Source: Bacteroidota bacterium (GTDB taxonomy: Bacteria > Bacteroidota > Bacteroidia > CAIKAF01). From it: a DNA stretch of 64,000 bases. The DNA lies in assembly GCA_023432985.1 (NCBI GenBank), contig JAEZEQ010000062.1, forward strand, positions 69,907 through 133,906, written 5' to 3'. The stretch's first letter is position 1; the number at the start of each line of letters is the position of its first letter. This document shows positions 1 through 64,000 of the stretch, piece by piece. The translations under genes were made by a program, and so were the position numbers. The notes beneath the pieces are model-generated. The model did not search any database and was not told where the DNA came from. It saw only the letters and a program-made list of their open reading frames with translations.

Positions 1-323
1 AACGAAGACGAACCGAAATCGCCCGCGCTTTGGCTACAAATCCGAAATTCATACTCCTCGATGAACCTTTTGCCGGAGTAGACCCTATTGCGGTCGAAGA
101 TATTCAACATATTATTCACTCCCTCAAGAAGAGAAATATAGGCATACTAATTACAGACCATAATGTACAGGAAACACTTAATATTACAGACCGTGCCTAT
201 TTATTGTTCGAAGGGAAAATTCTAAAAGAAGGTACTTCTGAAGACTTAGCCGCGGACGAACAAGTTAGAAAAGTATACCTGGGACAACACTTCGAACTGA
301 GAAGAAAAGAGTTCAAACAATAA
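1..323 (+). CDS. lptB: LPS export ABC transporter ATP-binding protein LptB, C-terminal part (5' end lies outside the window)
   Basis: The in-frame translation from the window edge reads ...[38 protein letters not shown]..., the ABC signature/Walker B/D-loop region. The C-terminal extension is typical of LptB. The listed M at nt 30 is a TTG inside the real gene. Confidence 0.8.
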
Positions 324-327
324 GCCC

Positions 328-1713
328 ATGTTTTTCCGCCTTTCAACCCAAAACTCTCCGGATAAGCTACGAAAACAAATCGCTTTTTTTATTACATCTG
401 CACTTATACTCCCCTTTACACTTGGGAAAGGTATGTTCTTCGATGGCCTTACCTACGCTGCAATAGCTAGAAATTTAGCAGAAAATAAAGGCAGTTTTTT
501 ACACCCATTTTATAGCCTCGAAGTCAAAAATCCTTTTTACGAACATCCGCCCCTGGCATTTGGAATACAATCCCTAGCCTTTAAAATATTCGGCTCCTCT
601 TATCTGATCGAAAAATTATACAGCGTCCTGTGCATGCTGCTGCTTTTGGCCGTATTCAAGAAAATAATCTCACGCTTATCTGAAGATAATAGCGATACAT
701 CCTTTTATAATACGCTCCTTTTCTATATGCCTATTCCGGTTGTATATTGGAGCTGGACAAGCAATCTGCTCGAAAATACCTTAATGGTATTTATGTTCGC
801 CTCTATATTTTTCATTTTGACCGGGTTACAAAAAAGGAGAAATGACTACTTTATCCTTTCGGCGATTTTCATTTTTGCCGCCTGGCACGTGAAAGGGCCG
901 GTTTCTCTGAGCGTATTGGCAATTCCTGCTCTTTACTATATTGTTTTTAAGACGATTTCCCTGAAAGAAACAATAAAAGCCTATCTGATTATCGGATTAA
1001 TTTTAGCCGCATCGGCCATACTGCTTGCAATTCTTGTTCCCGAATGGAAATGGACTCAAACCGAATACCTGCAAACACAGGTCTTGGCATCTCTGCAAAA
1101 CAAAAGAGAAATCACAGGCAATTCTCATTTTTTCATACTTATCGAACTGCTTCAGCAATCCATATATCCCCTATTGTTATTCTTGCTTACTCTGTTTTTT
1201 TCAAGACACATAAAAGTAAGCAAAACAGCACTATTTGCCTTACTGTACAGCATTTGCTGCATAGTTCCGGTAATGATCAGTTTAAAACAAAGAATATTTT
1301 ACATAGCACCCGCCTTTCCTTTCTTAGCCTTATTTTTAGCCGAACTTTCGAAGGAGGGTTTGGGCGAACTTTTCAAAAAAATGAATCGCATTACACAGAT
1401 AAAATACCTCCTCCCTAGCCTTTGGGTACTTTTATTGATGGTATGTATATATATTTTCGGCAAGCCGATTAAAGACAGGGAATATGTTCATTTATCGGAA
1501 AAGGCAGCGACCATGTTTGAGGAATATGGAGCTGTAAATGTGAGCAGCGAATTGGAAAATGATTGGCGTTTACATGCATATCTAATGCGATTTTCGAAAA
1601 CAAGTATTGCTACCCAAGATTCCCAAAAGTATAAAATCGTATTAAAGGGACAAGAAATCCCGGGCGCCAGCTTGGTGTTTTCAACAGAAAAATTTCTTGT
1701 ATTCGCGCCTTAG
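328..1713 (+). CDS. polytopic membrane protein, GT-C fold glycosyltransferase (ArnT/PMT-like, GT39/GT83 family)
   Basis: 461 aa with many predicted TM helices, an N-terminal loop FFDGLTYAAIARNL and an EHPPLAFG (HPPL) motif typical of ArnT/PMT-type glycosyltransferases. The start is 5 nt after the lptB stop. Confidence 0.5.
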   Translation: MFFRLSTQNSPDKLRKQIAFFITSALILPFTLGKGMFFDGLTYAAIARNLAENKGSFLHPFYSLEVKNPFYEHPPLAFGIQSLAFKIFGSSYLIEKLYSVLCMLLLLAVFKKIISRLSEDNSDTSFYNTLLFYMPIPVVYWSWTSNLLENTLMVFMFASIFFILTGLQKRRNDYFILSAIFIFAAWHVKGPVSLSVLAIPALYYIVFKTISLKETIKAYLIIGLILAASAILLAILVPEWKWTQTEYLQTQVLASLQNKREITGNSHFFILIELLQQSIYPLLLFLLTLFFSRHIKVSKTALFALLYSICCIVPVMISLKQRIFYIAPAFPFLALFLAELSKEGLGELFKKMNRITQIKYLLPSLWVLLLMVCIYIFGKPIKDREYVHLSEKAATMFEEYGAVNVSSELENDWRLHAYLMRFSKTSIATQDSQKYKIVLKGQEIPGASLVFSTEKFLVFAP

Positions 1714-1716
1714 ATT

Positions 1717-1750
1717 TAAAAAAAAAGACCTTATAAAAATAAGGCCTTAG
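1717..1750. terminator. short AT-rich imperfect hairpin between the convergent GT-C gene and tRNA-Phe
   Basis: gaccttat/ataaggcc arms pair at 7 of 8 positions around an aaaa loop, flanked by A/T runs on both strands. Confidence 0.3.
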
Positions 1751-1753
1751 AAG

Positions 1754-1826
1754 TGGCACGAGGCGGGATCGAACCGCCGACACATGGATTTTCAGTCCAT
1801 TGCTCTACCATCTGAGCTATCGCGCC
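1754..1826 (-). tRNA. tRNA-Phe (anticodon GAA)
   Basis: The reverse complement reads GGCGCGATAGCTCAGATGGTAGAGCAATGGACTGAAAATCCATGTGTCGGCGGTTCGATCCCGCCTCGTGCCA. It is 73 nt with a 7-bp acceptor stem (one G-U pair), a canonical D-arm, a CTGAAAA anticodon loop and a GTTCGATCC T-loop. Confidence 0.9.
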
Positions 1827-1924
1827 TTGTTTCCATCGAAACGGGCTGCAAATGTAATGTTTTTTATTATTGTACAAATAATTTTTTCATTTTTTTTACC
1901 TTTACCGCATATTTAGCACTGATA

Positions 1925-2665
1925 ATGAGCAGAAAAATTATTGCCGACCTGGGAAATACACGAATCAAGTGGACCGAATTGGGGGCAAATGAAGAGCAAG
2001 GCAATATAGCTTATCATGAAGTAGCAGACAGTCAGACCCTGTTTTCCATTTGGCGAAAAATGCCATTCGATACCCTTATATATTCAAATGTATCCTCAAT
2101 TTCCGAGGAAGAAATTAGAAAAATATTGCCCGATAAAAAGTTGATCGAAATAACCGGGCGCACCCCATCGGCATTAAAAATGGGATATAAAAGTCCGGAT
2201 ACTTTAGGCAGCGACCGTTATTTGGGCGCATTGGGGGCCTATGCCGAATTTAAAGGCAGAGATATTTTACTGGTAGATTTTGGCACCTGTATTAAATATG
2301 AAAAAATTGATGCAGAGGGGACATATCTGGGCGGAGCCATAAGCCCCGGCATAGAAATGCGCTTTAAAGCCATGCATACTTTTACCGGAAAACTGCCGTT
2401 ATTCCAACATCAAAAACCAAAATTCCCGCTGACTCCGATCGGACAAAATACAGAAGAAAGTATGTATACCGGAGTCTTCCAGGGTATTTTGGGAGAAATA
2501 AAACAATTTATACACATGAATCAACAAGCAGAAAGGGAAATGTGCGTAATTTTTAGCGGAGGATTTGCAGAAGACTTTGCGGTTTATTTAGAAAATCACA
2601 TCTTTGTGCGCCCTAATATTGTGTTATCGGGATTGCAACACATAGTCAGGTATAATAATTACTAA
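1925..2665 (+). CDS. coaX: type III pantothenate kinase
   Basis: From the ATG at 1925 the product reads MSRKIIADLGNTRIKW..., the CoaX N-terminal ASKHA motif, over 246 aa. The listed ORF start at 1784 overlaps tRNA-Phe and is an artefactual extension. Confidence 0.85.
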   Translation: MSRKIIADLGNTRIKWTELGANEEQGNIAYHEVADSQTLFSIWRKMPFDTLIYSNVSSISEEEIRKILPDKKLIEITGRTPSALKMGYKSPDTLGSDRYLGALGAYAEFKGRDILLVDFGTCIKYEKIDAEGTYLGGAISPGIEMRFKAMHTFTGKLPLFQHQKPKFPLTPIGQNTEESMYTGVFQGILGEIKQFIHMNQQAEREMCVIFSGGFAEDFAVYLENHIFVRPNIVLSGLQHIVRYNNY

Positions 2666-4012
2666 ATGAACAACATTAAATACAGTTTCCTATTCCCTCT
2701 TTTTTGCCTTATGGGTTTGGCCGAGGGATTAGCTCAAAATATTTCGGATACCTATTCGCAATTGGGTATAGGCAGACCAGAACGGGTAGTGCAAGCCGAA
2801 CAAATGGGAATGGGCGGATTGAGTACGGCCATTATTACAACAGATGGATTGAACTTTTATAATCCGGCTTCCTATTCTTTTTTGAAAAATGTGGTTTTGA
2901 ATTTTGGCGGAGAGGCACAGTTTACCCAACTCACCAATAATAAAGCAAACGCAAATAAGAGTACGGCATTTTTGAATCAGTTCAGTATAGGAGTTCCCAT
3001 TAAAATCAGAAAACATTCGATGGGACTTGCTTTTGGATATGTGCCCTATACACAGGCCGGCTACAGCTTCAGCAGCATGGATACCGTGCGCACGCCCGAA
3101 GATACAGTGGCGGTCGAATTGAATTATTTGGGTCGGGGCGGATTAGATCGGATTTATTTGGGTCTGGCCTCCAAAATATACAAAGGCCTAAGTGTGGGTA
3201 TCAACGGTAGTTTCTATTTCGGCTCATTGATTACACAACAAAATGCCATTTCAGAAAATGAAGGATTTCTTAATTCCTCTTTCGAAAGAAATGTTCGTAT
3301 AACCGATTTCTCATTTGATGCCGGATTACAATATACCGATACCATAAAAACCCTGGATTCAATTGGACGTATTTCGCAAAATCCATGGTTTGTAACTGCC
3401 GGAGCACATTATTCCTTCGGAAATAAATTAAGAACCAAAACTACCATACTGGCCCAGTATTTCACTGTTGCCGACCTCTCTACTACTCCATTTTTAATAG
3501 ATACACTTTTGTATAAAAGTCGCTCCGCCACCCAAATCCCCTCTTCTATTTCGGCCGGGTTCAGTTTTGGAAGAATTAATAAATTCTTAATAGGAACCGA
3601 ATTTCAATACAAACGCTGGCAAGATTTCCGCTATGGAAATGGAAGCGCAGAGCCCCTATTTTCAGACAGTTATACTGCAATAATGGGCGCACAAATTTCA
3701 CCTAATAAAGAAAAAGGCTTTTTTAATAAACTCTATTATCGACTTGGAGCACGTTACGGTACAAGTTATCTTTCTCCTAATTCGAAACAATTTACAGAGT
3801 TTGGCATTAGTTTTGGAGTTGGATTTCCTATACTATACGGCACTATGCTAAGAGATGAATTCAACAGACCCATCACATCTATGCTGAATATAGGAGTGGA
3901 ATACGGAGGCCAATTGCACCCCGACCCAAGTATTACACGCCAAAATGTATGGAGATTAGTTGTTTCATTTAATATCAGAGACCGTAAATTTTTAAGTTAT
4001 AAGTTTAAATAA
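2666..4012 (+). CDS. putative outer-membrane beta-barrel protein (FadL/porin-like), secreted
   Basis: It has an N-terminal signal peptide (MNNIKYSFLFPLFCLMGLAEGLAQ), Gly/aromatic-rich alternating beta-strand character throughout, and a C-terminal aromatic residue. The start is 1 nt after the coaX stop. Confidence 0.45.
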   Translation: MNNIKYSFLFPLFCLMGLAEGLAQNISDTYSQLGIGRPERVVQAEQMGMGGLSTAIITTDGLNFYNPASYSFLKNVVLNFGGEAQFTQLTNNKANANKSTAFLNQFSIGVPIKIRKHSMGLAFGYVPYTQAGYSFSSMDTVRTPEDTVAVELNYLGRGGLDRIYLGLASKIYKGLSVGINGSFYFGSLITQQNAISENEGFLNSSFERNVRITDFSFDAGLQYTDTIKTLDSIGRISQNPWFVTAGAHYSFGNKLRTKTTILAQYFTVADLSTTPFLIDTLLYKSRSATQIPSSISAGFSFGRINKFLIGTEFQYKRWQDFRYGNGSAEPLFSDSYTAIMGAQISPNKEKGFFNKLYYRLGARYGTSYLSPNSKQFTEFGISFGVGFPILYGTMLRDEFNRPITSMLNIGVEYGGQLHPDPSITRQNVWRLVVSFNIRDRKFLSYKFK

Positions 4013-4018
4013 GAGAAA

Positions 4019-5371
4019 ATGAAAATGCTATTTAATTTGAAAAGTTTGGTTACAGGAATGGCCATTTTGGGTTTTTCGGCAAGTATGCAGGCACAAACTG
4101 CCATTGATACAACGGAGTGTAAGCGTCAATATTCCTTATTCAACGAGTATTATAAACAAAAGAATTTCGACATGGCCATTGAGCCCTGGAGATATAGCTT
4201 TGCGCATTGCGAGGATTTGTATTTAGGTACTTATGTATATGGTTTGATCATTTATAAGGATCTGTATAAAAAAGCCGGCGAGGATCAAAAAGCCGCCTAT
4301 CAGGATACTATTGTACAAATCTATGATGCTTATTTGGCTAAAATTAAAGAAAACCCTACCCGCTTTACGCAGTATTGGGATTATAATACCGTTTTAATGG
4401 GCAAAGCAACCGATTTGCAGATTTTAAATAAAGATAATTATGCAGTGAGTTATCCCATTTTTAAGCAATCTGTTACAGCTGCTCCCGATTTAGCCGGCCC
4501 CAATACGCTTGTGTTTTACATGCAATCGGCCATGCTGAAAAAAATCAAAGGCGATCTAAGCTGCGACAGCATTGCGGATTTGTATCTAACCTTGAGCGAA
4601 GTGCAGGAGAAAAACTTCAATGCAAGTAAAGACAGCTCTTTCTTTAAGGCACAATCTAATCTCGATAAATTGGCCGAAAGTTGTTTGGATTGCGAAATCC
4701 TTGCAGAGAATTTCATAAAACAATTTGCCACCATGAAAAACGATACCAACTGGGTGAGAAAAGCAGCCGGTATTTTGGATCGTAAAAAATGTCTGTCTAA
4801 AGAGGAATTCTCTTCCAATGAAACCATTGTTGCTATTTTCGAAGCCAATGCCAACATGAATCAAAATGCCGATGCCATGTTCAAAATTTCTTCTTTGTAT
4901 GTAAACAAAAAACAATACGGCAAAGCGGAAGGGTTTATTGAAAAAGCAATTGGATTAGAGAATGATGTAAACAAAAAAGCCGATTATTATTTTGTATTGG
5001 CGCGTATCAATTTCGAAAACAATAAATATTCCGAAGCGCGTGAGAATGCAAAAAAAGCGGGAAGTTTAAGACCCAATTGGGGAGAACCTTATATATTCAT
5101 CGGAGATATGTATGCAAGCTTCTTTGGCAAAATAAACGCTGAAGACCCATGTCTGAAATTTGGTCCGCTTTGGGCTGCTGCCGATAAATACAATTATGCC
5201 AAAAGCATAGATCCATCCAGCGCCGAAAAGGCCAATAAACAAATGGGTAGAGTAAGTGGCAACTATCCCGACAAAGGCACTTTCTTTTTCGATTGTTCGA
5301 ATATGCAAGAAGGAAACAGCGTAAGTGTTGGAGGTTGGATCTCTGAAAGTACCACCGTACGTACACGTTAA
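4019..5371 (+). CDS. hypothetical secreted helical (TPR-like) protein
   Basis: 450 aa with a signal peptide ending ASMQAQ and helical repeat character. It is in an operon-like arrangement with its flanking genes. Confidence 0.4.
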   Translation: MKMLFNLKSLVTGMAILGFSASMQAQTAIDTTECKRQYSLFNEYYKQKNFDMAIEPWRYSFAHCEDLYLGTYVYGLIIYKDLYKKAGEDQKAAYQDTIVQIYDAYLAKIKENPTRFTQYWDYNTVLMGKATDLQILNKDNYAVSYPIFKQSVTAAPDLAGPNTLVFYMQSAMLKKIKGDLSCDSIADLYLTLSEVQEKNFNASKDSSFFKAQSNLDKLAESCLDCEILAENFIKQFATMKNDTNWVRKAAGILDRKKCLSKEEFSSNETIVAIFEANANMNQNADAMFKISSLYVNKKQYGKAEGFIEKAIGLENDVNKKADYYFVLARINFENNKYSEARENAKKAGSLRPNWGEPYIFIGDMYASFFGKINAEDPCLKFGPLWAAADKYNYAKSIDPSSAEKANKQMGRVSGNYPDKGTFFFDCSNMQEGNSVSVGGWISESTTVRTR

Positions 5372-5374
5372 TCT

Positions 5375-5944
5375 ATGCCGAAAAGCAATATAAATATTTC
5401 AATCAGCCCCGTATTTACGGGGTTGATTTTTTTGTTTTTATTCGGATTTTCGGCCTGTAGCGAGAATGAAATCTCGGATATTGAAAAAATGAAAAGCACA
5501 GGTACACTGCCTTTAATTACAGGCAGTGAAATTCATATTGAATATACCGATAGTGCTATACTTAAGGCAAAATTATACAGCCCCTTACTCAAAGAATTTG
5601 CATCACCCGATAATTTCACCGAATTGCCCATGGGCATGTATATAGAATTTCTGGATCCGAGCGGAAATATTACAACGCGTATGTTTTCTAAATACGCAAG
5701 ACTCGATAAAGAGACGAATATAATGACAGCCCGGGATTCCGTCATATTAATCAACGTTGAGGGCGAAAAGCTTCAAACCGAACTCTTGCACTGGAACAAT
5801 GAATCCAAGCTCATGTATACAGACGCATTTGTTCAAATTTCAAAAAAAGAAGAAATTTTATACGGGGAAGGATTGGAAGCGAACGAAAGTTTTACTAAGT
5901 ATCAAATCCTTAGACCACAGGGACGTATAGCGCTGAATGAGTAA
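5375..5944 (+). CDS. lptC: LptC-like LPS export periplasmic protein (N-terminally anchored)
   Basis: 189 aa with a single N-terminal TM/lipoprotein-like anchor followed by a beta-rich OstA/LptC-like body. The size and pattern match Bacteroidota LptC. The assignment is by pattern only. Confidence 0.45.
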   Translation: MPKSNINISISPVFTGLIFLFLFGFSACSENEISDIEKMKSTGTLPLITGSEIHIEYTDSAILKAKLYSPLLKEFASPDNFTELPMGMYIEFLDPSGNITTRMFSKYARLDKETNIMTARDSVILINVEGEKLQTELLHWNNESKLMYTDAFVQISKKEEILYGEGLEANESFTKYQILRPQGRIALNE

Positions 5945-5969
5945 AATCGGCATTTTCGGTGCCAAGGCG

Positions 5970-5999
5970 TTTGAATTGCCTGAAAATAATTTATCTTTG
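5970..5999 (+). promoter_or_regulatory. Bacteroidota sigma-A-type promoter for pdhA (TTTG-N18-TATCTTTG)
   Basis: TTTG at 5970-5973 and TATCTTTG at 5992-5999 match the -33 and -7 (TAnnTTTG) consensus with typical spacing. The pdhA ATG lies 12 nt downstream. Confidence 0.4.
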
Positions 6000-6010
6000 A
6001 TGCGAAATTA

Positions 6011-7012
6011 TTGTTTATGGCTAAGAAAAAATTTTCGAAAGAAACCTATCTGTATTGGTACGAACTCATGTTGCTTTGTCGCAGATTTGAAGAAAAATGC
6101 GGACAGCTTTATACCATGCAAAAATTTGGTGGATTTTGTCACCTTTATATAGGACAAGAAGCATTAATTGCCGGATCAGAAAGCGTTTTAAGACGCGATG
6201 ACCGGGTAATAACCGCTTATAGAAATCACGTACATCCCTTTGGACGCGGTATGCACCCTAAATATGTAATGGCCGAACTATACGGTAAAGAAACCGGATG
6301 CTCCGGCGGGAAAGGCGGTAGTATGCACATGTTCAGTAAAGAACTCAGCTTCTTCGGAGGTCACGGTATAGTGGGGGGGCAAATTCCTCTTGGTGCCGGT
6401 ATAGCATTTGCCGATAAATACAGAGGTGGAGATCAGGTTACACTTTGTTATATGGGCGACGGAGCCATTCGTCAAGGCGCATTTCACGAAACATTGAATA
6501 TGGCCATGTTATGGAAATTACCCGTAATCTTTATTATTGAAAATAATAAATATGCCATGGGTACCTCGGTAGAAAGAACTTCGAATGTAACCGAATTATA
6601 TAAATTGGGATCGGCTTTCGATATGCCTTCTTATCCGGTTGACGGAATGCGTTGTGAAGCAGTTCATGAGGCCATTGAAACAGCCGTAAAACGCGCCCGA
6701 AAAGGCGAAGGTCCAACCTTGCTCGAAATGAATACTTATCGTTATAAAGGGCATTCAATGAGCGATCCTCAAAAATATCGCAGCAAAGAAGAAATGGAAG
6801 CCTATAAGAAATTGGATCCTATAGATCTGGTTCTGGATACTATTTACAAGAATAAATATGCTACAGAGGTCGAAATTGAAGCAATTAATGATAAAGTGAA
6901 AGATTTGGTAGAAGAAAGTGTGCAATTTGCAGAAGAATCTCCGCTCCCAAGTCCGGAAAGACTTTATATGGGCGTATATGCAGAGCCCGACTATCCCTTT
7001 ATTATGGAATAA
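6011..7012 (+). CDS. pdhA: pyruvate dehydrogenase E1 component alpha subunit
   Basis: 333 aa. The product shows the TPP-binding fold of E1-alpha, including YRYKGHSMSDP and GDGA...N motifs. Confidence 0.9.
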   Translation: MFMAKKKFSKETYLYWYELMLLCRRFEEKCGQLYTMQKFGGFCHLYIGQEALIAGSESVLRRDDRVITAYRNHVHPFGRGMHPKYVMAELYGKETGCSGGKGGSMHMFSKELSFFGGHGIVGGQIPLGAGIAFADKYRGGDQVTLCYMGDGAIRQGAFHETLNMAMLWKLPVIFIIENNKYAMGTSVERTSNVTELYKLGSAFDMPSYPVDGMRCEAVHEAIETAVKRARKGEGPTLLEMNTYRYKGHSMSDPQKYRSKEEMEAYKKLDPIDLVLDTIYKNKYATEVEIEAINDKVKDLVEESVQFAEESPLPSPERLYMGVYAEPDYPFIME

Positions 7013-7042
7013 TTAATACGTATAAAAAGAAATTAGAATATT

Positions 7043-8254
7043 ATGGCTGAAATTGTTCGTATGCCCAAACTTTCTGACACTATGACTGAAGGAGTCTTGG
7101 CTAAATGGCATAAAAAAATCGGGGATAAAATTAAAGCCGGGGATGTATTGGCTGAAATTGAAACCGATAAAGCAACTATGGAATTCGAATCCTTTCAGGA
7201 TGGTGTGCTTTTGCATATTGGAGTTGCCGAAGGTGCTACTGCCCCTGTAGACAGTATCCTTGCCATTTTGGGTAAAGAAGGTGAAGATATATCGGCACTG
7301 CTTAATCAACCCACCTCAAAAGAAAGTAAAGCTGCTCCGGTGGAAGAAAAAACAAGCTCCGTAACAACAGCAGCTCCTCAGGTTGTTTCCGAAAGTCAGA
7401 AAGACAATAGTGGCCGACTAAAAGCTAGTCCCCTCGCTAAATCCATAGCAAAAGAAAAGGGTATAGATCTTTCTCAGGTTACAGGTAGTGGCGATGGTGG
7501 ACGCATTATAAAAAAGGATATAGAAAACTTTAAAGCTAGCGCCAAATCAACTCCGCAAAGTGGAATGATTGGGCAAGAGTCTTATGAAGATGTACCCCTT
7601 TCTCAAATGAGAAAAACGATTGCCCGTCGCCTTAGCGAAAGTAAGTTTAATGCACCGCATTTTTATCTTACTATGGAAATTGATATGGATAATGCCATTG
7701 AAGCACGTAAAGCAATTAACAATAGCGGGGTTAAAATCTCATTTAATGATTTGGTTGTAAAGGCGGCAGCAATGGCTCTTCGCAAACATCCAAAAGTAAA
7801 CGCATCCTGGCTTGGCGACAAAATAAGATATAATCACCATGTGCATATCGGTGTAGCTGTGGCTGTAGAAGACGGACTCGTAGTGCCCGTATTGAAATTT
7901 GCCGATGCAAAATCGCTGACACAAATCGGAGAAGAGGTAAAAACTTTTGCTGCAAAAGCCAAGGAGAAAAAAATACAACCTGCCGATATGGAAGGAAATA
8001 CTTTCACCATATCGAACCTGGGTATGTATGGAATCGAGGATTTTACAGCCATTATTAATCCGCCCGATAGCTGCATAATGGCCGTTGGGAGCATTAAACA
8101 AGTGCCCGTTGTGAAAAACGGACAAATTGTAGCGGGAAATATTATGAAAATAACCCTTTCGTGTGACCATAGAAGCGTGGACGGAGCAAGCGGAAGCGAA
8201 TTTTTACTCAGCTTTAAACAGTATCTGGAAAATCCCGTTTTAATGCTCTCTTAA
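7043..8254 (+). CDS. dihydrolipoamide acetyltransferase (E2) of the pyruvate dehydrogenase complex
   Basis: It has an N-terminal lipoyl domain (AEIETDKATMEFE), an Ala/Pro-rich linker, a peripheral subunit-binding domain and a catalytic domain ending ...SCDHRSVDGA. No E1-beta gene lies between E1-alpha and E2. Confidence 0.85.
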   Translation: MAEIVRMPKLSDTMTEGVLAKWHKKIGDKIKAGDVLAEIETDKATMEFESFQDGVLLHIGVAEGATAPVDSILAILGKEGEDISALLNQPTSKESKAAPVEEKTSSVTTAAPQVVSESQKDNSGRLKASPLAKSIAKEKGIDLSQVTGSGDGGRIIKKDIENFKASAKSTPQSGMIGQESYEDVPLSQMRKTIARRLSESKFNAPHFYLTMEIDMDNAIEARKAINNSGVKISFNDLVVKAAAMALRKHPKVNASWLGDKIRYNHHVHIGVAVAVEDGLVVPVLKFADAKSLTQIGEEVKTFAAKAKEKKIQPADMEGNTFTISNLGMYGIEDFTAIINPPDSCIMAVGSIKQVPVVKNGQIVAGNIMKITLSCDHRSVDGASGSEFLLSFKQYLENPVLMLS

Positions 8255-8283
8255 TAGATTTTACATCTTTTAAAATAATCTAT

Positions 8284-8318
8284 AGCCGTAATCTTTTTTA
8301 GGATTACGGCTTTTTTTT
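8284..8318 (+). terminator. rho-independent terminator after the E2 gene
   Basis: A perfect 10-bp stem (agccgtaatc / gattacggct) with loop ttttttag is followed by T8. Confidence 0.8.
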
Positions 8319-8404
8319 ACGCAACAATTCCATAACTATCCTCTTTTATATCTGCAAATTATTTCATATATTTCAGTAATAATATAAACCAATACATACA
8401 TCTT

Positions 8405-8605
8405 ATGGGAATTGTAAAAGTCATTGAAGTCATTGCCGCATCCGAAATAGGAATTGACGACGCAGTTAGAAAAGCGGTAGAAGAAGCCTCAAAAACGGTT
8501 CGAAATATCGATTCAGTTTATGTGCAGGATATCAAAGCGCATGTGAAAGACGGTAAAGTTACCACCTTTGGTTGCGTGTGTAAAATTTCGTTCAGGCTCG
8601 ATTAA
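8405..8605 (+). CDS. dodecin family flavin-binding protein
   Basis: 66 aa. The product VKVIEVIAASEIGIDDAVRKAVEEASKTVRNIDSVYVQDIKAHVKDGKVTTFGCVCKISFRLD aligns along its full length with bacterial dodecins (..VIEIVGTS..G.D.A...A..A......WFEV..IRGH..DG......V..KVGFRLE). Confidence 0.8.
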   Translation: MGIVKVIEVIAASEIGIDDAVRKAVEEASKTVRNIDSVYVQDIKAHVKDGKVTTFGCVCKISFRLD

Positions 8606-8620
8606 GCGCATGTTTTTTAA

Positions 8621-8648
8621 ATCTCTGATTTTTCAGAGATTTTTTTTT
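8621..8648 (+). terminator. rho-independent terminator after the dodecin gene
   Basis: Stem atctctga / tcagagat with loop tttt is followed by T8. Confidence 0.75.
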
Positions 8649-8742
8649 AATTATAGATTGAAGAAAGGAATTTATTTTTATTTACATACAACGAAATTTC
8701 TTACCTTTCGTTAAATACATTACCACCTTAAGACATGTTATT

Positions 8743-10335
8743 ATGAAGTCACTCTTTTTATGTATTATAGGGTTCGGTACGGCAATGCTGTCCTTTGCTC
8801 AAAGCGAACGCGAATTCCAATCTCAACAGGCTAAAATCGATCGTCTTTTCCAATTGCTGCAAACAGCATATACCGAGGATGTAGATGTGCGTACCATAAC
8901 GGAAAAAGCAATAATTGCCGCACTCAAAGAACTTGATCCGCATTCCTATTATCTCACTGCGGCCGAGGTTCAACAATCGAACGAAAGCCTACAGGGCGGA
9001 TTTGACGGAATAGGAATCAGCTATTTAATGGAAATGGATACTTTGGTGGTTACCAGTCTGATTAAAAACGGCCCTGCCGAAAAAGAAGGGATTTTGCCCG
9101 GAGATAAACTCATTTTTATTAACGACTCTCTTGTTGCCGGGGAATCAGCCCGAACCGCATTAATTACCAAAATGCTTCGGGGTAAAAAGAATACCATAGT
9201 CGAATTACGATTCAAAAGAGATGGGGAAGGCATAATGGAATTTAAAGTTAAACGAGATAAAATTCCCGTTTATACCGTTCCATCTTATTATATGGTTCAA
9301 GGCAATATAGGCTATATAAAGGTAAGTCGCTTCGGAGCAGAAACAAGCAGAGACCTGAATCAGGCTATAAAAAAATTGAAAAAACAAGGCATGGAAAAGC
9401 TGATTCTCGATTTGCAAGATAATCCGGGTGGCTATTTATCGGCTGCCGTAAATATGGTGGATGAGTTTTTGCCTAAGGATAAATTGATTGTCTATACCGA
9501 AGGCAAAAATAGTCCCCGCCGCAATTATTTGGCCAGCAATAGGGGCGATTTCGAAGAAGGCGAACTTGTGATTTTGGTGAATGAGAATTCGGCATCTGCC
9601 AGCGAAATTGTATCCGGCGCTTTGCAAGACCACGACAGAGCCGTAATCATCGGACGCCGTACCTATGGAAAAGGCCTGGTACAAAGCACCTACGCATTTA
9701 GTGACAGTTCGGCGGTCCGACTCACAACAGCCCAATACTTCACCCCATCCGGCCGTTCTATACAAAAACCTTATAGCGAAGGCAGCGAAAAATATTTTGA
9801 AAACTTGAAAAAGAGACAGGATTCAGGCGAGTTGACAAATGCCGATAGCATTAAACTGAATAGCGAATTGGCCTATAAAACCGGAAACCAAAGAACTGTC
9901 TATGGTTCGGGTGGCGTAATGCCCGATTTATTTGTAGCTAAAGATTCTATTTGGAACGATTCCCTGATTCGCCAATGGAACAGCAAAAATATTATGTACC
10001 GTTTCACTGCCCAGTATGTAAATGGAAACAGAAAGGAATTTTTGAAAAAATTTGAATACAGTTTCGATACTTTTAAATCGAATTTTACCCTCGAAGCACA
10101 AACCTTAACGCAAATTCAATCTTTTTCCGAAAAACAAGGAATCCTTTTTGATCCAAGTCTTTTAAATTCGACACAAATACAATATATTTACACCCTGTTG
10201 AAATCGACTATGGCACGACTTCTATGGGATAATTCGGAATTCTACCAATGCCTGAACGAAATGGATCCTGTTTTACAAAGTGCAGTAGAGCTTTTTCAAA
10301 ATGAAAAAACAGCAAGTATATTAGAAAACAAATAA
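8743..10335 (+). CDS. ctp: S41 family carboxy-terminal processing peptidase (PDZ-containing)
   Basis: 530 aa with a signal peptide and a PDZ region (GIGISYLMEMDTLVV.. / GDKLIFINDS). The S41 catalytic core reads GGYLSAAVNMVDEF ... VNENSASASEIVSGAL. Confidence 0.85.
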   Translation: MKSLFLCIIGFGTAMLSFAQSEREFQSQQAKIDRLFQLLQTAYTEDVDVRTITEKAIIAALKELDPHSYYLTAAEVQQSNESLQGGFDGIGISYLMEMDTLVVTSLIKNGPAEKEGILPGDKLIFINDSLVAGESARTALITKMLRGKKNTIVELRFKRDGEGIMEFKVKRDKIPVYTVPSYYMVQGNIGYIKVSRFGAETSRDLNQAIKKLKKQGMEKLILDLQDNPGGYLSAAVNMVDEFLPKDKLIVYTEGKNSPRRNYLASNRGDFEEGELVILVNENSASASEIVSGALQDHDRAVIIGRRTYGKGLVQSTYAFSDSSAVRLTTAQYFTPSGRSIQKPYSEGSEKYFENLKKRQDSGELTNADSIKLNSELAYKTGNQRTVYGSGGVMPDLFVAKDSIWNDSLIRQWNSKNIMYRFTAQYVNGNRKEFLKKFEYSFDTFKSNFTLEAQTLTQIQSFSEKQGILFDPSLLNSTQIQYIYTLLKSTMARLLWDNSEFYQCLNEMDPVLQSAVELFQNEKTASILENK

Positions 10336-10833
10336 ATGAACATGAATAAATCATTCTTTACAGTAGGACTTTTACTAACAATTGCACTTACAGCTTGTGG
10401 AAATCAAGCAAAAGAAACAAATCAGGCTGCCAACACTGCGGAAAGTGGCAATGCCATAAGCGCTCCGCAAAGCAATCAGCCTTATCCAAAAACGGATGCT
10501 ATGGCTGAAGCCCCCGTGTCTAATCCCACCACGCTTAGCTGGACTAATATGGAACATGATTTTGGTACGGTGAAAAAAGAATCGGCAAGTGATTATGTAT
10601 TTACTTTTAAAAATACCGGTTCAAATCCGCTTATTATCAATTCTGCAAAAGGCTCTTGCGGCTGTACAGTTCCTGAATATCCAAAAGAACCTGTAATGCC
10701 GGGCGCTGAAGGAAAAATTAAGGTAACCTTCTCTGCAGGAACCACAGAAGGCCCAACCGAAAAAACAGTTACCATCGACGCCAATACAGAACCAAGAACT
10801 TCTATATTGAAAATCAGAGCAAACGTGAAATAG
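10336..10833 (+). CDS. DUF1573 domain lipoprotein
   Basis: 165 aa with a lipoprotein signal (LTACG). The C-terminal module FGTVKKESASDYVFTFKNTGSNPLIINSAKGSCGCTVPEYPKEPV is typical of DUF1573. The start abuts the ctp stop. Confidence 0.7.
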   Translation: MNMNKSFFTVGLLLTIALTACGNQAKETNQAANTAESGNAISAPQSNQPYPKTDAMAEAPVSNPTTLSWTNMEHDFGTVKKESASDYVFTFKNTGSNPLIINSAKGSCGCTVPEYPKEPVMPGAEGKIKVTFSAGTTEGPTEKTVTIDANTEPRTSILKIRANVK

Positions 10834-10857
10834 GTTTTTCAGAATAAATAAGATAGT

Positions 10858-10891
10858 AAGCCGGAGTATTTATATACTTCGGCTTTTTTTT
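10858..10891. terminator. bidirectional terminator between the convergent DUF1573 gene and murI
   Basis: Arms aagccggagtat / atacttcggctt pair with one G-U, followed by T9 on the plus strand. The T-run overlaps the murI stop codon. Confidence 0.65.
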
Positions 10892-11645
10892 ACTGCTGAT
10901 CTAAATACGCTAAAAATCGATCAAAATATCCGCTATTGTCCAAAGTACCGCTTATATAAAATTCGATTTGACCGCTCCCCTCGCCCGGCTCTATTAAGGA
11001 AATAAGTCTATTGATGGTGCCCTGATTCCCGTCTAAAAGATTTACCGACTCCGGAATAAAACGACGCAATTGATTTTTGAAATAAATAAAATGCGTACAA
11101 CCCAAAACCAGTGAATGGTAATTAGACCAATCATAGCCTCCAAGTTTCTCTTCCAAATAAGCATATAATGCATCCGAATCGAATTCAAATCGCTCGGCAA
11201 ACATTACCAACTCTTGTAAAGACAACTCATCAACTAAGTCGTCCATTTTTAAATCCCGAATCAAATCCGACAATTTCTGACCTTTTAAGGTAGCATCTGT
11301 AGCGGTGATTAATATGCGTCCTCCGGAATGTAACTTCCCGGCCAACTTAACAGCCGGCTCCATACCAATAACCGGAATATCGAATTGCTCTCTAAGCAAA
11401 TGTATCGCTGCACTGGTAGCCGTATTGCAAGCCAATACAATAGCCTTGCACTCCTTTTCCAACAAAAAATGAACCGCATCTAAAACCAATTGACAGACTT
11501 GCTCCGTACTCTTGGTTCCATAAGGCGCATGGACACAATCGCCGAAATATATAAAATCCTCATGTGCCAATTGCTGCTTAGCCAGATGTAAGGTCGTCAA
11601 ACCGCCCACACCACTATCAAAAAATGCAATCTTCCCTTTGTTCAT
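10890..11645 (-). CDS. murI: glutamate racemase
   Basis: 251 aa reading MNKGKIAFFDSGVGGLTTL..., with both Asp/Glu racemase motifs (ACNTATS, GCTHF). Confidence 0.9.
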   Translation of the reverse strand: MNKGKIAFFDSGVGGLTTLHLAKQQLAHEDFIYFGDCVHAPYGTKSTEQVCQLVLDAVHFLLEKECKAIVLACNTATSAAIHLLREQFDIPVIGMEPAVKLAGKLHSGGRILITATDATLKGQKLSDLIRDLKMDDLVDELSLQELVMFAERFEFDSDALYAYLEEKLGGYDWSNYHSLVLGCTHFIYFKNQLRRFIPESVNLLDGNQGTINRLISLIEPGEGSGQIEFYISGTLDNSGYFDRFLAYLDQQ

Positions 11646-11693
11646 CTTATACTATATGGCAACTAATGTATAGTTTTTATCCCGATTTTTTAC

Positions 11694-11728
11694 AAAAAAA
11701 AAGCTGCCTTTACTAAAAAAAGCAGCTT
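11694..11728 (-). terminator. rho-independent terminator after rpmE2 (minus strand)
   Basis: Arms aagctgc / gcagctt (11701-11707 and 11722-11728) are followed by a T-run on the minus strand (A-run 11694-11702 on plus). Confidence 0.6.
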
Positions 11729-11751
11729 CAATTATTTCGAATTGGCAATAC

Positions 11752-12009
11752 TTATTTCTTGCCCATATTTTGGTAACGTGTATTGAACTTATCGATACGA
11801 CCTGCTGTATCTACAAGCTTAACTTTTCCGGTATAGAACGGATGTGAAGAACTGGAAATCTCCAATTTATACAATGGATATTCTACTCCATCTTCATATA
11901 CAATGGTCTCTTTTGTGTTCACACATGACTTCGTCAAAAACATTTCTTCGTTAGACATGTCTTTGAATACTACAAATCGGTAATTTTCCGGATGAATATC
12001 TTTTTTCAT
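11752..12009 (-). CDS. rpmE2: 50S ribosomal protein L31 type B (zinc-independent paralog)
   Basis: [29 protein letters not shown]...HPFYTGK is the L31 type B signature and lacks the CxxC zinc ribbon. The start is taken at the internal ATG at 12009, since the listed ORF carries an 11-aa N-terminal extension. Confidence 0.85.
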
Positions 12010-12094
12010 TTCCTTACTATTTTTGGGACTGCAAATGTACAACTTTTATTCTTCTTTCAAAATTTTATATCGAAATATTTTCTCTTTTTTCGCA

Positions 12095-13693
12095 TTATTC
12101 ATATTCATTTTTCCAAAGCAAAAGTTTCAACCTGAAATCGAGGGGATTACAATACTGAATCATTGCGCCCATCCCCTCTTCTCCCAATAAACCCGATACT
12201 TCAAAAACTGAAATATGTCTTTCCTGAAAATTTCCCATAGGAAATACTTCCTCTCTCACTTTTTTTAATTTTCTCAATTCGCCCTCATGGCGCATTTTCA
12301 GATCGCGCTGCATTCTCAGATCCAATCGCTTCAAAATATTTTCCATTTCTTTCTGTGCGGCCGGAATAAATGCCTGGACCTTCTTGCCCGGATTGGCCCA
12401 AGTTTTCAATGATTCGAATAGCTCCTCCATCTGTTGTTTCCAGGCCTGCCACTCCTCATTTTTCTCACTATTCTTTTCCAACCAATGATTTAGCAAATGC
12501 TCTTCATCCATCCATAAATCGCCCAGGTTCAATGCATGTTCTTCTAAAAAACATAAAGATTCTTCTTTTAGAAACAGGAAATTATCCCTGGGTATAAGCA
12601 CCGGAAAATCGACTTGTGCAGCCTCGAATATCTGTTTCAATTGCAACCAGTACTTCACTTCTGCCGGTCCGCCCACATAGGCAATATTGGGCAAAATATA
12701 TTCCTGATAAAGAGGACGCAATACGACGTTCGGACTAAACCTTTCCGGATTGCTATCCAATTCTTTTTCCAATGACTCCGGGGTTAAACGGCGCTCACCT
12801 ATCTTATATTCTGTATCCGAAACTTTTTCTATACGCTCCCTGGAGTGTTCGCCCAAATAAAATAAATTGATTTCTCTACCTTGAATTTGTGGGGTCAATC
12901 CCTCTTTTTCCAAAGCCATACTACAGGCTTCCAATGCCGGAAATGAAAATGAATCTCTCAATTCCCTACGCATGATTTCCTTGAACCTACTTTTCAATTC
13001 TTTCCTGTCGGCGTCTATACAAAGTAGTCCGTATTTTCCAAACCATTTATCTACAAATATGCGTGTTGCGTCGGCTATATTGTCTGATTGCGCATAGGCT
13101 TTTTCCACATCTTTCCACATGGCCGACATTTCCAATTCCGGAAAATCTCTTTTCCATTCTTCAAAAACTCCCTGCGTTACCGAGGCCGGTATATGTCCCA
13201 CAGCTTCTGAATGCGCCCAGGAATAGGCATATTTTTTATCTCTAAAAAAAACATGATTGGCTTCCTCCACATCATGATCTTCCGATGCCATCCAAAATAT
13301 GGGGATTATGCGTGCATGGGGATTATTCTTCTGAAGCTCTTGCGCCAATTTTATGGCAGAGGCCATTTTAATTACAAAATAAAGAGGTCCTCCCGCCAGG
13401 CATAATTGATGTCCTGTTGTTATGGTGAAAGTCTGACTATCCGCCAAAGCAGCAATATTCTCTTTCACGGCAGACTGCAATTTTATCCCATTATATTGAA
13501 CCTTAAGTACAGATTGTAAAATCTCCCTGGCTTCTGCATCAAATCTTCTGTTGCTCATTGCTTCCTGCAAACCATCCATGTTCGATGGATAAGAAATAAA
13601 TGCAGAAAATGCAGAATTCTTATCCGATAAGGAGGCCAAAGGAGCTGCTAATAATGATATATGCTCACTAATTGATAAACGTACTTTTACCAT
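12095..13693 (-). CDS. bshC: bacillithiol biosynthesis cysteine-adding enzyme BshC
   Basis: 532 aa. Segments ITTGHQLCLAGGPLYFVIK...IPIFWMASEDHDVEEANHV and ERFSPNVVLRPLYQEYILPNIAYVGGPAEVKYW align closely with B. subtilis BshC (..GGQQAGLLTGPLYTIHK...IPIFWVAGEDHDLDEINFV.. and [33 protein letters not shown]). Confidence 0.85.
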   Translation of the reverse strand: MVKVRLSISEHISLLAAPLASLSDKNSAFSAFISYPSNMDGLQEAMSNRRFDAEAREILQSVLKVQYNGIKLQSAVKENIAALADSQTFTITTGHQLCLAGGPLYFVIKMASAIKLAQELQKNNPHARIIPIFWMASEDHDVEEANHVFFRDKKYAYSWAHSEAVGHIPASVTQGVFEEWKRDFPELEMSAMWKDVEKAYAQSDNIADATRIFVDKWFGKYGLLCIDADRKELKSRFKEIMRRELRDSFSFPALEACSMALEKEGLTPQIQGREINLFYLGEHSRERIEKVSDTEYKIGERRLTPESLEKELDSNPERFSPNVVLRPLYQEYILPNIAYVGGPAEVKYWLQLKQIFEAAQVDFPVLIPRDNFLFLKEESLCFLEEHALNLGDLWMDEEHLLNHWLEKNSEKNEEWQAWKQQMEELFESLKTWANPGKKVQAFIPAAQKEMENILKRLDLRMQRDLKMRHEGELRKLKKVREEVFPMGNFQERHISVFEVSGLLGEEGMGAMIQYCNPLDFRLKLLLWKNEYE

Positions 13694-13711
13694 ATCTCAA
13701 AGTAACACATT

Positions 13712-14452
13712 TTACTTAAATAGTGCCTTATACTCATCCTTCCAAATGGGTGCTTTTAACCCTATTTTAAGAAAGATGTCTTCGAAATAATCGGGCAAAG
13801 GGGCTTCCACCAAAATACGCTCTTTGCTATGGGGATGATCAAACTCTATTCTCCATGCATGCAATAACATATTTTGCAATCCGAATTCCGTTTTAAACAT
13901 TTTATTATGCTTGCATTCTCCATGTTTCAAATCCCCGATTATATAATGCCTTAAATGTGCCAAATGCCGGCGAATCTGATGCATACGTCCACTCAATGGT
14001 TTTATCAAGGCTATGCTGTATCTGCTTTGCGGGTAGCGGCTTACAAAAATTGGAATTTCGGTTTGATCCAGGCAAGCAAAAAGGGTCTGTGCTTCCTGCC
14101 ATTTCCCATTTTCTTTTTTTAGTGGAGAATCTATTTTTCCTGATGCGGGCAAATAGCCTCTAACGAGACAGGTATAAAATTTTTCGCTTTTCGGGTTGCG
14201 TATCTGTTCCTGCAGCAATGCATCGCTTTCTTTCTGTAAGCCACAAACCAATACGCCTGAAGTTTTGCGGTCGAGTCGGTGTGCGGGGTAGACTTTCGTG
14301 CCCAGTTGATTGCGTAATTTTTGGACCAAAAACTCATTTTCTTCCTCGGCAATTCGCGTTTTATGCACCAATAATCCGGCCGGTTTATTCACCACAACCA
14401 AATACTCATCCTGATACAAAACAGGAATTTGATCCGAATCTTTTTCCATCAT
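13712..14452 (-). CDS. RluA family pseudouridine synthase
   Basis: 246 aa with the catalytic motif [12 protein letters not shown] and the N-terminal [18 protein letters not shown]. It overlaps the purT stop by 4 nt, which suggests an operon. Confidence 0.85.
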
Positions 14453-15621
14453 AGCAATTTCACTTCCGAAGCCAGTCGCACCGCTTTATCTCTCAAGGCA
14501 TCCATATCTGCATCCAATTGGTCGTAACACAATACCACCCCCATGCGTCTATAAGGTCTTTGTACGGGTTTACCAAACAAACGTATATCGGTTCCCATTT
14601 CCTGCAATACTTTTTCCACGCCCGAGAATTGGGGGAAGTTTTGGCTTTCTTTTTGGGCTAAAATCACCGCACTTACTCCGCTTTTTTGCAATTCGATTTG
14701 TGGCACAGGCAAGCCCAACAAGGCCCGGCTATGCAATTCGAATTCGCTCAAATTTTGTGTATTGGCCAGGGTTACCATGCCTGTATCATGCGGTCTGGGC
14801 GATAATTCGGAGAAATACACCTCATTTTTTCCAATAAAAAATTCCACTCCCCAGATACCGGCGCCACCTAAGGCATGGGTGATTTTTTCGGCCATATCTT
14901 GTGCTTGTTCCAATATAGAAGCTTCAATTTGGCAAGGTTGCCAGCTTTGTTGATAATCGCCTCTTTCCTGAAGGTGCCCAATGGGCGCACAAAACAAGGT
15001 TTTTCCACTTTTTTGTGTCAACGTAAGCAGGGTAATTTCCGACTCAAAATGCACAAAAGCTTCTACAATCACCTCGTCAATTTTTCCTCTTTTTCCTTCC
15101 ATAGCATATTGCCAGGCTTTAGGCACATCACCGGGGCCGTATAATACACTTTGTCCTTTTCCACTGCTGCTCATCAAAGGTTTCACCACACAGGGATATC
15201 CGAGTTGGTCCGCAGCTTCCTGCAATAATTCCAGCGAGGTAGCATAGCGATAATCGGCCGTTTTAATTCCCAATTCTTTCGCTGCCAAATCGCGGATTAA
15301 TTTGCGATTCATGGTATAATTTGCAGCTTTTGCGCTAGGCACAACCTGTATACCTTCGGCTTCGAATGCATAAAAAGCCTCGGTATAAATGGCTTCGATT
15401 TCGGGCACGATGATATCGGGTTTATGCTTATCCACAGCGGCCTTCAAGGCTTCAGGGTCGAGCATATCGAACACTTCGAAATCATGTGCTACTTGCATGG
15501 CCGGAGCACCTGCATAAGAATCGGCGGCTATAACATATTGACCCAAACGTTGAAGTGCAATCACCACTTCTTTTCCCAATTCTCCGCTTCCCAGGAGCAG
15601 AATTTTTTTTCTCTCAGCCAT
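14449..15621 (-). CDS. purT: formate-dependent phosphoribosylglycinamide formyltransferase
   Basis: 390 aa with an ATP-grasp fold. The N-terminus [21 protein letters not shown] and overall collinearity match PurT. Confidence 0.9.
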
Positions 15622-15625
15622 TGTT

Positions 15626-16393
15626 TTATTTTATTTTCATGCGTGCATACTGACGTATCTTGGCATATTTTATCATGCTCGAATAGGCCGAAAGGGAGCA
15701 GATTAAAAATCCCGTATATCCGTCTAAAAAACCGCGTTTAATGATATAGGTATGGAAAAATTTCCACCAAAAACCGAATATCACCCGGGCAATCGAACAA
15801 TCTCTTCCCTTATCTACCGCAACCCGGGCTGCGATTTCGGTAAATTTTTCAATTTGCTTTATATGCTCCGAAATCGTATAGTAACTATAGTGTAAAATAT
15901 CTCCTTTTAGTTTTCCATAAAGCTCTTTAGAATCGGAATATTCCCATTTATCATGTGGATTTTCTCCGCCCCATTTTCCACTGCGTTTATCCCATAAACG
16001 GGCTTTGGTATCGGGATACCAGTTGGAATGTCTTACCCATTTTCCGCAATAGTTGGTGAGCCTGTTCATGCGATAGGCTCTGAATTGAGGATCAGCTAAG
16101 ACTTTTCGTATATCTTGTTTTAAGGTGGCGCTTAAGGCCTCATCGGCATCCAAACTCAATACCCAATTATGTGTGGCCAGATTTGCTGCCCTATTCTTTT
16201 GTTCAATATGACCCAAAAATGGCTGAGATATAAAACGTACATTGTAATCGGCGCATATAGATTCAGTGGCATCGGTCGACAAAGAATCCAATACCAGAAT
16301 CTCGTCTGCCAAATCTTTAACCGATTCCAGACATCGACCTATATTTCTTTCCTCATTAAACGTAATGATAACAACCGATAACTTTTCTATCAT
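15626..16393 (-). CDS. family 2 glycosyltransferase (LPS core/KdtX-WaaE-like)
   Basis: [20 protein letters not shown]...LVLDSLSTD...SLDADE is a GT2 DxD-type fold. The start is taken at the internal ATG at 16393 (MIEKLSVV...); the listed ORF extends 14 codons upstream. Confidence 0.75.
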
Positions 16394-16459
16394 ATGAACA
16401 TAAAAAGAAATGGAAAAAATGCCTTTTCTTTGCACGAAGATAAAAATACCAAATAAAAG

Positions 16460-17107
16460 ATGGATGAATATTTAAAATTCGCGATCTACTGTTTCACGAC
16501 CTTCATCACCATAATGAATCCCCTCAGCATTATGCCGGTTTTCTTAACCATGACCGGAACGCTGAATCATCAAGCGGCGAGGAATACAGCCATACGTGCG
16601 GTTATTACCGCATTTGTAACCCTGGTTTTATTTGCATTTTTAGGGGAAGCTATTTTTAAATTTTTTCAAATTACTACGAACGGATTGAAAATTGTGGGTG
16701 GAATTATTTTCTTTTTAATGGGTATGGATATGCTGCAAGCCCGACTTTCGGCATTAAAACTCAGAAAAGAAGAAGTGAAAGCCTATGTGAAAGATATTTC
16801 CATTACCCCTTTGGGCATACCTATGATTACCGGTCCGGGAGCCATTACCAATGCCATTATTTTGATGGACGGTGCAGAAAGCATTCCCCTGAAAGTTATC
16901 CTCTTTAGTGTAATTACGCTGATTTGTCTCATCACGCTGGTTGTACTTATAGGCAGTCGTAAAATCATGGGATTTCTTGGTGAAACCGGGAATATGGTTA
17001 TGATGCGTATAATGGGACTGATTGTAATGGTGGTAGCGGTAGAATTATTTTTCTCGGGACTGACACCTATATTACGCCAAATCCTTCTTATTAGTCCTCC
17101 TTTATAA
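16460..17107 (+). CDS. MarC family (UPF0056) integral membrane protein
   Basis: 215 aa with six predicted TM segments. The N-terminal FITIMNPLSIMPVFL and central PLGIPMITGPGAIT motifs are typical of MarC/YhgN. Confidence 0.8.
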   Translation: MDEYLKFAIYCFTTFITIMNPLSIMPVFLTMTGTLNHQAARNTAIRAVITAFVTLVLFAFLGEAIFKFFQITTNGLKIVGGIIFFLMGMDMLQARLSALKLRKEEVKAYVKDISITPLGIPMITGPGAITNAIILMDGAESIPLKVILFSVITLICLITLVVLIGSRKIMGFLGETGNMVMMRIMGLIVMVVAVELFFSGLTPILRQILLISPPL

Positions 17108-17111
17108 TATC

Positions 17112-18167
17112 ATGTTGTATATACAAAACAGCAAAATAGAAGTAGACGAAAAAGCCTGGTGCGGGCCTCAAGGCGAATTACTGGCCTTGATTCAGCCAAC
17201 CGTAGCCGATCCCATATCCATTCGCAAAGATTTACAAGGCATGTGGCGCTATTTGCCTTTTTTGCCTTTAAAGCGGGAAGAAAATATTGTATCCATGGGC
17301 GAAGGAATGACTCCGCTTATTTCCTTACAACATGCCGGGAAAAAGCTATATGCCAAACTTGAGTTTTTATTTCCAAGCGGCAGTTTTAAAGATCGTGGAG
17401 CAAGTTTTCTGATGAGCAAACTGAAGGAATTGGGCATAGATGAAATTGTAGAAGACAGCAGTGGAAATGCAGGTTCGGCCATGGCAGCTTATGCCGCAAT
17501 AGCCGGAATAAAATGCCATATCGTAGTTCCGAATAACTGCGATGAAGCGAAAATCAGACAAATGCAACAGTATGGCGCACAAATAATACAAGTAGCCGGA
17601 AATAGACAAATGGCTTCGGATAAAGCGAGAGAATTAGCCGCCCGATTTTACCATGCCGGTCATGCCATCAATCCCTGGTTCTTTATGGGTACTATGACCT
17701 TTGCATTCGAAATATGGGAACAAAATGCCATACCCGAAGAAATTATTTTTCCCACCGGAAACGGGACGCTGATTCTGGGTGCATATTTAGGATTTAAATT
17801 ACTGAAAGAAAAAGGGCTCATTTCTGAGCTTCCACGGCTGAGTATAGCTCAATCTGACGCTTGTGCGCCTTTGTTTTACCGTTTCAAAAAAATGGAATTC
17901 CCGGGCTCAACGCAAGGATTGGCTAAAGGTATTTTGGTCGAAAATCCGGTTCGCGCCGAAGAAATATTAGAGGCTGTCCGACTTAGTAATGGACATATAT
18001 ATACCTGTACCGAAAAAGAAATTCTGGATGCCGGTCTGTCCCTTGCACAAAAAGGATTGTATGTAGAGTACAGTTCAGCCGCGGCCTATGCCGTTTTGCA
18101 TCAAAGTAAGACCGAGCATATACTGATTCCATTAACGGGCAGCGGATTGAAAAATAATCCCCTTTAA
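17112..18167 (+). CDS. threonine synthase-like PLP-dependent enzyme (short form)
   Basis: 351 aa. The PLP-lysine motif FPSGSFKDRGASF and the preceding SMGEGMTPLISL match the threonine synthase N-terminal pattern. Whether this is the housekeeping ThrC or a paralog cannot be told from the sequence. Confidence 0.6.
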   Translation: MLYIQNSKIEVDEKAWCGPQGELLALIQPTVADPISIRKDLQGMWRYLPFLPLKREENIVSMGEGMTPLISLQHAGKKLYAKLEFLFPSGSFKDRGASFLMSKLKELGIDEIVEDSSGNAGSAMAAYAAIAGIKCHIVVPNNCDEAKIRQMQQYGAQIIQVAGNRQMASDKARELAARFYHAGHAINPWFFMGTMTFAFEIWEQNAIPEEIIFPTGNGTLILGAYLGFKLLKEKGLISELPRLSIAQSDACAPLFYRFKKMEFPGSTQGLAKGILVENPVRAEEILEAVRLSNGHIYTCTEKEILDAGLSLAQKGLYVEYSSAAAYAVLHQSKTEHILIPLTGSGLKNNPL

Positions 18168-18231
18168 TTCCCATATTTTTTGAAAAAAAAATGGGAATCT
18201 GCCTAACAAAATCAAATTCTACACCATCTCT

Positions 18232-18723
18232 TTGAAATCGGCCAAAGCGGCCTTTTATCCCAATATCAATATATCGGCCGGCATGGGATTTAATGCTTTT
18301 AATCCGTCTCTTCTTTTTAACCCGGCTTCTTTGGCATATTCGGTGATTGGAAATTTGTTTGCTCCATTGGTCAATATGAGTGCGCTCAAAGCTCAATTCC
18401 ACACAGCCAAAGCTCAGCAAATAAGCGCTATGCATCAATATCAAAAAAGTATATTACAAGGATATACAGATGTGGTAAACATCTTAAATCAACAAGAGAA
18501 TTTATTAAAAATTCAAGAATTAAAACAAGAACAAAAATCCGTACTAAATGAGTCGGTAACCACGGCAGATGAATTGTTTAGAAATGGGAAAGCTGCGTAT
18601 TTAGAAATTTTATTCAGTCAGCAAAATGCCTTAAAAACCGAAATCGAACTTTTAGAAATCAATAAACGCGTTAAACAAACGCGGATTAATTTGTATAAAG
18701 CCATAGGGGGCGGCTGGAACTGA
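18232..18723 (+). pseudogene. C-terminal remnant (~160 aa) of a TolC-family outer-membrane efflux protein
   Basis: The translation matches only the last third of TolC/OprM-type outer membrane factors (..LKAQFHTAKAQQ...YQKSILQGYTDVVN...ELLEINKRVKQTRINLYKAIGGGW). The ORF begins at a TTG directly after an in-frame stop at 18181. The upstream ~300 aa needed for a functional OMF are absent, and the preceding gene ends at 18167. Confidence 0.55.
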
Positions 18724-18731
18724 TAAAATCA

Positions 18732-18786
18732 GTATAAAAAAAATCCGATGTAATTCAGGTTATAAAGCTTGAAATACATCGGATTT
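18732..18786 (-). terminator. terminator hairpin after clpB (minus strand), bidirectional with the TolC remnant
   Basis: A perfect 12-bp inverted repeat aaatccgatgta ... tacatcggattt (18741-18752 and 18775-18786) is followed by a T-run on the minus strand (A-run 18732-18740). Confidence 0.6.
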
Positions 18787-18805
18787 ATATTTTAAAAAAC
18801 TTCAA

Positions 18806-21409
18806 TTATTGGGACGGATTTCGAAATACAATTTCATTTTCGAATTGGTCTACAATAATAGGTTTTTCGTTTGACACTTCGCCTGAAAGAATTTTCTTAC
18901 TCAATTCGTTCAATACCCTTTTTTGCAATACCCTTTTCATGGGTCGTGCACCGAAGCTGGGATCATAACCCAACTGGGCCAACCAGTCGATTGCTTCATC
19001 CGTATAACTGAGTGTTATTCCGCTATTTTTTGCCAATTGCTTACTTATCAAATCTAATTGCAGGCGTACGATTTGTTTAATATTATCTCTATTAAGCGGA
19101 GTAAACATAATGGTTTCATCGATACGATTCAGGAATTCGGGTCTCAGCGACTTCTTCAGCAATTCAAATATTTCTGATTTCGTGGAGGCCAATACCCTTT
19201 CTTCATCGATCGGATTCAAATCGGTCAGTCTTTCCTGAATAATATGCGAACCGAGATTACTGGTGAGGATAATTATGGTATTTTTAAAATTGGCTATTCT
19301 TCCCTTATTATCCGTCAAGCGTCCATCATCCAAAACCTGGAGCAAAATATTAAACACGTCGGGATGAGCTTTTTCGATTTCATCGAGTAAGATAACGCTA
19401 TAGGGTTTTCTGCGCACGGCTTCTGTCAATTGTCCGCCCTCATCATAACCCACATAACCCGGAGGTGCTCCTACCAATCTCGACACACTGTGTTTTTCCT
19501 GGTATTCACTCATATCAATTCGGGTCAAGGCATCCTCATTATCGAATAAATATTCGGCCAAGGCTTTTGCCAGTTCGGTTTTTCCTACACCTGTAGTTCC
19601 CAAAAATATGAAAGAACCTATAGGTCGCTTCGGATCCTGAAGTCCGGCTCTACTTCTTCTAACCGCATCTGCAACAGCAGCAATAGCTTCCTCTTGTCCG
19701 ACCACTCTTTTATGCAATTCTTCTTCTATATGCAGGAGTTTTGATTTTTCCGACTGCAACATTTTAGCCACCGGAATACCGGTCCACCTCGACACCACAT
19801 CGGCAATATCTTCGGCATCCACTTCCTCTTTAATCAGCGATTTATTATCCGACTGCATTTCGGCCAATTCTTTTTGCGATTCGCTTAATAATTTTTCCGC
19901 TTCAATCAATTTGCCGTATTGAATTTCGGCCACTTTCCCAAAATCTCCGTCTCTTGCGGCTTTTTCAGCTTCCAGCTTCAGATCTTCAATTTGTTTTTTG
20001 ATTTTCTGCAGTTTTTCTACGGCTTCTTTTTCGGTATTCCAACGCACATTAAAAGCGTCTCTTTTCTCTTGCAGGTTGGCAATTTCGGCAGATAATTGTG
20101 TAATTTTCTGTTCGTCTCCTTCCCTTTTAATCGCTTCTCTTTCAATTTCAAGACGGAACAATTCTCTTTCAATCGCATCCAGTTCTTCGGGCTTACTGTT
20201 GATTTCTATGCGCAATTTGGCACAGGCTTCATCCATTAAGTCTATAGCTTTATCGGGCAAAAAACGATCCGAAATATAGCGTTGCGACAATTCGACTGCA
20301 GCCACTACGGCTTCATCTTTAATGCGCACTTTATGATGTGTTTCGTATTTCTCTTTAATTCCGCGCAAGATAGAAATGGCATCCTCGGTAGATGGTTCGT
20401 CTATAATCACTTTTTGAAAGCGTCTTTCGAGCGCCTTATCCGTTTCGAAATATTTCTGATATTCATCGAGGGTGGTAGCACCTATACTACGCAGCTCTCC
20501 CCTTGCCAATGCGGGTTTCAGTATATTTGCCGCATCCATGGCACCTTGTCCGCCACCCGCTCCAACAAGCGTATGAATTTCATCAATAAACAAAATGATT
20601 TCGCCACTTGAAGCTTGTACTTCTTTAATAACGGCTTTTAATCTTTCTTCAAATTCACCTTTATACTTGGCACCGGCTATAAGTGCGCCCATATCGAGCG
20701 AAAACACGGTTTTACTACGTAAATTATCGGGCACATCACTATTTACAATACGAAAAGCCAAGCCTTCTGCAATAGCTGTTTTACCCACACCCGGTTCGCC
20801 TATTAAAACGGGATTATTTTTGGTACGACGAGACAAGATATGCAAGACCCGACGTATCTCTTCATCCCTTCCGATCACCGGATCGAGTTTGCCCGTTTTG
20901 GCTGCTTCATTCAGGTTAATGGCGTATTTAGACAAGGCCTGGTAGACATCTTCGGAACCCGAGCTGCCGACCACATTTCCTTTTCTCAATTCTTCGATTG
21001 CGGCTGTAATCAATTTCATAGTTACGCCTTGATCTTTCAATAATTGAGACACAGGACCTCCGCTATCGAGCAAGCCAACCAATAGAAGTTCTACCGATAC
21101 AAATTCATCCCTTCTTTCGCGGGCATAATTTTCGGCTTTCGCGAAAACTTTAGCCGTGGCATTGGCTAGGTATATATTTCCACCGGTTGATTTAACAAAA
21201 GAGGCCAGCATTTCGTCCAGCTTTTTATCTAAAATAGCCGGATTTACGTTTAGTTTTTTCAGGATAAAAGGGCTTACTTCCTTATCCTCATTCAATATAG
21301 CTTTCAAAACGTGTGCGGGCTCAATCGCTTGATGATCCATACCCAGGGCCAATTGTTGAGCGGCCTGAATAATTTCCTGAGATCGGGTTGTATATTTTTC
21401 TAAGTTCAT
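18806..21409 (-). CDS. clpB: ATP-dependent chaperone ClpB
   Basis: 867 aa with a Clp N-domain, two AAA+ modules ([16 protein letters not shown]) and a long coiled-coil middle domain between them. Confidence 0.95.
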
Positions 21410-21583
21410 AATGCAATTTTTTTATTACTTGGTCAATTAACTTGCCAAAGAAATAATCAAGCTGCACTAATTAAGCAATATGTTATAAATCAACATTTTA
21501 ACAAAAATGCACAGACTGCAAAAATGGCATTGCAATAAAAAAAAACGGGTCAAATTGGCAGTAAAGTACTTAAAATGAATAAG

Positions 21584-22012
21584 CTAAAAATATTTCAGGT
21601 TAATATCTAGTATTAAATTTTTGCCGTTATAATGGAATTGTGCGTCTTTGAATTTGGGCGGACCAAAGAGTAGTTTGGGATTATTTGAATTGCCTATAGC
21701 TTCGGTCGGAATTCCTAATGCATTGGTATTACAGATCATGTCGCCATTCTCGTCATGGAGTATTGAAATGGCATAAGTTCCCGGTTTTAATCCCTCAATT
21801 TTATGGGAAATTTTCGAACTATTCAGGCTTTCGATTTTATATTTATATATAGCTTTTTTCTCATCTCCGGGGTATCCTTCCGGCGAATTAAAAACGCTGA
21901 TAAGAAGGTTTCCTTTATAAGTTTTAATTGGCGAAATATTTACTTGCAGAGTATTTTGCGCACTGCTTGTAAATGCAAAAAGGAGCATAGAAAGGAGGAG
22001 TATATTTTTCAT
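21584..22012 (-). CDS. DUF2141 domain secreted protein
   Basis: 142 aa with a signal peptide (MKNILLLSMLLFAFTSSAQ). LLISVFNSPEGYPGDEKKA...GTYAISILHDENGDMICNTNALGIPTE matches the Bacteroidota DUF2141 pattern. Confidence 0.65.
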   Translation of the reverse strand: MKNILLLSMLLFAFTSSAQNTLQVNISPIKTYKGNLLISVFNSPEGYPGDEKKAIYKYKIESLNSSKISHKIEGLKPGTYAISILHDENGDMICNTNALGIPTEAIGNSNNPKLLFGPPKFKDAQFHYNGKNLILDINLKYF

Positions 22013-22059
22013 ATTTCAAAGTAAATAAAAAGTGGCATATCGAAACATGAAATAACAGA

Positions 22060-22089
22060 AAAATAAAAAGACCTCCCGAGGGAGGTCTT
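22060..22089 (-). terminator. rho-independent terminator after giant adhesin-like gene 1 (minus strand)
   Basis: A GC-rich perfect stem aagacctccc / gggaggtctt with loop gag is followed by a T-rich run on the minus strand. Confidence 0.75.
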
Positions 22090-22112
22090 GCACAAATAAA
22101 AGGAAACAAACA

Positions 22113-25100
22113 CTAATAAATTATATTTACATGTCCTGTCAAATTATATATTTTACCAGAACCGGCGGTATAGACTAATTTATAGGAATAGGTATCCTGC
22201 TTCAATATATTACCTGCGGTATTTGTACAATTCCACGATAATCTATCATTTTGCCAACCTTTAACATGGCCTACTTTTTCGCCCCATCTGTCGAAAATTA
22301 GAAGTTCGGCCGTTTTAATATTCGTACCATAAATTACAAAACTATCATTGATTCCGTCATTATTTGCAGTAGCCGTATTTGGGATATAAATCAAATGGTC
22401 GCCCACTATGCGCACCCGATCGGATGCGGTATCGGCACAACCAAATTCATTTTGCACCACCAATATAACATCATAAAAGCCTGCACTATCGGGTACATAA
22501 AGGTGTCCCGGATGATGCTCCGTTGAAGTATTTCCATCCCCAAAACTCCAGTTGCTTGTGGTATATCCATCGCTTAAGTTAGTAAACTGGAAGAATGGAC
22601 TGGCAAAATCTTCTTTAGTAGGATTGCTTTCGAAGTCGGCGATGGGACTTGGAAAAGCATCTACAGCTCCAAATACGGTAGCCGTATCTTTACATCCTTT
22701 ATCGCTTGTTACCACCAGGGTGATATCGTGCAAGCCTGTAGGGAAAGTATAAACCGGATTTATATCGCTGCTAAATCCGGGGCCTAAATCCCAGTCGTAA
22801 TAATCCAAAACCCCTCCGGCCACGAAAGACGTATTGGTAATCTGGGTAGTATGAGGTCCGCAACCTTCTTTATCCACTACGAAAAACGAAGCTATAGGTT
22901 TAGGATGTACCGTTACACTATGCATAATACTATCCTCACAATTTTGATCTGAAACGGCGATCAATTGTACATTATAAGTACCGGCTCCCGGCATAAGTAT
23001 ATTTGGATTCACCGCATTGCTTTGGAGTCCGCCTTGTCCCACTACATTCCACGTATATCCGGCGATAGTGCCTAAAGCGATATGGGAGGTATTTTGGAAA
23101 GGAACGGCATTTTCGTCACAAACGGCACTGGCTATAAAATCGGGTTGTGGCAATGGGAAAATTTGCACCGATTGCGTAAGGGTGTCCTTACATCCGAATG
23201 CGGTAGTAACCACCAGAGTTACATCATAAGTGCCGTCTATATTATAAGTATGGGAAGCATTTGTAGTATAATAGTTTGTACCGTCATGCATAGTCCACTC
23301 GCTGCTTACTATAGGTTCAATTGCCGTAAAGGAAGTATTGGTATAGGGTACGCTCAGATAACGGCATACATCATTAAAAGTAAAAGACGCCACGGGCAAT
23401 TCGTGCACCACTACGGCCTGCACGATGGTATCTCTACATCCGTCATTATTGGTTACAATAAGCTCCACATTAAAATTACCAGTATTGATATAGGAATGCT
23501 GTGGATTTTGAACCGGAGCCGTATTTCCATCTCCGAAATTCCAATTCCATCCGACCAATGCCGCACCTCCGTTTGTTAAGGATGCATCTTGATAATCCAC
23601 CTGTATACCACAGGCATTAGGTATAGGAAAATCGGCAATGGGATTAATAAAGGTAGGAATGCTGTGCGAAACCGTATCGGCACAACCATTTATATCCGTT
23701 ACAATCAATTCTATGTTATAATTCCCTGAGGCGCTATAAAAATGAGTTGGATTTTGAAGAGCAGAAGTGGCTCCATCGCCAAAGCTCCATGCCCATGTAT
23801 CCAAAGTTGTATTTTGGACCGTACTAATATCTGTGAAAGATAGCTCTTCATTTACGCAGGATTGTACAGGCAATTGGAAATCGGCTTGTGGGATATCCCA
23901 AAGGGTAATATTCTGCGTAGTTGTGTCGAAGCAATTATCCTGATTTTCGACTATCAGTGTCACCGTATAATCGAAACCAAGTCCGCTCGTTGCCGGATTT
24001 TGATATGTATATACCGGATCTGAAATGTTGTCAGCGGCGCCGTTTCCAAAATCCCAACTATAGGAATTAAATGTATTATTCGCAGTAGACGTATTTGTGA
24101 ATTGGCGCTCGAAGCCGCATACAGAAGGCGCTGTAAATGAAGCGATGGGACTTTGGCGCACATATACCTGATATTGAACGGTGTCGGCACATCCAAAAGC
24201 CGTACTTGCAATCAACTCCACCTGATAATTACCACCCGCTGCATAAGTCGGGCTTGGGTCTGAAGAAACAGAGCTGTTTCCGTCTCCAAAATCCCAATTA
24301 TACTGTAGAGCTGTTCCATCTTCAATAGTAGTATTATTAGTAAAAATCACCGACTGATCACATTCGGCCACAAAGCTATAATCGGCCACCGGTATATCGA
24401 GCAATGTAATCGTTTGCGTGGTTGAATCAAAACAATTATCCTGATTCTCTACCGTAAGTTGCACTGTATAACTATAGCCCAATCCGCTTAATTCCGGATC
24501 TGCATAAATATGATTAGCGGTTTGAGTAGTAGCATTATTTCCGTCTCCAAAATCCCAATCAAAGCTCAAAAAAGAAGTATTGGCCACCGAATTATTTACA
24601 AAACCAATATCAAATCCGCACACTGCCGGTGCGCTAAAATCTGCGATGGGACTTTGACGTACATGAACGAGTTGACTCAAAGTATCGGCACAACCAAAAT
24701 TCGTGCTTACAATCAATTCGACCTGATAATCGCCACCTGCAGCATAAGTCGGGTTTGGTTGGTGGGCAGAGGAACTGTTTCCATCTCCGAAATCCCAGCT
24801 ATGATTCAATGCATTTCCGTCATGAATAATAGAATTATTCGTAAACTGAACAGACTGATCACAATCGGCAACAAAAGTAAAATCAGCTTCAGGAATATCT
24901 TGTAATGTAATAGTCTGACTAATTGAATCGGCACAAAAATCCTGATTTTGCACCCATAATTCCACCGTATAGGTATAACCCAATCCGGATATTTCGGGAT
25001 CGGTATAACTATGCGTTGGGGAAGAGGTATTGGAACTATTTCCATTTCCAAAATCCCAATGAATATCGTTTAGTGTAGTATTGGGCGTACTCGTATTCGT

Positions 25101-26282
25101 GAAAGCTATATCGAAACCACAAACGGCAGGTGCGTTAAAGGCGGCGATGGGACTTTGGCGAACGTGAACCGTTTTGCTGATGGTATCCATACAACCCTGG
25201 TTCGATTCCACAATAAGCGTAACATTATAATCGCCTCCTGTGGCATAGGTATGAATGGGACTTTGAGCAGCAGAATTATTTCCATCACCAAAATTCCAGT
25301 ACCATGCAACGGCATTTCCGTTTGTTACGGTAGACAAATCCGTAAAAGTAACCGTACTAAAACAGTCGCTTGAATCAGCAAAATCGGGAGTAACCACAGT
25401 TTGGTTAATCACTGCATTCAAATAAGCAGCACATCCTGATGCAGAAGTGAGCGTACAAATAACGGTTTGATTAGGCGTTGGATTATTTATCACTAATGTT
25501 TGACCAACATCACCGGTACTCCATGTATAATTGGTAAAACCACTTGGCGCGGTAACCGAAGCAGAATAATCATTTTCGCAATAAGACACATTCAATTTCA
25601 TGGGTCTACATTCTGCTGCCACGTAGGCATATCCAAAGTGACCACTAAGCGAACAATCGCCTGTACGTATTTCAATCGTTACGGTTTGTCCTACCATGGT
25701 CGATAAATCTACCCCAACCTGTTCCCAAGGTTTCCAACGAATAGAACCAAAATCCTGAAAACCCGGAATTCCTGCACCGGCAGTTACCACATATTCCGTA
25801 CATGGAATAATGCTCCCAAACTGATCGCGCACAGCCAATTCGAAGCGTGGTTGTTGTGCGGGTGTATGCCCGGGATCTTCCAATACAACCGCATAGCTAT
25901 ATAAAAACAATGCATTGCTGGAATCCGGAGCTACCGTAAAGGTATATTGAATTCCATCTCCCTGTGCTCCTGTACCCGGGTTTCCAATACGTGCCGATGC
26001 GGTATAACCCGGCGGAACAACCGGTAATCCTCCCCCCGTATTCGGGTCTGTTCCGGCTCCGGTCATAATCGTATGTCGACCCGCTACGATCCCTACGTTA
26101 GGTAAGTTAAGCGGACAACAGGTTCCGGTTCGACCTTGCCAGTTTGTGAAATTACCCATCGAAAAATCTGAATTCGGACAGGTGCTCTGTGCCGACAGGA
26201 AAGTCGGCAAACTAAAAAATACGGCTATCGCCAGTAAATAAAAATATTGACTTCTCATAATCCCCCCATTTATGTCTATCAA
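22113..26282 (-). CDS. giant secreted protein: unnamed Cys-containing N-terminal domain, array of PKD-like repeats, T9SS type B (gliding-motility-associated) C-terminal sorting domain
   Basis: 1389 aa. A signal peptide (probable true start MRSQYF.. at 26258) is followed by ~270 aa beginning QSTCPNSDFSMGNFTNWQGRTGTCCP. At least ten ~80-aa repeats carry W-x-FGDGN-s-S and Y-x-V-x-L-x-V motifs (PKD-like). The last ~95 aa, HLIYIPNTATANNDGINDSFVIYGTNI...WNCTNTAGNILKQDTYSYKLVYT, is a type B CTD. Confidence 0.8.
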   Translation of the reverse strand: MIDINGGIMRSQYFYLLAIAVFFSLPTFLSAQSTCPNSDFSMGNFTNWQGRTGTCCPLNLPNVGIVAGRHTIMTGAGTDPNTGGGLPVVPPGYTASARIGNPGTGAQGDGIQYTFTVAPDSSNALFLYSYAVVLEDPGHTPAQQPRFELAVRDQFGSIIPCTEYVVTAGAGIPGFQDFGSIRWKPWEQVGVDLSTMVGQTVTIEIRTGDCSLSGHFGYAYVAAECRPMKLNVSYCENDYSASVTAPSGFTNYTWSTGDVGQTLVINNPTPNQTVICTLTSASGCAAYLNAVINQTVVTPDFADSSDCFSTVTFTDLSTVTNGNAVAWYWNFGDGNNSAAQSPIHTYATGGDYNVTLIVESNQGCMDTISKTVHVRQSPIAAFNAPAVCGFDIAFTNTSTPNTTLNDIHWDFGNGNSSNTSSPTHSYTDPEISGLGYTYTVELWVQNQDFCADSISQTITLQDIPEADFTFVADCDQSVQFTNNSIIHDGNALNHSWDFGDGNSSSAHQPNPTYAAGGDYQVELIVSTNFGCADTLSQLVHVRQSPIADFSAPAVCGFDIGFVNNSVANTSFLSFDWDFGDGNNATTQTANHIYADPELSGLGYSYTVQLTVENQDNCFDSTTQTITLLDIPVADYSFVAECDQSVIFTNNTTIEDGTALQYNWDFGDGNSSVSSDPSPTYAAGGNYQVELIASTAFGCADTVQYQVYVRQSPIASFTAPSVCGFERQFTNTSTANNTFNSYSWDFGNGAADNISDPVYTYQNPATSGLGFDYTVTLIVENQDNCFDTTTQNITLWDIPQADFQLPVQSCVNEELSFTDISTVQNTTLDTWAWSFGDGATSALQNPTHFYSASGNYNIELIVTDINGCADTVSHSIPTFINPIADFPIPNACGIQVDYQDASLTNGGAALVGWNWNFGDGNTAPVQNPQHSYINTGNFNVELIVTNNDGCRDTIVQAVVVHELPVASFTFNDVCRYLSVPYTNTSFTAIEPIVSSEWTMHDGTNYYTTNASHTYNIDGTYDVTLVVTTAFGCKDTLTQSVQIFPLPQPDFIASAVCDENAVPFQNTSHIALGTIAGYTWNVVGQGGLQSNAVNPNILMPGAGTYNVQLIAVSDQNCEDSIMHSVTVHPKPIASFFVVDKEGCGPHTTQITNTSFVAGGVLDYYDWDLGPGFSSDINPVYTFPTGLHDITLVVTSDKGCKDTATVFGAVDAFPSPIADFESNPTKEDFASPFFQFTNLSDGYTTSNWSFGDGNTSTEHHPGHLYVPDSAGFYDVILVVQNEFGCADTASDRVRIVGDHLIYIPNTATANNDGINDSFVIYGTNIKTAELLIFDRWGEKVGHVKGWQNDRLSWNCTNTAGNILKQDTYSYKLVYTAGSGKIYNLTGHVNIIY
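23883..25169 (-). repeat. intragenic tandem repeat array (~504-bp units, about 2.5 copies) inside adhesin-like gene 1
   Basis: Protein residues ~372-539, 540-708 and 709-800 are near-identical ~168-aa blocks, each a pair of PKD-like domains. At DNA level, gcgatgggactttggcg/gcgatgggactttgacg and the surrounding sequence recur at ~24140, ~24642 and ~25141. Confidence 0.7.
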
Positions 26283-26424
26283 TATATACGAACTATGTGA
26301 AAAAAAGTTAACCCATACTCGTTAATAATTTCTAAAACACTAACAATCAATGAGATTAATTTCATTAAATTTTCAATATTCATAATTAGCTTTCCGAACA
26401 AACCGGTATAATAATATGCGGCTT

Positions 26425-26472
26425 AAAAAAATAAAGGTAGAGTAATAGCTTTTTAAACTATCATCTACCTTT
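26425..26472 (-). terminator. terminator hairpin after giant adhesin-like gene 2 (minus strand)
   Basis: Arms aaaggtaga ... tctaccttt (26434-26442 and 26464-26472) are followed by a T-run on the minus strand (A-run 26425-26433). Confidence 0.55.
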
Positions 26473-26510
26473 AGATAAAGATTAGGTAATAAATACCCTA
26501 TAAATAAGAT

Positions 26511-29500
26511 TTAGCGAATCACATTAATATGACCTAATTTATCGAATACTTTTCCGCTTTTAGTTGAATAAATTAATTTATAGGAATAGGTATCTTGTTT
26601 CAACAAATTACCATTGGTTCCCAATCCATTCCAAACCAATTTGTCGAGTTGCCATCCTTTTACGTGGGCTACTTTTTCGCCCCAACGGCTAAATACCAAT
26701 AATTCGGCTTCTACGATATTGGTTCCGTAAATGGTAAATATTTCGTTGATATTATCCTCATTCATGGTGATTGTATTCGGCAAATAAATCACATGGTCAT
26801 CGTAAACATACACTCTTCCCGAGGTCGTATCTACACAACCATATTCATTTGTCACCAACAATCCCACATCATAATGCCCCACATAATCGTTCGGGTAAAT
26901 ATGGAAGGGGTTATTTTCATAAGACATGGTACCATCTCCAAATTGCCATACGCTGTTTGAATAGCCTGTGGATTCATTTAAAAACTGGAATGATGGTTCG
27001 ATAACTGAATTCGATTTCGGATTAGAGCTTAGCATAGCAACCGGATCCGGATATACTTCTATGGCATCTATTTGGGTAATAGAATCTTTACATCCAAAAT
27101 TAGATGTCACCAATAAAGAAATCGTGTATAAACCTGTTCCGTATGTAAAACTGGTATGCAGATCATTGCTGCTTCCCATTTCCAAATCCCAATAATTATC
27201 TACAATTTGTCCTTCCGGAATCGTAGATGTATTTGTAAACTGCGAGGTAAGGGGCGAACAACCATTTACCGGAGCAATGGTAAAGCTTGCCTCAGGATTT
27301 GCATAAACACGAATCGTTTTGGTAATACTATCTATACAGCCATAATTAGACACTGTAGTAAGCGTCACAGGAAACTGACCCCAATTCGGGAAAGTGACAT
27401 TGGGTGCAGGACTGTTTGAGACACCAAGTCCGGCCTGACTCATATCATAGCTATAGGAGTTAATACTACCTGTATCGATCGTACTTAAATTCTGAAAAGA
27501 AGATATAAATCCATGACAAACCGGATCTAATGCAAAATCAGAATTAGGGAATTCGTATACATATATATTCTTGGTAATGGTATCTCTACATCCAAAAGCA
27601 GTACCCACTGAAAGGGTAACAGGAATATAGCCTGCCGTATCATATATATATGATGTGTTTTGCGTGTTTACGGTAACGCCTGGTGCCAGTGTCCATTCCC
27701 AATCAGAAATAACATCATAGATGGCGCTACTTTGGTCAAACATATCAATTTCCTGGAAAGGACAAGCCGAGTCGAAGCTAAAATCCGCAACCGGTTTATC
27801 GTATGCTGTAACTACCTTAGAAACCGTATCGGCACAGCTACTGGAGTTGGTCACTATAAGTTCGACCGTATACTGCCCGTTTGCAGGGAAAAGGTGACTT
27901 GGATGTTGATCGGTAGAGGTGCTTCCATCTCCAAAATCCCAATGCCAATCTGTAATAGGTTGACCATAATCCTCGGAGCTGTCGGCATATTGAATCAATA
28001 CACCACAAGCATCAGGTAATGGAAAATCGGCTAAAGGTACTTTACCCACATCTATGGTATAACTGATGGTATCTTTACAACCATTATCAGAAGTTACTAT
28101 TAATTCTACCGGATATAATCCGTTTGTTGTATAAATATGTGCAGGATCTTCTTGGGTAGAGTTGTTTCCATCTCCAAAATCCCATTCCCAGGAAGCTAAA
28201 TTCTCATTTCCTACAAAACTAGAATCTGTAAATGAAGCCAGGGAACCTTCACAAATTATGGCTGTATAGTTATAGTCTGCTTTAGGTATATCGTGCAGTA
28301 CTATAGGCACAGTCATCGAATCGGAGCAATTGTTTTCATTGGTCACCAACAATTCCACATCATAAGTCCACACCCCACTGATATTGGGATCCGGGTATGT
28401 ATAATTTCCATTGAAAGTAGTATCTGTCGTATTATCTCCAAAACGCCATTCTACAGAAATAATAGAATCATTACCAATACTTGTATTAATAAAATCCCAT
28501 TCATTTCCACACACCTGAGGTGCAGTAAAAGAAGCCGTAGGCACATCTATCACTTCAATAGTTTTCATGATGGAGTCTTTACAACCATTATCGGAAGTTA
28601 CTACCAATTCAACATCATAAAATCCGCCTGTTGCATATACATGGGTTGGGAACTGACCCGTACCTGTATTTCCATCTCCAAAATCCCAATCCCACTGATC
28701 GTTTATACCAAATATTACGGTACTTGAATCCATGAAACTGGCATTATGACAAACCACTGTATCTGCGAAATCGGGTGTTATAACAGTTTGATTCAATTCG
28801 GCTACCAACTGTGCATTACAGCCGGATACTGAAATAAGCGTACATGTAAGCATTTGACCCGGAGTTGGGTTCAATACCGAGGTTGTAGGTCCAACTGTAC
28901 CATCCGACCAAATATAGCTTGCAAAACCCGGAGGAGCAGTTAGTACAGCCGTATTGCTACCAAAACAGTAGGACACGGACAATTTCATGGGTCTACATTC
29001 TGCCACTACATAAGCATAACCATAGTGTGCACCTAAATCGCAATCCCCAGTACGCAACTCAATGGTAACGTTCTGACCGATAAAGGGCGAAAGGTCTACC
29101 CCTACACTTTCCCAGTTTTTATAACGAATGGAACCATTACTCTGGAAGCCGGGAATATTCTGACCTGCCGTAACGATATACTCAGTACAAGGTATAATAT
29201 TATTATACTGATCTCTTACCTGTAATTCAAAACGAGGTTGATCGGCAGGGGTATGACTCGGATCCTGAAGTACTACCGCATAATTGTAAAAAAACAATGC
29301 ATTACTGCTATCCGGTTGCACAAATATCTGATAAGATAATGACTCGGCTTGTCTGCTTGTACTCGAGTTCCCCAAACGCGCAGAAAAAGTATAGCCCGGA
29401 CAAACTACAGGCACCTGATTGGCCGTATTTGGATCCATTCCCGCCCCCGTCATTATAGTATGCCGGCCGTTTACTATACCTGTCGTAGGCAACGAAATCG

Positions 29501-29636
29501 GACAACAAGTACCCGTTTTCCCTACCCAGTTTGTAAAATTATTCATGGTAAAGTCGGAGTTCGGACAGGTACTCTGACCATAGCTCAACCCGCTCCATGA
29601 CATAATAAAACCTGCAATAAGTAAAAATTTCTTCAT
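26511..29636 (-). CDS. giant secreted protein paralog: same N-terminal domain, PKD-like repeats, T9SS type B C-terminal domain
   Basis: 1041 aa with a signal peptide (MKKFLLIAGFIMSWSGLSYGQ). The N-terminal ~280 aa (QSTCPNSDFTMNNFTNWVGKTGTCCP...YAYVVAECRPMKL) is collinear with gene 1 and conserves all of its cysteines. WDFGDGN-type PKD-like repeats follow. The C-terminus HVIYLPNTITMNEDNINEIFTIYGTNI...DTYSYKLIYST is a type B CTD. Confidence 0.8.
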   Translation of the reverse strand: MKKFLLIAGFIMSWSGLSYGQSTCPNSDFTMNNFTNWVGKTGTCCPISLPTTGIVNGRHTIMTGAGMDPNTANQVPVVCPGYTFSARLGNSSTSRQAESLSYQIFVQPDSSNALFFYNYAVVLQDPSHTPADQPRFELQVRDQYNNIIPCTEYIVTAGQNIPGFQSNGSIRYKNWESVGVDLSPFIGQNVTIELRTGDCDLGAHYGYAYVVAECRPMKLSVSYCFGSNTAVLTAPPGFASYIWSDGTVGPTTSVLNPTPGQMLTCTLISVSGCNAQLVAELNQTVITPDFADTVVCHNASFMDSSTVIFGINDQWDWDFGDGNTGTGQFPTHVYATGGFYDVELVVTSDNGCKDSIMKTIEVIDVPTASFTAPQVCGNEWDFINTSIGNDSIISVEWRFGDNTTDTTFNGNYTYPDPNISGVWTYDVELLVTNENNCSDSMTVPIVLHDIPKADYNYTAIICEGSLASFTDSSFVGNENLASWEWDFGDGNNSTQEDPAHIYTTNGLYPVELIVTSDNGCKDTISYTIDVGKVPLADFPLPDACGVLIQYADSSEDYGQPITDWHWDFGDGSTSTDQHPSHLFPANGQYTVELIVTNSSSCADTVSKVVTAYDKPVADFSFDSACPFQEIDMFDQSSAIYDVISDWEWTLAPGVTVNTQNTSYIYDTAGYIPVTLSVGTAFGCRDTITKNIYVYEFPNSDFALDPVCHGFISSFQNLSTIDTGSINSYSYDMSQAGLGVSNSPAPNVTFPNWGQFPVTLTTVSNYGCIDSITKTIRVYANPEASFTIAPVNGCSPLTSQFTNTSTIPEGQIVDNYWDLEMGSSNDLHTSFTYGTGLYTISLLVTSNFGCKDSITQIDAIEVYPDPVAMLSSNPKSNSVIEPSFQFLNESTGYSNSVWQFGDGTMSYENNPFHIYPNDYVGHYDVGLLVTNEYGCVDTTSGRVYVYDDHVIYLPNTITMNEDNINEIFTIYGTNIVEAELLVFSRWGEKVAHVKGWQLDKLVWNGLGTNGNLLKQDTYSYKLIYSTKSGKVFDKLGHINVIR

Positions 29637-29703
29637 CTGTATTCACATATTTCGAATAAACAAATATACCTTTGCAAAATCAAAATTCCAAAAAAAAGTT
29701 AAA

Positions 29704-30039
29704 ATGTTTTCATTTTTAAATTTTCATAAGGACCCAAATGATAAAAACAGATATGTGTTTTATTTCAAGGATACCAATACAGCTACGGATTTCAAACAAC
29801 TTTGCGAAGAATATTCCATCCCATTTAAAAAATTAACAGATCCTCAAAAACCGGATATTTTTTATTTTTCTTTTCACAAATCCGACTTTGAGGATGCCCA
29901 ACGCCTAAATGCCGATGCCATGGGTAAAAATCCCAAAAGTTTTTTACCCGATAAAACCTTGCGTATTTTCACCTTAAGTATCTTTTTTATAATGCTTGCT
30001 TTAGCCATTGTGGGATATTTGGTAAGTAAATTCGGCTAA
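29704..30039 (+). CDS. hypothetical protein with C-terminal transmembrane anchor
   Basis: 111 aa with a hydrophobic C-terminal segment (IFTLSIFFIMLALAIVGYLV). It is divergent from adhesin-like gene 2. The call rests on ORF and codon usage only. Confidence 0.35.
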   Translation: MFSFLNFHKDPNDKNRYVFYFKDTNTATDFKQLCEEYSIPFKKLTDPQKPDIFYFSFHKSDFEDAQRLNADAMGKNPKSFLPDKTLRIFTLSIFFIMLALAIVGYLVSKFG

Positions 30040-30115
30040 TTTCTGCACAATGCTCTGCTCATAATTTGCATTTTCATTCTCTACTTCTCTCTTCTTTAAA
30101 TAGTACTTTCATGCT

Positions 30116-31480
30116 ATGAAAGAAAAAATTCATTTTATAGCCATTGGAGGAAGCGCCATGCACAGTTTGGCTTTGGCATTGCATCAGGACGGATATCGCA
30201 TTAGCGGAAGTGATGACGAAATATTCGATCCGGCAAAAAGCAGACTTTCGGAGGCGGGCATACTCCCTCCCGAAACCGGATGGTTCCCCGAAAAACTGGA
30301 TGCAAAACCCGACCTGGTTATCCTGGGTATGCATGCCAAAAAAGATAATCCCGAATTATTGCGCGCCCAAGAATTGCATATTCCTATATATAGTTATCCC
30401 GAATTTCTGCACAGAGCTTTTTCGGAAAAAAACCGAATTGTCATCGGAGGCAGTCATGGAAAAACCACCATCACATCCATGATTATGCATATCATGCACT
30501 TTTTCGGAAAGGAAATGGACTTTATGGTAGGTGCTCAATTAAAAGGTATTGAAAATCCCGTCAAAATAAGCTCGGCCCCTATTGCCATTATTGAAGGCGA
30601 TGAATACCTCACCTCTCCGATTGATCCCCGTCCCAAATTTCACCTCTACAAACCCCATATTGCTCTTATAAGCGGAATAGCCTGGGACCATATCAATGTC
30701 TTCCCAAGTTTCGAAAATTATGTAGAACAATTTGCCATTTTTATTCAAAGTATTGAAAAAGACGGAGTTTTATTTTACAACGCCGAAGATCCGCATGTGC
30801 TCGATCTGATTTCGAAAAATTCCCGAACAGATATTTCCTGCATTCCTTATAGTACGCCTTCTTATATTCAAAAGGAAAAGGATGCCGAATTGCAGTTGGG
30901 TGAAAAATCCATACGCATGCATATTTTCGGCCGGCATAATTTCCTGAATGCCGCAGGTGCAGTTGCCATTTGCAGTCTGCTCGGTATCCCGGAAGCCGAT
31001 TGTTGGGAAGCTTTATCTTCCTTTGAAGGCGCCGCAAAAAGGCTGGAATTATTATATGAAAAAAACGGACGATCTGTGTATAAAGACTTCGCCCATGCTC
31101 CATCCAAATTGCAATCGACCCTTAAAGCTTTTCTGGAAAAAACAGGAAAAGCACTCCCTTGTTTCGAATTGCATACCTATAGCAGTTTGAATAAAGATTT
31201 TTTGCCACAGTACAAACATAGCATGAACGACGCCGAAGAGGCCGTTGTCTTTTTCAGTCCCCACGCCCTATCCCTAAAACGTCTCGATAGTCTTAGTCCC
31301 ACCGAAGTTGCTCAAGCTTTTGCACATCCCAGGCTGCATATTTTCACACAGGCCGAGGATTTAAAAAACTTCATTTTATCGCGTCGATCTGATTATGCAC
31401 ATGTATTAATGATGAGTTCGGGCAATTGGGACGGATTAAATCTGGAGGAATTGGCTCAGGATTTCGTAGAAATGACATAA
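30116..31480 (+). CDS. mpl: UDP-N-acetylmuramate:L-alanyl-gamma-D-glutamyl-meso-diaminopimelate ligase
   Basis: 454 aa. The N-terminus HFIAIGGSAMHSLALALHQDGYRISGSD and the Mur ligase central GSHGKTT P-loop are typical of Mpl. Confidence 0.85.
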   Translation: MKEKIHFIAIGGSAMHSLALALHQDGYRISGSDDEIFDPAKSRLSEAGILPPETGWFPEKLDAKPDLVILGMHAKKDNPELLRAQELHIPIYSYPEFLHRAFSEKNRIVIGGSHGKTTITSMIMHIMHFFGKEMDFMVGAQLKGIENPVKISSAPIAIIEGDEYLTSPIDPRPKFHLYKPHIALISGIAWDHINVFPSFENYVEQFAIFIQSIEKDGVLFYNAEDPHVLDLISKNSRTDISCIPYSTPSYIQKEKDAELQLGEKSIRMHIFGRHNFLNAAGAVAICSLLGIPEADCWEALSSFEGAAKRLELLYEKNGRSVYKDFAHAPSKLQSTLKAFLEKTGKALPCFELHTYSSLNKDFLPQYKHSMNDAEEAVVFFSPHALSLKRLDSLSPTEVAQAFAHPRLHIFTQAEDLKNFILSRRSDYAHVLMMSSGNWDGLNLEELAQDFVEMT

Positions 31481-31503
31481 AAAAAGCCGGAATAAATCCG
31501 GCT
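31476..31503 (-). terminator. terminator hairpin after menB (minus strand)
   Basis: Stem agccgga / tccggct with loop ataaa is followed by a T-run on the minus strand (A-run 31476-31485). It lies between the convergent mpl and menB. Confidence 0.55.
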
Positions 31504-31510
31504 AAATCTA

Positions 31511-32326
31511 TTATGGGAAAAGAGGATATTTCCCGAAATCGGGATCTCTTTTTTCGAGAAAGGCTTTTTTTCCTTCTTGTGCTTCTTCCATTAAATAATA
31601 CATCAATGTGGCATCACCGGCAAATTCCATTATTCCGGTTTGTCCGTCCAATTCGGCGTTGAGTCCCCTCTTTATCATACGTAGAGCCAAAGGCGATCTT
31701 TTCATAATGGTTTTACACCATTCTACGGTTGTATTTTCCAGTTCTTCCAAAGAAACTACTTTATTCACCATTCCCATTTCTTCTGCTTCTTTAGCTGTAT
31801 ACTGATTGCATAAAAACCAAATTTCCCTTGCTTTTTTCTGACCTACATGGCGGGCCAAATAAGAAGATCCAAATCCGGCATCAAAACTGCCAACCTTAGG
31901 TCCGGTTTGCCCGAAGCGCGCATTCTCGGAAGCTATGGTCAAATCGCAAACGACGTGAAGTACATGTCCTCCACCTATGGCATATCCATTCACCATGGCT
32001 ATAACCGGCTTGGGAAGTGAGCGTATTTTCTTGTGTAAATCCAATACATTCAAACGAGGCACACCATCTTCTCCTACATATCCGCCCACGCCTTTCACGT
32101 TTTGATCTCCACCGCTGCAGAATGCTTTATCGCCGGCACCGGTAAGCACCACCACACGAATATCCTGTCTTTCGCGGCAAATATCAAATGCTTCCAACAT
32201 CTGAATATTTGTCTCGGGTCTAAAGGCATTATATACCTGAGGACGGTTTATGGTAACTTTTGCTATTCCTTCAAAAAATTCGAATCGTATATCGCTATAC
32301 TCTTTAATTGTTTGCCAATTTCTCAT
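31511..32326 (-). CDS. menB: 1,4-dihydroxy-2-naphthoyl-CoA synthase
   Basis: 271 aa, crotonase fold. [24 protein letters not shown]...[17 protein letters not shown] matches MenB. Confidence 0.9.
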
Positions 32327-32327
32327 T

Positions 32328-33974
32328 TTATTTTTTGTGTATTAATTCTATCCATTGTTTATATGCCAAACCATTATTTTCGGCATCGGTAAATATTTCG
32401 AGAATGGAGGCCGCTTTGTTATTCCAAAAATCGGATAAACGGGCTGTGAGTTCTTCTCCGTTTCGGGCACAAAAATAATCCATTTTACTTCGAATTGCAA
32501 CGGCCTCGGTATGTGTATAACAAGGCGTTTCGAAATGAGGCATCCATTCTTTTTTTTTGTTTGGCCCTTCAATCAGCCGAAAAATTCCGCCCCCATTATT
32601 ATTGAATACAACCACTTTGAAACCGGGTTTTACATACCCATTCCAAAAAGCATTTACATCGTAATGAAAAGCCAAATCACCGCATACATACAATACCTGA
32701 TCTTCTGTAGCTTGCGAAAATCCAACGGCCGTACTTCCCGATCCGTCAATGCCGCTCACTCCCCTGTTCACCCATATTTGGCAATCGTGAGGAATAAAAG
32801 ATTCGAGAAATTGCACATAACGAATGGCCATACTATTGGCTACATGCACCTGCATTTTGCGGGGAACACTTCTCAATAATTTGGCATAGGCCCAAACATC
32901 CGAAAAAGGAAGTGTGGGTATTTCCCGATCGAATCTATGTTGCAAGGCTTGACCAAGCTCCTGCCAACGCAGTTGAAAATCGGATTCTTCGGGCACTAAA
33001 TTTTCCAGAAGTCTGTGCACAAAGTCTATATCCGCCTCGCAATATACTCCCTTAAACTTGCCGTAGGTATTTATCTCACGCCCCTGTATATCGACGTGGT
33101 AATGTGCTATATCCTTAGATTTTTGTATGGTATTTTTCCATATTTTAGACACTATACCCTTTCCAAAACTAAATAGGATATCGGGAATATATCTAGAATC
33201 GCCGTCGGCATGACGCACATATTCATTCAAATTGCGCAGACTGTTTTCTTTGGGCAAATTGGAAATAGCTTCGCCTACTACAACAAGTTGCGGATAGGCC
33301 TTGCAGGCAGATATTATGGCTTCCCACCTTTCATCCTCCTTGGTTTGTCCGACCAGCAGCATTATCCGCTTCCCTTTCAAATCGGGCAATGGACGCATTT
33401 CGCCCTTGGTCTTTTCGGGAAAAGTAAAAGTAGAAAGAATATGGGGATTAAGTTCGTCGAGTGCGTAAAGAGGTTCGTCGAACTGAAAATTGACATGAAC
33501 GGGACCAAAAGGGAGTTTCGTTAAGGCCGTTTTAATTTCCGATAAGGCATGTATCACTTCCTTTTCATTGGCAAAATCGGCATTCAGGTTTACGCTGTGT
33601 CGAATATAATTTTTATATACCTCGTGTTGATTGATGGCTTGTCCATCTTGGTGGCCGATTTTATAGGCAGGCCTATCGGCTGTGAGAGCCAGCAAAGGCA
33701 CATCAGAATAAAAAGCTTCTGCCAGTGCTGGGGCATAATTGAGTACGGCCGAACCACTGGTACAAATCATAGCCACCGCTTCTCCTGAAGCCAAAGACAA
33801 ACCCAGGGCAAAAAATGCGGCACTGCGTTCGTCTATAATTTGATAACATTCCATACCGGGATGCTCTGTAAACGCAATAGTCAGAGGCGCACAGCGACTA
33901 CCGGGAGAGAGTACGATTTTACGTACTCCTGCCTGAAACAAATATGCCGCTATTTCACGTATACCTTTTTTCAT
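32328..33974 (-). CDS. menD: 2-succinyl-5-enolpyruvyl-6-hydroxy-3-cyclohexene-1-carboxylate synthase
   Basis: 548 aa TPP enzyme. The N-terminus [19 protein letters not shown]...LLALTADRP matches MenD. It is 1 nt from menB. Confidence 0.9.
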
Positions 33975-35006
33975 TTAGTACAAAAATGCCGATAATATTT
34001 TGCATTTATTCTCTGTCTCCACCCATTCTTTATTGGGGTCACTTCCTTGGGTAATTCCGGCTCCGGCGAAATACAAAATCCCATTATCATAAATTCGCGC
34101 CGTTCTTAATTGAACAAAAGTTTGCAAATTCTGTCCCTCGCCTATGCCCAAGAAACCGGCATACATTTCCCGTTTAAAGCTTTCCTTTTCCTCAATAAAC
34201 TGCAAGGATATTTCTTTTGGCAATCCGCCTACAGCCGGCGTAGGATGCAATTCTGCTGCCAATTTCTCTATAGAAAGTTCCTCCGGTAAATCGGCATAAA
34301 AAACTGTTTTCAAATGTTGAATACTTTGTAAATTCAAGCTCACCGGTCCTTCTGCACGTATATTTGATAATCCGAAATTTTTCCAAACCTCATTTATATA
34401 AGTGCTGACTAAGGCCTGCTCATCCAATTCCTTTGCACCCCATTCTTGCTCACTTTCATTCATTTTACGGGTACCGGCAAGAGACATAGACTCTATTCTA
34501 TTCCCATTTTTTTGCAAGAACAATTCGGGTGTTGCCGTAATCCAGCATCCGGTACGTGCACTATAATACATGCAAATAAAAGAATTCGGATAGGCTTCTG
34601 CCAAACGACAAAAAACCTGATTCCAATTCAGATTCTGTTTATATACTTCGAACAAAGTACGCGCTGCCACAACCTTCCGAAAGCCTTGCAATGCAATCTG
34701 ATTTCGAGCTTCCTCCACAAAAGAAATAAAGTTCTCTTTTGTTTGACGGGAATCTGTATAATTTCCTAATTTTGAAACAATAGGCCATTCCCCAACTTCC
34801 GTAATCCTATATTTTTTTTCTTCCAAAATAGGAAAATATAAAAACTGTGGATCTTTCCAAAAATCGAATGCTTGTGCGGTAAAATACTTAACTGAAGGCA
34901 TATGAGGGCTTGGCATTCCTAATTCAGCCACATAATAATGCGTATCTCCGGGTAGTTTATACCGGCAAAAAGCACCTTCTTCATTATGGGAATTCCCGTT
35001 TTGCAT
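33975..35006 (-). CDS. menF: isochorismate synthase (menaquinone-specific)
   Basis: 343 aa chorismate-binding fold with C-terminal GFLGIGEGQNLQTFVQLRTARI...YFAGAGI. The start abuts menD. Confidence 0.8.
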   Translation of the reverse strand: MQNGNSHNEEGAFCRYKLPGDTHYYVAELGMPSPHMPSVKYFTAQAFDFWKDPQFLYFPILEEKKYRITEVGEWPIVSKLGNYTDSRQTKENFISFVEEARNQIALQGFRKVVAARTLFEVYKQNLNWNQVFCRLAEAYPNSFICMYYSARTGCWITATPELFLQKNGNRIESMSLAGTRKMNESEQEWGAKELDEQALVSTYINEVWKNFGLSNIRAEGPVSLNLQSIQHLKTVFYADLPEELSIEKLAAELHPTPAVGGLPKEISLQFIEEKESFKREMYAGFLGIGEGQNLQTFVQLRTARIYDNGILYFAGAGITQGSDPNKEWVETENKCKILSAFLY

Positions 35007-35210
35007 TACTCCACGAAAATAGTAATAAACCGATACATTCCCTATAATTTATCGGTGTATAATTTTTATATATAAATGTAAAAAAAAATGCCTCATTCCA
35101 TTTCCATCTGCATTATATCGATTTATAAGTCAGACACAAAATGGGAAAACAAATAGGCACAATATGGACTTAATCTTTTTCGTTTGCAGGGAGAATTGTA
35201 CCTTTCGCTT

Positions 35211-36170
35211 ATGAAAAACCTGTTTATTTCCATCCTATTCTTTGCTCTTTCGCATGGCCTGCAGGCACAGGCGGACACCCTCTTTTTCAGTTTCGCCTAT
35301 GGTTCGGCCGAACTGCCTGAAGCTTTGAGAAAGACGGATTGGTCTCCATATTACAATTGCCATATCCATGCCTACAGCAGTGGTCCGGGAAGCGAGCCTT
35401 TTAATCGCCAATTGAGCAAACAAAGAGCTGATAAAACAGGCGCCTGGCTGGGCAGGCAGTATCCGAATATGCGCTTACAGATTCAGTATTTCGGCGATGC
35501 CCATAATCCCGACGATGCAGACAATGCCGCACATAGAGGGGTGAAAATTATAGCTTATAGAAAAAAGGAAGAAAAAGTAAATATTCCGATTCCGAAGGAA
35601 GAAAAAGTAAGCAATCCAAAGGAAGAGAAAAGTATAGAAATAAAAGTATATGATATAATAAGCAGAGCGCTTATTTCGAATTATAGTCGGGTTAAAGAAA
35701 ACAATGGGCTGCGCATCGGAGCCGAGGGTTATAAAGACAGTCTGGTCAGCATTCCTGAATCGGGCAAACTCGATGTATACCTTACTCCACAAAACGTACA
35801 AAAGATTGTGCGCATGGAAAATCTCTTATTTTATCCCAATTCGGCCGAATTATTACCGGAAAGTAAAAGAGCTTTAGATCAATATTTAAGGGAGTTGGAT
35901 ACAGATTCCGAATTATGTTTCGAGATACATGGGCATGTCAATGCGCCCTATCAAATGCCTGTACAAAAAACGCCGGCTCAATTGCATAAATTGTCGAAAG
36001 ACAGGGCATTTACCGTATTTAATCAAATGCTAAAGAGCGGATTTCGCAAAGATAAAATGAAATTTGCCGGATACAGTAATACGCGCATGATACATCCTTA
36101 TGCAAGGACGGAAGCCGAAATGCGTTTAAATCGTAGGGTAGAAATAATCGTAAATGATTGCAAAAAATAA
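35211..36170 (+). CDS. OmpA family protein with Lys/Glu-rich repeat linker
   Basis: A signal peptide (MKNLFISILFFALSHGLQAQ) precedes a C-terminal OmpA-like domain (NSAELLPESKRALDQYL...GHVNAPY...NRRVEI). The start is taken at the ATG at 35211; the listed ORF begins at an upstream TTG. Confidence 0.75.
   Translation: MKNLFISILFFALSHGLQAQADTLFFSFAYGSAELPEALRKTDWSPYYNCHIHAYSSGPGSEPFNRQLSKQRADKTGAWLGRQYPNMRLQIQYFGDAHNPDDADNAAHRGVKIIAYRKKEEKVNIPIPKEEKVSNPKEEKSIEIKVYDIISRALISNYSRVKENNGLRIGAEGYKDSLVSIPESGKLDVYLTPQNVQKIVRMENLLFYPNSAELLPESKRALDQYLRELDTDSELCFEIHGHVNAPYQMPVQKTPAQLHKLSKDRAFTVFNQMLKSGFRKDKMKFAGYSNTRMIHPYARTEAEMRLNRRVEIIVNDCKK
35565..35634 (+). repeat. short imperfect tandem repeat (16-bp core aaggaagaaaaagtaa, 3 copies) encoding KEEKV repeats within the OmpA-family gene
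   Basis: Core copies sit at 35565, 35595 and 35619 (the third is degenerate). Confidence 0.5.
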
Positions 36171-36171
36171 A

Positions 36172-36786
36172 TCAAAACAAACCGTTTAATTCGGCCTGAA
36201 TACGTTCTACTATCTTTCCTAGATCTTCGGGATTGCTGGCAAAAGCATTATCATCAACATCGATAATCAGGAGTTTACCTTCGGTATAGGTCGAAATCCA
36301 GGATTCATATCTTTCATTCAATCGTTTCAAATAATCGAGGCGTATATTATTTTCATAATCGCGGCCACGGGATTGGATATTGCGCACCAGGGTGGGCACA
36401 GAAGCACGCAGATAAATAAGTAAATCCGGTGGAGCGATAAATTGGCTGATCAGGTGAAACATATCGAGATAGTTATTAAAATCTCGCGTACTCAGCAGAC
36501 CCATTCCATTTAGGTTGGGAGCAAAAATCTGAGCGTCTTCATAAATAGTACGATCCTGAATTACATCCTTTCCGCTTTTCCTAAAATCAACAATTTGATT
36601 AAAACGATTTTTCAAAAAGAAAATTTGCAGGTTAAAACTCCAGCGTTGCATATCTTCATAAAAATCGTTGAGATAGGGATTATCGTCTACATCTTCGTAA
36701 TGCGCTTCCCAATTAAACTGTTTAGCCAAAAGGCCAGTCAGTGTTGTTTTTCCCGATCCGATATTTCCTGCTACTGCGATATGCAT
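36172..36786 (-). CDS. deoxynucleoside kinase
   Basis: 204 aa with a P-loop AVAGNIGSGKTT and dNK/dGK family collinearity (..YEDMQRWSFNLQIFF.., ..DRTIYED..). Confidence 0.85.
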   Translation of the reverse strand: MHIAVAGNIGSGKTTLTGLLAKQFNWEAHYEDVDDNPYLNDFYEDMQRWSFNLQIFFLKNRFNQIVDFRKSGKDVIQDRTIYEDAQIFAPNLNGMGLLSTRDFNNYLDMFHLISQFIAPPDLLIYLRASVPTLVRNIQSRGRDYENNIRLDYLKRLNERYESWISTYTEGKLLIIDVDDNAFASNPEDLGKIVERIQAELNGLF

Positions 36787-36820
36787 AATATGAAAGTTTA
36801 TATAAGGTGAACGAAGATAA

Positions 36821-37624
36821 TTAATTTTCTATGGAATACACAGCCACTTTTTCATTCGCTAAAATGACGAGGCGGTTTCGGTTAACATCGAATGCATCGA
36901 TTTCATCAAAAGGCAATAATAAAGCCTGCTCTGTAAAAGACAGTAAATCAAATGCGTGCAAAAAATTCTGCTTCAGCCAATAGATTGTATTTCCATATAC
37001 TGTAAAACGATTTTCAATATCGAGGGGTATGGATTTGATAAAAGCCCCGTAGATGTCGAACAGATAAATTTTCTTATCCGATCCGAGTAGAAAAAGTCGA
37101 TTATCCTTTTCCAACATTTGTTTCATTTCCAGATTACTGTCGATAAAAGTATTCAGATTCTGCATTTTCTGCTTTTCCATAAAATTTACCGAATAGCGGG
37201 TCAAGCTGAAATCATCGCGGCTATATACCCAAACTCCCCCATCATAGGCGCTGCATAGGGCGGTAATTTGATTGTATTCGGATGCCACAAAATCAATGGG
37301 ATCTTTCAATACATTAAGAGTATTATCGAGAAAAATCAGCTTATTAAAGTCGGCATAAAAAACCGGGATACGCAATGGATTAGAGAAATCAACCGAGTGA
37401 ATTTGCCCGTAATTCATTTCGGAATATCGGGTTGCCAGGGTATCCTTATTATTGTATTTTTTAATTTCGAAATCAGAAATACTATAAATATTCATCAGAT
37501 GATCTGCGGCTACCAGTCGCACATCTTTTCCGGGAAAGCTGTATAAAAACCGAAGTTGATTTTGTGCATTAAGCTGCAAAAAAGAGAAGAAAGTAAGACC
37601 CCAAAGCAACAAAAACCTGCACAT
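36821..37624 (-). CDS. hypothetical secreted protein
   Basis: 267 aa with a signal peptide (MCRFLLLWGLTFFSFLQLNAQ) and no recognisable motif. Confidence 0.4.
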   Translation of the reverse strand: MCRFLLLWGLTFFSFLQLNAQNQLRFLYSFPGKDVRLVAADHLMNIYSISDFEIKKYNNKDTLATRYSEMNYGQIHSVDFSNPLRIPVFYADFNKLIFLDNTLNVLKDPIDFVASEYNQITALCSAYDGGVWVYSRDDFSLTRYSVNFMEKQKMQNLNTFIDSNLEMKQMLEKDNRLFLLGSDKKIYLFDIYGAFIKSIPLDIENRFTVYGNTIYWLKQNFLHAFDLLSFTEQALLLPFDEIDAFDVNRNRLVILANEKVAVYSIEN

Positions 37625-37627
37625 CAG

Positions 37628-39175
37628 CTAGACCAAATTTAAAATTTCATCCACATATTTACGGTCATTACTAAGGCGGGGCACTTTATGCTGCCCTCCC
37701 AGTTTACCTTTAGAGGCGAGCCATTTATGGAAAGTTCCTGTTTTTAATGATCTAACAATGGGGAATCGCAGGGTAAGATTTCCAACTCTTTTGGCATCAT
37801 AGTCCGAATTCAATTCCTTGAGTGTAGAATCTAAAACAGTTGCAAAAAGCTGTAAGTCAACAGGTTCATTTTCGAATTCAATGAGCCATTCATGCGCTCC
37901 TGTTCCCGACTCCGACATAAATACAGGAGCTGCGGTATAATCGACAATAGTAGCACCGCTTGCGCGACAAGCTTCATAAATAGCCTTCTCGCTATTTTCA
38001 ATCATCAGTTCCTCACCAAATGCATTGATAAAATGCTTGGTTCTTCCGGTTATTTCTATTCGGAACGGATATAAAGAGGTGAATTTCACTGTATCACCGA
38101 TCATATAGCGCCAGAGGCCGGAATTGGTCGAAATCAACATGGCATAATTAACGCCGGGTTTCACATCGAAAAGAGATATAGCGGCAGAAGGATTATCGAG
38201 TTGATCCATGGGAATAAACTCGTAAAAAATACCGTAATTCAACATGAGCAACATATCGCTGCGACCAAACTCATCCTGTATGGCAAAAAATCCTTCCGAG
38301 GCATTATAGGTTTCCAAATAAAAGAAATCATCGCGGGGAATAAGTTCGCGAAATTGCGCTTTATAAGGATCAAACTTCACGGCACCATGGGCAAACAATT
38401 CCAAATTGGGCCATATATCTAAAATAGAATCTGCTTTTTTGTATTCAATCAGCCTTTTCATCAATACCAACATCCAGGATGGAACGCCGGATATATTGGT
38501 AACATTAACTTCACTAAGTGCTTCCACCATTTTATCGAGCTTCACATTCCAATCGTCCATCAAGGCTATACTGCGTTTGGGCGTTCTATAATAATCGGCG
38601 ATCGGAGATAAATTACTCAGCAAAACTGCCGACAAATCGCCCACTTTCGAATAGGCATTGAGGTGATGCACACTTTTACTTCCACCGAGAATCATACTTT
38701 TACCGGTAAACAGTTTGGTTTGAGGCCGCTGCTGCGCATAAATGGCGAGCACGTCTTTTCCGGCTTTAAAATGATTGTCTTGCATTGCTTGCTTACTCAC
38801 AGGAATAAGCTTACTTCTGTCTTCGGCCGAACCACTGGTTTTAGCAAACCACTTCACCTCTCCCGGCCATAAAATATTCGATTTACCCAAAATCATTTGC
38901 TCAATATATCCTTTGAGCGAATCGTAATTTTGTATGGGTACATAACGGCGAAATTGCTCGTAGCTGCGAATTGAGGAAAAGCCGTATTCTCTTCCAAAAC
39001 GAGTGAACACCCCGGAGGCTATAAGCTCCCGGAAAACTCTATCCTGCATATTTTCCGGCTCTTTGTAATGGGCCTGAATAGCAGGAATACAGGTTTTTAA
39101 ATATTGTTTAATTATGGAATTCAACATACCTATTGTGGAGCAAGGTACAATATTTTTTTTTTCAAAAAAAGGCAT
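37628..39175 (-). CDS. GH3 auxin-responsive promoter family (acyl-adenylate-forming) protein
   Basis: 515 aa showing the pattern typical of bacterial GH3 homologs (..FAKTSGS..., ..YNASEGFFAIQD..). The start is ambiguous: the ATG at 39175 or the internal ATG at 39130 (MLNSII..). Confidence 0.7.
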   Translation of the reverse strand: MPFFEKKNIVPCSTIGMLNSIIKQYLKTCIPAIQAHYKEPENMQDRVFRELIASGVFTRFGREYGFSSIRSYEQFRRYVPIQNYDSLKGYIEQMILGKSNILWPGEVKWFAKTSGSAEDRSKLIPVSKQAMQDNHFKAGKDVLAIYAQQRPQTKLFTGKSMILGGSKSVHHLNAYSKVGDLSAVLLSNLSPIADYYRTPKRSIALMDDWNVKLDKMVEALSEVNVTNISGVPSWMLVLMKRLIEYKKADSILDIWPNLELFAHGAVKFDPYKAQFRELIPRDDFFYLETYNASEGFFAIQDEFGRSDMLLMLNYGIFYEFIPMDQLDNPSAAISLFDVKPGVNYAMLISTNSGLWRYMIGDTVKFTSLYPFRIEITGRTKHFINAFGEELMIENSEKAIYEACRASGATIVDYTAAPVFMSESGTGAHEWLIEFENEPVDLQLFATVLDSTLKELNSDYDAKRVGNLTLRFPIVRSLKTGTFHKWLASKGKLGGQHKVPRLSNDRKYVDEILNLV

Positions 39176-39196
39176 CCATAATCGGATGCCTTTTTT
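39171..39196 (-). terminator. rho-independent terminator after sppA (minus strand) overlapping the annotated GH3 start codon
   Basis: Stem ggcatcc / ggatgcc with loop ataatc (gauuau on the minus strand). On the minus strand the hairpin is followed by U7 GAAAAAAAA. The ATG at 39175 sits inside the second hairpin arm. Confidence 0.6.
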
Positions 39197-39216
39197 AATT
39201 ATTTTTTATATAAATC

Positions 39217-41013
39217 TTATTGAATAACCATATTATAAGGCATTCTGGCTTGTACGCCTTTTGTTTGCTCCAGACTTCTAAAGCCTTCAAGTATATAATA
39301 TCCTTCACCCAAATTTTTACGCATAACAGATTCTACTGTTTCCGATTTTCCTTCGTTCAGAAGAGATTGCCAAAAGTCTTTTTTCTCCGGAAAAGTAAGT
39401 ATTCCATAATCACTTAATCCGACTTTTGAAGCAGCAAAAGCAATGGCATCTTCCATAGATCCGATTTCATCTACGAGTTTCAATTCTTTCGCATCTCTAC
39501 CGGCCCATACTCTACCCTGCGCTATACTGTCTACCTCGGCTATAGTCATACCGCGACCATCGGCTACACGCTTCAAAAACAATTGATAAATATCATTTAC
39601 ACTGCGGTTTAAATAATTCTTTTCGGCATCTTCCATACCGCGGGCAAAAGAAAAGAAATCGCTGTAATTATTGGTTTTCACCGTATCGGTTGTAATACCC
39701 AGTTTGCCGTTTAAAAACTGTTCGGCATTATAAAGCATTCCAAATACTCCGATAGAACCCGTAAGCGTTTGTGCATCTGCAAAAATACGATCTGCTCCAC
39801 AAGCGATATAATATCCTCCCGAAGCGGCATAATTTCCCATGGAAACAATTACCGGTTTTTTCGCTTTGGTCAACTCTACCTCTCTCCACAATATCTCGGA
39901 TGCCAAGGCACTTCCACCGGGCGAATTCACGCGCAATACAACCGCTTTCACCGTCTCATCTTCACGCGCCTTTTTCAATTCTCTACCCAAATTCTGATCG
40001 CTGATGGTCTGCTCGTCACCCGGACCATAAACAATCTCGCCCTCGGCAAAAACAACGGCAATATGATCTTTTTTGCGGGCGGAAACCAGCTCATGTTTGT
40101 ACAAATCATAATATTCGCCCGGACTCACCAAACGCAATTTATCTTCGCTGCTGAATCCCGATTCTTTTTTAATCAGATCTATAAACTGATCACGATACAT
40201 CAAACTATCGGCCATGCCCAGAGATACAGCCTGCATGGTATTGTATACTTCCAGATTATCGGCCATGCGATTCAAATCGGCGATCTCAATCCCACGAGAA
40301 TCACTCCAATCGGCCAACATCTCATCCCAAATGGTTTGTAAAAACATAAAGGTCTGTGCCCGATTTTCCGGACTCATTTTCTCGACCAAAAAAGGTTCTA
40401 CGGCACTTTTGAACTTATTGCCTTCAGGTCGAAATACCTCCGCTTCTACACCCAATTTATCAAGCAAACCTTTAAAGGAAACAAAGGTCGAACTCAACCC
40501 TTTAAACTCTATATCTCCGGCCGGATTCATAAATATTTTATCGCCGGCACTGGCTAAATACAAGCTTTTCTGAGTCAATACATCCGAATAGGTATATACA
40601 AATTTTCCGGTCGAACGAAATTCTGCTAAGGCTGCTCTCAATTCCTCCGCTGTTGCCATACCCATGTTTACCGAGGAAATATCCAGGAATATTCCCGATA
40701 TTTTATCGTTTGTGGAGGCATGCTGAATGCTGCGCACCAGGTCGAATAATCCCGGTTTGGGATGCGTGCTGAACTTGCCGCTGCCTATTGATTCGAAAGG
40801 ATTCAGCGTCGATTTATCACCTAGATTATAGTTGAGCTTTAGATGCAAAACCGAACTTTCTGTAAGCGTTTTCACATTCGAGGAACTCTCGGCACTGCCT
40901 ACTATGGCACCAAGAAATATGAAAAAAACAAACATAAAAATTAAACCGGTTAACATAATGCCTATAACCGATCCTAAAGCCGATCCAAAAAAGGATTTCC
41001 AAAAATTACTCAT
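39217..41013 (-). CDS. sppA: signal peptide peptidase SppA (67K type)
   Basis: 598 aa with an N-terminal TM and two ClpP/crotonase-like halves. The catalytic-region motifs SPGGSALASE and GNYAASGGYYIA are present. Confidence 0.9.
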   Translation of the reverse strand: MSNFWKSFFGSALGSVIGIMLTGLIFMFVFFIFLGAIVGSAESSSNVKTLTESSVLHLKLNYNLGDKSTLNPFESIGSGKFSTHPKPGLFDLVRSIQHASTNDKISGIFLDISSVNMGMATAEELRAALAEFRSTGKFVYTYSDVLTQKSLYLASAGDKIFMNPAGDIEFKGLSSTFVSFKGLLDKLGVEAEVFRPEGNKFKSAVEPFLVEKMSPENRAQTFMFLQTIWDEMLADWSDSRGIEIADLNRMADNLEVYNTMQAVSLGMADSLMYRDQFIDLIKKESGFSSEDKLRLVSPGEYYDLYKHELVSARKKDHIAVVFAEGEIVYGPGDEQTISDQNLGRELKKAREDETVKAVVLRVNSPGGSALASEILWREVELTKAKKPVIVSMGNYAASGGYYIACGADRIFADAQTLTGSIGVFGMLYNAEQFLNGKLGITTDTVKTNNYSDFFSFARGMEDAEKNYLNRSVNDIYQLFLKRVADGRGMTIAEVDSIAQGRVWAGRDAKELKLVDEIGSMEDAIAFAASKVGLSDYGILTFPEKKDFWQSLLNEGKSETVESVMRKNLGEGYYILEGFRSLEQTKGVQARMPYNMVIQ

Positions 41014-41119
41014 AGTATTCTAATTTGCCGTGAATGTATAAAAACAGTCGCAGACAAATATAATATTTCGACAAACGAAATTATTCAAACGATTAAAAAG
41101 GCAGATTAACACGATTTAC

Positions 41120-41608
41120 TTAAGCATAGGTGCCCAAACGTTTCATCAATTCCTGACGCGCCAAATAAATACGACTCTTAACCGTGCCTATAGGCAAAGC
41201 CAATTCGTCCGAAATTTCTTTGTATTTATAACCGGCATAATACAGCTCGAACGGCTCACGTATTGACGAATCTAAACGCGCTATTTCTTGTTGAATCTCG
41301 GAATATTCTAAACCCGAATTCAACTCCTGAACCATGCCCGGAATTATGATATCGGACAAGGATTGCTTTTGCCAACGTTTTGATTTTCGATAATCATTGA
41401 TGAATACATTGCGCATTATGGTGTATAACCAGGCTTTTAAATTACTATGGGACGCAAAAGAATCCTTATATAATAAAGCCTTTACCATAGTCTCCTGAAA
41501 TAAATCATCGCCCGCAGCCCTGTTGCCCGTAAGGTTACGTGCAAAACTTCGCAAACTGTCGCTATAGGAAACTAAAATAGCATCGAAACTGTAATCGGAT
41601 GTATTCAT
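41120..41608 (-). CDS. RNA polymerase ECF-type sigma factor (sigma-70 family)
   Basis: 162 aa. Region 2 (DDLFQETMVKAL...AWLYTIMRNVFINDYRK) and region 4 (ISDELALPIGTVKSRIYLARQELMKRL) are recognisable. No adjacent anti-sigma gene is present. Confidence 0.85.
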   Translation of the reverse strand: MNTSDYSFDAILVSYSDSLRSFARNLTGNRAAGDDLFQETMVKALLYKDSFASHSNLKAWLYTIMRNVFINDYRKSKRWQKQSLSDIIIPGMVQELNSGLEYSEIQQEIARLDSSIREPFELYYAGYKYKEISDELALPIGTVKSRIYLARQELMKRLGTYA

Positions 41609-41847
41609 TTGTATTGGTATTTGTTGAACACAAAGATACTTTGTTTAACTTTTTCGATTAAACATTAAACAAGAAATATTATTAAAAAAATAAAATACAC
41701 TGCCAGTCAGGCTATTACAAAAAAAACAGGATAAAAATGTTTAACAAAAGAACAGGAGCTATTCGAATAGATTAAACAAGAAATGAAGGAGAGGGACTCT
41801 TGCTAAGTTTTTTTTAACAGTCGAAATGGGAATATTTGCGAAAATAA

Positions 41848-42828
41848 TTAAGAAATCTGATCGAGGCGCTGAATTAATTCGCTATAACTTTTCAGGTGAC
41901 TAATATGTTTTGCCAATTGCAAATCCGGATTATGCATGAGGGGGCCGGAGACCCATACTTCTATATTTGAAAATGGGTTTTCCTTAAATCGGTTCAGATA
42001 TTTTTGCAGCGAAAAGGTAGTAAATCCGGCTGTGAAATAGGTAAACAAATGAGTAGGATTATGGGTTTGCATAAATATTTCCAAATCATTAAAAGGCATA
42101 GATTGCCCAAGATAGATAACATGGAATCCTCTTTTAACTATGGCATATTTGGCAAATAATAATCCGATTTCATGCCATTCGTTTTCGGGCAAAAAAAGTA
42201 TGAATTTCTCCTGATTTATATGCTTGCCACGCGGCAATTTATCAATTTCGACTATGGTTCTTCTTCGGATAAGATTGGCCATAAAATGCTCTTGAGCCAC
42301 ATTCACTTCGCCCAAGGACCAGAGCATTCCAATTTTAGTCAGAAATGGAATAAGTATAAGCAGCATACTTTGTTCGAATCCAATTTTGCGAATGGCATCT
42401 TCCATGGTTTGGTCGAATTTATCCTCATCCAAATCGATCATGGCAATCAACAATGCTTCTATATTCCAGCTGTAAAAAAAATCCGGATCATTATTTTCTT
42501 CGCCAAGTTTATTAATGGCTTCGGCTATTTCGGAAGAATGCATGGCAGCCACTTTCGAAATCTTATATCCATTCTTTAGTAATAGGGCAATATTCAGGAT
42601 TTGTTTTAATTGCGCGTCATCGTAGAAGCGTATTTGGGTGGACGTGCGATGCGGCACTATAATGCCATACCTCTGCTCCCATATGCGCAGGGTATGTGCT
42701 TTTATTTGTGATAATTTTTCTACTTCTCGTATGGAATAAGACACTTTACAGGCTAGTTTACTATACGAAACAAATATACAAGCAAATTGTTCGCAAAAAA
42801 ACAAAAAAAGTACGACCTGCTTTTGCAA
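41848..42828 (-). CDS. CarH/LitR-like MerR-family regulator with C-terminal adenosylcobalamin-binding domain (putative light sensor)
   Basis: A MerR HTH (YSIREVEKLSQIKAHTLRIWEQRYGIIVP...RFYDDAQLKQIL) is followed by a helical bundle carrying W-x9-E-H (WSLGEVNVAQEH), which matches the W131/E141/H142 AdoCbl-contacting triad spacing of CarH. A Rossmann-like domain with E-x-H-x-x-G (ENEWHEIG) lies 38 residues downstream. Confidence 0.6.
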   Translation of the reverse strand: MQKQVVLFLFFCEQFACIFVSYSKLACKVSYSIREVEKLSQIKAHTLRIWEQRYGIIVPHRTSTQIRFYDDAQLKQILNIALLLKNGYKISKVAAMHSSEIAEAINKLGEENNDPDFFYSWNIEALLIAMIDLDEDKFDQTMEDAIRKIGFEQSMLLILIPFLTKIGMLWSLGEVNVAQEHFMANLIRRRTIVEIDKLPRGKHINQEKFILFLPENEWHEIGLLFAKYAIVKRGFHVIYLGQSMPFNDLEIFMQTHNPTHLFTYFTAGFTTFSLQKYLNRFKENPFSNIEVWVSGPLMHNPDLQLAKHISHLKSYSELIQRLDQIS

Positions 42829-42861
42829 ATCGTACTTAAAATAATCTATTAAAACGGGATT

Positions 42862-44160
42862 TTACTTCAATCCAAACTGCTTTTTAACAGCTGCTACATA
42901 GTCGAGTTTTTCCCAAGTAAACAATTCTACTTTTACTTTCTTTTCTATTTTTTTCAATCCTTCCTGACGTATAAATGTTTTGGTAACCGTCTCGGATTCT
43001 TTCCCGAAATGCCCATATGCCGCAGTTTCGCTATACATTGGATTACGCAGTTTCAAACGGGTTTCTATTCCATAAGGTGTCATATCGAAAATCTTTGCAA
43101 TTTTAGCTGCAATTTCACCATCGCTCAATTTCACTTTCGAAGTTCCTTCTGTATCGATAAAAATATTCATTGGTTCTTTAACCCCAATGGCGTAAGAAAC
43201 TTGCACCAATACACGATCGCATAAACCGGCGGCTACCAGATTTTTGGCAATATGGCGTGTTGCATATGCGGCCGAACGGTCTACTTTTGAAGGGTCTTTT
43301 CCGCTAAAAGCTCCACCCCCATGCGCACCACGTCCACCGTATGTATCAACGATAATCTTACGTCCGGTCAGGCCCGTATCGCCATGCGGTCCACCGATCA
43401 CAAATTTACCGGTTGGATTTATATGGTATTTGATTTTATCATTGAACAAATGTTTGTACTTGGCATATTTCTTTTTCACACGGGGAATAAGAATTTCGAC
43501 CATGTCTTTATGAATCTTAGCCAACATTTCTTTTTCAGCTTTCACGATGTCCGCAGCTTTTCCCGATTTGGGGGCAATAAAATCATCGTGTTGGGTGCTG
43601 ATTACTATGGTATCAATGCGAACAGGTCTGTGCTTATCGTCGTACTCGAGGGTAACCTGCGCTTTTGCATCGGGACGTAAATAACTGATTGATTTCATTT
43701 CACGTCGCAATGCTGCAAGTTCCATCAAAATTCTATGCGATAAATCCAATGCCAATGGCATATAATTTTCGGTTTCATTGGTAGCATAACCAAACATCAT
43801 ACCTTGATCGCCGGCACCTTGATCTTCTTTTTTCTTTTTGTCAACACCCCGATTAATATCGGCACTTTGTTCGTGTATAGCCGATAATATACCACAAGAA
43901 TTGGCCTCGAACATATACTCGCTTTTGGTATATCCGATTTTACGAATAACCGCACGGGTGATTTCCTGTACATCGAGATAAGCAGATGATTTAACCTCCC
44001 CGGCTAATACAACCTGACCGGTAGTTACCAAGGTTTCACATGCTACTTTCGACTCAGGATCCCAAGCTAAAAAGTTATCAATTAATGCATCGGATATTTG
44101 GTCGGCAACCTTGTCCGGATGCCCCTCTGAAACAGATTCTGACGTAAATAAATATGACAT
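42862..44160 (-). CDS. metK: S-adenosylmethionine synthetase
   Basis: 432 aa reading [25 protein letters not shown]..., with [19 protein letters not shown] and collinearity throughout. Confidence 0.95.
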
Positions 44161-44269
44161 AATTCAATTTTATAGGCAGCAAATATAACAAACTAAATGT
44201 GTTCTTTATTTTTCTTATTAAGTTTTATTTCATCACTAACGAAAGGATAACTTTAGTACTTTTGCCATC

Positions 44270-45673
44270 ATGAAAAAAAAGAAGGAAGTAATCTTGCAGC
44301 AGGTAAAAATATTGGACCTGGCTGCAGAAGGTAAATCTATAGCCAAGCCGGATGAAAAGGTGATTTTTGTAAAAAATGCCGTTCCCGGGGATGTGGCAGA
44401 CTTACGTATTACCCGCTCTAAAAGCAGTTTTGCCGAGGCTGAAGCCATTTTTTTTCATGAAAAATCACCTTTGCGAACCGAACCGGCATGTGCCCATTTC
44501 GGCATTTGCGGAGGCTGTGCCCGACAAGATTTAGCCTATACATCTCAATTGGAATTTAAACAAAAATGGGTAAAAGATGCTTTCGAAAGAATCGGAAAAT
44601 TCGAATTTGCTCCCATTAATCCCATTATTGGATGCGAAAATATTTTTCGTTACCGCAATAAAATGGAATATGGGTTTACTGATTTTTCCTGGCTGACTAA
44701 TGAGGAAATTCAATCCGGACAAAATTTCGAAAGAAGAGGCATAGGCCTGCATATACCCGGAAAATTTGACAAAATCCTTCATATAGACGATTGTCATCTA
44801 CAGGATGCCTGGGGCGACCGGGTACGCAACTTCGTCAGAAATTATGCAATCGAACAGGATATTTCTTTCTTTAATATTCGTCAACAAACAGGTATGTTAC
44901 GTACCCTCCTAATTCGCTTGACGGAATATGGAGAAAAAATGGTACTCCTGGCTTTCACTGAAAATAATCAGGAAATTATTCAACCCATGATGGAAGCTAT
45001 ACGCACGGAATTCCCCGAAACAAACGCATTGCTCTATGTCATCAATAACAAGAAAAATGACACCATTTTCGACCTGCCTGTACACACTTTTTATGGCAAG
45101 GATTATATATGCGAACAATTGCATCATGCACGCTATAAAATCGGACCTAAATCTTTCTTTCAAACCAATAGCAAACAGGCCGAAACTTTATATGCTATAA
45201 CGAAAGATTTTGCCGAATTAAGCAATACGGAAAATGTATACGATTTGTATACCGGTACCGGATCTATTGCCTGCTATATTGCCGATAAAGCCAAAAAAGT
45301 TGTAGGCGTGGAATATGTACCCGAAGCAGTGGAAGACGCCTTTGTAAATAAGGAATGGAATAAACTGGACAATGTGGATTTTTATGCCGGTGATATGAAA
45401 GACGTACTGAACGATGCTTTCGTAGAAAAACACGGCGCACCGGATGTAATTATTACAGACCCGCCCAGAGCAGGTATGCACCCCGATGTGGTTCAAACCA
45501 TATTGAAACTGAACCCGAAAATAATAGTATATGTCAGCTGCAATGTCGCCACGCAAGCCCGCGATCTGGCTATGTTATGCGAAGCATATGAGGTAAGTAA
45601 AGTACAACCGGTAGACATGTTCCCCCATACCCATCACGTAGAAAATGTGGTGCAACTGAAACGCAAATCCTAA
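44270..45673 (+). CDS. rlmD: 23S rRNA (uracil-5-)-methyltransferase RlmD/RumA family
   Basis: 467 aa with an N-terminal TRAM domain, a Cys cluster (CAHFGICGGC) and a C-terminal class I SAM MTase with the catalytic Cys region (VYVSCNVAT). Confidence 0.85.
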   Translation: MKKKKEVILQQVKILDLAAEGKSIAKPDEKVIFVKNAVPGDVADLRITRSKSSFAEAEAIFFHEKSPLRTEPACAHFGICGGCARQDLAYTSQLEFKQKWVKDAFERIGKFEFAPINPIIGCENIFRYRNKMEYGFTDFSWLTNEEIQSGQNFERRGIGLHIPGKFDKILHIDDCHLQDAWGDRVRNFVRNYAIEQDISFFNIRQQTGMLRTLLIRLTEYGEKMVLLAFTENNQEIIQPMMEAIRTEFPETNALLYVINNKKNDTIFDLPVHTFYGKDYICEQLHHARYKIGPKSFFQTNSKQAETLYAITKDFAELSNTENVYDLYTGTGSIACYIADKAKKVVGVEYVPEAVEDAFVNKEWNKLDNVDFYAGDMKDVLNDAFVEKHGAPDVIITDPPRAGMHPDVVQTILKLNPKIIVYVSCNVATQARDLAMLCEAYEVSKVQPVDMFPHTHHVENVVQLKRKS

Positions 45674-45707
45674 TTTTGTAATATCCTTTTTTTTGTATCT
45701 TTACTGT

Positions 45708-45827
45708 ATGAGCAAAAAAACTTTTTTCAAAATATTCTTCATTTTTCTTTTGGGTAGTACGAGCCTACTTGCTTCATCATGTGGCACTTCCAAAAAATGC
45801 GACTGCCCTACTTTTGGAAGAAGATAA
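45708..45827 (+). CDS. unannotated small ORF: 39-aa Cys-rich putative lipopeptide (MSKKTFFKIFFIFLLGSTSLLASSCGTSKKCDCPTFGRR)
   Basis: ATG at 45708 and TAA at 45825-45827. It has a textbook signal peptide with a lipobox-like LLASSC, and the 15-residue mature part has the Cys pattern C-x5-C-x-C. It sits in the 238-bp gap upstream of the TonB-dependent receptor and is absent from the ORF track only because it is under 60 aa. Confidence 0.3.
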   Translation: MSKKTFFKIFFIFLLGSTSLLASSCGTSKKCDCPTFGRR

Positions 45828-45911
45828 GATTTGTCCACCTTTTTTTTCATTTTCTTAAACAAAAGTCGAACTATTTTGTTTCTGTAGGTATAAAACTAAA
45901 AATACAGATTC

Positions 45912-48287
45912 ATGTTTCGTATATTCCTTCTTTTGGCTTTGTTCTCAGCTACCCTTTCTCACGCACAAAACGGGTATATAAAAGGACAAATTAAAAATGC
46001 GATAACCAATGAGCCCGTACTTTTTGCCAATATAGTGGCCGAAGGTCAATCTAAAGGTAGTACCAGCGATACAGCCGGATTTTTCAGTATAGGTCCCCTC
46101 GAGCCGGGCTTTGTTACCCTCGCGATTTCTGCGCTGGGATATGAAACGTTTCGATACAGAGATATACAAGTCACCAATGCGGGTTCTGCCTATGTAGACA
46201 TCAAGCTTGAACCTGCCAATCAGTCGTTGAGCGAGGTTGTTATCAAAGCCAGTCCCTTCAATCAGACTTATGAAAGTCCCATTTCGAATCGCACCATTGG
46301 TCTGGCCGAAATTGAAAGAAATCCGGGCGGAAACAGGGATATAAGTAATGTATTAAAAAGCTTTCCGGGTGTGGCTTCTACGCCGGCTTTTCGGAATGAT
46401 ATCATCATACGCGGCGGTTCTCCTTCCGAAAATCGATTCTACCTGGATGGCGTGGAAGTACCCGTAATAAACCACTTTCAAACCCAGGGTGCATCGGGGG
46501 GACCAACAGGTATTATCAATGTAAACCTGATCCGAAATGTAGACTTTTTATCGGGCGCATTTCCTGCCGCCAGAGGAAATGCACTCAGTTCGGTTTTGGA
46601 ATTTAATCAGGTCGATGGCAATAGAGATAAATGGAAATATAGATTCGCACTGGGAAGCAGTGATGCCGCTTTTAAGGCCGATGGTCCGATTGGAAAAAAC
46701 AGCAGCTTTATCGGTTCGGCGCGGGTTTCTTATCTGCAATTCTTGTTCAAAGCGCTCAAGCTTCCCTTTTTACCGACCTATTACGACTATCAATTTAAAT
46801 ACAAATGGAATATTAATCCCAAAAATGAAATCAGCATCATTTCACTCGGCGCCATTGACCGCATGAAACTTAATCTCTCGGAAAATGAAACCGAAAAACA
46901 ACGCTATTTACTCAATACCATTCCGGTTAATAATCAGTGGAATTACACACTGGGATTGGTTTACAAAAGATATGCGAAAAACGGAACTCATAGTTTTGTA
47001 TTGAGCAGAAATATGTTCGACAACCGGGTTGTAAAATATAAAGACAACGACGAATCCAATCCCGACAACTTGAATACAGATTATCACAGTCAGGAAAGCG
47101 AAAATAAATTTCGATACGAATATTTATATAGAAAAGGAAGCTGGAAAATCGTGAGCGGTGCAGGTGTTGAATATTCACGATATTATAATCGTTCCTATAT
47201 AAAATTTGCCACTCCCGCCGGCCCCGATACGCTTAATGCCATTTCGACCTTACATTTATGGCAAGGCTCTGTATTCACACAGGCGAGTCGCACTTTCTTT
47301 AAAGAAAGATGGGTTCTTTCATTGGGATTGCGTTTCGACAACAACAATTTCAATGCGCATATGGCCAATCCTCTCAATCAATTCTCACCCCGCCTATCCA
47401 GCTCGGTGCGCATAACGGAATGGATGAGCTTTAATGCACATGTGGGTCGCTATTTCCAAAGACCTTCTTATACCCTTATGGGCTATAGAAATAATCAGGA
47501 CGAATTGGCAAATAAATCGCTAAAATATATACGTGCCGACCATTTCATTGCCGGATTCGATTTCACTCCAACTTCTACTACCAAAATCACCTTAGAAGGT
47601 TTTTATAAAGCCTATGCACAATATCCATTCTCTTTACGAGACAGCATATCGCTGGCCAATCAGGGAGCGGGATTTAGCGTCGTGGGTAATGAGCCCGCCG
47701 ATAGCAGAGGAAAAGGAAGGGCATATGGATTGGAATTTATGATTCAACAAAAAATATGGAAAGGCTTTTATGGCATTTTATCCTATACCTATGTAGTGAG
47801 CGAATTTCAGGATAAAAACAATGCTTTTATTCCGTCCAACTGGGACAACAGACATTTGTTGACCTTGACTTCGGGTTATAAATTTAAACGCAATTGGGAA
47901 GTGGGCCTGCGTTGGAGATATGTAGGCGGAGCACCTTTTACGCCTATCGATACCAATTTGTCGCTTCAAACAACCGTTTATGATATTTACCAAAGAGGTA
48001 TTAGTGATAATGATAAAATCAATGCCGAACGCGGACGCGCTTTCCACCAACTCGACCTACGCGTAGATAAAAGCTGGTTCTTCAAAAAATGGAGTTTGAA
48101 TATTTACGTGGATGTGCAAAATGTGTATAATTTCAAATACAAAGCACAAGATTATTTGACCATTGAAAGGGATGCAAACGGAGCAGCTGTTAAAGATCCG
48201 TCGAATCCTCAAATGTATAAATCAAAATTCATAGAAAACCTTACGGGAACGGTATTGCCTTCTATAGGTGTTATCGTAGATTTCTAA
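45912..48287 (+). CDS. TonB-dependent receptor with N-terminal carboxypeptidase-regulatory-like (CarboxypepD_reg) domain
   Basis: 791 aa with a signal peptide, then GYIKGQIKNAITNEPVLFANIVAEG...DTAGFFSI (CarboxypepD_reg), a plug domain (..IRGGSPSENRFYLDGVEV..) and a long beta-barrel ending in a C-terminal aromatic residue. Confidence 0.85.
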   Translation: MFRIFLLLALFSATLSHAQNGYIKGQIKNAITNEPVLFANIVAEGQSKGSTSDTAGFFSIGPLEPGFVTLAISALGYETFRYRDIQVTNAGSAYVDIKLEPANQSLSEVVIKASPFNQTYESPISNRTIGLAEIERNPGGNRDISNVLKSFPGVASTPAFRNDIIIRGGSPSENRFYLDGVEVPVINHFQTQGASGGPTGIINVNLIRNVDFLSGAFPAARGNALSSVLEFNQVDGNRDKWKYRFALGSSDAAFKADGPIGKNSSFIGSARVSYLQFLFKALKLPFLPTYYDYQFKYKWNINPKNEISIISLGAIDRMKLNLSENETEKQRYLLNTIPVNNQWNYTLGLVYKRYAKNGTHSFVLSRNMFDNRVVKYKDNDESNPDNLNTDYHSQESENKFRYEYLYRKGSWKIVSGAGVEYSRYYNRSYIKFATPAGPDTLNAISTLHLWQGSVFTQASRTFFKERWVLSLGLRFDNNNFNAHMANPLNQFSPRLSSSVRITEWMSFNAHVGRYFQRPSYTLMGYRNNQDELANKSLKYIRADHFIAGFDFTPTSTTKITLEGFYKAYAQYPFSLRDSISLANQGAGFSVVGNEPADSRGKGRAYGLEFMIQQKIWKGFYGILSYTYVVSEFQDKNNAFIPSNWDNRHLLTLTSGYKFKRNWEVGLRWRYVGGAPFTPIDTNLSLQTTVYDIYQRGISDNDKINAERGRAFHQLDLRVDKSWFFKKWSLNIYVDVQNVYNFKYKAQDYLTIERDANGAAVKDPSNPQMYKSKFIENLTGTVLPSIGVIVDF

Positions 48288-48303
48288 AAGCAGTCACCAT
48301 AAC

Positions 48304-48369
48304 GGCAGGGCTTGTGTCTCCCCCCCCCCACCCTCACACAACATTCACAAGCCTTTGCCGTTTCTTTTA
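48304..48369 (+). terminator. terminator-like hairpin after the TonB-dependent receptor with a large C-rich loop
   Basis: Stem GGCAGGGCUUGUG (48304-48316) pairs with CACAAGCCUUUGCC (48346-48359) as 4 bp, a 1-nt bulge, then 9 bp. The 29-nt loop contains C10 A C3 UCACACA, and the hairpin is followed by GUUUCUUUU. Confidence 0.5.
48320..48329 (+). repeat. homopolymeric C10 tract (G10 on the minus strand) in an intergenic region
   Basis: ctccccccccccaccc; ten consecutive C in a ~38-40% GC genome. Confidence 0.9.
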
Positions 48370-48460
48370 ATCCCGGTATCCGGAAAAAGATAATTCGTAT
48401 TAAAGCGTAATACTAGTATATTTAGCATGCTGTTGAACTGATATAAAACAAGATAAATAC

Positions 48461-49333
48461 ATGCTGATTGGCACTCATTTAAGTATTCCGCAGGTTGAAT
48501 TGAAATCCGATTTTGTAATCAAATCTTTACAAGAGGAAGATCAGGGAAAAACTCAAGGAGAAGGTCGACCTCACCGACATAATTTTTTCACGGTTATTTG
48601 GATCCATAAAGGCTCGGGAACTCATCAAATCGACTTTAAGGATTATCCCATTGAGGATAACAGCATACATTTTGTAAGTCCCCAACAAGTGCATTGGTTC
48701 AAAAGTAATCCCGGAATTAATGGATGGCTTTTCTTGTTTAATGAGCGCTTTATAGAATCATACGGCTTAGGTTCCCGTTTCTTGCAGGCACTGGGTTTAT
48801 TCACCGGATATACTCAACCCGAACCTTTATTTTTGCATCAAAACATGTTCGAAAAACTGGATGCATATTGCCGGGCAGCAAAAAATGAAATTACAGAACT
48901 CAAAGAATTCCACCCCGATGCCGCTGCTGCTTATTTGAAACTATTCCTGCTTGAATGCAGTCGAATTAAAGAAAAAAAGCACGTGGAATCGGATTTATAT
49001 CATTCCGGCAATCGTATATTTCAACAGTTTATGGAGAATCTGGAATTGCATTTTCAAGAAAAACATAAGGTTGCCGACTATGCCGAATTACAACATATTA
49101 CACCCAATTATCTGAATGAGGTTGTGAAAGAAAGCTCGGGCATCAGTGCCAAGGAACATATACTGAAACGCATTACCTTAGAGGCCATGCGCTTTGCGAC
49201 ACATAGCGACATTAATACCAAAGAAACGGCTTATATACTCGGCTTTGAAGACCCCTCTCATTTTTCGAAATTTTTCAAGAAAAGATGCGGGGTCGATTTC
49301 ACCGGATTCAGAGAAAGTTTACGCTATAAATAG
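48461..49333 (+). CDS. AraC family transcriptional regulator
   Basis: 290 aa with an N-terminal cupin-like sensing domain and a C-terminal dual HTH (..ELHFQEKHKVADYAELQHITPNYLNEVVKESSGISAKEHILKRI..). Confidence 0.8.
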   Translation: MLIGTHLSIPQVELKSDFVIKSLQEEDQGKTQGEGRPHRHNFFTVIWIHKGSGTHQIDFKDYPIEDNSIHFVSPQQVHWFKSNPGINGWLFLFNERFIESYGLGSRFLQALGLFTGYTQPEPLFLHQNMFEKLDAYCRAAKNEITELKEFHPDAAAAYLKLFLLECSRIKEKKHVESDLYHSGNRIFQQFMENLELHFQEKHKVADYAELQHITPNYLNEVVKESSGISAKEHILKRITLEAMRFATHSDINTKETAYILGFEDPSHFSKFFKKRCGVDFTGFRESLRYK

Positions 49334-49340
49334 GCCGATT

Positions 49341-50081
49341 TTATTTTTTTTCGGAAAAATTCGGCACACGAAAGCCATAGGTTTTCTCAACTTTTTTGGC
49401 TGACATTTCTATCACTTTCATATCCATAAATATGGGCGTTTCCGGTCTGTCACCCGGTTGCGTTTTCACTGAAGCAATGGCGTCTATTACTTCCAATCCG
49501 CTTATAACTTCGCCAAAAATAGTATATTCATCATCCAACCAGGGCGTACCTCCCAACTCTTTATATATCTTTTTTTCCGCGTCTGTATAATCAAAATTCG
49601 GATCTATACTTTTTCTGCGTTGTACCGCCATTTTCAATGCATCATCGTTGAGAATCTGACCTTGTACTATGTAGAATTGCGAACCACTGCTGGCTTTGGT
49701 CGGGTTCACATTATCGCCCATACGCGCCGCAGCCACTACACCTTTTTTATGAATCAAACCATCTACAATTTCGGCATCAAGTGTATAACCCGGACCTCCT
49801 TGTCCGGCCATATTCCATTTGGACGAATCCTTGCTGTAAGGATCTCCGCCTTGAATCATAAATTTATTAATAACCCTGTGAAAGAAAGTCCCGTTATAAA
49901 ATTCTTCCTTTACTAATTTCAGAAAATTCGCTTTATGTTTCGGAGTTATATCATAAAGATATAAGACCATATTGCCTTTGGTTGTACTTATTTCGACCAG
50001 TTGCACTTTCTTTTTCTTAGCCTCTGCTTGTGTTATACCCATCATAGTCAACACGCATATAGTCAACATTACATTTTTCAT
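49341..50081 (-). CDS. cyclophilin-type peptidyl-prolyl cis-trans isomerase (secreted)
   Basis: FHRVINKFMIQGGDP and ...GSQFYIVQG are the cyclophilin core. The start is taken at the internal ATG at 50081 (MKNVMLTICVL, a signal peptide); the listed ORF has a 15-aa extension. Confidence 0.85.
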   Translation of the reverse strand: MKNVMLTICVLTMMGITQAEAKKKKVQLVEISTTKGNMVLYLYDITPKHKANFLKLVKEEFYNGTFFHRVINKFMIQGGDPYSKDSSKWNMAGQGGPGYTLDAEIVDGLIHKKGVVAAARMGDNVNPTKASSGSQFYIVQGQILNDDALKMAVQRRKSIDPNFDYTDAEKKIYKELGGTPWLDDEYTIFGEVISGLEVIDAIASVKTQPGDRPETPIFMDMKVIEMSAKKVEKTYGFRVPNFSEKK

Positions 50082-50314
50082 AGCAATCTTTTTACGAATG
50101 TACATATTTTGACATATATGCGACATTTCATCAATGAATTTGCCTATGCCTAACTGCTGCTGCTTATGATAATCTTTCGGAAGCCTTATTCCGATTCAGC
50201 TTAAATTATACCGAAAAAAAAAAATGAAAATGAATTGAGATATTCTATGGTATTTCTTATTAAAATCGTTTAATTCGTATCTGTATTTACCCACAACAGA
50301 ACATCCAAAATAAA

Positions 50315-51751
50315 ATGTCAGACAAAACGCAACAAGGAAAATTAACCGGAACATTTGGGGTCAGAATGGCCATAATCATCGTTATGAGTTCGATCATTGG
50401 TTCGGGTGTTTTCAAAAAAGTTGCTCCTATGTCGGAATTATTGCATATGCCATGGCTGGTAATTTTGGCTTGGGTTCTGGCGGGATTAATCGTTTTGTTC
50501 GGCGTTTTTTGTATAGCTGAATTAAGCAGCATGTTTCCCGATTCGGGCGGCCCTTTTATATGGCTCGAAAAAATATACGGCAAACTGGTATCCTTCCTCT
50601 ATGGCTGGGCCAGTTTCACGGTAATTCAAACCGCTGCCATATCTTCGGTTGCCTTTGTTTTTGCCGGTGCATTAAATACATTTATAGACCTGCCCAGGCT
50701 TCCGGAATCTTATGAATCCATGCGCATTTTGGGCATTCCATTTTTGGATAATATAGGAGCGAAATTAATCTCTTGCGCATTAATAGTCGGGCTCACTTTC
50801 ATCAATATCAAAGACACCAAAAAGGGAGGAAATTTAAGTCTGCTTTTTACCTTACTTATTGTAATCTGTATTTTTGCCGTAATCATAGGCGCCTTCGCCA
50901 GTCCCGTCGGTAGCATGGAAACCTTTCATACGGTTTCTTCGGCCTATCCGGAAGAAAAAATAGGCATTTTGGCCTTTATCAGCGCTATGGTTTTAGCTAT
51001 GCGTGCTGCGTTTTGGGGATATGAAGGATGGATTGCACTGGGTTTTATCGGAGAAGAAATCAAAGATTCGGATAAAAATTTGCCCAAAGCATTGGTTATA
51101 GGCATTACTCTCGTGATATTGATTTATCTGCTCATCAATACGGCTTACCTCTACGTAATGCCCATCGATGAAATGATGGCTGCCATAAATCTGGATCAAA
51201 ATAATATTGCGGCGGTACTTGTAATAGACAAAATTTTGGGAAGCGGCGGTGCCTATGTCATCAGTGGAATGATATTGATTTCTACTTTCGGATGTACGAA
51301 TGCCACCATTTTATTATCGGCAAGAATTTATTATGCCATGGCTAGAAAAGGCCTTTTTTTCAAAAATGCAGCACTGACACATTCCAAAAACAATACACCC
51401 AAAAATGCGCTTATTTATCAAGGTGTTTGGGCCTGTTTATTGGTCTTTTCCGGATCTTTTGATTTGCTGACGGATTTGGTGATTATTGCCGGCTTTACAT
51501 TTTACGGACTTATTGTATTTGGGGTGATATGGTTGCGTATAAAAATGAAAGATACACCCCGCAAATTCAAAACACCGCTTTATCCCCTTGTTCCTGCAAT
51601 ATTCGTACTCTTCTGTATCATATTGATCCTCGTTTCTTTTATAGAAAATCCAACCAAATCGCTAATAGGAATGGGATTAATATTCTCGGGATTGCCCTTT
51701 TATTATTATTGGAATAAAAAGAACCATAGCCAAAAGGTCGAAAAGGTTTAG
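50315..51751 (+). CDS. APC superfamily amino acid permease
   Basis: 478 aa with 12 predicted TM helices and the amino-acid permease signature region (..SELSSMFPDSGGPFIWLEK..). Confidence 0.85.
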   Translation: MSDKTQQGKLTGTFGVRMAIIIVMSSIIGSGVFKKVAPMSELLHMPWLVILAWVLAGLIVLFGVFCIAELSSMFPDSGGPFIWLEKIYGKLVSFLYGWASFTVIQTAAISSVAFVFAGALNTFIDLPRLPESYESMRILGIPFLDNIGAKLISCALIVGLTFINIKDTKKGGNLSLLFTLLIVICIFAVIIGAFASPVGSMETFHTVSSAYPEEKIGILAFISAMVLAMRAAFWGYEGWIALGFIGEEIKDSDKNLPKALVIGITLVILIYLLINTAYLYVMPIDEMMAAINLDQNNIAAVLVIDKILGSGGAYVISGMILISTFGCTNATILLSARIYYAMARKGLFFKNAALTHSKNNTPKNALIYQGVWACLLVFSGSFDLLTDLVIIAGFTFYGLIVFGVIWLRIKMKDTPRKFKTPLYPLVPAIFVLFCIILILVSFIENPTKSLIGMGLIFSGLPFYYYWNKKNHSQKVEKV

Positions 51752-52818
51752 TCTTCGGCAACCAATTTGTCGACATATTCGCAGCTCATCAAGCGTAGGA
51801 TTCCCATATAATCCATTTTGAATTCGATCAGGCTTCCTACCTTATATTTTTCATACTCTTCGCCTAAATCAACCACCATCATATCCGAACTGGAACCTAC
51901 TATTTTTATATGTTCCGAGCTGGGCCTAACATGATTCTCGTCCACATCCAACAGCCCCATGTCAATAATGGCCCGATACGAACTAAGCTCCTCCGTTTCT
52001 ATTTGTACCATTTCGCCATTGGCATTTTTGGTCAAATTCCCATCGGGAATATTGGGTTTCTCTCTTAATTCTATAATCTCGGCATACAACAAAAACACAT
52101 CCTGTTCCAAATTCTCATTGGGCCCGTCATGATATACATCTGTGCCCAAAAAGATGGACTCTCCCACTCTGAAATGGTTGATACCTGTCGGCAATAATCC
52201 TTGTTCCAGCAAGGGAATGGTAACCGATGTGCCACCCGAAATAAATGGGATATTGCGGTCGAATTTAGCCTCGATCAACTGCTTATATAAACAAAGCTGA
52301 ATCAGTTTATCCTGATTGGGCAATACCCCATTCATGCAAGATAAATTGGTCCCAATTCCCGTAATTTCTATATTGGGCAATTCGAATACGCGGGCATAAA
52401 AATCGATAAAATCTTCACGCATAACCCCTTCTCTAAGTTCGCCCAATTCAATCATTATAATCACCTTATGTTTCTTATTTTGGCGCACGGCTTCTTCAGA
52501 CAATTGCTTAATCGTTTCATATTCGGTATTGAAACTGGCATCTGCATAGCGAATGACTTTACTGATATAACGTTTGGCCGGAGGTTTAATGAAGACAGTC
52601 TGTACCTCAGGAGTCAGCCTTTTTATACGTTTTAAATTCGTAATACGGCTATCGCACACCTCCTCTATTCCTAAATCAATAATCTCCTTTAAATACACTT
52701 CAGATCCACATAATACTTTGGTTACTATAGACCATTCTATCTGATTTTCTTCGAATAATTGCTGCAAGTAGCGGTAATTATGTTGTAATTTTCTTCTGTT
52801 TAATACGATATGTGCCAT
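51748..52818 (-). CDS. fold-type III PLP enzyme, alanine/ornithine racemase family (YhfX-like)
   Basis: 356 aa. The N-terminal alanine-racemase-like barrel has a candidate PLP lysine in IVTKVLCGSE, and a C-terminal beta-domain follows. The substrate cannot be inferred from the sequence. Confidence 0.6.
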   Translation of the reverse strand: MAHIVLNRRKLQHNYRYLQQLFEENQIEWSIVTKVLCGSEVYLKEIIDLGIEEVCDSRITNLKRIKRLTPEVQTVFIKPPAKRYISKVIRYADASFNTEYETIKQLSEEAVRQNKKHKVIIMIELGELREGVMREDFIDFYARVFELPNIEITGIGTNLSCMNGVLPNQDKLIQLCLYKQLIEAKFDRNIPFISGGTSVTIPLLEQGLLPTGINHFRVGESIFLGTDVYHDGPNENLEQDVFLLYAEIIELREKPNIPDGNLTKNANGEMVQIETEELSSYRAIIDMGLLDVDENHVRPSSEHIKIVGSSSDMMVVDLGEEYEKYKVGSLIEFKMDYMGILRLMSCEYVDKLVAED

Positions 52819-52821
52819 GTT

Positions 52822-53271
52822 CTATTTGCTCAATCTCATTTCGAGATATTTATTCGTAAATCCCAATTTTTCATAAAGCTTTTTGGCCGGATTATCCGGT
52901 TCTACATGCAAGGCAATATTGCCATCAACGCGATCTATAGCCATTTTCATTAAAGTCTGACCTATGCCTTGTCCTCTATATTCCTGATGCGTGGCTATAT
53001 AAACCAGAATATTTTCGGGAATATAACCTTCCATTCCGGTACGGTTAATCACCACTGCCCCCGTAATATGATTGCCGTCGAATGCAACCAAAATATAACC
53101 GCCCGGGGAATTCTTTCGCCCCAAGGCATAATCCATAGCTTTTTGAATATCTGCACGGGCATCGCCGTAAGCATCCAAATGATGAAATAAAAAATCGAGC
53201 ACAGCACTTTCCATACTGCTTTCTATCTCCGACTCTCTGTTGTAAATTGTATAACTTATCATAATTAACAT
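52822..53271 (-). CDS. GNAT family N-acetyltransferase
   Basis: 149 aa with the acetyl-CoA binding motif region (..YRGQGIGQTLMKMAI..). Its stop lies 3 nt before the racemase-like start. Confidence 0.8.
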   Translation of the reverse strand: MLIMISYTIYNRESEIESSMESAVLDFLFHHLDAYGDARADIQKAMDYALGRKNSPGGYILVAFDGNHITGAVVINRTGMEGYIPENILVYIATHQEYRGQGIGQTLMKMAIDRVDGNIALHVEPDNPAKKLYEKLGFTNKYLEMRLSK

Positions 53272-53534
53272 AGCAAGCCCGATTTAAATCGAACTCATTT
53301 TTCATAAATAATATGCATGCAAAAAAGGAGCAATAATTGTGCAAGAACACCAACCCCTCAAAATCACATCGTGTTGTATATACGCATGTAAAGAACAGGA
53401 CAAAAGTACGAATTTTATTTTTTAGAGCTTTTTAAAGACATAACAAACTCATTACAAACAATTTAAAAAAACTTATTTCAAAGTGAAATAATTTCGGATA
53501 TTTTTATCGTAAATTAATTTCAATCTGTATCTTT

Positions 53535-54371
53535 GTGCCGAAATATAAAAACACACACTATATGATAGCCGAAAATAATACTACAATAGAAAACCAAAGT
53601 TCGCTCGATGAGAAAGATTTTTCCAAAGCGCAAGGACATTGGATTTTGGCACAAATGGGCAAAAAAATACTTCGTCCCGGGGGAAAAAGAATGACCAATG
53701 CATTACTTGATATGCTGCAAATTGGTCCGGCGCATAAAGTGGTCGAATTTGCACCTGGCTTGGGTTATACGGCGCGTCGTATCCTAAAACAAGAACCGAG
53801 ATATTACTATGGAATAGAAAAAGATCCGGCAGCTGTAGATTTATTGAGAAGCAAAATAAAGGGGACTAATATTCAGTTCAAGGAAGCCAATGCTGCGCAA
53901 AGCGAATTAGAAAGCGGAAGTATAGACAAAGTATATGCCGAGGCCATGTTGACCATGCAGGCAGATCATAGAAAGTCGGAAATCATAGCCGAGGCCTTTC
54001 GCATTTTGAAACCGGGCGGACAATATGCGATTCAGGAAATGGGCTTGGATTGTGACGAAAAGCTGAAAGCAGAAATCCAGCGTGATTTAGCTAAAGAAAT
54101 TAAAGTAAATGCACGTCCATTGACCCGGGAAGAATGGATTCACTTATTGCAGGAGCAAGGTTTTCGCGTAAAAGAGATTACTAAATCTCCCATGCATTTA
54201 TTGGAACCTGCTCGCATGATTGACGATGAGGGGTTGTTTGGAGCACTTTCTATAGTATGGCGTATTGTAAATAATCCGGCTGCCAAAAAACGTATACTGG
54301 GCATGCGCAGGGTTTTCCGCAATTATCAAAAAAACATTTATGCGATCGGACTTGTAGCAGAAAAACCATAA
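53535..54371 (+). CDS. class I SAM-dependent methyltransferase
   Basis: 278 aa with motif I VVEFAPGLGYTARRI and motif post-I/II (..ILKPGGQYAIQE..). Confidence 0.7.
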   Translation: MPKYKNTHYMIAENNTTIENQSSLDEKDFSKAQGHWILAQMGKKILRPGGKRMTNALLDMLQIGPAHKVVEFAPGLGYTARRILKQEPRYYYGIEKDPAAVDLLRSKIKGTNIQFKEANAAQSELESGSIDKVYAEAMLTMQADHRKSEIIAEAFRILKPGGQYAIQEMGLDCDEKLKAEIQRDLAKEIKVNARPLTREEWIHLLQEQGFRVKEITKSPMHLLEPARMIDDEGLFGALSIVWRIVNNPAAKKRILGMRRVFRNYQKNIYAIGLVAEKP

Positions 54372-54424
54372 AACGACTTAGAAATGTGGTTTAAATTCAC
54401 TAATATTATCAAAAAAATAAAAAT

Positions 54425-54907
54425 ATGAAATCAAGATTTGCAATTTATTTACTCCCGGTCATGTTTGCATGGTCATGCGCTGAGCAATCCGGAAATAAGC
54501 AGACAGAAGGGGCTCTCTCCGAAACAGTGCAGACTGAAACGCATAACGACGCGCATCAACATGACACAGATGCACAACCTCAATTGGAATTAATCGATGG
54601 AAAAAAAATTGCCATAAATGCCGAAATGAAACCACATTTAGATAATTCCAGAAATATCCTAAAGGCATATCTTGAGTCGGGCGGACAGGATTATAAAAAA
54701 TTGGCCGAGGATATGGAAAGCAGCAATAGCAAGTTGATTAAAAGTTGCACCATGCAAGGTGCAGATCATGAAATGCTGCATGTATGGTTGCATCCGCATT
54801 TGGAATTAGTGGCAAATTTAAAATCGGAAAATTCGCCCGAGAAAGCAAAAGAATTAATCCGCGAAATCGAAGACTCTTACAAAGAGTTTGACCTGTTTTT
54901 TGAATAA
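54425..54907 (+). CDS. His/Met-rich periplasmic lipoprotein (candidate copper-binding partner of azurin)
   Basis: 160 aa with lipoprotein signal MFAWSC, an N-terminal His-rich stretch (THNDAHQHDTDAQ) and the cluster CTMQGADHEMLHVWLHPH. Its stop lies 17 nt before the azurin start. Confidence 0.4.
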   Translation: MKSRFAIYLLPVMFAWSCAEQSGNKQTEGALSETVQTETHNDAHQHDTDAQPQLELIDGKKIAINAEMKPHLDNSRNILKAYLESGGQDYKKLAEDMESSNSKLIKSCTMQGADHEMLHVWLHPHLELVANLKSENSPEKAKELIREIEDSYKEFDLFFE

Positions 54908-54924
54908 TTAAAAATCAAATAAAA

Positions 54925-55425
54925 ATGAAAAAAGTAATCTTAGTTTTAGGCGTTGCCTCCTTATTGTTTACAGCTTGTGGATCTTCAACCAATGAAACGA
55001 GCACCGAGAAAAAAGAAGTAACTTCTATGATGCAAAAAGAAGAAGTGAATGATGGTATTTTGGTATTGAATGGTGGAGATGATATGAAATTCGACAAAAC
55101 AGAATTAAGAGCCAAATCGGGCGAAACGGTTAAACTGCAATTGAATCATACCGGAAAAATGAGTAAAGAGGCAATGGGACATAATTTTGTTCTATTGGCT
55201 GAAGGTACCGATTTTGCTGCATTTGCATCAGAAGCAATCAAAGCAAAAGACACCGATTATATTCCCGAATCTATGAAGGGAAGCATTATCGCCCATACCT
55301 CTACTATAGGCGGTGGAGAATCTACAGAAATTGAATTTACCGCTCCGGCTCCGGGAAGCTACGATTTTCTTTGCTCTTTCCCCGGACACTCGGCCATGAT
55401 GAAAGGTAAATTTATTGTAGAATAA
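54925..55425 (+). CDS. azurin (type 1 blue copper protein), lipoprotein form
   Basis: GHNFVLLAEG...IIAHTSTIGGGE...FLCSFPGHSAMMKG aligns with P. aeruginosa azurin GHNWVL...VIAHTKLIGSGE...FFCTFPGHSALMKG, conserving the His, Cys, His and Met copper ligands. The lipoprotein signal ends LFTACG. Confidence 0.8.
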   Translation: MKKVILVLGVASLLFTACGSSTNETSTEKKEVTSMMQKEEVNDGILVLNGGDDMKFDKTELRAKSGETVKLQLNHTGKMSKEAMGHNFVLLAEGTDFAAFASEAIKAKDTDYIPESMKGSIIAHTSTIGGGESTEIEFTAPAPGSYDFLCSFPGHSAMMKGKFIVE

Positions 55426-55468
55426 AAAAAAATTTGCGCTAAGCAAATTAAACGGAACATTCATTAAT

Positions 55469-55514
55469 AAGGCACAATAGGCGTTTTAACTCCTTTTGTG
55501 CCTTATTTTTTTTT
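55469..55514 (+). terminator. rho-independent terminator after azurin
   Basis: Arms aaggcacaa ... ttgtgcctt (55469-55477 and 55496-55504) are followed by T9. Confidence 0.65.
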
Positions 55515-55595
55515 CACCCTTTCCCGCTTAATCCTACATTCGTTTAGGAGAAAAGAAAAAAATAAAAATATTTCTACATTTGGGCGAAGCAATAC

Positions 55596-56297
55596 ATGTT
55601 GTTTCAATCTAAAATGAATAAAGAAATAAAGAAGGATATATTGCAATGGGACGTAGATTCCTGGAGTGCGGCATTGGATTTTTGGGAACAGGAAGTAGAT
55701 TGGACTAAGGTAGAAAGAGGCTTGGAATTGGGAGGTCGTCAGGGCGGATTATCCCTGTGGCTGGCACTAAAAGGAAAAGAAAGCATATGCAGCGACCTGA
55801 AAAATGTGCAGGAAACAGCCGAGATTTTGCATAAAAAATATGGGATGGAAAAGCGTATTCAATACCGCGATATCGATGCTACAGAAATTCCATATGAAAA
55901 TCATTTCGATATTATTGTATTCAAATCCATACTTGGCGGTGTTGGCCATAACGACAATAAGGCCATGCAGGAAAAAGCCATACTTCAAATGTATAAGGCA
56001 CTGAAACCCGGAGGTGTATTGCTTTTTGCCGAAAATTTAAAAGCCTCTCCTTTTCATCAATTCGTGCGTAAAAAATTTACCCGTTGGGGAAAATACTGGC
56101 GCTATGTCAGTCAAAACGAATTGCAGGAATTCCTCTCCCCTTTCTCGGAAGTAAAAATACATAGTACCGGTGTTACAGCTACTTTTGGGCGGAGCGAAAA
56201 GCAACGAAATTTCCTCAGTAAATGCGACAAGCTCTTGTTCAATAAAACCAGTTGCCGCAGTTGGAAATATATGGGATATGGAATAGCTGTAAAATAA
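55596..56297 (+). CDS. class I SAM-dependent methyltransferase
   Basis: 233 aa with motif I LELGGRQGGLSLWLA, an acidic residue at the end of beta-2, and the (..LKPGGVLLFAEN..) motif. Confidence 0.7.
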   Translation: MLFQSKMNKEIKKDILQWDVDSWSAALDFWEQEVDWTKVERGLELGGRQGGLSLWLALKGKESICSDLKNVQETAEILHKKYGMEKRIQYRDIDATEIPYENHFDIIVFKSILGGVGHNDNKAMQEKAILQMYKALKPGGVLLFAENLKASPFHQFVRKKFTRWGKYWRYVSQNELQEFLSPFSEVKIHSTGVTATFGRSEKQRNFLSKCDKLLFNKTSCRSWKYMGYGIAVK

Positions 56298-56419
56298 AAT
56301 TTACCGACATAAATTCCTCATTTCATACTTTACTTATATGAGCGCCTAACCTCTCATGTCGAATTATTTCTGTAACTTACCCTCCATTATAAAATCAAAA
56401 AAACATAAATAAAAGACAT

Positions 56420-56992
56420 ATGAAAACAGTAATTATTTTGGCAACCGCCTTTGGCGTGTTTAGTTCCGCTGCACTCAGCAATATTTGGAAAAACGACAAA
56501 AATCATTCTCAAATCCTTTTTAGCATAGAGCATTTGGGTATATCTGATGTAACAGGAAGCTTCAACGAATTTGAGGTAAGCGTTCAATCGGCACAAGAAA
56601 ACTTCAGCGATGCCGTGTTCGATTTACGCATACAAGCTGCATCTATAGACACGAGAGTTGGAATGCGCGACAATCATTTGCGCAGTGCCGATTTCTTTGA
56701 TGTAGAAAAATATCCCGAAATCACCTTTAAAAGTACATCCATTAAAAAAAATGGAAAAGACGAGTATAGCATGTGGGGTGATTTAACCTTAAAGGGTATT
56801 ACCAAAAACATAGAGGTGAAAATGGAATACGAAGGCAGTATTGAAGATCCGAAAACAAATAAGAAAATTGCCGGACTGGAAGTTGAGGCAAAAATCAAAC
56901 GAAGCGATTTTGGTTTGGGCAGCAATTTCGGAGCTCCGGTATTATCGGATGAGGTGGAAATAGAAGCCAAAGGCGAGTTCGTACTCCAATAA
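56420..56992 (+). CDS. YceI family periplasmic protein
   Basis: 190 aa with a signal peptide. WKNDKNHSQILFSIEHLGISDVTGSFNEF...FDVEKYPEITFKST matches the YceI-like fold. Confidence 0.85.
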   Translation: MKTVIILATAFGVFSSAALSNIWKNDKNHSQILFSIEHLGISDVTGSFNEFEVSVQSAQENFSDAVFDLRIQAASIDTRVGMRDNHLRSADFFDVEKYPEITFKSTSIKKNGKDEYSMWGDLTLKGITKNIEVKMEYEGSIEDPKTNKKIAGLEVEAKIKRSDFGLGSNFGAPVLSDEVEIEAKGEFVLQ

Positions 56993-57031
56993 GACACAGA
57001 CTCCTTATTTCTCATTTAATATTTATTTAGC

Positions 57032-58495
57032 ATGGCAGACAAAAAGAAGAAATTAAGTTCCGTTTCGGGAAGACCCATAGCCGAAAATCAGAATGTAGAG
57101 ACAGCCGGGAAGCGGGGTCCTATGTTATTGCAAGACTTTTGGTTTTTGGAAAAACTAAGTCATTTCAGTCGCGAAGTAATTCCCGAAAGACGCATGCATG
57201 CAAAAGGTTCAGGTGCATTCGGTACTTTTACCCTTACCCATGATATCAGTGCCTATACCCGGGCTAAGCTTTTCTCCGAAATCGGAAAGAAAACTGAGGT
57301 TTTTGCACGCTTTTCTACCGTAGCCGGTGAAAGAGGAGCCGCAGATGCTGAAAGAGATATACGGGGCTTTGCCGTAAAATTTTATACCGAAGAAGGCAAT
57401 TGGGATTTGGTAGGCAATAATACACCCGTATTTTTTTTCAGGGATCCCTATAAATTTCCCGACCTGAACAAAGCCGTAAAAAGAGATCCCAAAACCAATT
57501 TACGCAGTGCGAACAATAATTGGGATTTTTGGACACTTTTGCCGGAAGCCCTGCATCAAATAACCATAACCATGAGCGACAGAGGTATACCCAAATCCTA
57601 TCGCCATATGCATGGTTTTGGCAGCCATACCTTCAGTCTAATAAATGCTCAAAATGAAAGATTTTGGGTAAAATTCCACTGGATATGCCAACAAGGAATT
57701 GAGAATTTATCGAATGAGGAAGCCGCAGCCATCATTGGAAAAGACCGCGAAAGTCACCAACGCGATTTATTCGATTCTATAGAAAAAGGCGATTTCCCAA
57801 AATGGAAATTATGTGTTCAGATTATGCCTGAAGCAGATGCCAAAACCTATCGTTACAATCCTTTCGATCTGACCAAGGTATGGCCCAAAGGCGATTATCC
57901 GCTTATAGAAGTGGGAATAATGGAATTAAATCGCAATCCCGAAAATTATTTTGCAGATGTAGAGCAAGCCGCCTTTAATCCGGCCCACGTGGTACCGGGC
58001 ATTGGCTACTCGCCCGACAAGATGTTGCAAGCCCGTTTATTTTCATACGGCGATGCGCAACGTTACAGACTAGGCGTAAATCATTATCAAATTCCGGTTA
58101 ATACACCCAAATGTCCTTTTCATAACTCGAGTCGCGACGGCGCCATGCGCGTAGATGGCAATGAAGGTTCTACCCTGCATTATGAGCCCAACAGCTACGA
58201 TCAATGGAAGGAACAAAAAGAATACGCAGAACCTCCCCTGCCTTTAGAAGGAGATGCTTATCATTACGATCATAGAGAAGATGAGGATTATTATTCTCAG
58301 CCCGGAAATTTATTCCGACTTCTCAGTGCCGACAAAAAAGCATTGCTTTTCAAAAATACGGCAGCCGAAATTGGAGGTGCTGCTCAGTTTATACAAGAAA
58401 GACATATAGCCAATTGCTACAAAGCCGATCCGGATTATGGAAAAGGCGTAGCAGAAGCATTGGGTCTGGATATTCAAAAAATAGATCTTACTTAA
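57032..58495 (+). CDS. katA: monofunctional heme catalase
   Basis: 487 aa. [20 protein letters not shown] has the distal His region, with the FDRERIPERVVHAKG-like motif and the proximal Tyr region (..[12 protein letters not shown]..). Confidence 0.95.
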
Positions 58496-58502
58496 GACAA
58501 AA

Positions 58503-58538
58503 AAAGCGACATACAAAAAATGTCGCTTTTTTATTTTT
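58503..58538. terminator. bidirectional terminator between catalase and the convergent MerR-family gene
   Basis: A perfect 10-bp stem aaagcgacat / atgtcgcttt with loop acaaaaa has T-runs on both sides. Confidence 0.75.
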
Positions 58539-58947
58539 TATCCAGTCCTTGCCGCAAGACTTTTAATTCGTGTAATACTTTTTCTAAACGCTGAAGCATT
58601 TCCCGTTTTTTTTCGTCTCCATGCATGGAATGCTCTATCGATTTTCGAGCCCCTTCGAGGGTAAGTCCCTGTTCTTTTACTAAAAAATAAATACGTTTTA
58701 GCGTTTCTACATCCTTCTTAGTAAAAAAACGATTCCCTTTTTTATTCCGTATAGGTTGCAAAAAGTCGAATTCTTTTTCCCAATAGCGAATTAAAGAAAC
58801 ATTCACATTCAGCATGGAGGCCACTTCCCCTATGGGGTAGTAAACTTTCAATTCCTCATCATTTAATTCTTTATAGGGCAAATCCGATGTATTTAAGGAG
58901 ACAAATTTATGAAAAACGGCTGCAAATAAGTTTCGAAACAAAAGCAA
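58531..58947 (-). CDS. MerR family transcriptional regulator (HspR/short type, no metal-binding Cys motif)
   Basis: HTH YPIGEVASMLNVNVSLIRYWEKEFDFLQPIRNKKGNRFFTKKDVETLKRIYFL is followed by a short coiled-coil. The start is uncertain. Confidence 0.65.
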   Translation of the reverse strand: MLLFRNLFAAVFHKFVSLNTSDLPYKELNDEELKVYYPIGEVASMLNVNVSLIRYWEKEFDFLQPIRNKKGNRFFTKKDVETLKRIYFLVKEQGLTLEGARKSIEHSMHGDEKKREMLQRLEKVLHELKVLRQGLDKK

Positions 58948-58993
58948 TCTACCTAAAAATAATTATATTTGAAGCATAAAAACTATAACTAAA

Positions 58994-60160
58994 ATGAAAA
59001 AATTATTTACTCTAGCATTTACTTTAGGTGCTCTAGGCGCATTACAAGCCCAAATAACCATTACAGATTCTGACTTTGCTTCTGTTGGGGATGTGGTAAA
59101 AATGGGCGTGGATACCCTGCCGGTTTCCAATTTGGATCTGGGACAACCCGGGCCTCAGCGTCACTGGTATTTCGAAGATTTACAAACCAATTATTTGAAA
59201 AACATAAACTTCCAAGATCCAAGTTCATTGCCGAACGGAGCCAGCTTCCCTACTTCCAATATTGCACAAATTGAAAATGGGAATACTGTTTTCCTCGAAA
59301 AAACATCTGCAGGAATCGAGGTTATCGGTACCGTACAAATGTTCAACGGTATGAGTTTCGATGCTCATTTTAATCCGACTTATACCATTTTACCTTTCCC
59401 GTTAAACTACAATGATACCTACGGTGGAACTTATCAATTTTCCGAAAAAATATATTTAGGCATTGATACTACTGTAAATGTAGGTACTCCGGTGCAAATT
59501 CAGCTCGATTCGGTGTGGATTAAAAGAGCATCTACCATCAATGCTACCGTCGATGCATGGGGAACCATCTATAGTCCATTGGCTCACGTACCCGCACTTC
59601 GTGCCAGTGTAACTCAAGTAAATGTTGATTCTACTTGGGTATATTTCGGTCAAGCCGTTAATATCCCGTTTGTAATAAACATTCCACAAGGTTGGAACCT
59701 GATCGACCAAGCTATGGCGAGTCAGATTGCTATGGCTGATCCGGCTTTAGGAGCTGCGTTAGGAAATGCAACCAGTACCACTACCGTTAACACCAAAGAG
59801 TTTTTTGCAAAAAATTACAAATACCGTTTTGCTTCTATAGAAGTAGATGCAAATAATACGCCTATTCGTGCCGAATTCCTTTCGAATGAAAGTGTAATGA
59901 ATGCATTAGAAAGCTTTGAATCAAATCCGGCTCTTAAGGTTTATCCAAACCCAACTGCCTCTTTCATTTCATTCACAGAAAACCTAATGCCTGGAACAGA
60001 ATATCGTATTTATGATATGAAAGGTGCCGTAATTGAAGCAAAAAATATTCAATCGAATACCTTGTCTGTTTCCCATTTGGCTAACGGAAATTATACCATA
60101 GTGCTTTATAATGCCAATCAAACCGTATTGGCCAGCGAAAAATTCATCGTCGCTAAATAA
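58994..60160 (+). CDS. secreted protein with T9SS type A C-terminal sorting domain
   Basis: 388 aa with a signal peptide (MKKLFTLAFTLGALGALQAQ). The C-terminal ~75 aa LKVYPNPTASFISFTEN...YRIYDMKGAVIE...LANGNYTIVLY...KFIVAK match the Por secretion type A CTD. The body function is unknown. Confidence 0.7.
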   Translation: MKKLFTLAFTLGALGALQAQITITDSDFASVGDVVKMGVDTLPVSNLDLGQPGPQRHWYFEDLQTNYLKNINFQDPSSLPNGASFPTSNIAQIENGNTVFLEKTSAGIEVIGTVQMFNGMSFDAHFNPTYTILPFPLNYNDTYGGTYQFSEKIYLGIDTTVNVGTPVQIQLDSVWIKRASTINATVDAWGTIYSPLAHVPALRASVTQVNVDSTWVYFGQAVNIPFVINIPQGWNLIDQAMASQIAMADPALGAALGNATSTTTVNTKEFFAKNYKYRFASIEVDANNTPIRAEFLSNESVMNALESFESNPALKVYPNPTASFISFTENLMPGTEYRIYDMKGAVIEAKNIQSNTLSVSHLANGNYTIVLYNANQTVLASEKFIVAK

Positions 60161-60282
60161 TAAAGCAACATACACATTTTAAAGGCTATCCATAGGGTAG
60201 TCTTTTTTATTTTTCTATATGTGGGGAATGGTCTCGGAAACGGCAAAAGAAAAGATGTAACCTTAGTTTAGGATAAAACGTC

Positions 60283-60290
60283 TAACTTTG
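60283..60290 (+). promoter_or_regulatory. candidate -7 promoter element TAACTTTG upstream of the mevalonate operon
   Basis: It matches the Bacteroidota TAnnTTTG -7 consensus 20 nt upstream of the HMG-CoA reductase ATG. No clean -33 TTTG is found at canonical spacing. Confidence 0.3.
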
Positions 60291-60309
60291 CAAAAAAAAG
60301 AAATCAGAA

Positions 60310-61662
60310 ATGACGAATTCAAAAGCTATACAAGATATTGCCCATGGCTTTTCTAAATTGAGTAAAGAGGAAAAATTAAAAAAAACCGCATCTCTTTTTC
60401 CCAATCCCGAAGAGACAGAGAAAGAGTTTCAATCTTTCAATCATCCCGATAAAAACAAGCAAAAAGTATTCGACGAGTTTTCGGAAAATACCATAACCAA
60501 TTATTATTTCCCATACGGTGTTGTGCCCAATGTGATGATTAACGGCAAAAGTTATATGTTGCCCATGGTCATCGAGGAAAGCAGCGTGGTAGCAGCCGCA
60601 TCTAAAAGTGCTAAATTCTGGAGTACGCGGGGCGGATTTAAAGCGGAGGTAATCAGTACGAAAAAATTAGGTCAGGTTCACTTTATTTGGTTGGGCGATA
60701 AGGCAAAATTATATGCTGCATTTTCTGATTTGAAAGCTGAATTATTCGACCAAACTCAGCATATCACAGCCAATATGCAAAAGCGTGGTGGCGGGATTCT
60801 CGATATTGAACTCATAGACATGACGCATGAAGAGCCCGGCTATTATCAACTTAAGGCCACTTTCGAAACATGCGATAGCATGGGTGCCAATTTTATCAAT
60901 TCCTGCCTAGAGGAGTTTGCCATTATTTTGCGCAATTTCTTCGAGGACAGCGAGCAATTTCAGGGTAACGAAAAAGAAGTGACCGTAATTATGAGTATAC
61001 TCAGCAATTATACGCCCGATTGTTTGGTGCGCGTTTGGGTAGAATGTCCAATTGCCGATTTGGGTAGCTTTGAAGACGGGAAAATATCGCCGGAAGAATT
61101 TGCCCGAAAATTCGCCTTAGCTGTTAAAGTAGCCACTGTAGACCCATACCGTGCGGCAACCCACAATAAAGGAATTTATAACGGTATCGATTCTGTAGTT
61201 TTAGCCACCGGAAATGACTTCAGAGCCGTGGAAGCAGCAGGCCATACCTATGCTTCACGCAATGGGAAATACAGCTCGCTAACTTATATCGACTTATCGA
61301 ACGACACCTTTAAATACGTACTCGAAGTACCCATGGCTTTAGGTGTAGTGGGCGGATTAACCGCATTGCATCCTATGGCCAAAAAATCTATAGAAATGCT
61401 GGGGAACCCATCGGCAAGTGAATTGATGATGATCACCGCAACGGCAGGAATGGCAAATAATTTCGGAGCCTTACATTCGCTTACAACAAGCGGGATTCAG
61501 AAAGGACACATGAAAATGCACTTACTCAATATACTAAACCATTTTGATGCCGATGAAGTGGAAAAAGTGGAAGCCGTAGAATATTTTAAAACCAATAAAG
61601 TGTCCTTTAATTCGGTTCGCAGCTTCCTGATTGCATATCGCGAAAATATTTTAAAAGGCTAA
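60310..61662 (+). CDS. hydroxymethylglutaryl-CoA reductase
   Basis: 450 aa. Overall collinearity with class I HMGR catalytic domains is visible (..EESSVVAAASKSAKFW.., ..DSMGANFINS.., ..ATGNDFRAVEAAGH..). Confidence 0.85.
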   Translation: MTNSKAIQDIAHGFSKLSKEEKLKKTASLFPNPEETEKEFQSFNHPDKNKQKVFDEFSENTITNYYFPYGVVPNVMINGKSYMLPMVIEESSVVAAASKSAKFWSTRGGFKAEVISTKKLGQVHFIWLGDKAKLYAAFSDLKAELFDQTQHITANMQKRGGGILDIELIDMTHEEPGYYQLKATFETCDSMGANFINSCLEEFAIILRNFFEDSEQFQGNEKEVTVIMSILSNYTPDCLVRVWVECPIADLGSFEDGKISPEEFARKFALAVKVATVDPYRAATHNKGIYNGIDSVVLATGNDFRAVEAAGHTYASRNGKYSSLTYIDLSNDTFKYVLEVPMALGVVGGLTALHPMAKKSIEMLGNPSASELMMITATAGMANNFGALHSLTTSGIQKGHMKMHLLNILNHFDADEVEKVEAVEYFKTNKVSFNSVRSFLIAYRENILKG

Positions 61663-61663
61663 A

Positions 61664-62566
61664 ATGCAAAAAAAAGCGCACGGCAAATTTTTACTCACCG
61701 GCGAGTATTTGGTACTCAAAGGTGCTAAATCTTTGGCCTTACCTCTCAAATATGGGCAAAGCATGCAGGTTGAAGAGAGCGGGAATTTGCATTGTATATG
61801 GGACAGTTTGCAAAATGGAAACTCCTGGTTCCATGCTCAGTTCGACCAAGACCTGAAGCTTCAGCAAACAAATGATAATGAAGTGGCTCACATATTGGAG
61901 GAAATATTCGAAAATATTCTTTTGCAAAATCCCAATGCCAAGGAATTATTTGTGGGTAAATCTTTCCGTTTTGATACCGATTTTCCACGAAACTGGGGAT
62001 TGGGAACCAGCTCTACTTTAGTGGCCTTATTGGCCGATTATGCCCAATGCAATCCCTATCAAATCCTTGAAAAAAGCTTCGGAGGCAGTGGATACGACTT
62101 GGCTTGTGCCTTTGCGCAGGGACCCATATTTTATACCCGAAATGGATATAATCCCATCGTAGAAAATGCGCATTTCAATCCGAGTTTTGCCGATAAAATT
62201 TATTTCGTCTATCTTGGTCAAAAACAAAACAGCGCCAAAGAGGTGAAGAAATTCTTCAAAGAAGCACAAATTCACCCCGAAGATTTGCAAAAAATTTCTC
62301 ATTTATCCGAAGCATTTTGTTTGGCACAAAATGTGCAGGAACTGATGCAAGCCATGAAAGAACACGAACAAATAATGAGTCGCATTTTAAATACAAAAAC
62401 AGTCCAGGAATTGCACTTTGCCGATTTCGACGGAGCTGTAAAAAGTATGGGAGCCTGGGGCGGCGATTTTATAATGGTAGCGTCTGACAATGAACCAAAT
62501 AAGGTAAAAGAATATTTTTTAAACAAAGGATTTGTAACAATACTGGGTTACTCAAACGTCTTATAG
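61664..62566 (+). CDS. GYDIA-family GHMP kinase (candidate phosphomevalonate kinase)
   Basis: 300 aa with the GHMP ATP-binding motif NWGLGTSSTLVALL and the family motif GSGYDLACAF (GYDIA-type). It lies 1 nt after HMGR and 10 nt before MVD. Confidence 0.6.
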   Translation: MQKKAHGKFLLTGEYLVLKGAKSLALPLKYGQSMQVEESGNLHCIWDSLQNGNSWFHAQFDQDLKLQQTNDNEVAHILEEIFENILLQNPNAKELFVGKSFRFDTDFPRNWGLGTSSTLVALLADYAQCNPYQILEKSFGGSGYDLACAFAQGPIFYTRNGYNPIVENAHFNPSFADKIYFVYLGQKQNSAKEVKKFFKEAQIHPEDLQKISHLSEAFCLAQNVQELMQAMKEHEQIMSRILNTKTVQELHFADFDGAVKSMGAWGGDFIMVASDNEPNKVKEYFLNKGFVTILGYSNVL

Positions 62567-62576
62567 GCGATTTCAT

Positions 62577-63659
62577 ATGAATACTACAAGCAAAACTTTA
62601 ACAGAAAGACTACCTGAAACATTTGTAGCCGGCATAACCGAGTGGACAAGTCCCTCGAATATTGCATTGGTTAAATATTGGGGTAAATACGACAATCAAA
62701 TTCCTGCGAATCCATCCATCAGTATTACGCTGTCGGCTTGTCATACCAAGACAGAAATGCATTGGAAAAAGTCGGAAACGGGTCAATTCGCCATAGATTT
62801 TTATTTCGACGGAGCGAAAAATGAGGCTTTTGGAAATAAGATTAAAAAGTTTTTAGAATCCTTACCCGAGAGAAATTATATAAAAGACCTGCATATTACG
62901 GCATATTCGTCCAACACTTTCCCTCATTCGGCAGGAATAGCATCTTCTGCCAGTGGAATGAGTGCATTTGTACTTTGTTTTTTGGAAATGGAAAAACAAG
63001 TATTCGGACTTCACGAAAATGAAAATGATTTTTATCGGGAAGCCAGTATATTATCGCGTTTGGCGAGTGGAAGTGCGAGCCGAAGTGTTTATGGGGGATT
63101 AGTAAGCTGGGGCCAATCGAATGTATTAGCCGACAGTTCAGATCTTTATGCCACACAGTATCAAGGTGCATTACATGCCGATTTTAAAAATCTGCAAGAT
63201 TCCATTATCATTTGCGACCGAGGTGAAAAAAGCGTGAGTTCGAGAGCCGGTCATGGTTTAATGAAAACCAATCCATACGCTGCGCGTCGATTTGAACATG
63301 CACACGAAAACATGGCTGCTTTAATGGAATCTATGTCGAAAGGCGATTGGGATACATTTGCCGCTTTAGTAGAAAATGAAGCGCTGACATTACACGGCAT
63401 GATGATGATGAGTTACCCTTGGTTCATTTTGATGAAACCAAAGACCATTGCATTATTAGACGTCATAAAAAACTACAGAGAGAAAAATGGCATACGCATG
63501 TGTTTCACACTAGATGCAGGCCCGAATATACACCTTATCTACCCTGAATCAGAAAAAGAAAAGGTGCATCAATTTCTCAAAAACGAAATAGAAAATCTTT
63601 TACCGGAAAATTCCATTATCTTTGATCAAGAAGGTAATGGTCCGAAAAAAATGAAATAA
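62577..63659 (+). CDS. mvaD: diphosphomevalonate decarboxylase
   Basis: 360 aa. SNIALVKYWGKYDNQIPANPSISITLS, the GHMP motif FPHSAGIASSASGMSAF and a C-terminal Asp-containing region match MVD. Confidence 0.9.
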   Translation: MNTTSKTLTERLPETFVAGITEWTSPSNIALVKYWGKYDNQIPANPSISITLSACHTKTEMHWKKSETGQFAIDFYFDGAKNEAFGNKIKKFLESLPERNYIKDLHITAYSSNTFPHSAGIASSASGMSAFVLCFLEMEKQVFGLHENENDFYREASILSRLASGSASRSVYGGLVSWGQSNVLADSSDLYATQYQGALHADFKNLQDSIIICDRGEKSVSSRAGHGLMKTNPYAARRFEHAHENMAALMESMSKGDWDTFAALVENEALTLHGMMMMSYPWFILMKPKTIALLDVIKNYREKNGIRMCFTLDAGPNIHLIYPESEKEKVHQFLKNEIENLLPENSIIFDQEGNGPKKMK

Positions 63660-63665
63660 TCAGCA

Positions 63666-64000
63666 ATGCATTCTAAAAATTTCAAATCGAAGATATTGTT
63701 GTTTGGTGAGTACAGCATCATTCACAATTCAATGGGACTAACCATTCCTTTTGATTTCTATAAGGGCAAACTTACCTTTAAATCTAGAAATTTAACTGCC
63801 GAGCAAGCACAACAAAGCAATGCAGATTTAAAAACCTACGCCACCTATTTAAAAGGTTTGGTAGAAAAAAACGAATTGGGTTTTGCTTTTGATATCGACA
63901 CCTTATTAAATGATATTGAAAAGGGATTAATTTTCGACAGCACCATTCCTCAAGGCTATGGAGTGGGTTCTAGCGGAGCTTTGGTTGCCGCTTTGTACGA
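63666..64000 (+). CDS. mevalonate kinase (GHMP kinase), N-terminal part; continues past the window end
   Basis: From the ATG at 63666 the product reads MHSKNFKSKILLFGEYSIIHN...STIPQGYGVGSSGALVAALY, with the GHMP kinase ATP-binding motif. No stop occurs before position 64000. It is absent from the ORF track because it is open-ended. Confidence 0.6.
   Translation, partial: MHSKNFKSKILLFGEYSIIHNSMGLTIPFDFYKGKLTFKSRNLTAEQAQQSNADLKTYATYLKGLVEKNELGFAFDIDTLLNDIEKGLIFDSTIPQGYGVGSSGALVAALY

Follow-up and report, generated by a model that had tools for sequence, protein, structure and literature searches.

A probable CarH/LitR-type photoreceptor gene and a predicted operator upstream of a stand-alone ECF sigma factor gene in Bacteroidota

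A regulator gene and the sigma factor gene behind it were analysed within a 64-kb stretch of Bacteroidota DNA (the window). The locus features named in an earlier note on this DNA were all present and lay on the minus strand. The two genes, their spacer and the terminator of the neighbouring metK gene were mapped as follows:

41120..41608, minus strand: stand-alone ECF sigma factor, 162 aa, with sigma2 and sigma4 regions only (PF04542, PF08281)
41609..41847, unstranded: regulator-sigma spacer, 239 bp, 73% A+T, holding the sigma promoter and the predicted operators
41848..42744, minus strand: CDS of the CarH/LitR-family regulator, 298 aa, GTG start at 42744, stop codon included
42808..42837, minus strand: metK intrinsic terminator, a 13-bp stem with 5 GC pairs, then TTTTTGTTTT

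The regulator ORF had been listed as 42828..41848 (minus strand, 326 aa, TTG start), and this extent was rejected as over-extended. The metK terminator falls within the first 28 codons of the longer ORF, the homologues are about 298 aa long and start at the equivalent of V29 in the homologue alignment, and 298 aa is also the length called for this gene on the scaffold of the source metagenome; the start was therefore reassigned to the GTG at 42744. Of the original description as a 326-aa MerR-family protein, the family stood (PF13411) and the length became 298 aa. Downstream of the sigma gene lie sppA (41013..39217) and a GH3 gene (39175..37628), both on the minus strand.

The sigma protein scored 75 bits against TIGR02937 (cut-off 42.9) and had the sigma2/sigma4-only composition of ECF (group 4) factors; NCBIfam assigned it only to the general ECF superfamily. 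No plausible anti-sigma ORF was found in the spacer or 3' of the sigma gene, where the frames were of 30 aa at most, and the earlier description of an ECF sigma factor immediately downstream of the regulator and lacking a cognate anti-sigma gene was thereby confirmed. Because there is no anti-sigma gene, sigma activity would be set by transcription of the sigma gene. Comparison with other genomes gave 80 loci, 47 with an adjacent sigma gene and 33 without; 11 of the 33 end less than 1.1 kb after the regulator, which left 69 assessable. A sigma orthologue (37-47% identity) thus lay directly downstream of the regulator, on the same strand and without an anti-sigma gene, in 47 of the 69 assessable genomes. 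The regulator-sigma spacer measured 52-780 bp in all loci except two.

The regulator protein was divided into the following parts:

42541..42738, minus strand: MerR-type winged helix-turn-helix DNA-binding domain, residues 3-68; PF13411 (MerR_1), E=8.6e-15
42262..42459, minus strand: four-helix-bundle subdomain, residues 96-161; PF02607 (B12-binding_2), E=4.3e-11
42319-42321 (W codon) and 42286-42291 (E-H codons), minus strand: W142-x9-E152-H153, within the four-helix bundle
42163..42180, minus strand: E189-W-H191-E-I-G194, an E-x-H-x-x-G motif that includes the lower axial His (codon at 42172-42174)
41851..42213, minus strand: Rossmann-like cobalamin-binding subdomain, residues ~178-298, five strands alternating with helices (AF2 model, pLDDT ~90)

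The best solved relative of the regulator was the CarH/LitR protein of Thermus thermophilus (TtCarH), matched at E=1e-17 when the sequence was searched alone and at 4e-25 with the profile of its family. The DNA-binding domain aligned to that of TtCarH, and its signature K15-A-H-T-x-R-I-W-E-x-R ... R33-T ... I38-R-x-Y41 was invariant across the regulator family. The two stretches first picked out by eye, WSLGEVNVAQEH and ENEWHEIG, were both found in the regulator translation. The former had been read as a W-x9-E-H triad spaced as in CarH, and its W142, E152 and H153 aligned to W131, E141 and H142 of TtCarH; the latter, read as the E-x-H-x-x-G lower-ligand motif of cobalamin proteins, aligned to 'GERHEIG' (His177). 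Among 39 Bacteroidota homologues, W142, E152, H153, E189, H191 and E192 were invariant, so that the ligand His, whose absence from orthologues had been raised as a point against the reading, was present throughout. Most homologues had Gly at position 194 and the rest had Ser, Ala or Pro; where TtCarH has His132, members of the regulator family carry Ser, Gln, Thr, Arg, Ala or Met.

Domain searches supported part of the cobalamin-binding region. The MerR_1 and B12-binding_2 (PF02607) matches exceeded the Pfam thresholds; PF02310, the other model proposed for checking the protein, remained sub-threshold (E=0.13; 12.6 bits, cut-off 32.1), and for some homologues of the regulator a PF02310 match is on record. 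The second half of the classical B12 motif (x41-S-x-V/T-x22-27-G-G) was altered: the family has T235-Y-F there, and of the two Gly only G267 is invariant, the next residue being Pro, Tyr or others. Because PF02310 was sub-threshold, the Rossmann domain was judged by structure prediction and fold search. The AlphaFold (AF2) model had a pLDDT of 88.9 and a pTM of 0.80, and its top Foldseek matches were full-length CarH (5c8d, 5c8e and 5c8f), with a target-normalised TM of ~0.8 and an rmsd of ~3 A for the cobalamin-binding domain. The Rossmann-like C-terminal domain proposed at the outset was thus recovered by fold and not by PF02310. Taken together, the Pfam domains, the TtCarH match, the invariant residues and the fold bore out the reading of the protein as a CarH/LitR-like AdoB12 regulator. 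Against the NCBIfam equivalog NF052513 'CarH' it scored 100.3 bits, below the cut-off of 400; judged by its sequence, it is a family relative but no equivalog of that seed set. Certain sources already call homologues 'light-induced transcriptional regulator'.

It was considered very unlikely that the regulator is a CarA-like or class II/III LitR-like protein without the AdoCbl chromophore, or a sensor of B12 availability and not of light. The degenerate Rossmann half of the B12 motif and the PF02310 score would suit such a protein, as would the contents of the 64-kb window, in which a search for riboswitches and other RNAs returned one tRNA only, with no cobalamin riboswitch, and no B12 genes were visible. 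However, W-x9-E-H and E-x-H-x-x-G, which are said to define true CarH homologues and are absent from CarA (PMC8156234), are invariant in this family; moreover, the model fold matches AdoCbl-bound CarH, and relatives of the regulator are located inside carotenoid clusters.

The spacer had been described as 240 bp at 41609-41847; these coordinates were correct and the length was 239 bp. At least five copies of TTAAACA/TGTTTAA in both orientations had been reported there, and five were mapped, at 41642 (-), 41658 (+), 41665 (+), 41738 (-) and 41772 (+). A segment given as a 13-mer duplicated at 41666 and 41772 was indeed duplicated, as the 14-mer ATTAAACAAGAAAT at 41664 and 41771. The elements of the spacer were assigned as follows:

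41642..41671, unstranded: predicted proximal operator; TGTTTAA-N16-TTAAACA, a perfect palindrome that begins 63 nt before the sigma ATG
41658..41664, unstranded: extra half-site within the operator spacer, tandem TTAAACATTAAACA on the plus strand
41631..41638, minus strand: Bacteroidetes-type -7 box TAtcTTTG (TAnnTTTG), 3 nt past the operator, with 22 nt left to the sigma ATG
41622..41628, unstranded: degenerate half-site reading TTCAACA on the gene strand, located past the -7 box and ahead of the ATG
41738..41778, unstranded: distal half-site pair TGTTTAA-N27-TTAAACA (gene strand), a possible auxiliary operator (27 = 16 + 11)

The TAnnTTTG consensus belongs to established knowledge of Bacteroides promoters. 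The copy at 41658..41664 provides a gene-strand TTTA 20 nt upstream of the -7 box, and TTCAACA recurs as a right half-site variant at other loci. The proximal site was the sole perfect palindrome in 64 kb; a PWM trained exclusively on other genomes gave it 32.2 bits, at the median of the training sites. Two palindrome matches with two mismatches (4878 and 26954) were at chance level and were discarded. The distal pair may serve as an auxiliary operator, a weaker assignment because its N27 spacing is non-canonical.

In AT-rich intergenic DNA such heptamers might be chance repeats: 73% of the spacer is A+T, and no enrichment was seen over the whole window (17 TTAAACA copies observed vs 20 expected). 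However, 5 of the 17 copies fell in the 239-bp spacer, a number reached in none of 200,000 simulations at the spacer composition (maximum 4), and 44 of 49 diverged genomes had the palindrome in the corresponding position. The probability left to chance is practically negligible, and this explanation is regarded as already refuted.

The candidate operators were sharpened by this comparison from TTAAACA repeats to a phylum-wide palindrome with 16-bp spacing. The conserved form, TTTTGTTTAA-N16-TTAAACAAA, includes the TTAAACA copies and occurred upstream of the sigma gene in those 44 of 49 loci. In the 49 spacers the left and right halves were separated by N16 in 62 cases and by N17 in a further 14, against about 0.3 expected. 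The palindrome was often present in two copies 44 bp apart, with a second, upstream site at most loci. In 32 of the 44 loci TAnnTTTG overlapped or adjoined the proximal palindrome; the expectation was 0.04 per 80 bp. Of 25 sites beyond the regulator-sigma spacer, 24 were intergenic, and such sites lay upstream of the regulator itself, crtZ and crtI. In characterised CarH operators, TnnACA repeats overlap the -35/-10 elements (PMC9304148); TnnACA is present in the half-site T-TAAACA, and the palindrome overlaps TAnnTTTG or TTTG boxes. The in silico prediction of a regulator-binding site in the sigma promoter is thus supported.

That the palindrome is read by another factor, either the ECF sigma itself (autoregulated through AAC and GTT elements) or some other transcription factor, was rated as quite improbable. 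The motif does track the sigma gene, as 15 loci with more than 4 kb after the regulator and no adjacent sigma gene had no site, and a right half followed at N14 by a left half could pass for an ECF promoter of the form AAC-N16-GTT. However, the L-N16-R arrangement was far more conserved than R-N14-L (12 cases), and many loci, the window included, carry a single palindrome without an R-to-L pair. The two-fold symmetry of the site suggests a dimeric factor, the half-site has the CarH TnnACA core, and the site overlaps a -7 box of the primary-sigma type. Sites were also found before the regulator gene in three loci without an adjacent sigma gene (L039, L041 and L072).

On this evidence from sequence and modelling, the 298-aa protein is probably a class I (AdoCbl-dependent) CarH/LitR photoreceptor-repressor that gates the sigma promoter, with repression in the dark and release in the light. 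For the regulator, we infer AdoCbl binding, a response to light, an oligomeric state and DNA binding. In the dark, the AdoCbl-bound regulator would oligomerise and place its DNA-binding domains on half-sites spaced about 24 bp, further half-sites lying close by, and occupancy of the half-sites would block RNA polymerase at the sigma promoter. Under UV, blue or green light the Co-C bond would be photolysed, the oligomer would leave the DNA, and the sigma gene would be transcribed. The sigma factor would then steer RNA polymerase to a light-protection regulon, which in Cytophagales and Flavobacteriales would include the crtI, crtB and cyclase genes right behind it.

With the same protein and operator, the regulator could instead be a MerR-style light-dependent activator of the sigma promoter, or repressor and activator in one, which we think unlikely. 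MerR-family proteins classically bind between promoter elements, and in many loci one half-site lay between the -33 and -7 elements. In the Streptomyces model, light-converted LitR is proposed to activate the litS promoter (PMC11519972), so pure repression by the present regulator is not guaranteed. Against activation, the sites span the -7 box and start region or, in some loci, abut the ATG, a better fit to occlusion than to spacer remodelling, and the structurally characterised AdoCbl-CarH proteins all lose DNA binding in light (PMC8156234, PMC9304148).

The sigma gene is followed by crtI and crtB in Cytophagales and Flavobacteriales, directly in about 28 loci, and in Algoriphagus the order is cruF-crtZ-regulator-sigma-crtI-crtB-cyclase-lytB. 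No crt genes were found within the 64-kb window, and the module is detached from crt genes in the present lineage. The statement that the regulon is not the textbook one was borne out only in part: relatives carry the textbook carotenoid layout. At the class (b) loci the neighbours were unrelated housekeeping genes (peptidase M16, O-methyltransferase, AlaRS, PurM, FolE and Idi), their identities assigned by reading translations. The sppA and GH3 genes were not supported as regulon members; the order sigma-sppA-GH3 occurred only in the closest relatives, and with a TAtaTTTG box upstream sppA appears to have its own promoter. A search for sigma targets in the window identified none, and no sigma-dependent promoter motif could be defined from the loci compared. 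The element CTAACAA-N13-AAGTTAGGAATCC, found upstream of Algoriphagus cruF, was set aside as a sigma promoter because it was conserved at genus level only and its one loose match in the window (41885-41909, in the 3' end of the regulator gene) was at chance expectation.

A second site in the window was recorded together with the gene behind it:

45832..45861, unstranded: TGTCCAC-N16-TTAAACA, a second and weaker candidate operator whose end is 50 bp before the following gene
45912..48287, plus strand: TonB-dependent-receptor-like gene, 791 aa, with CarboxypepD_reg and Plug domains

By PWM score this site ranked second in the window, with 18.0 bits (training minimum 12.9); the maximum in 10 random windows was 12.1 bits. 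As a second operator it is suggestive only, and the TonB-dependent-receptor-like gene is a possible member of the regulon. A full-length orthologue of its product (45% identical) is encoded immediately after the Algoriphagus crt cluster; a search for operators of their own at the Algoriphagus orthologues found none.

Comparison with known systems showed that the closest in sequence and fold was T. thermophilus CarH/LitR (PDB 5C8D, 5C8E, 5C8F and 3WHP), which shares the MerR winged helix, the W-x9-E-H bundle and the E-x-H-x-x-G Rossmann domain; in both systems a half-site with TnnACA overlaps promoter elements. The two proteins have only ~22% identity, the His132 that forms the bis-His light state of TtCarH is not conserved in the present family, and the regulator departs from the second half of the B12 motif. 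The TtCarH operator consists of three tandem 11-bp direct repeats, whereas an inverted repeat with N16, often in two copies 44 bp apart, was found here. TtCarH targets the crt and regulator promoters, whereas the predicted target here is the sigma factor gene.

Streptomyces LitR-LitS has the same two-tier logic, with a B12 photoreceptor gene beside an ECF sigma gene and no anti-sigma. The resemblance, drawn before any comparison of genomes, was strengthened by the syntenic pair and by the many relatives with crtI-crtB right after sigma: LitS, under LitR control, drives crt promoters, and the sigma factor is linked to carotenoid genes in relatives of the present locus. Streptomyces belongs to a different phylum, no crt genes are adjacent in the present organism, and litR and litS are divergent with bidirectional promoters (PMC11519972), whereas the genes here are in tandem.

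The CarH and CarA proteins of Myxococcus xanthus are likewise B12-type MerR repressors of light-induced carotenogenesis, with an ECF sigma factor in the same response. CarQ, however, is under the anti-sigma CarR and singlet oxygen and not under CarH, which represses the crt operon directly at a primary-sigma promoter; here the regulator is predicted to control the sigma factor. The M. xanthus operator contains inverted repeats (PMC9304148). Bacillus megaterium CarH, a tetrameric repressor that depends on AdoCbl, has operators overlapping -35 or -10 elements (PMC9304148); it differs in having four tandem 11-bp direct repeats in place of the inverted repeat and no sigma-factor tier. The type of switch is thus already known, and the present locus is a well-supported further example, with the pair and the operator conserved across Bacteroidota.

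A further reading goes beyond this and is tentative, being possible but on balance doubtful. It holds that a B12 photoreceptor-ECF sigma module has been freed from carotenoid genes, here and in many Bacteroidales/Lentimicrobium-type genomes, to serve another light regulon, and that the regulator sits on DNA in a geometry new for CarH. The regulon may then include the TonB-dependent-receptor-like gene here and DUF4397-like/T9SS and fasciclin proteins elsewhere, and the regulator would bind as a two-fold symmetric dimer to half-sites spaced ~24 bp, the units recurring in phase at 44-bp intervals.

Among the known ways in which non-phototrophic bacteria sense light at the level of transcription, B12-based photoreceptors are the chief one, and they are used as optogenetic parts. 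No experimental description of a Bacteroidota CarH-ECF module was found in the searchable literature, and a Chryseobacterium lacus paper offers mere speculation on a LitR-like regulator. The locus and the comparative data indicate that Bacteroidota make wide use of a CarH-type sensor gating a stand-alone ECF sigma factor. They also give a precise, testable operator and promoter architecture in a phylum whose promoters are unlike the E. coli type. The practical value lies in predictions ready for use, namely EMSA targets and a light switch that works with Bacteroidetes promoters. No concept is overturned, and a handle is provided on light control in lineages that carry the module away from pigment genes.

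The regulator locus contained the following features:

44160..42862, minus strand, metK
42837..42808, strong intrinsic terminator of metK, within the first 28 codons of the 326-aa ORF
42828..41848, minus strand, MerR-type regulator, ORF as first called
42744..41848, minus strand, regulator CDS as adopted (GTG start, 298 aa)
between the regulator and sigma genes, spacer of 239 bp
41608..41120, minus strand, ECF sigma factor (162 aa)
41013..39217, minus strand, sppA
39175..37628, minus strand, GH3-family gene

The length of 326 aa given in the earlier note was over-extended. The 326-aa start was dropped and the GTG at 42744 adopted because the metK terminator lies inside the extension, homologues are about 298 aa long and begin at the position of V29, and the metagenome scaffold with the exact locus (ENA LEMO22-1_SAMN17215515_METAG-scaffold_98) also carries a 298-aa gene call. 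The sigma gene was confirmed to lack a cognate anti-sigma gene, since neither the spacer nor the stretch from sigma to sppA holds a plausible ORF for one. Between sppA and the GH3 gene (39165-39196) lies a bidirectional terminator, a hairpin whose perfect 13-bp stem has an A-run on one side and a T-run on the other; since it overlaps the annotated GH3 start (39175), the start codon or operon structure of GH3 may differ from the ORF call.

Pfam analysis of the regulator revealed MerR_1 (residues 3-68) above threshold. The B12-binding domain expected in the earlier note was found with B12-binding_2/PF02607 (residues 96-161, above threshold), PF02310 staying below its threshold (E=0.13, 12.6 bits against a cut-off of 32.1). 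The best match among solved structures was Thermus thermophilus CarH/LitR (TtCarH), which gave E=1e-17 with the single sequence as query and 4e-25 with a 39-homologue profile. Both peptide motifs noted before, WSLGEVNVAQEH and ENEWHEIG, were present; W142-x9-E152-H153 aligned onto W131/E141/H142 of TtCarH, and E189-x-H191 onto its His177 motif. Across 39 aligned homologues from Bacteroidota, which share 41-52% identity with the regulator, W142, E152, H153, E189, H191 and E192 were invariant. The AlphaFold model (pLDDT 88.9, pTM 0.80) showed a winged helix, a helical bundle and a five-stranded alpha/beta domain; its top Foldseek matches were the full-length CarH structures 5C8F, 5C8E and 5C8D, and the cobalamin-binding domain superposed on CarH with a TM(target) of about 0.8. 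The family differed from TtCarH in that the position of His132 was unconserved and the distal half of the classical B12 motif was altered (T235-Y-F, one invariant G267). The family comprised 5,419 database proteins at E<=1e-5, some of them labelled 'light-induced transcriptional regulator' by JGI.

By sequence and predicted fold, the regulator was shown to be a CarH/LitR family member, as first proposed. It probably belongs to class I, agreeing in all tested sequence and fold features save two: the distal B12 motif is degenerate and ambiguous, and the NCBIfam CarH equivalog score (100 bits) falls below the 400-bit cut-off. A protein with both motifs is a CarH homologue by definition, and CarA is independent of B12 because it lacks them (PMC8156234); it is very improbable that the regulator is a B12-independent (CarA-like, class II/III LitR-like) relative or a sensor of B12 availability.

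Regulator loci from other Bacteroidota (L001 and similar handles) were scanned with one genome per species, and the best 80 of more than 598 loci were taken. A sigma orthologue (37-47% identity to the window sigma) lay directly downstream on the same strand in 47 of these; because the sequence of 11 of the remaining 33 loci ends less than 1.1 kb past the regulator, the pair was present in 47 of 69 assessable loci. In about 28 loci of Cytophagales and Flavobacteriales among the best 80, crtI and/or crtB came right after sigma. The order in Algoriphagus was TspO, DUF4286, cruF, crtZ, regulator, sigma, crtI, crtB, lycopene cyclase, lytB and desaturase, with crtI starting 5 bp past sigma. In a second class (Bacteroidales, Lentimicrobiaceae, the window and its closest relatives L081/L082) the pair had variable neighbours, which look like housekeeping genes from their translations. 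The order metK-regulator-sigma-sppA-GH3 was kept in the closest relatives, whose regulators are 52% identical. As judged from gene order, the regulator and stand-alone ECF sigma were shown to form a conserved module, which bears out the LitR-LitS-like pairing. In several loci without crt, the genes just past sigma (L016 7047-7595 and 7975-8670, L017, L077 7787-8200) read by eye as IPP isomerase, GTP cyclohydrolase I (FolE) or 6-pyruvoyl-tetrahydropterin synthase, which hints at isoprenoid or pterin ties of the module.

The operator analysis, with a weight matrix (PWM) from the sites of other genomes, identified these window features:

41642-41671, perfect palindrome TGTTTAA-N16-TTAAACA, the sole perfect site in 64 kb
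41638..41631, -7 box TAtcTTTG, 3 nt past the palindrome and 22 nt before the sigma ATG
45832-45861, second-best PWM site in the window, 18.0 bits
45912-48287, plus strand, TonB-dependent-receptor-like gene (CarboxypepD_reg + Plug), 3 kb from the regulator

The reported TTAAACA/TGTTTAA copies were located at 41642(-), 41658(+), 41665(+), 41738(-) and 41772(+). The spacer held 5 of the 17 window copies, the heptamer being unenriched across 64 kb, and five copies in 239 bp occurred zero times in 200,000 simulations with the spacer's own mono- or dinucleotide composition. The duplication described as a 13-mer was real, its length being 14 nt (ATTAAACAAGAAAT at 41664 and 41771). Alignment of 130 bp upstream of sigma showed the same element nearly everywhere. 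When up to one mismatch was allowed in each half-site, the 49 non-redundant spacers held TGTTTAA-N16-TTAAACA 62 times and the N17 form a further 14 times, against an expectation of about 0.3 derived from the remainder of the loci; other spacings were close to background. At least one site was present in 44/49 loci, with the consensus TTTTGTTTAA-N16-TTAAACAAA, and many loci had two sites 44 bp apart (e.g. -87 and -43). The right-to-left order of half-sites peaked weakly at N14, as tandem units predict. Against a PWM from which it had been left out, the window site scored 32.2 bits, the same as the median of the training sites. The suggestion that the repeats are operators gained support, since the copies at 41642 and 41665 are half-sites of this conserved, putative operator; 41658 is an additional half-site within the palindrome spacer, and the pair at 41738 and 41772 has a non-canonical N27 spacing (16 + 11) and may be an auxiliary site.

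Outside the regulator-sigma spacer, 24/25 sites of at least 16 bits were intergenic, including sites 5' of the regulator gene (L018, L032, L039, L041, L052, L072), crtZ (L026) and crtI (L061). Recognition of the palindrome by the ECF sigma or another factor is improbable: sites precede the regulator in loci where no sigma adjoins, which argues for binding by the regulator. Strong copies also lay 5' of secreted proteins, read from their sequences as a DUF4397-like repeat protein with a T9SS tail (L039 6571-8988, L057 7854-9269) and triple fasciclin (FAS1)-like proteins (L044 4494-5846, L065 and L071 4474-5847). These genes could be light-regulated and so far unrecognised. Fasciclin proteins bind carotenoids in some algae.

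The primary-sigma -7 box of Bacteroidetes has the consensus TAnnTTTG. It overlapped or adjoined the proximal palindrome in 32/44 loci (0.04 expected per 80 bp), lying inside the palindrome spacer just 5' of the right half-site in 16 and fused with the left half-site in 9. In the window, TTTA lies within the operator, 20 nt upstream of TAtcTTTG. The conserved palindromic element was shown to cover the predicted sigma promoter, and the position of the -7 boxes suggests that the predicted operator encloses a housekeeping-type promoter of the sigma gene. This is the classical layout for repression by occlusion. Activation in the light, the role proposed for LitR of Streptomyces, is an unlikely alternative to repression. 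Under repression, AdoCbl-bound regulator oligomers would sit on the half-sites in the dark and block transcription; in the light, AdoCbl photolysis would release the regulator from DNA, and sigma, free of anti-sigma, would be produced and switch on a photoprotective regulon.

The half-site includes TnnACA, the core sequence of CarH operators mapped by experiment; these operators consist of 11-bp direct repeats in tandem in Thermus and Bacillus and are 'remarkably plastic' in Myxococcales (PMC9304148), whereas the Bacteroidota palindrome is inverted, with N16. In the Thermus complex, a head-to-tail CarH dimer touches DR1 and DR3, 22 bp apart (PMC9304148). The palindrome half-sites, separated by about 24 bp and related by two-fold symmetry, speculatively would suit such a dimer, and the 44-bp phasing might suit a tetramer or two dimers.

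No crt gene and no riboswitch was found in the 64-kb window, in agreement with the view that the downstream genes (sppA, GH3) are not carotenoid genes. sppA is probably not a specific target because it is preceded by its own TAtaTTTG box, its adjacency to sigma is restricted to close relatives, and a terminator follows it. The site at 45832-45861 (maximum of 12.1 bits in 10 random windows) ends 50 bp upstream of the TonB-dependent-receptor-like gene. In eight Algoriphagus loci (e.g. L084 14309-16711), a 45%-identical full-length orthologue of this gene comes right behind the crt cluster, and no operator of their own was found for these orthologues. Membership of the window gene in the regulon is suggestive, not established. 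Upstream regions of Algoriphagus cruF shared CTAACAA-N13-AAGTTAGGAATCC about 60-110 bp 5' of the gene (L001, L003, L004, L009, L010, L014, L019, L021), the surrounding sequence having diverged; it resembles an ECF-type promoter (AAC ... GTT) and could be the sigma's target motif, conserved at genus level only.

The window also codes for catalase, BshC, ClpB and CHU_C/T9SS proteins, consistent with an aerobic environmental Bacteroidota of metagenomic origin. Downstream of the catalase gene (57032-58495, plus strand) lies a convergent gene for a 138-aa MerR-family protein without a B12 domain (58531-58947, minus strand), a possible regulator of redox or stress responses. Two adjoining giant PKD-repeat proteins of 1,389 and 1,041 aa (22113-29636, minus strand) bear CHU_C type IX secretion signal domains. 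BshC (bacillithiol biosynthesis; 12095-13693, minus strand) and menF-, menD- and menB-like menaquinone genes (31511-35006) indicate an aerobic, bacillithiol-using Bacteroidota.

No published description of the Bacteroidota regulator-sigma module was found in the literature searched, and the ECF reclassification paper mentions MerR-like regulators in passing only. In structure and motifs the nearest known system is TtCarH/LitR; in circuit logic it is Streptomyces LitR-LitS. The litR-litS genes are divergent, whereas the Bacteroidota genes are tandem, their operator is an inverted repeat, and the window lineage has no adjacent crt genes. By analogy, the module is predicted to work like LitR-LitS. 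A tentative and rather doubtful reading is that the module governs a light regulon detached from carotenoid genes and that the regulator binds DNA in a geometry new for CarH. The module would represent a further instance, in Bacteroidota, of the known B12-photoreceptor/ECF sigma switch type.

Follow-up and report, generated by a model that had tools for sequence, protein, structure and literature searches.

The entericidins EcnA and EcnB (PF08085) are classic examples of very small bacterial lipoproteins: their precursors have fewer than 50 residues, consist of a lipoprotein signal and a very short mature part, and are encoded by stand-alone small genes that are easily missed in annotation, all of which applies to the gene described here as well. 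They are proteobacterial, amphipathic-helix peptides that form a toxin/antidote pair, and their lipidated cysteine is the only cysteine that they contain. MgrB, an enterobacterial regulator, is anchored by a transmembrane helix, has no lipobox and shows another spacing of its cysteines. LptM and YifL (LPAM_2, PF13627) are small outer-membrane lipoproteins that face the periplasm and owe their function to a short, lipidated stretch at the N terminus, and in these respects they resemble the present peptide. LptM itself has a mature part some three times longer than that of the present peptide and no C-x-C motif, and it takes part in LptD maturation, a function bound up with proteobacterial Lpt genes. 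Finally, SusD-like and other accessory lipoproteins of TonB-dependent transporters are large, usually exposed on the surface by means of an acidic signal, encoded downstream of the transporter and conserved together with it.

In this study, we analyzed a 39-codon open reading frame (ORF) that lies directly upstream of a TonB-dependent receptor gene in a Bacteroidota genome. The whole stretch of DNA that was analyzed, 64,000 nucleotides of one contig, is called the window below. A sequence-only reading of the window had picked out this ORF as an overlooked lipopeptide gene and had offered several roles for it. Our comparison of strains and of other lineages revealed that the peptide is a new family of a known kind, that of very small lipoproteins and microproteins, unusual in its minimal mature length and its C-x-C core.

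Results

The ORF in the rlmD-receptor spacer

The ORF extends on the plus strand from the ATG at 45708 to the TAA at 45825-45827 (39 codons plus stop), and its translation is MSKKTFFKIFFIFLLGSTSLLASSCGTSKKCDCPTFGRR. It lies in a 238-nt spacer with a G+C content of 30%, 34 nt beyond the stop of rlmD (44270..45673, plus strand; 23S rRNA U1939 methyltransferase, TIGR00479, 9.8e-104) and 84 nt before the ATG (45912) of the receptor gene (45912..48287, plus strand), whose 791-residue product contains the Pfam domains CarbopepD_reg_2 and Plug. Residues 1-24 (45708..45779, plus strand) form a predicted signal peptide, assigned by a lipobox rule, with a basic n-region (KK), a hydrophobic core and the lipobox L-A-S-S in front of Cys25 (45780-45782, plus strand), the predicted site of lipidation and cleavage. 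Divided at this point, the precursor consists of the signal part MSKKTFFKIFFIFLLGSTSLLASS and the 15-residue mature part CGTSKKCDCPTFGRR (45780..45824, plus strand), which includes the core motif K-C-D-C-P-T-F-G (45795..45818, plus strand), delimited by the family alignment, with the free thiols of Cys31 and Cys33. There is no paralogue of the gene in the window, where it is thus single-copy. Re-reading of the sequence showed that the ORF, its peptide and a 9-bp inverted repeat had all been described exactly in the sequence-only reading. That reading had also held that the ORF was overlooked for its shortness, and the evidence presented below (its translation, strain polymorphism and homologues in five other lineages) bore this out: 45708..45827 is a genuine coding ORF on the plus strand, missed because of its length, and it was left uncalled by gene callers in every public assembly of this uncultured organism, which is present in lake samples (for example ENA ERZ28593685, scaffold_98, the source of the window).

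Neither the length of the ORF nor the inverted repeat is by itself above the level of chance. Among 2000 dinucleotide shuffles of 45674-45911, 220 (11%) contained an ATG ORF of at least 39 codons and 267 (13%) a perfect 9-bp inverted repeat. The repeat lies within the coding region (45787..45820, no strand assigned) and has perfect arms at 45787-45795 and 45812-45820. It is absent from the homologues in the family alignment, folding of the spacer did not differ significantly from that of shuffled sequences (z = -0.47), and an Rfam search of the intergenic region yielded no match. Because it is unconserved and the RNA fold is insignificant, we regard the repeat as an incidental by-product of codon choice. 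The lipobox is less likely to have arisen by chance than either of these features, since only 2 of the 432 small ATG ORFs in the window, the 39-codon ORF among them, pass the rule ([LIVMFWSTAG]2-[LIVMFYSTAGCQ]-[AGS]-C with Cys between residues 15 and 35; PROSITE PS51257-type).

Purifying selection within the species

Receptor variants that differ by 1-10 residues and belong to the receptor's 90% cluster were used to collect contigs from independent sequencing runs. These contributed 11 further copies of the locus (L010-L020) and, with the window, a set of 12. Seven columns of the ORF vary among them (45713, 45734, 45758, 45761, 45773, 45782 and 45785), and all seven are synonymous third-position sites, so that the 12 copies represent six haplotypes and one identical peptide. 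By codon position, variable sites number 0/0/7 in the ORF (each of 40), 13/4/54 in rlmD (each of 468) and 23/2/117 in the receptor gene (each of 792). The third positions of the ORF thus vary as they do in real genes (0.175, compared with 0.115 in rlmD and 0.148 in the receptor gene), whereas its first and second positions are frozen (0 of 80 variable). Under uniform placement, the probability that all seven changes fall on position 3 is (1/3)^7 = 4.6e-4. The 84-nt spacer 3' of the ORF contains 13 variable columns in the same 12 copies, one of which is a 1-nt indel.

Homologues in other lineages

Relatives of the window locus were closer when sought through RlmD (77% and 71% identity) than through the receptor, and the contigs of these RlmD relatives carry homologues of the peptide. 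In addition, JGI metagenomes were scanned with a degenerate nucleotide pattern encoding K-C-D-C-P-T-F-G-x-R, and the scan returned the loci L028 and L030, as well as L027, which belongs to the L026 lineage. The family sample comprises six lineages, three of them linked to the window by synteny, and hence few independent gene contexts. The homologues, given as signal and mature part, are MKSTLLVRITALFFLLAVVSGTQA and CKTSSKCDCPTFGRR in L026 (6020-6139; called as a gene of 39 residues), MKKNTIIKFLLLGAMFLGIGSMQS and CTTSKKCDCPTFGKR in L021 (6012-6131), MNKKVIVRLVLACLIATVCITTQS and CTTSKKCDCPTWGKR in L024 (6081-6200), ...KHTLLIRITALLLLIVAAGSIQA (5' end cut) and CKTSSKCDCPTFGRR in L028, and MRTGILRTAKWILFSAMMGFLIQS and CALSKKKCDCPTFGKSKAGSERAV in L030 (3542-3687). 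Five of the six have 39 codons, L028 by inference as its start codon is cut by the end of the locus, and that of L030 has 48.

The two parts of the precursor have evolved in very different ways. Across lineages the mature part follows the consensus C-x-T-S-x-K-C-D-C-P-T-[F/W]-G-[K/R]-R with near invariance, and within it the block K-C-D-C-P-T-F-G is fixed apart from one lineage that has W in place of F. When the window was compared with L026, 2 codons of the mature part were identical, 11 differed synonymously and 2 nonsynonymously; the corresponding numbers for the signal part were 1, 3 and 20. Over the lineages, codon differences in the mature part amount to 6-11 synonymous versus 0-4 nonsynonymous, and its nucleotide identity is only 56-82% owing mostly to silent changes; the nucleotides that are invariant in the family alignment are codon positions 1 and 2 of K-C-D-C-P-T-x-G. 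In the signal peptide, 19-20 of the 24 codons are nonsynonymous against the window copy, and 11-20 over all pairs. Despite this divergence, its length and hydrophobic character are kept, and the cysteine is residue 25 in all six homologues. The net charge of the mature part is likewise +3 in the five 39-codon homologues, with a K/S swap in L026 and L028, and +4 in the extended L030 peptide. Strong purifying selection therefore acts on the reading frame and on the C-terminal 15 residues, in the species as well as across no fewer than five further lineages of Bacteroidota, and the N-terminal 24 residues retain only the properties of a signal peptide. The suggestion of a small lipopeptide had been put forward on the understanding that an unconserved frame in related genomes would speak against it; what we found is conservation of both the frame and the peptide.

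Known families and databases contributed little to this picture. The peptide matched no Pfam family even at E = 10, that of the entericidins (PF08085) included, and the matches in NCBIfam were signal-peptide noise (E = 0.36 and 2.5). No relative was found in a word-indexed protein collection, and exhaustive phmmer against 1.84 billion representatives gave 0 matches at E <= 0.001; a query as short as 39 residues has low power in such a search, and gene callers had passed over most copies. Indeed, only one of the six lineage versions has ever been called, that of L026, which is a GC-rich lineage, and it is the only version on record in exact-sequence look-ups, where it carries no name. A metagenome pattern that demanded K-K before C-D-C returned 0 matches; it missed the JGI homologues because these have S-K or K-K-K at that place or end with the contig (L029). 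The single match from a scan of viral contigs, FWHVKCDCPTCGNG, belongs to a phage protein without signal peptide and was rejected as a chance match. A literature search with the motif string found no paper in the library searched.

Signal peptide and predicted localization

All six homologues pass the lipobox rule, have K or R within the first 8 residues, and continue with an uncharged hydrophobic core whose best 10-residue Kyte-Doolittle mean is 2.2-3.1. No D or E occurs at positions +2 to +6 in any of them. At these positions, the surface-export signal of Bacteroidota calls for K-(D/E)2 or residues of the S-D-D type (PMC5080379); as this acidic signal is absent, the mature lipopeptide is expected on the periplasm-facing leaflet. 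Thus the lipoprotein-type signal, the Cys-rich 15-residue mature part and the lack of a surface-export signal, which had all been read from the window copy alone, hold for the family: the rule and Cys25 are common to all six homologues, the mature part is nearly invariant, and acidic residues are missing at +2 to +6 throughout. Judged from these features, the product is most likely a secreted microprotein of the lipoprotein type.

It is conceivable that the peptide is secreted without being lipidated. Signal peptidase I would then cut before Cys25 and release a soluble 15-mer with three thiols (C-x5-C-x-C), which might bind a metal or serve in signalling in the periplasm or outside the cell. 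The textbook lipobox is L-[A/S]-[G/A]-C, and Gln at -2, the residue found there in five of the six homologues, deviates from it. Gln is allowed at this place by the PROSITE-like rule. Moreover, the residues at -3 to -1 (A-S-S, T-Q-A, I-Q-S and M-Q-S) also satisfy the signal peptidase I rule, and a metal site would be better made with three cysteines than with two. However, substrates of signal peptidase I are unconstrained at +1, where all six homologues have the same cysteine, and all six pass a rule that selects no more than 2 of the window's 432 small ORFs. We therefore consider a non-lipidated product unlikely, although it has the best case among the alternatives.

Gene neighbourhood

The gene order in the window is metK (minus strand), rlmD, peptide gene, TonB-dependent receptor, AraC and PPIase (minus strand). 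The closest relatives (L021-L025; 77% RlmD identity) have metK (minus strand), rlmD, TPMT, peptide gene, a gene for 148 residues (minus strand), AraC and PPIase (minus strand). The slot of the receptor in the window thus corresponds to TPMT and the 148-residue gene in these relatives, and neither of the two is present in the window. In L026 and L027 (71% RlmD identity), the order is rlmD, TPMT, peptide gene, metK, MerR/B12 and ECF sigma; in L028, which is cut upstream of the peptide gene, it is peptide gene and metK; and in L030 it is a JmjC-like gene (minus strand), peptide gene, feoA and feoB. Either rlmD or rlmD-TPMT precedes the peptide gene in three other lineages, at a gap of 19-34 nt; rlmD is thus the conserved neighbour, and the peptide gene travels with it.

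The sequence-only reading had proposed a functional tie to the TonB-dependent receptor and had suggested looking for conservation of the peptide upstream of orthologous receptors. The nearest orthologue of the receptor in 5.8 billion proteins is 70% identical. At four orthologous receptor loci in GTDB genomes (L001-L004; 47-70% identity), neither such an ORF nor its motif occurs within 4 kb on either side, and the upstream neighbours of the receptor differ from those in the window. With the peptide missing at all four loci, and no receptor nearby in the relatives that have the peptide, the proposed tie could not be upheld. The receptor neighbourhood of the peptide gene is instead lineage-specific, probably an accident of local gene replacement, which argues against a role as receptor partner.

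A broader version of this idea is that the peptide is a metal-uptake accessory, a thiol lipopeptide that would bind iron or another metal and hand it to whatever transporter is encoded downstream. Two of the four contexts do have an uptake system as the next unit in the same direction, at a distance of 84-99 nt (the receptor in the window and feoA/feoB in L030), no terminator was detected between the peptide gene and the receptor in the window, and some homologues of the receptor bear automated siderophore-receptor names. On the other hand, what comes after the peptide gene is a terminator with a convergent gene in L021 and L024 and metK in L026, L027 and L028, the four orthologous receptors do without the peptide within 4 kb, and two adjacencies of four are explicable by chance. 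Two of the contexts thus count against any link of this kind being obligatory, and such a role seems improbable.

The same neighbourhoods bear on the suggestion that the ORF is a cis-acting upstream ORF or attenuator, which would govern the receptor through its own translation and the inverted repeat. A short ORF on the same strand, 84 nt upstream of the receptor and without a canonical terminator in between, invites this reading, as does an inverted repeat at the 3' end of the ORF that is followed by a T8 run. However, what is conserved is the amino-acid sequence rather than the RNA, and the repeat, missing in the homologues and matched in 13% of shuffles, has neither a significant fold nor an Rfam family behind it. 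The downstream gene changes between lineages, and in two of them there is none to regulate: a clean hairpin and T-run follow the peptide stop codon in L021 and L024, and then a convergent gene, so that the peptide gene ends its transcription unit and cannot serve as a leader. We accordingly abandoned this suggestion as highly improbable. An arrest peptide of the SecM/VemP type, that is, a secretion monitor, was also considered and rejected, because in a chain of 39 residues the signal peptide would still be inside the ribosome tunnel at the stop codon and there is no conserved downstream gene to control.

The proposal of a RiPP-like precursor fared no better. It would have Ser/Thr and Cys residues modified, for example to lanthionine-type rings, and could call on a small core with many Cys, Ser and Thr residues (T-S ... 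C-x-C ... T) as well as on SAM-related genes nearby (rlmD, TPMT and metK). Against it, a modifying enzyme, a protease and an exporter are all missing in four distinct gene contexts, TPMT is lacking in the window, and the leader would be an unconserved Sec/lipoprotein signal peptide and hence hold no recognition sequence. The chance that the peptide is such a precursor seems very slight.

Transcription

In flavobacteria, the sigma-A box TAnnTTTG spans -12 to -5 (PMC9723704). A candidate box of this kind, TATCTTTA (45696..45703, plus strand; 7/8 matches to the consensus), ends 4 nt before the ATG, and similar motifs occur 4-6 nt 5' of the ATG in four lineages, namely TATCTTTA in the window, TACTTTTA in L024, TATCTTGG in L026 and TAACTTTG in L021. 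Given its position, this box would have transcription begin at the A of the ATG or immediately beside it and yield a leaderless mRNA; leaderless mRNAs are a minority class of about 4-5%. An alternative candidate, TAATTTTG (45671..45678, plus strand; 8/8 matches), overlaps the rlmD stop codon and would yield a 25-nt 5' UTR. Co-transcription with rlmD is possible as well. A sigma-70 promoter scan was discarded as inapplicable to Bacteroidota.

The opposite strand

An antisense ORF of 53 codons with a TTG start (45701..45862, minus strand, read from 45862 to 45701) covers the gene and shares its third codon positions. It could be argued that there is no gene on the plus strand, either because the sense ORF, of a length reached in 11% of shuffles, is a chance ORF or because the antisense ORF is the real gene; the latter is open in all lineages, and in its frame the strain polymorphisms are 6 synonymous and 1 nonsynonymous. 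However, its starts are TTG or GTG and its length ranges from 35 to 64 residues, the start in L027 lies inside the conserved block, a 1-nt indel at 45838 shifts its frame in two strains (L011 and L016), about 8 of 16 residues differ between the window and L026 compared with 2 of 15 in the sense frame, and swaps of Arg AGA/CGC that are silent in the sense frame alter it. In addition, the sense ORF begins with ATG wherever the 5' end is available (five homologues), has its cysteine at residue 25 in all six, and contains a conserved block that opens with the lipobox Cys and closes at the stop codon (in L030, where a C-terminal extension begins). Thus we judged the antisense ORF to be a by-product and the lack of a plus-strand gene to be barely credible.

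Discussion

Our results favor, with a probability of roughly 0.6, the reading that the ORF is a real prolipoprotein gene whose product would be exported, lipidated at Cys25 and exposed to the periplasm, where it would work through its C-D-C thiol pair. The precursor would be exported and then processed at Cys25 by Lgt and signal peptidase II to a 15-residue lipopeptide, acyl-C-x-T-S-x-K-C-D-C-P-T-[F/W]-G-[K/R]-R, with a net charge of +3. As it carries no acidic export signal, this lipopeptide would stay on the periplasm-facing leaflet of the membrane, and its basic residues may hold it against the anionic membrane surface. The gene would be inherited together with rlmD and might be expressed either as the final cistron in the rlmD operon or from its own -7 box abutting the ATG.

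The working part of the prolipoprotein product would be the invariant C-D-C thiol pair with the P-T-[F/W]-G that follows. Because almost the whole 15-residue peptide is invariant, a specific molecular contact is suggested, and with Cys25 lipidated the C-D-C thiols would be the only reactive groups left; this pair probably engages an envelope partner in a way that depends on redox state or on a metal. A thiol, metal or redox role is our best guess from the motif. No conserved partner gene was found in the gene contexts compared. More speculatively, and with a rather small chance of being right, the peptide could be a mobile membrane-bound C-x-C thiol cofactor, which would either deliver metal to Feo or TonB-dependent transporters or act as a disulfide shuttle or periplasmic redox sensor. 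If the thiol-cofactor idea were true, it would represent a new functional class of micro-lipoprotein.

The gene is a further conserved and strongly constrained example of the small proteins to which annotation of Bacteroidota genomes has been blind. To our knowledge, its product is among the smallest bacterial lipoproteins, and its mature part of 15 residues would place it at the lower size limit for this group of proteins. Such a short, near-invariant peptide is convenient for synthesis, mutagenesis and partner fishing. The locus also carries a methodological warning: the presence of a transporter gene next door in a single genome hinted at a functional link, and comparative data undid this hint.

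Compared with the known systems, the locus at first resembles that of SusD-like and other TonB accessory lipoproteins, in that a lipoprotein gene adjoins a CarboxypepD_reg receptor gene and is co-directional with it. However, the present peptide has only 15 residues and no export signal, its gene lies upstream, and it is missing at orthologous receptor loci. It differs from LptM/YifL in having no Pfam match. The entericidins are similar in size and gene organization but bear no sequence relationship to the peptide, whose mature part is shorter (15 residues), is rich in Pro and Gly, contains the C-D-C pair and is encoded by a single-copy gene. The MgrB-type regulators offer a functional analogy only, with no homology: they too are minimal membrane-anchored peptides with conserved periplasmic residues, two cysteines among them. 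As two periplasmic cysteines are essential in MgrB, a similar, redox-sensitive contact of the C-D-C pair with a larger membrane protein seems plausible.

Gene content around the probable micro-lipoprotein gene

Comparison of the window region 45674-49333 with the corresponding stretches of its closest relatives, L021 and L024 (L021:5410-7608 and L024:5482-7680; 77% RlmD identity), showed that this region is a site of local gene replacement relative to these two loci. In both relatives, a gene of the TPMT methyltransferase family was located 5' of the peptide gene, and a convergent gene of 148 aa separated the peptide gene from that of the AraC regulator. Both genes were missing in the window lineage, where the TonB-dependent receptor gene filled the space from the peptide gene to AraC. 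Synteny was kept for the flanking metK, rlmD, AraC and PPIase genes.

The most distant homologue, L030, had other neighbors (L030:3542-6186). Its peptide carried a C-terminal extension of 9 residues and one additional Lys ahead of the C-D-C motif. The feoA-feoB genes for ferrous iron transport started 99 nt 3' of the peptide gene, and its 5' side held a JmjC-like gene together with one for an FkbM-like methyltransferase; the contig itself was Bacteroidota-like. A phage protein containing ...VKCDCPTCGNG... (L031:2664-3038, on a viral contig) was ruled out as a family member, being a chance pattern match that lacked a signal peptide.

An antisense ORF sharing third codon positions with the peptide gene was present on the reverse strand (45701-45862). 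No stop codon interrupted this frame in any of the lineages (window, L021, L024, L026 and L030). The look-alike ORFs of 35-64 residues generated in this way were judged to be a side effect of the constraint on the sense coding frame, and they could misdirect gene finders.

In both the window (41120-44160, reverse strand) and L026 (71% RlmD identity; L026:6243-9294), metK formed an intact block with the genes for an ECF sigma factor and for a MerR-family regulator carrying a B12-binding domain, and the orientation of this block with respect to rlmD was inverted between them. The regulator is possibly a light-responsive, CarH/LitR-like protein.

Strain-level variation and the start regions of the two genes

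Among strain-level copies of the locus, two short public contigs began close to the peptide ATG: the first base of L015 corresponded to window position 45700 (8 nt 5' of the ATG) and that of L020 to 45686 (22 nt 5'). These starts could represent transcript 5' ends if the source sequencing runs were RNA, or they may be mere assembly breaks.

A divergent haplotype covering the receptor start and the preceding 25 nt (45887-45930) was shared by L011 and L015, with 9 clustered substitutions immediately 5' of the receptor ATG and further changes within codons 1-10 of the receptor's signal peptide; the remainder of the locus was ~99% identical. This cluster looks like either a short recombination tract or a translation-start region under relaxed constraint. 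Further upstream, a candidate promoter box, TATTTTGT (45872-45879), lies 32 nt 5' of the receptor ATG within a stretch that was invariant across strains. It matches TAnnTTGY, the box of the alternative flavobacterial promoter class SM5 (PMC9723704), and may serve as the receptor's own promoter.
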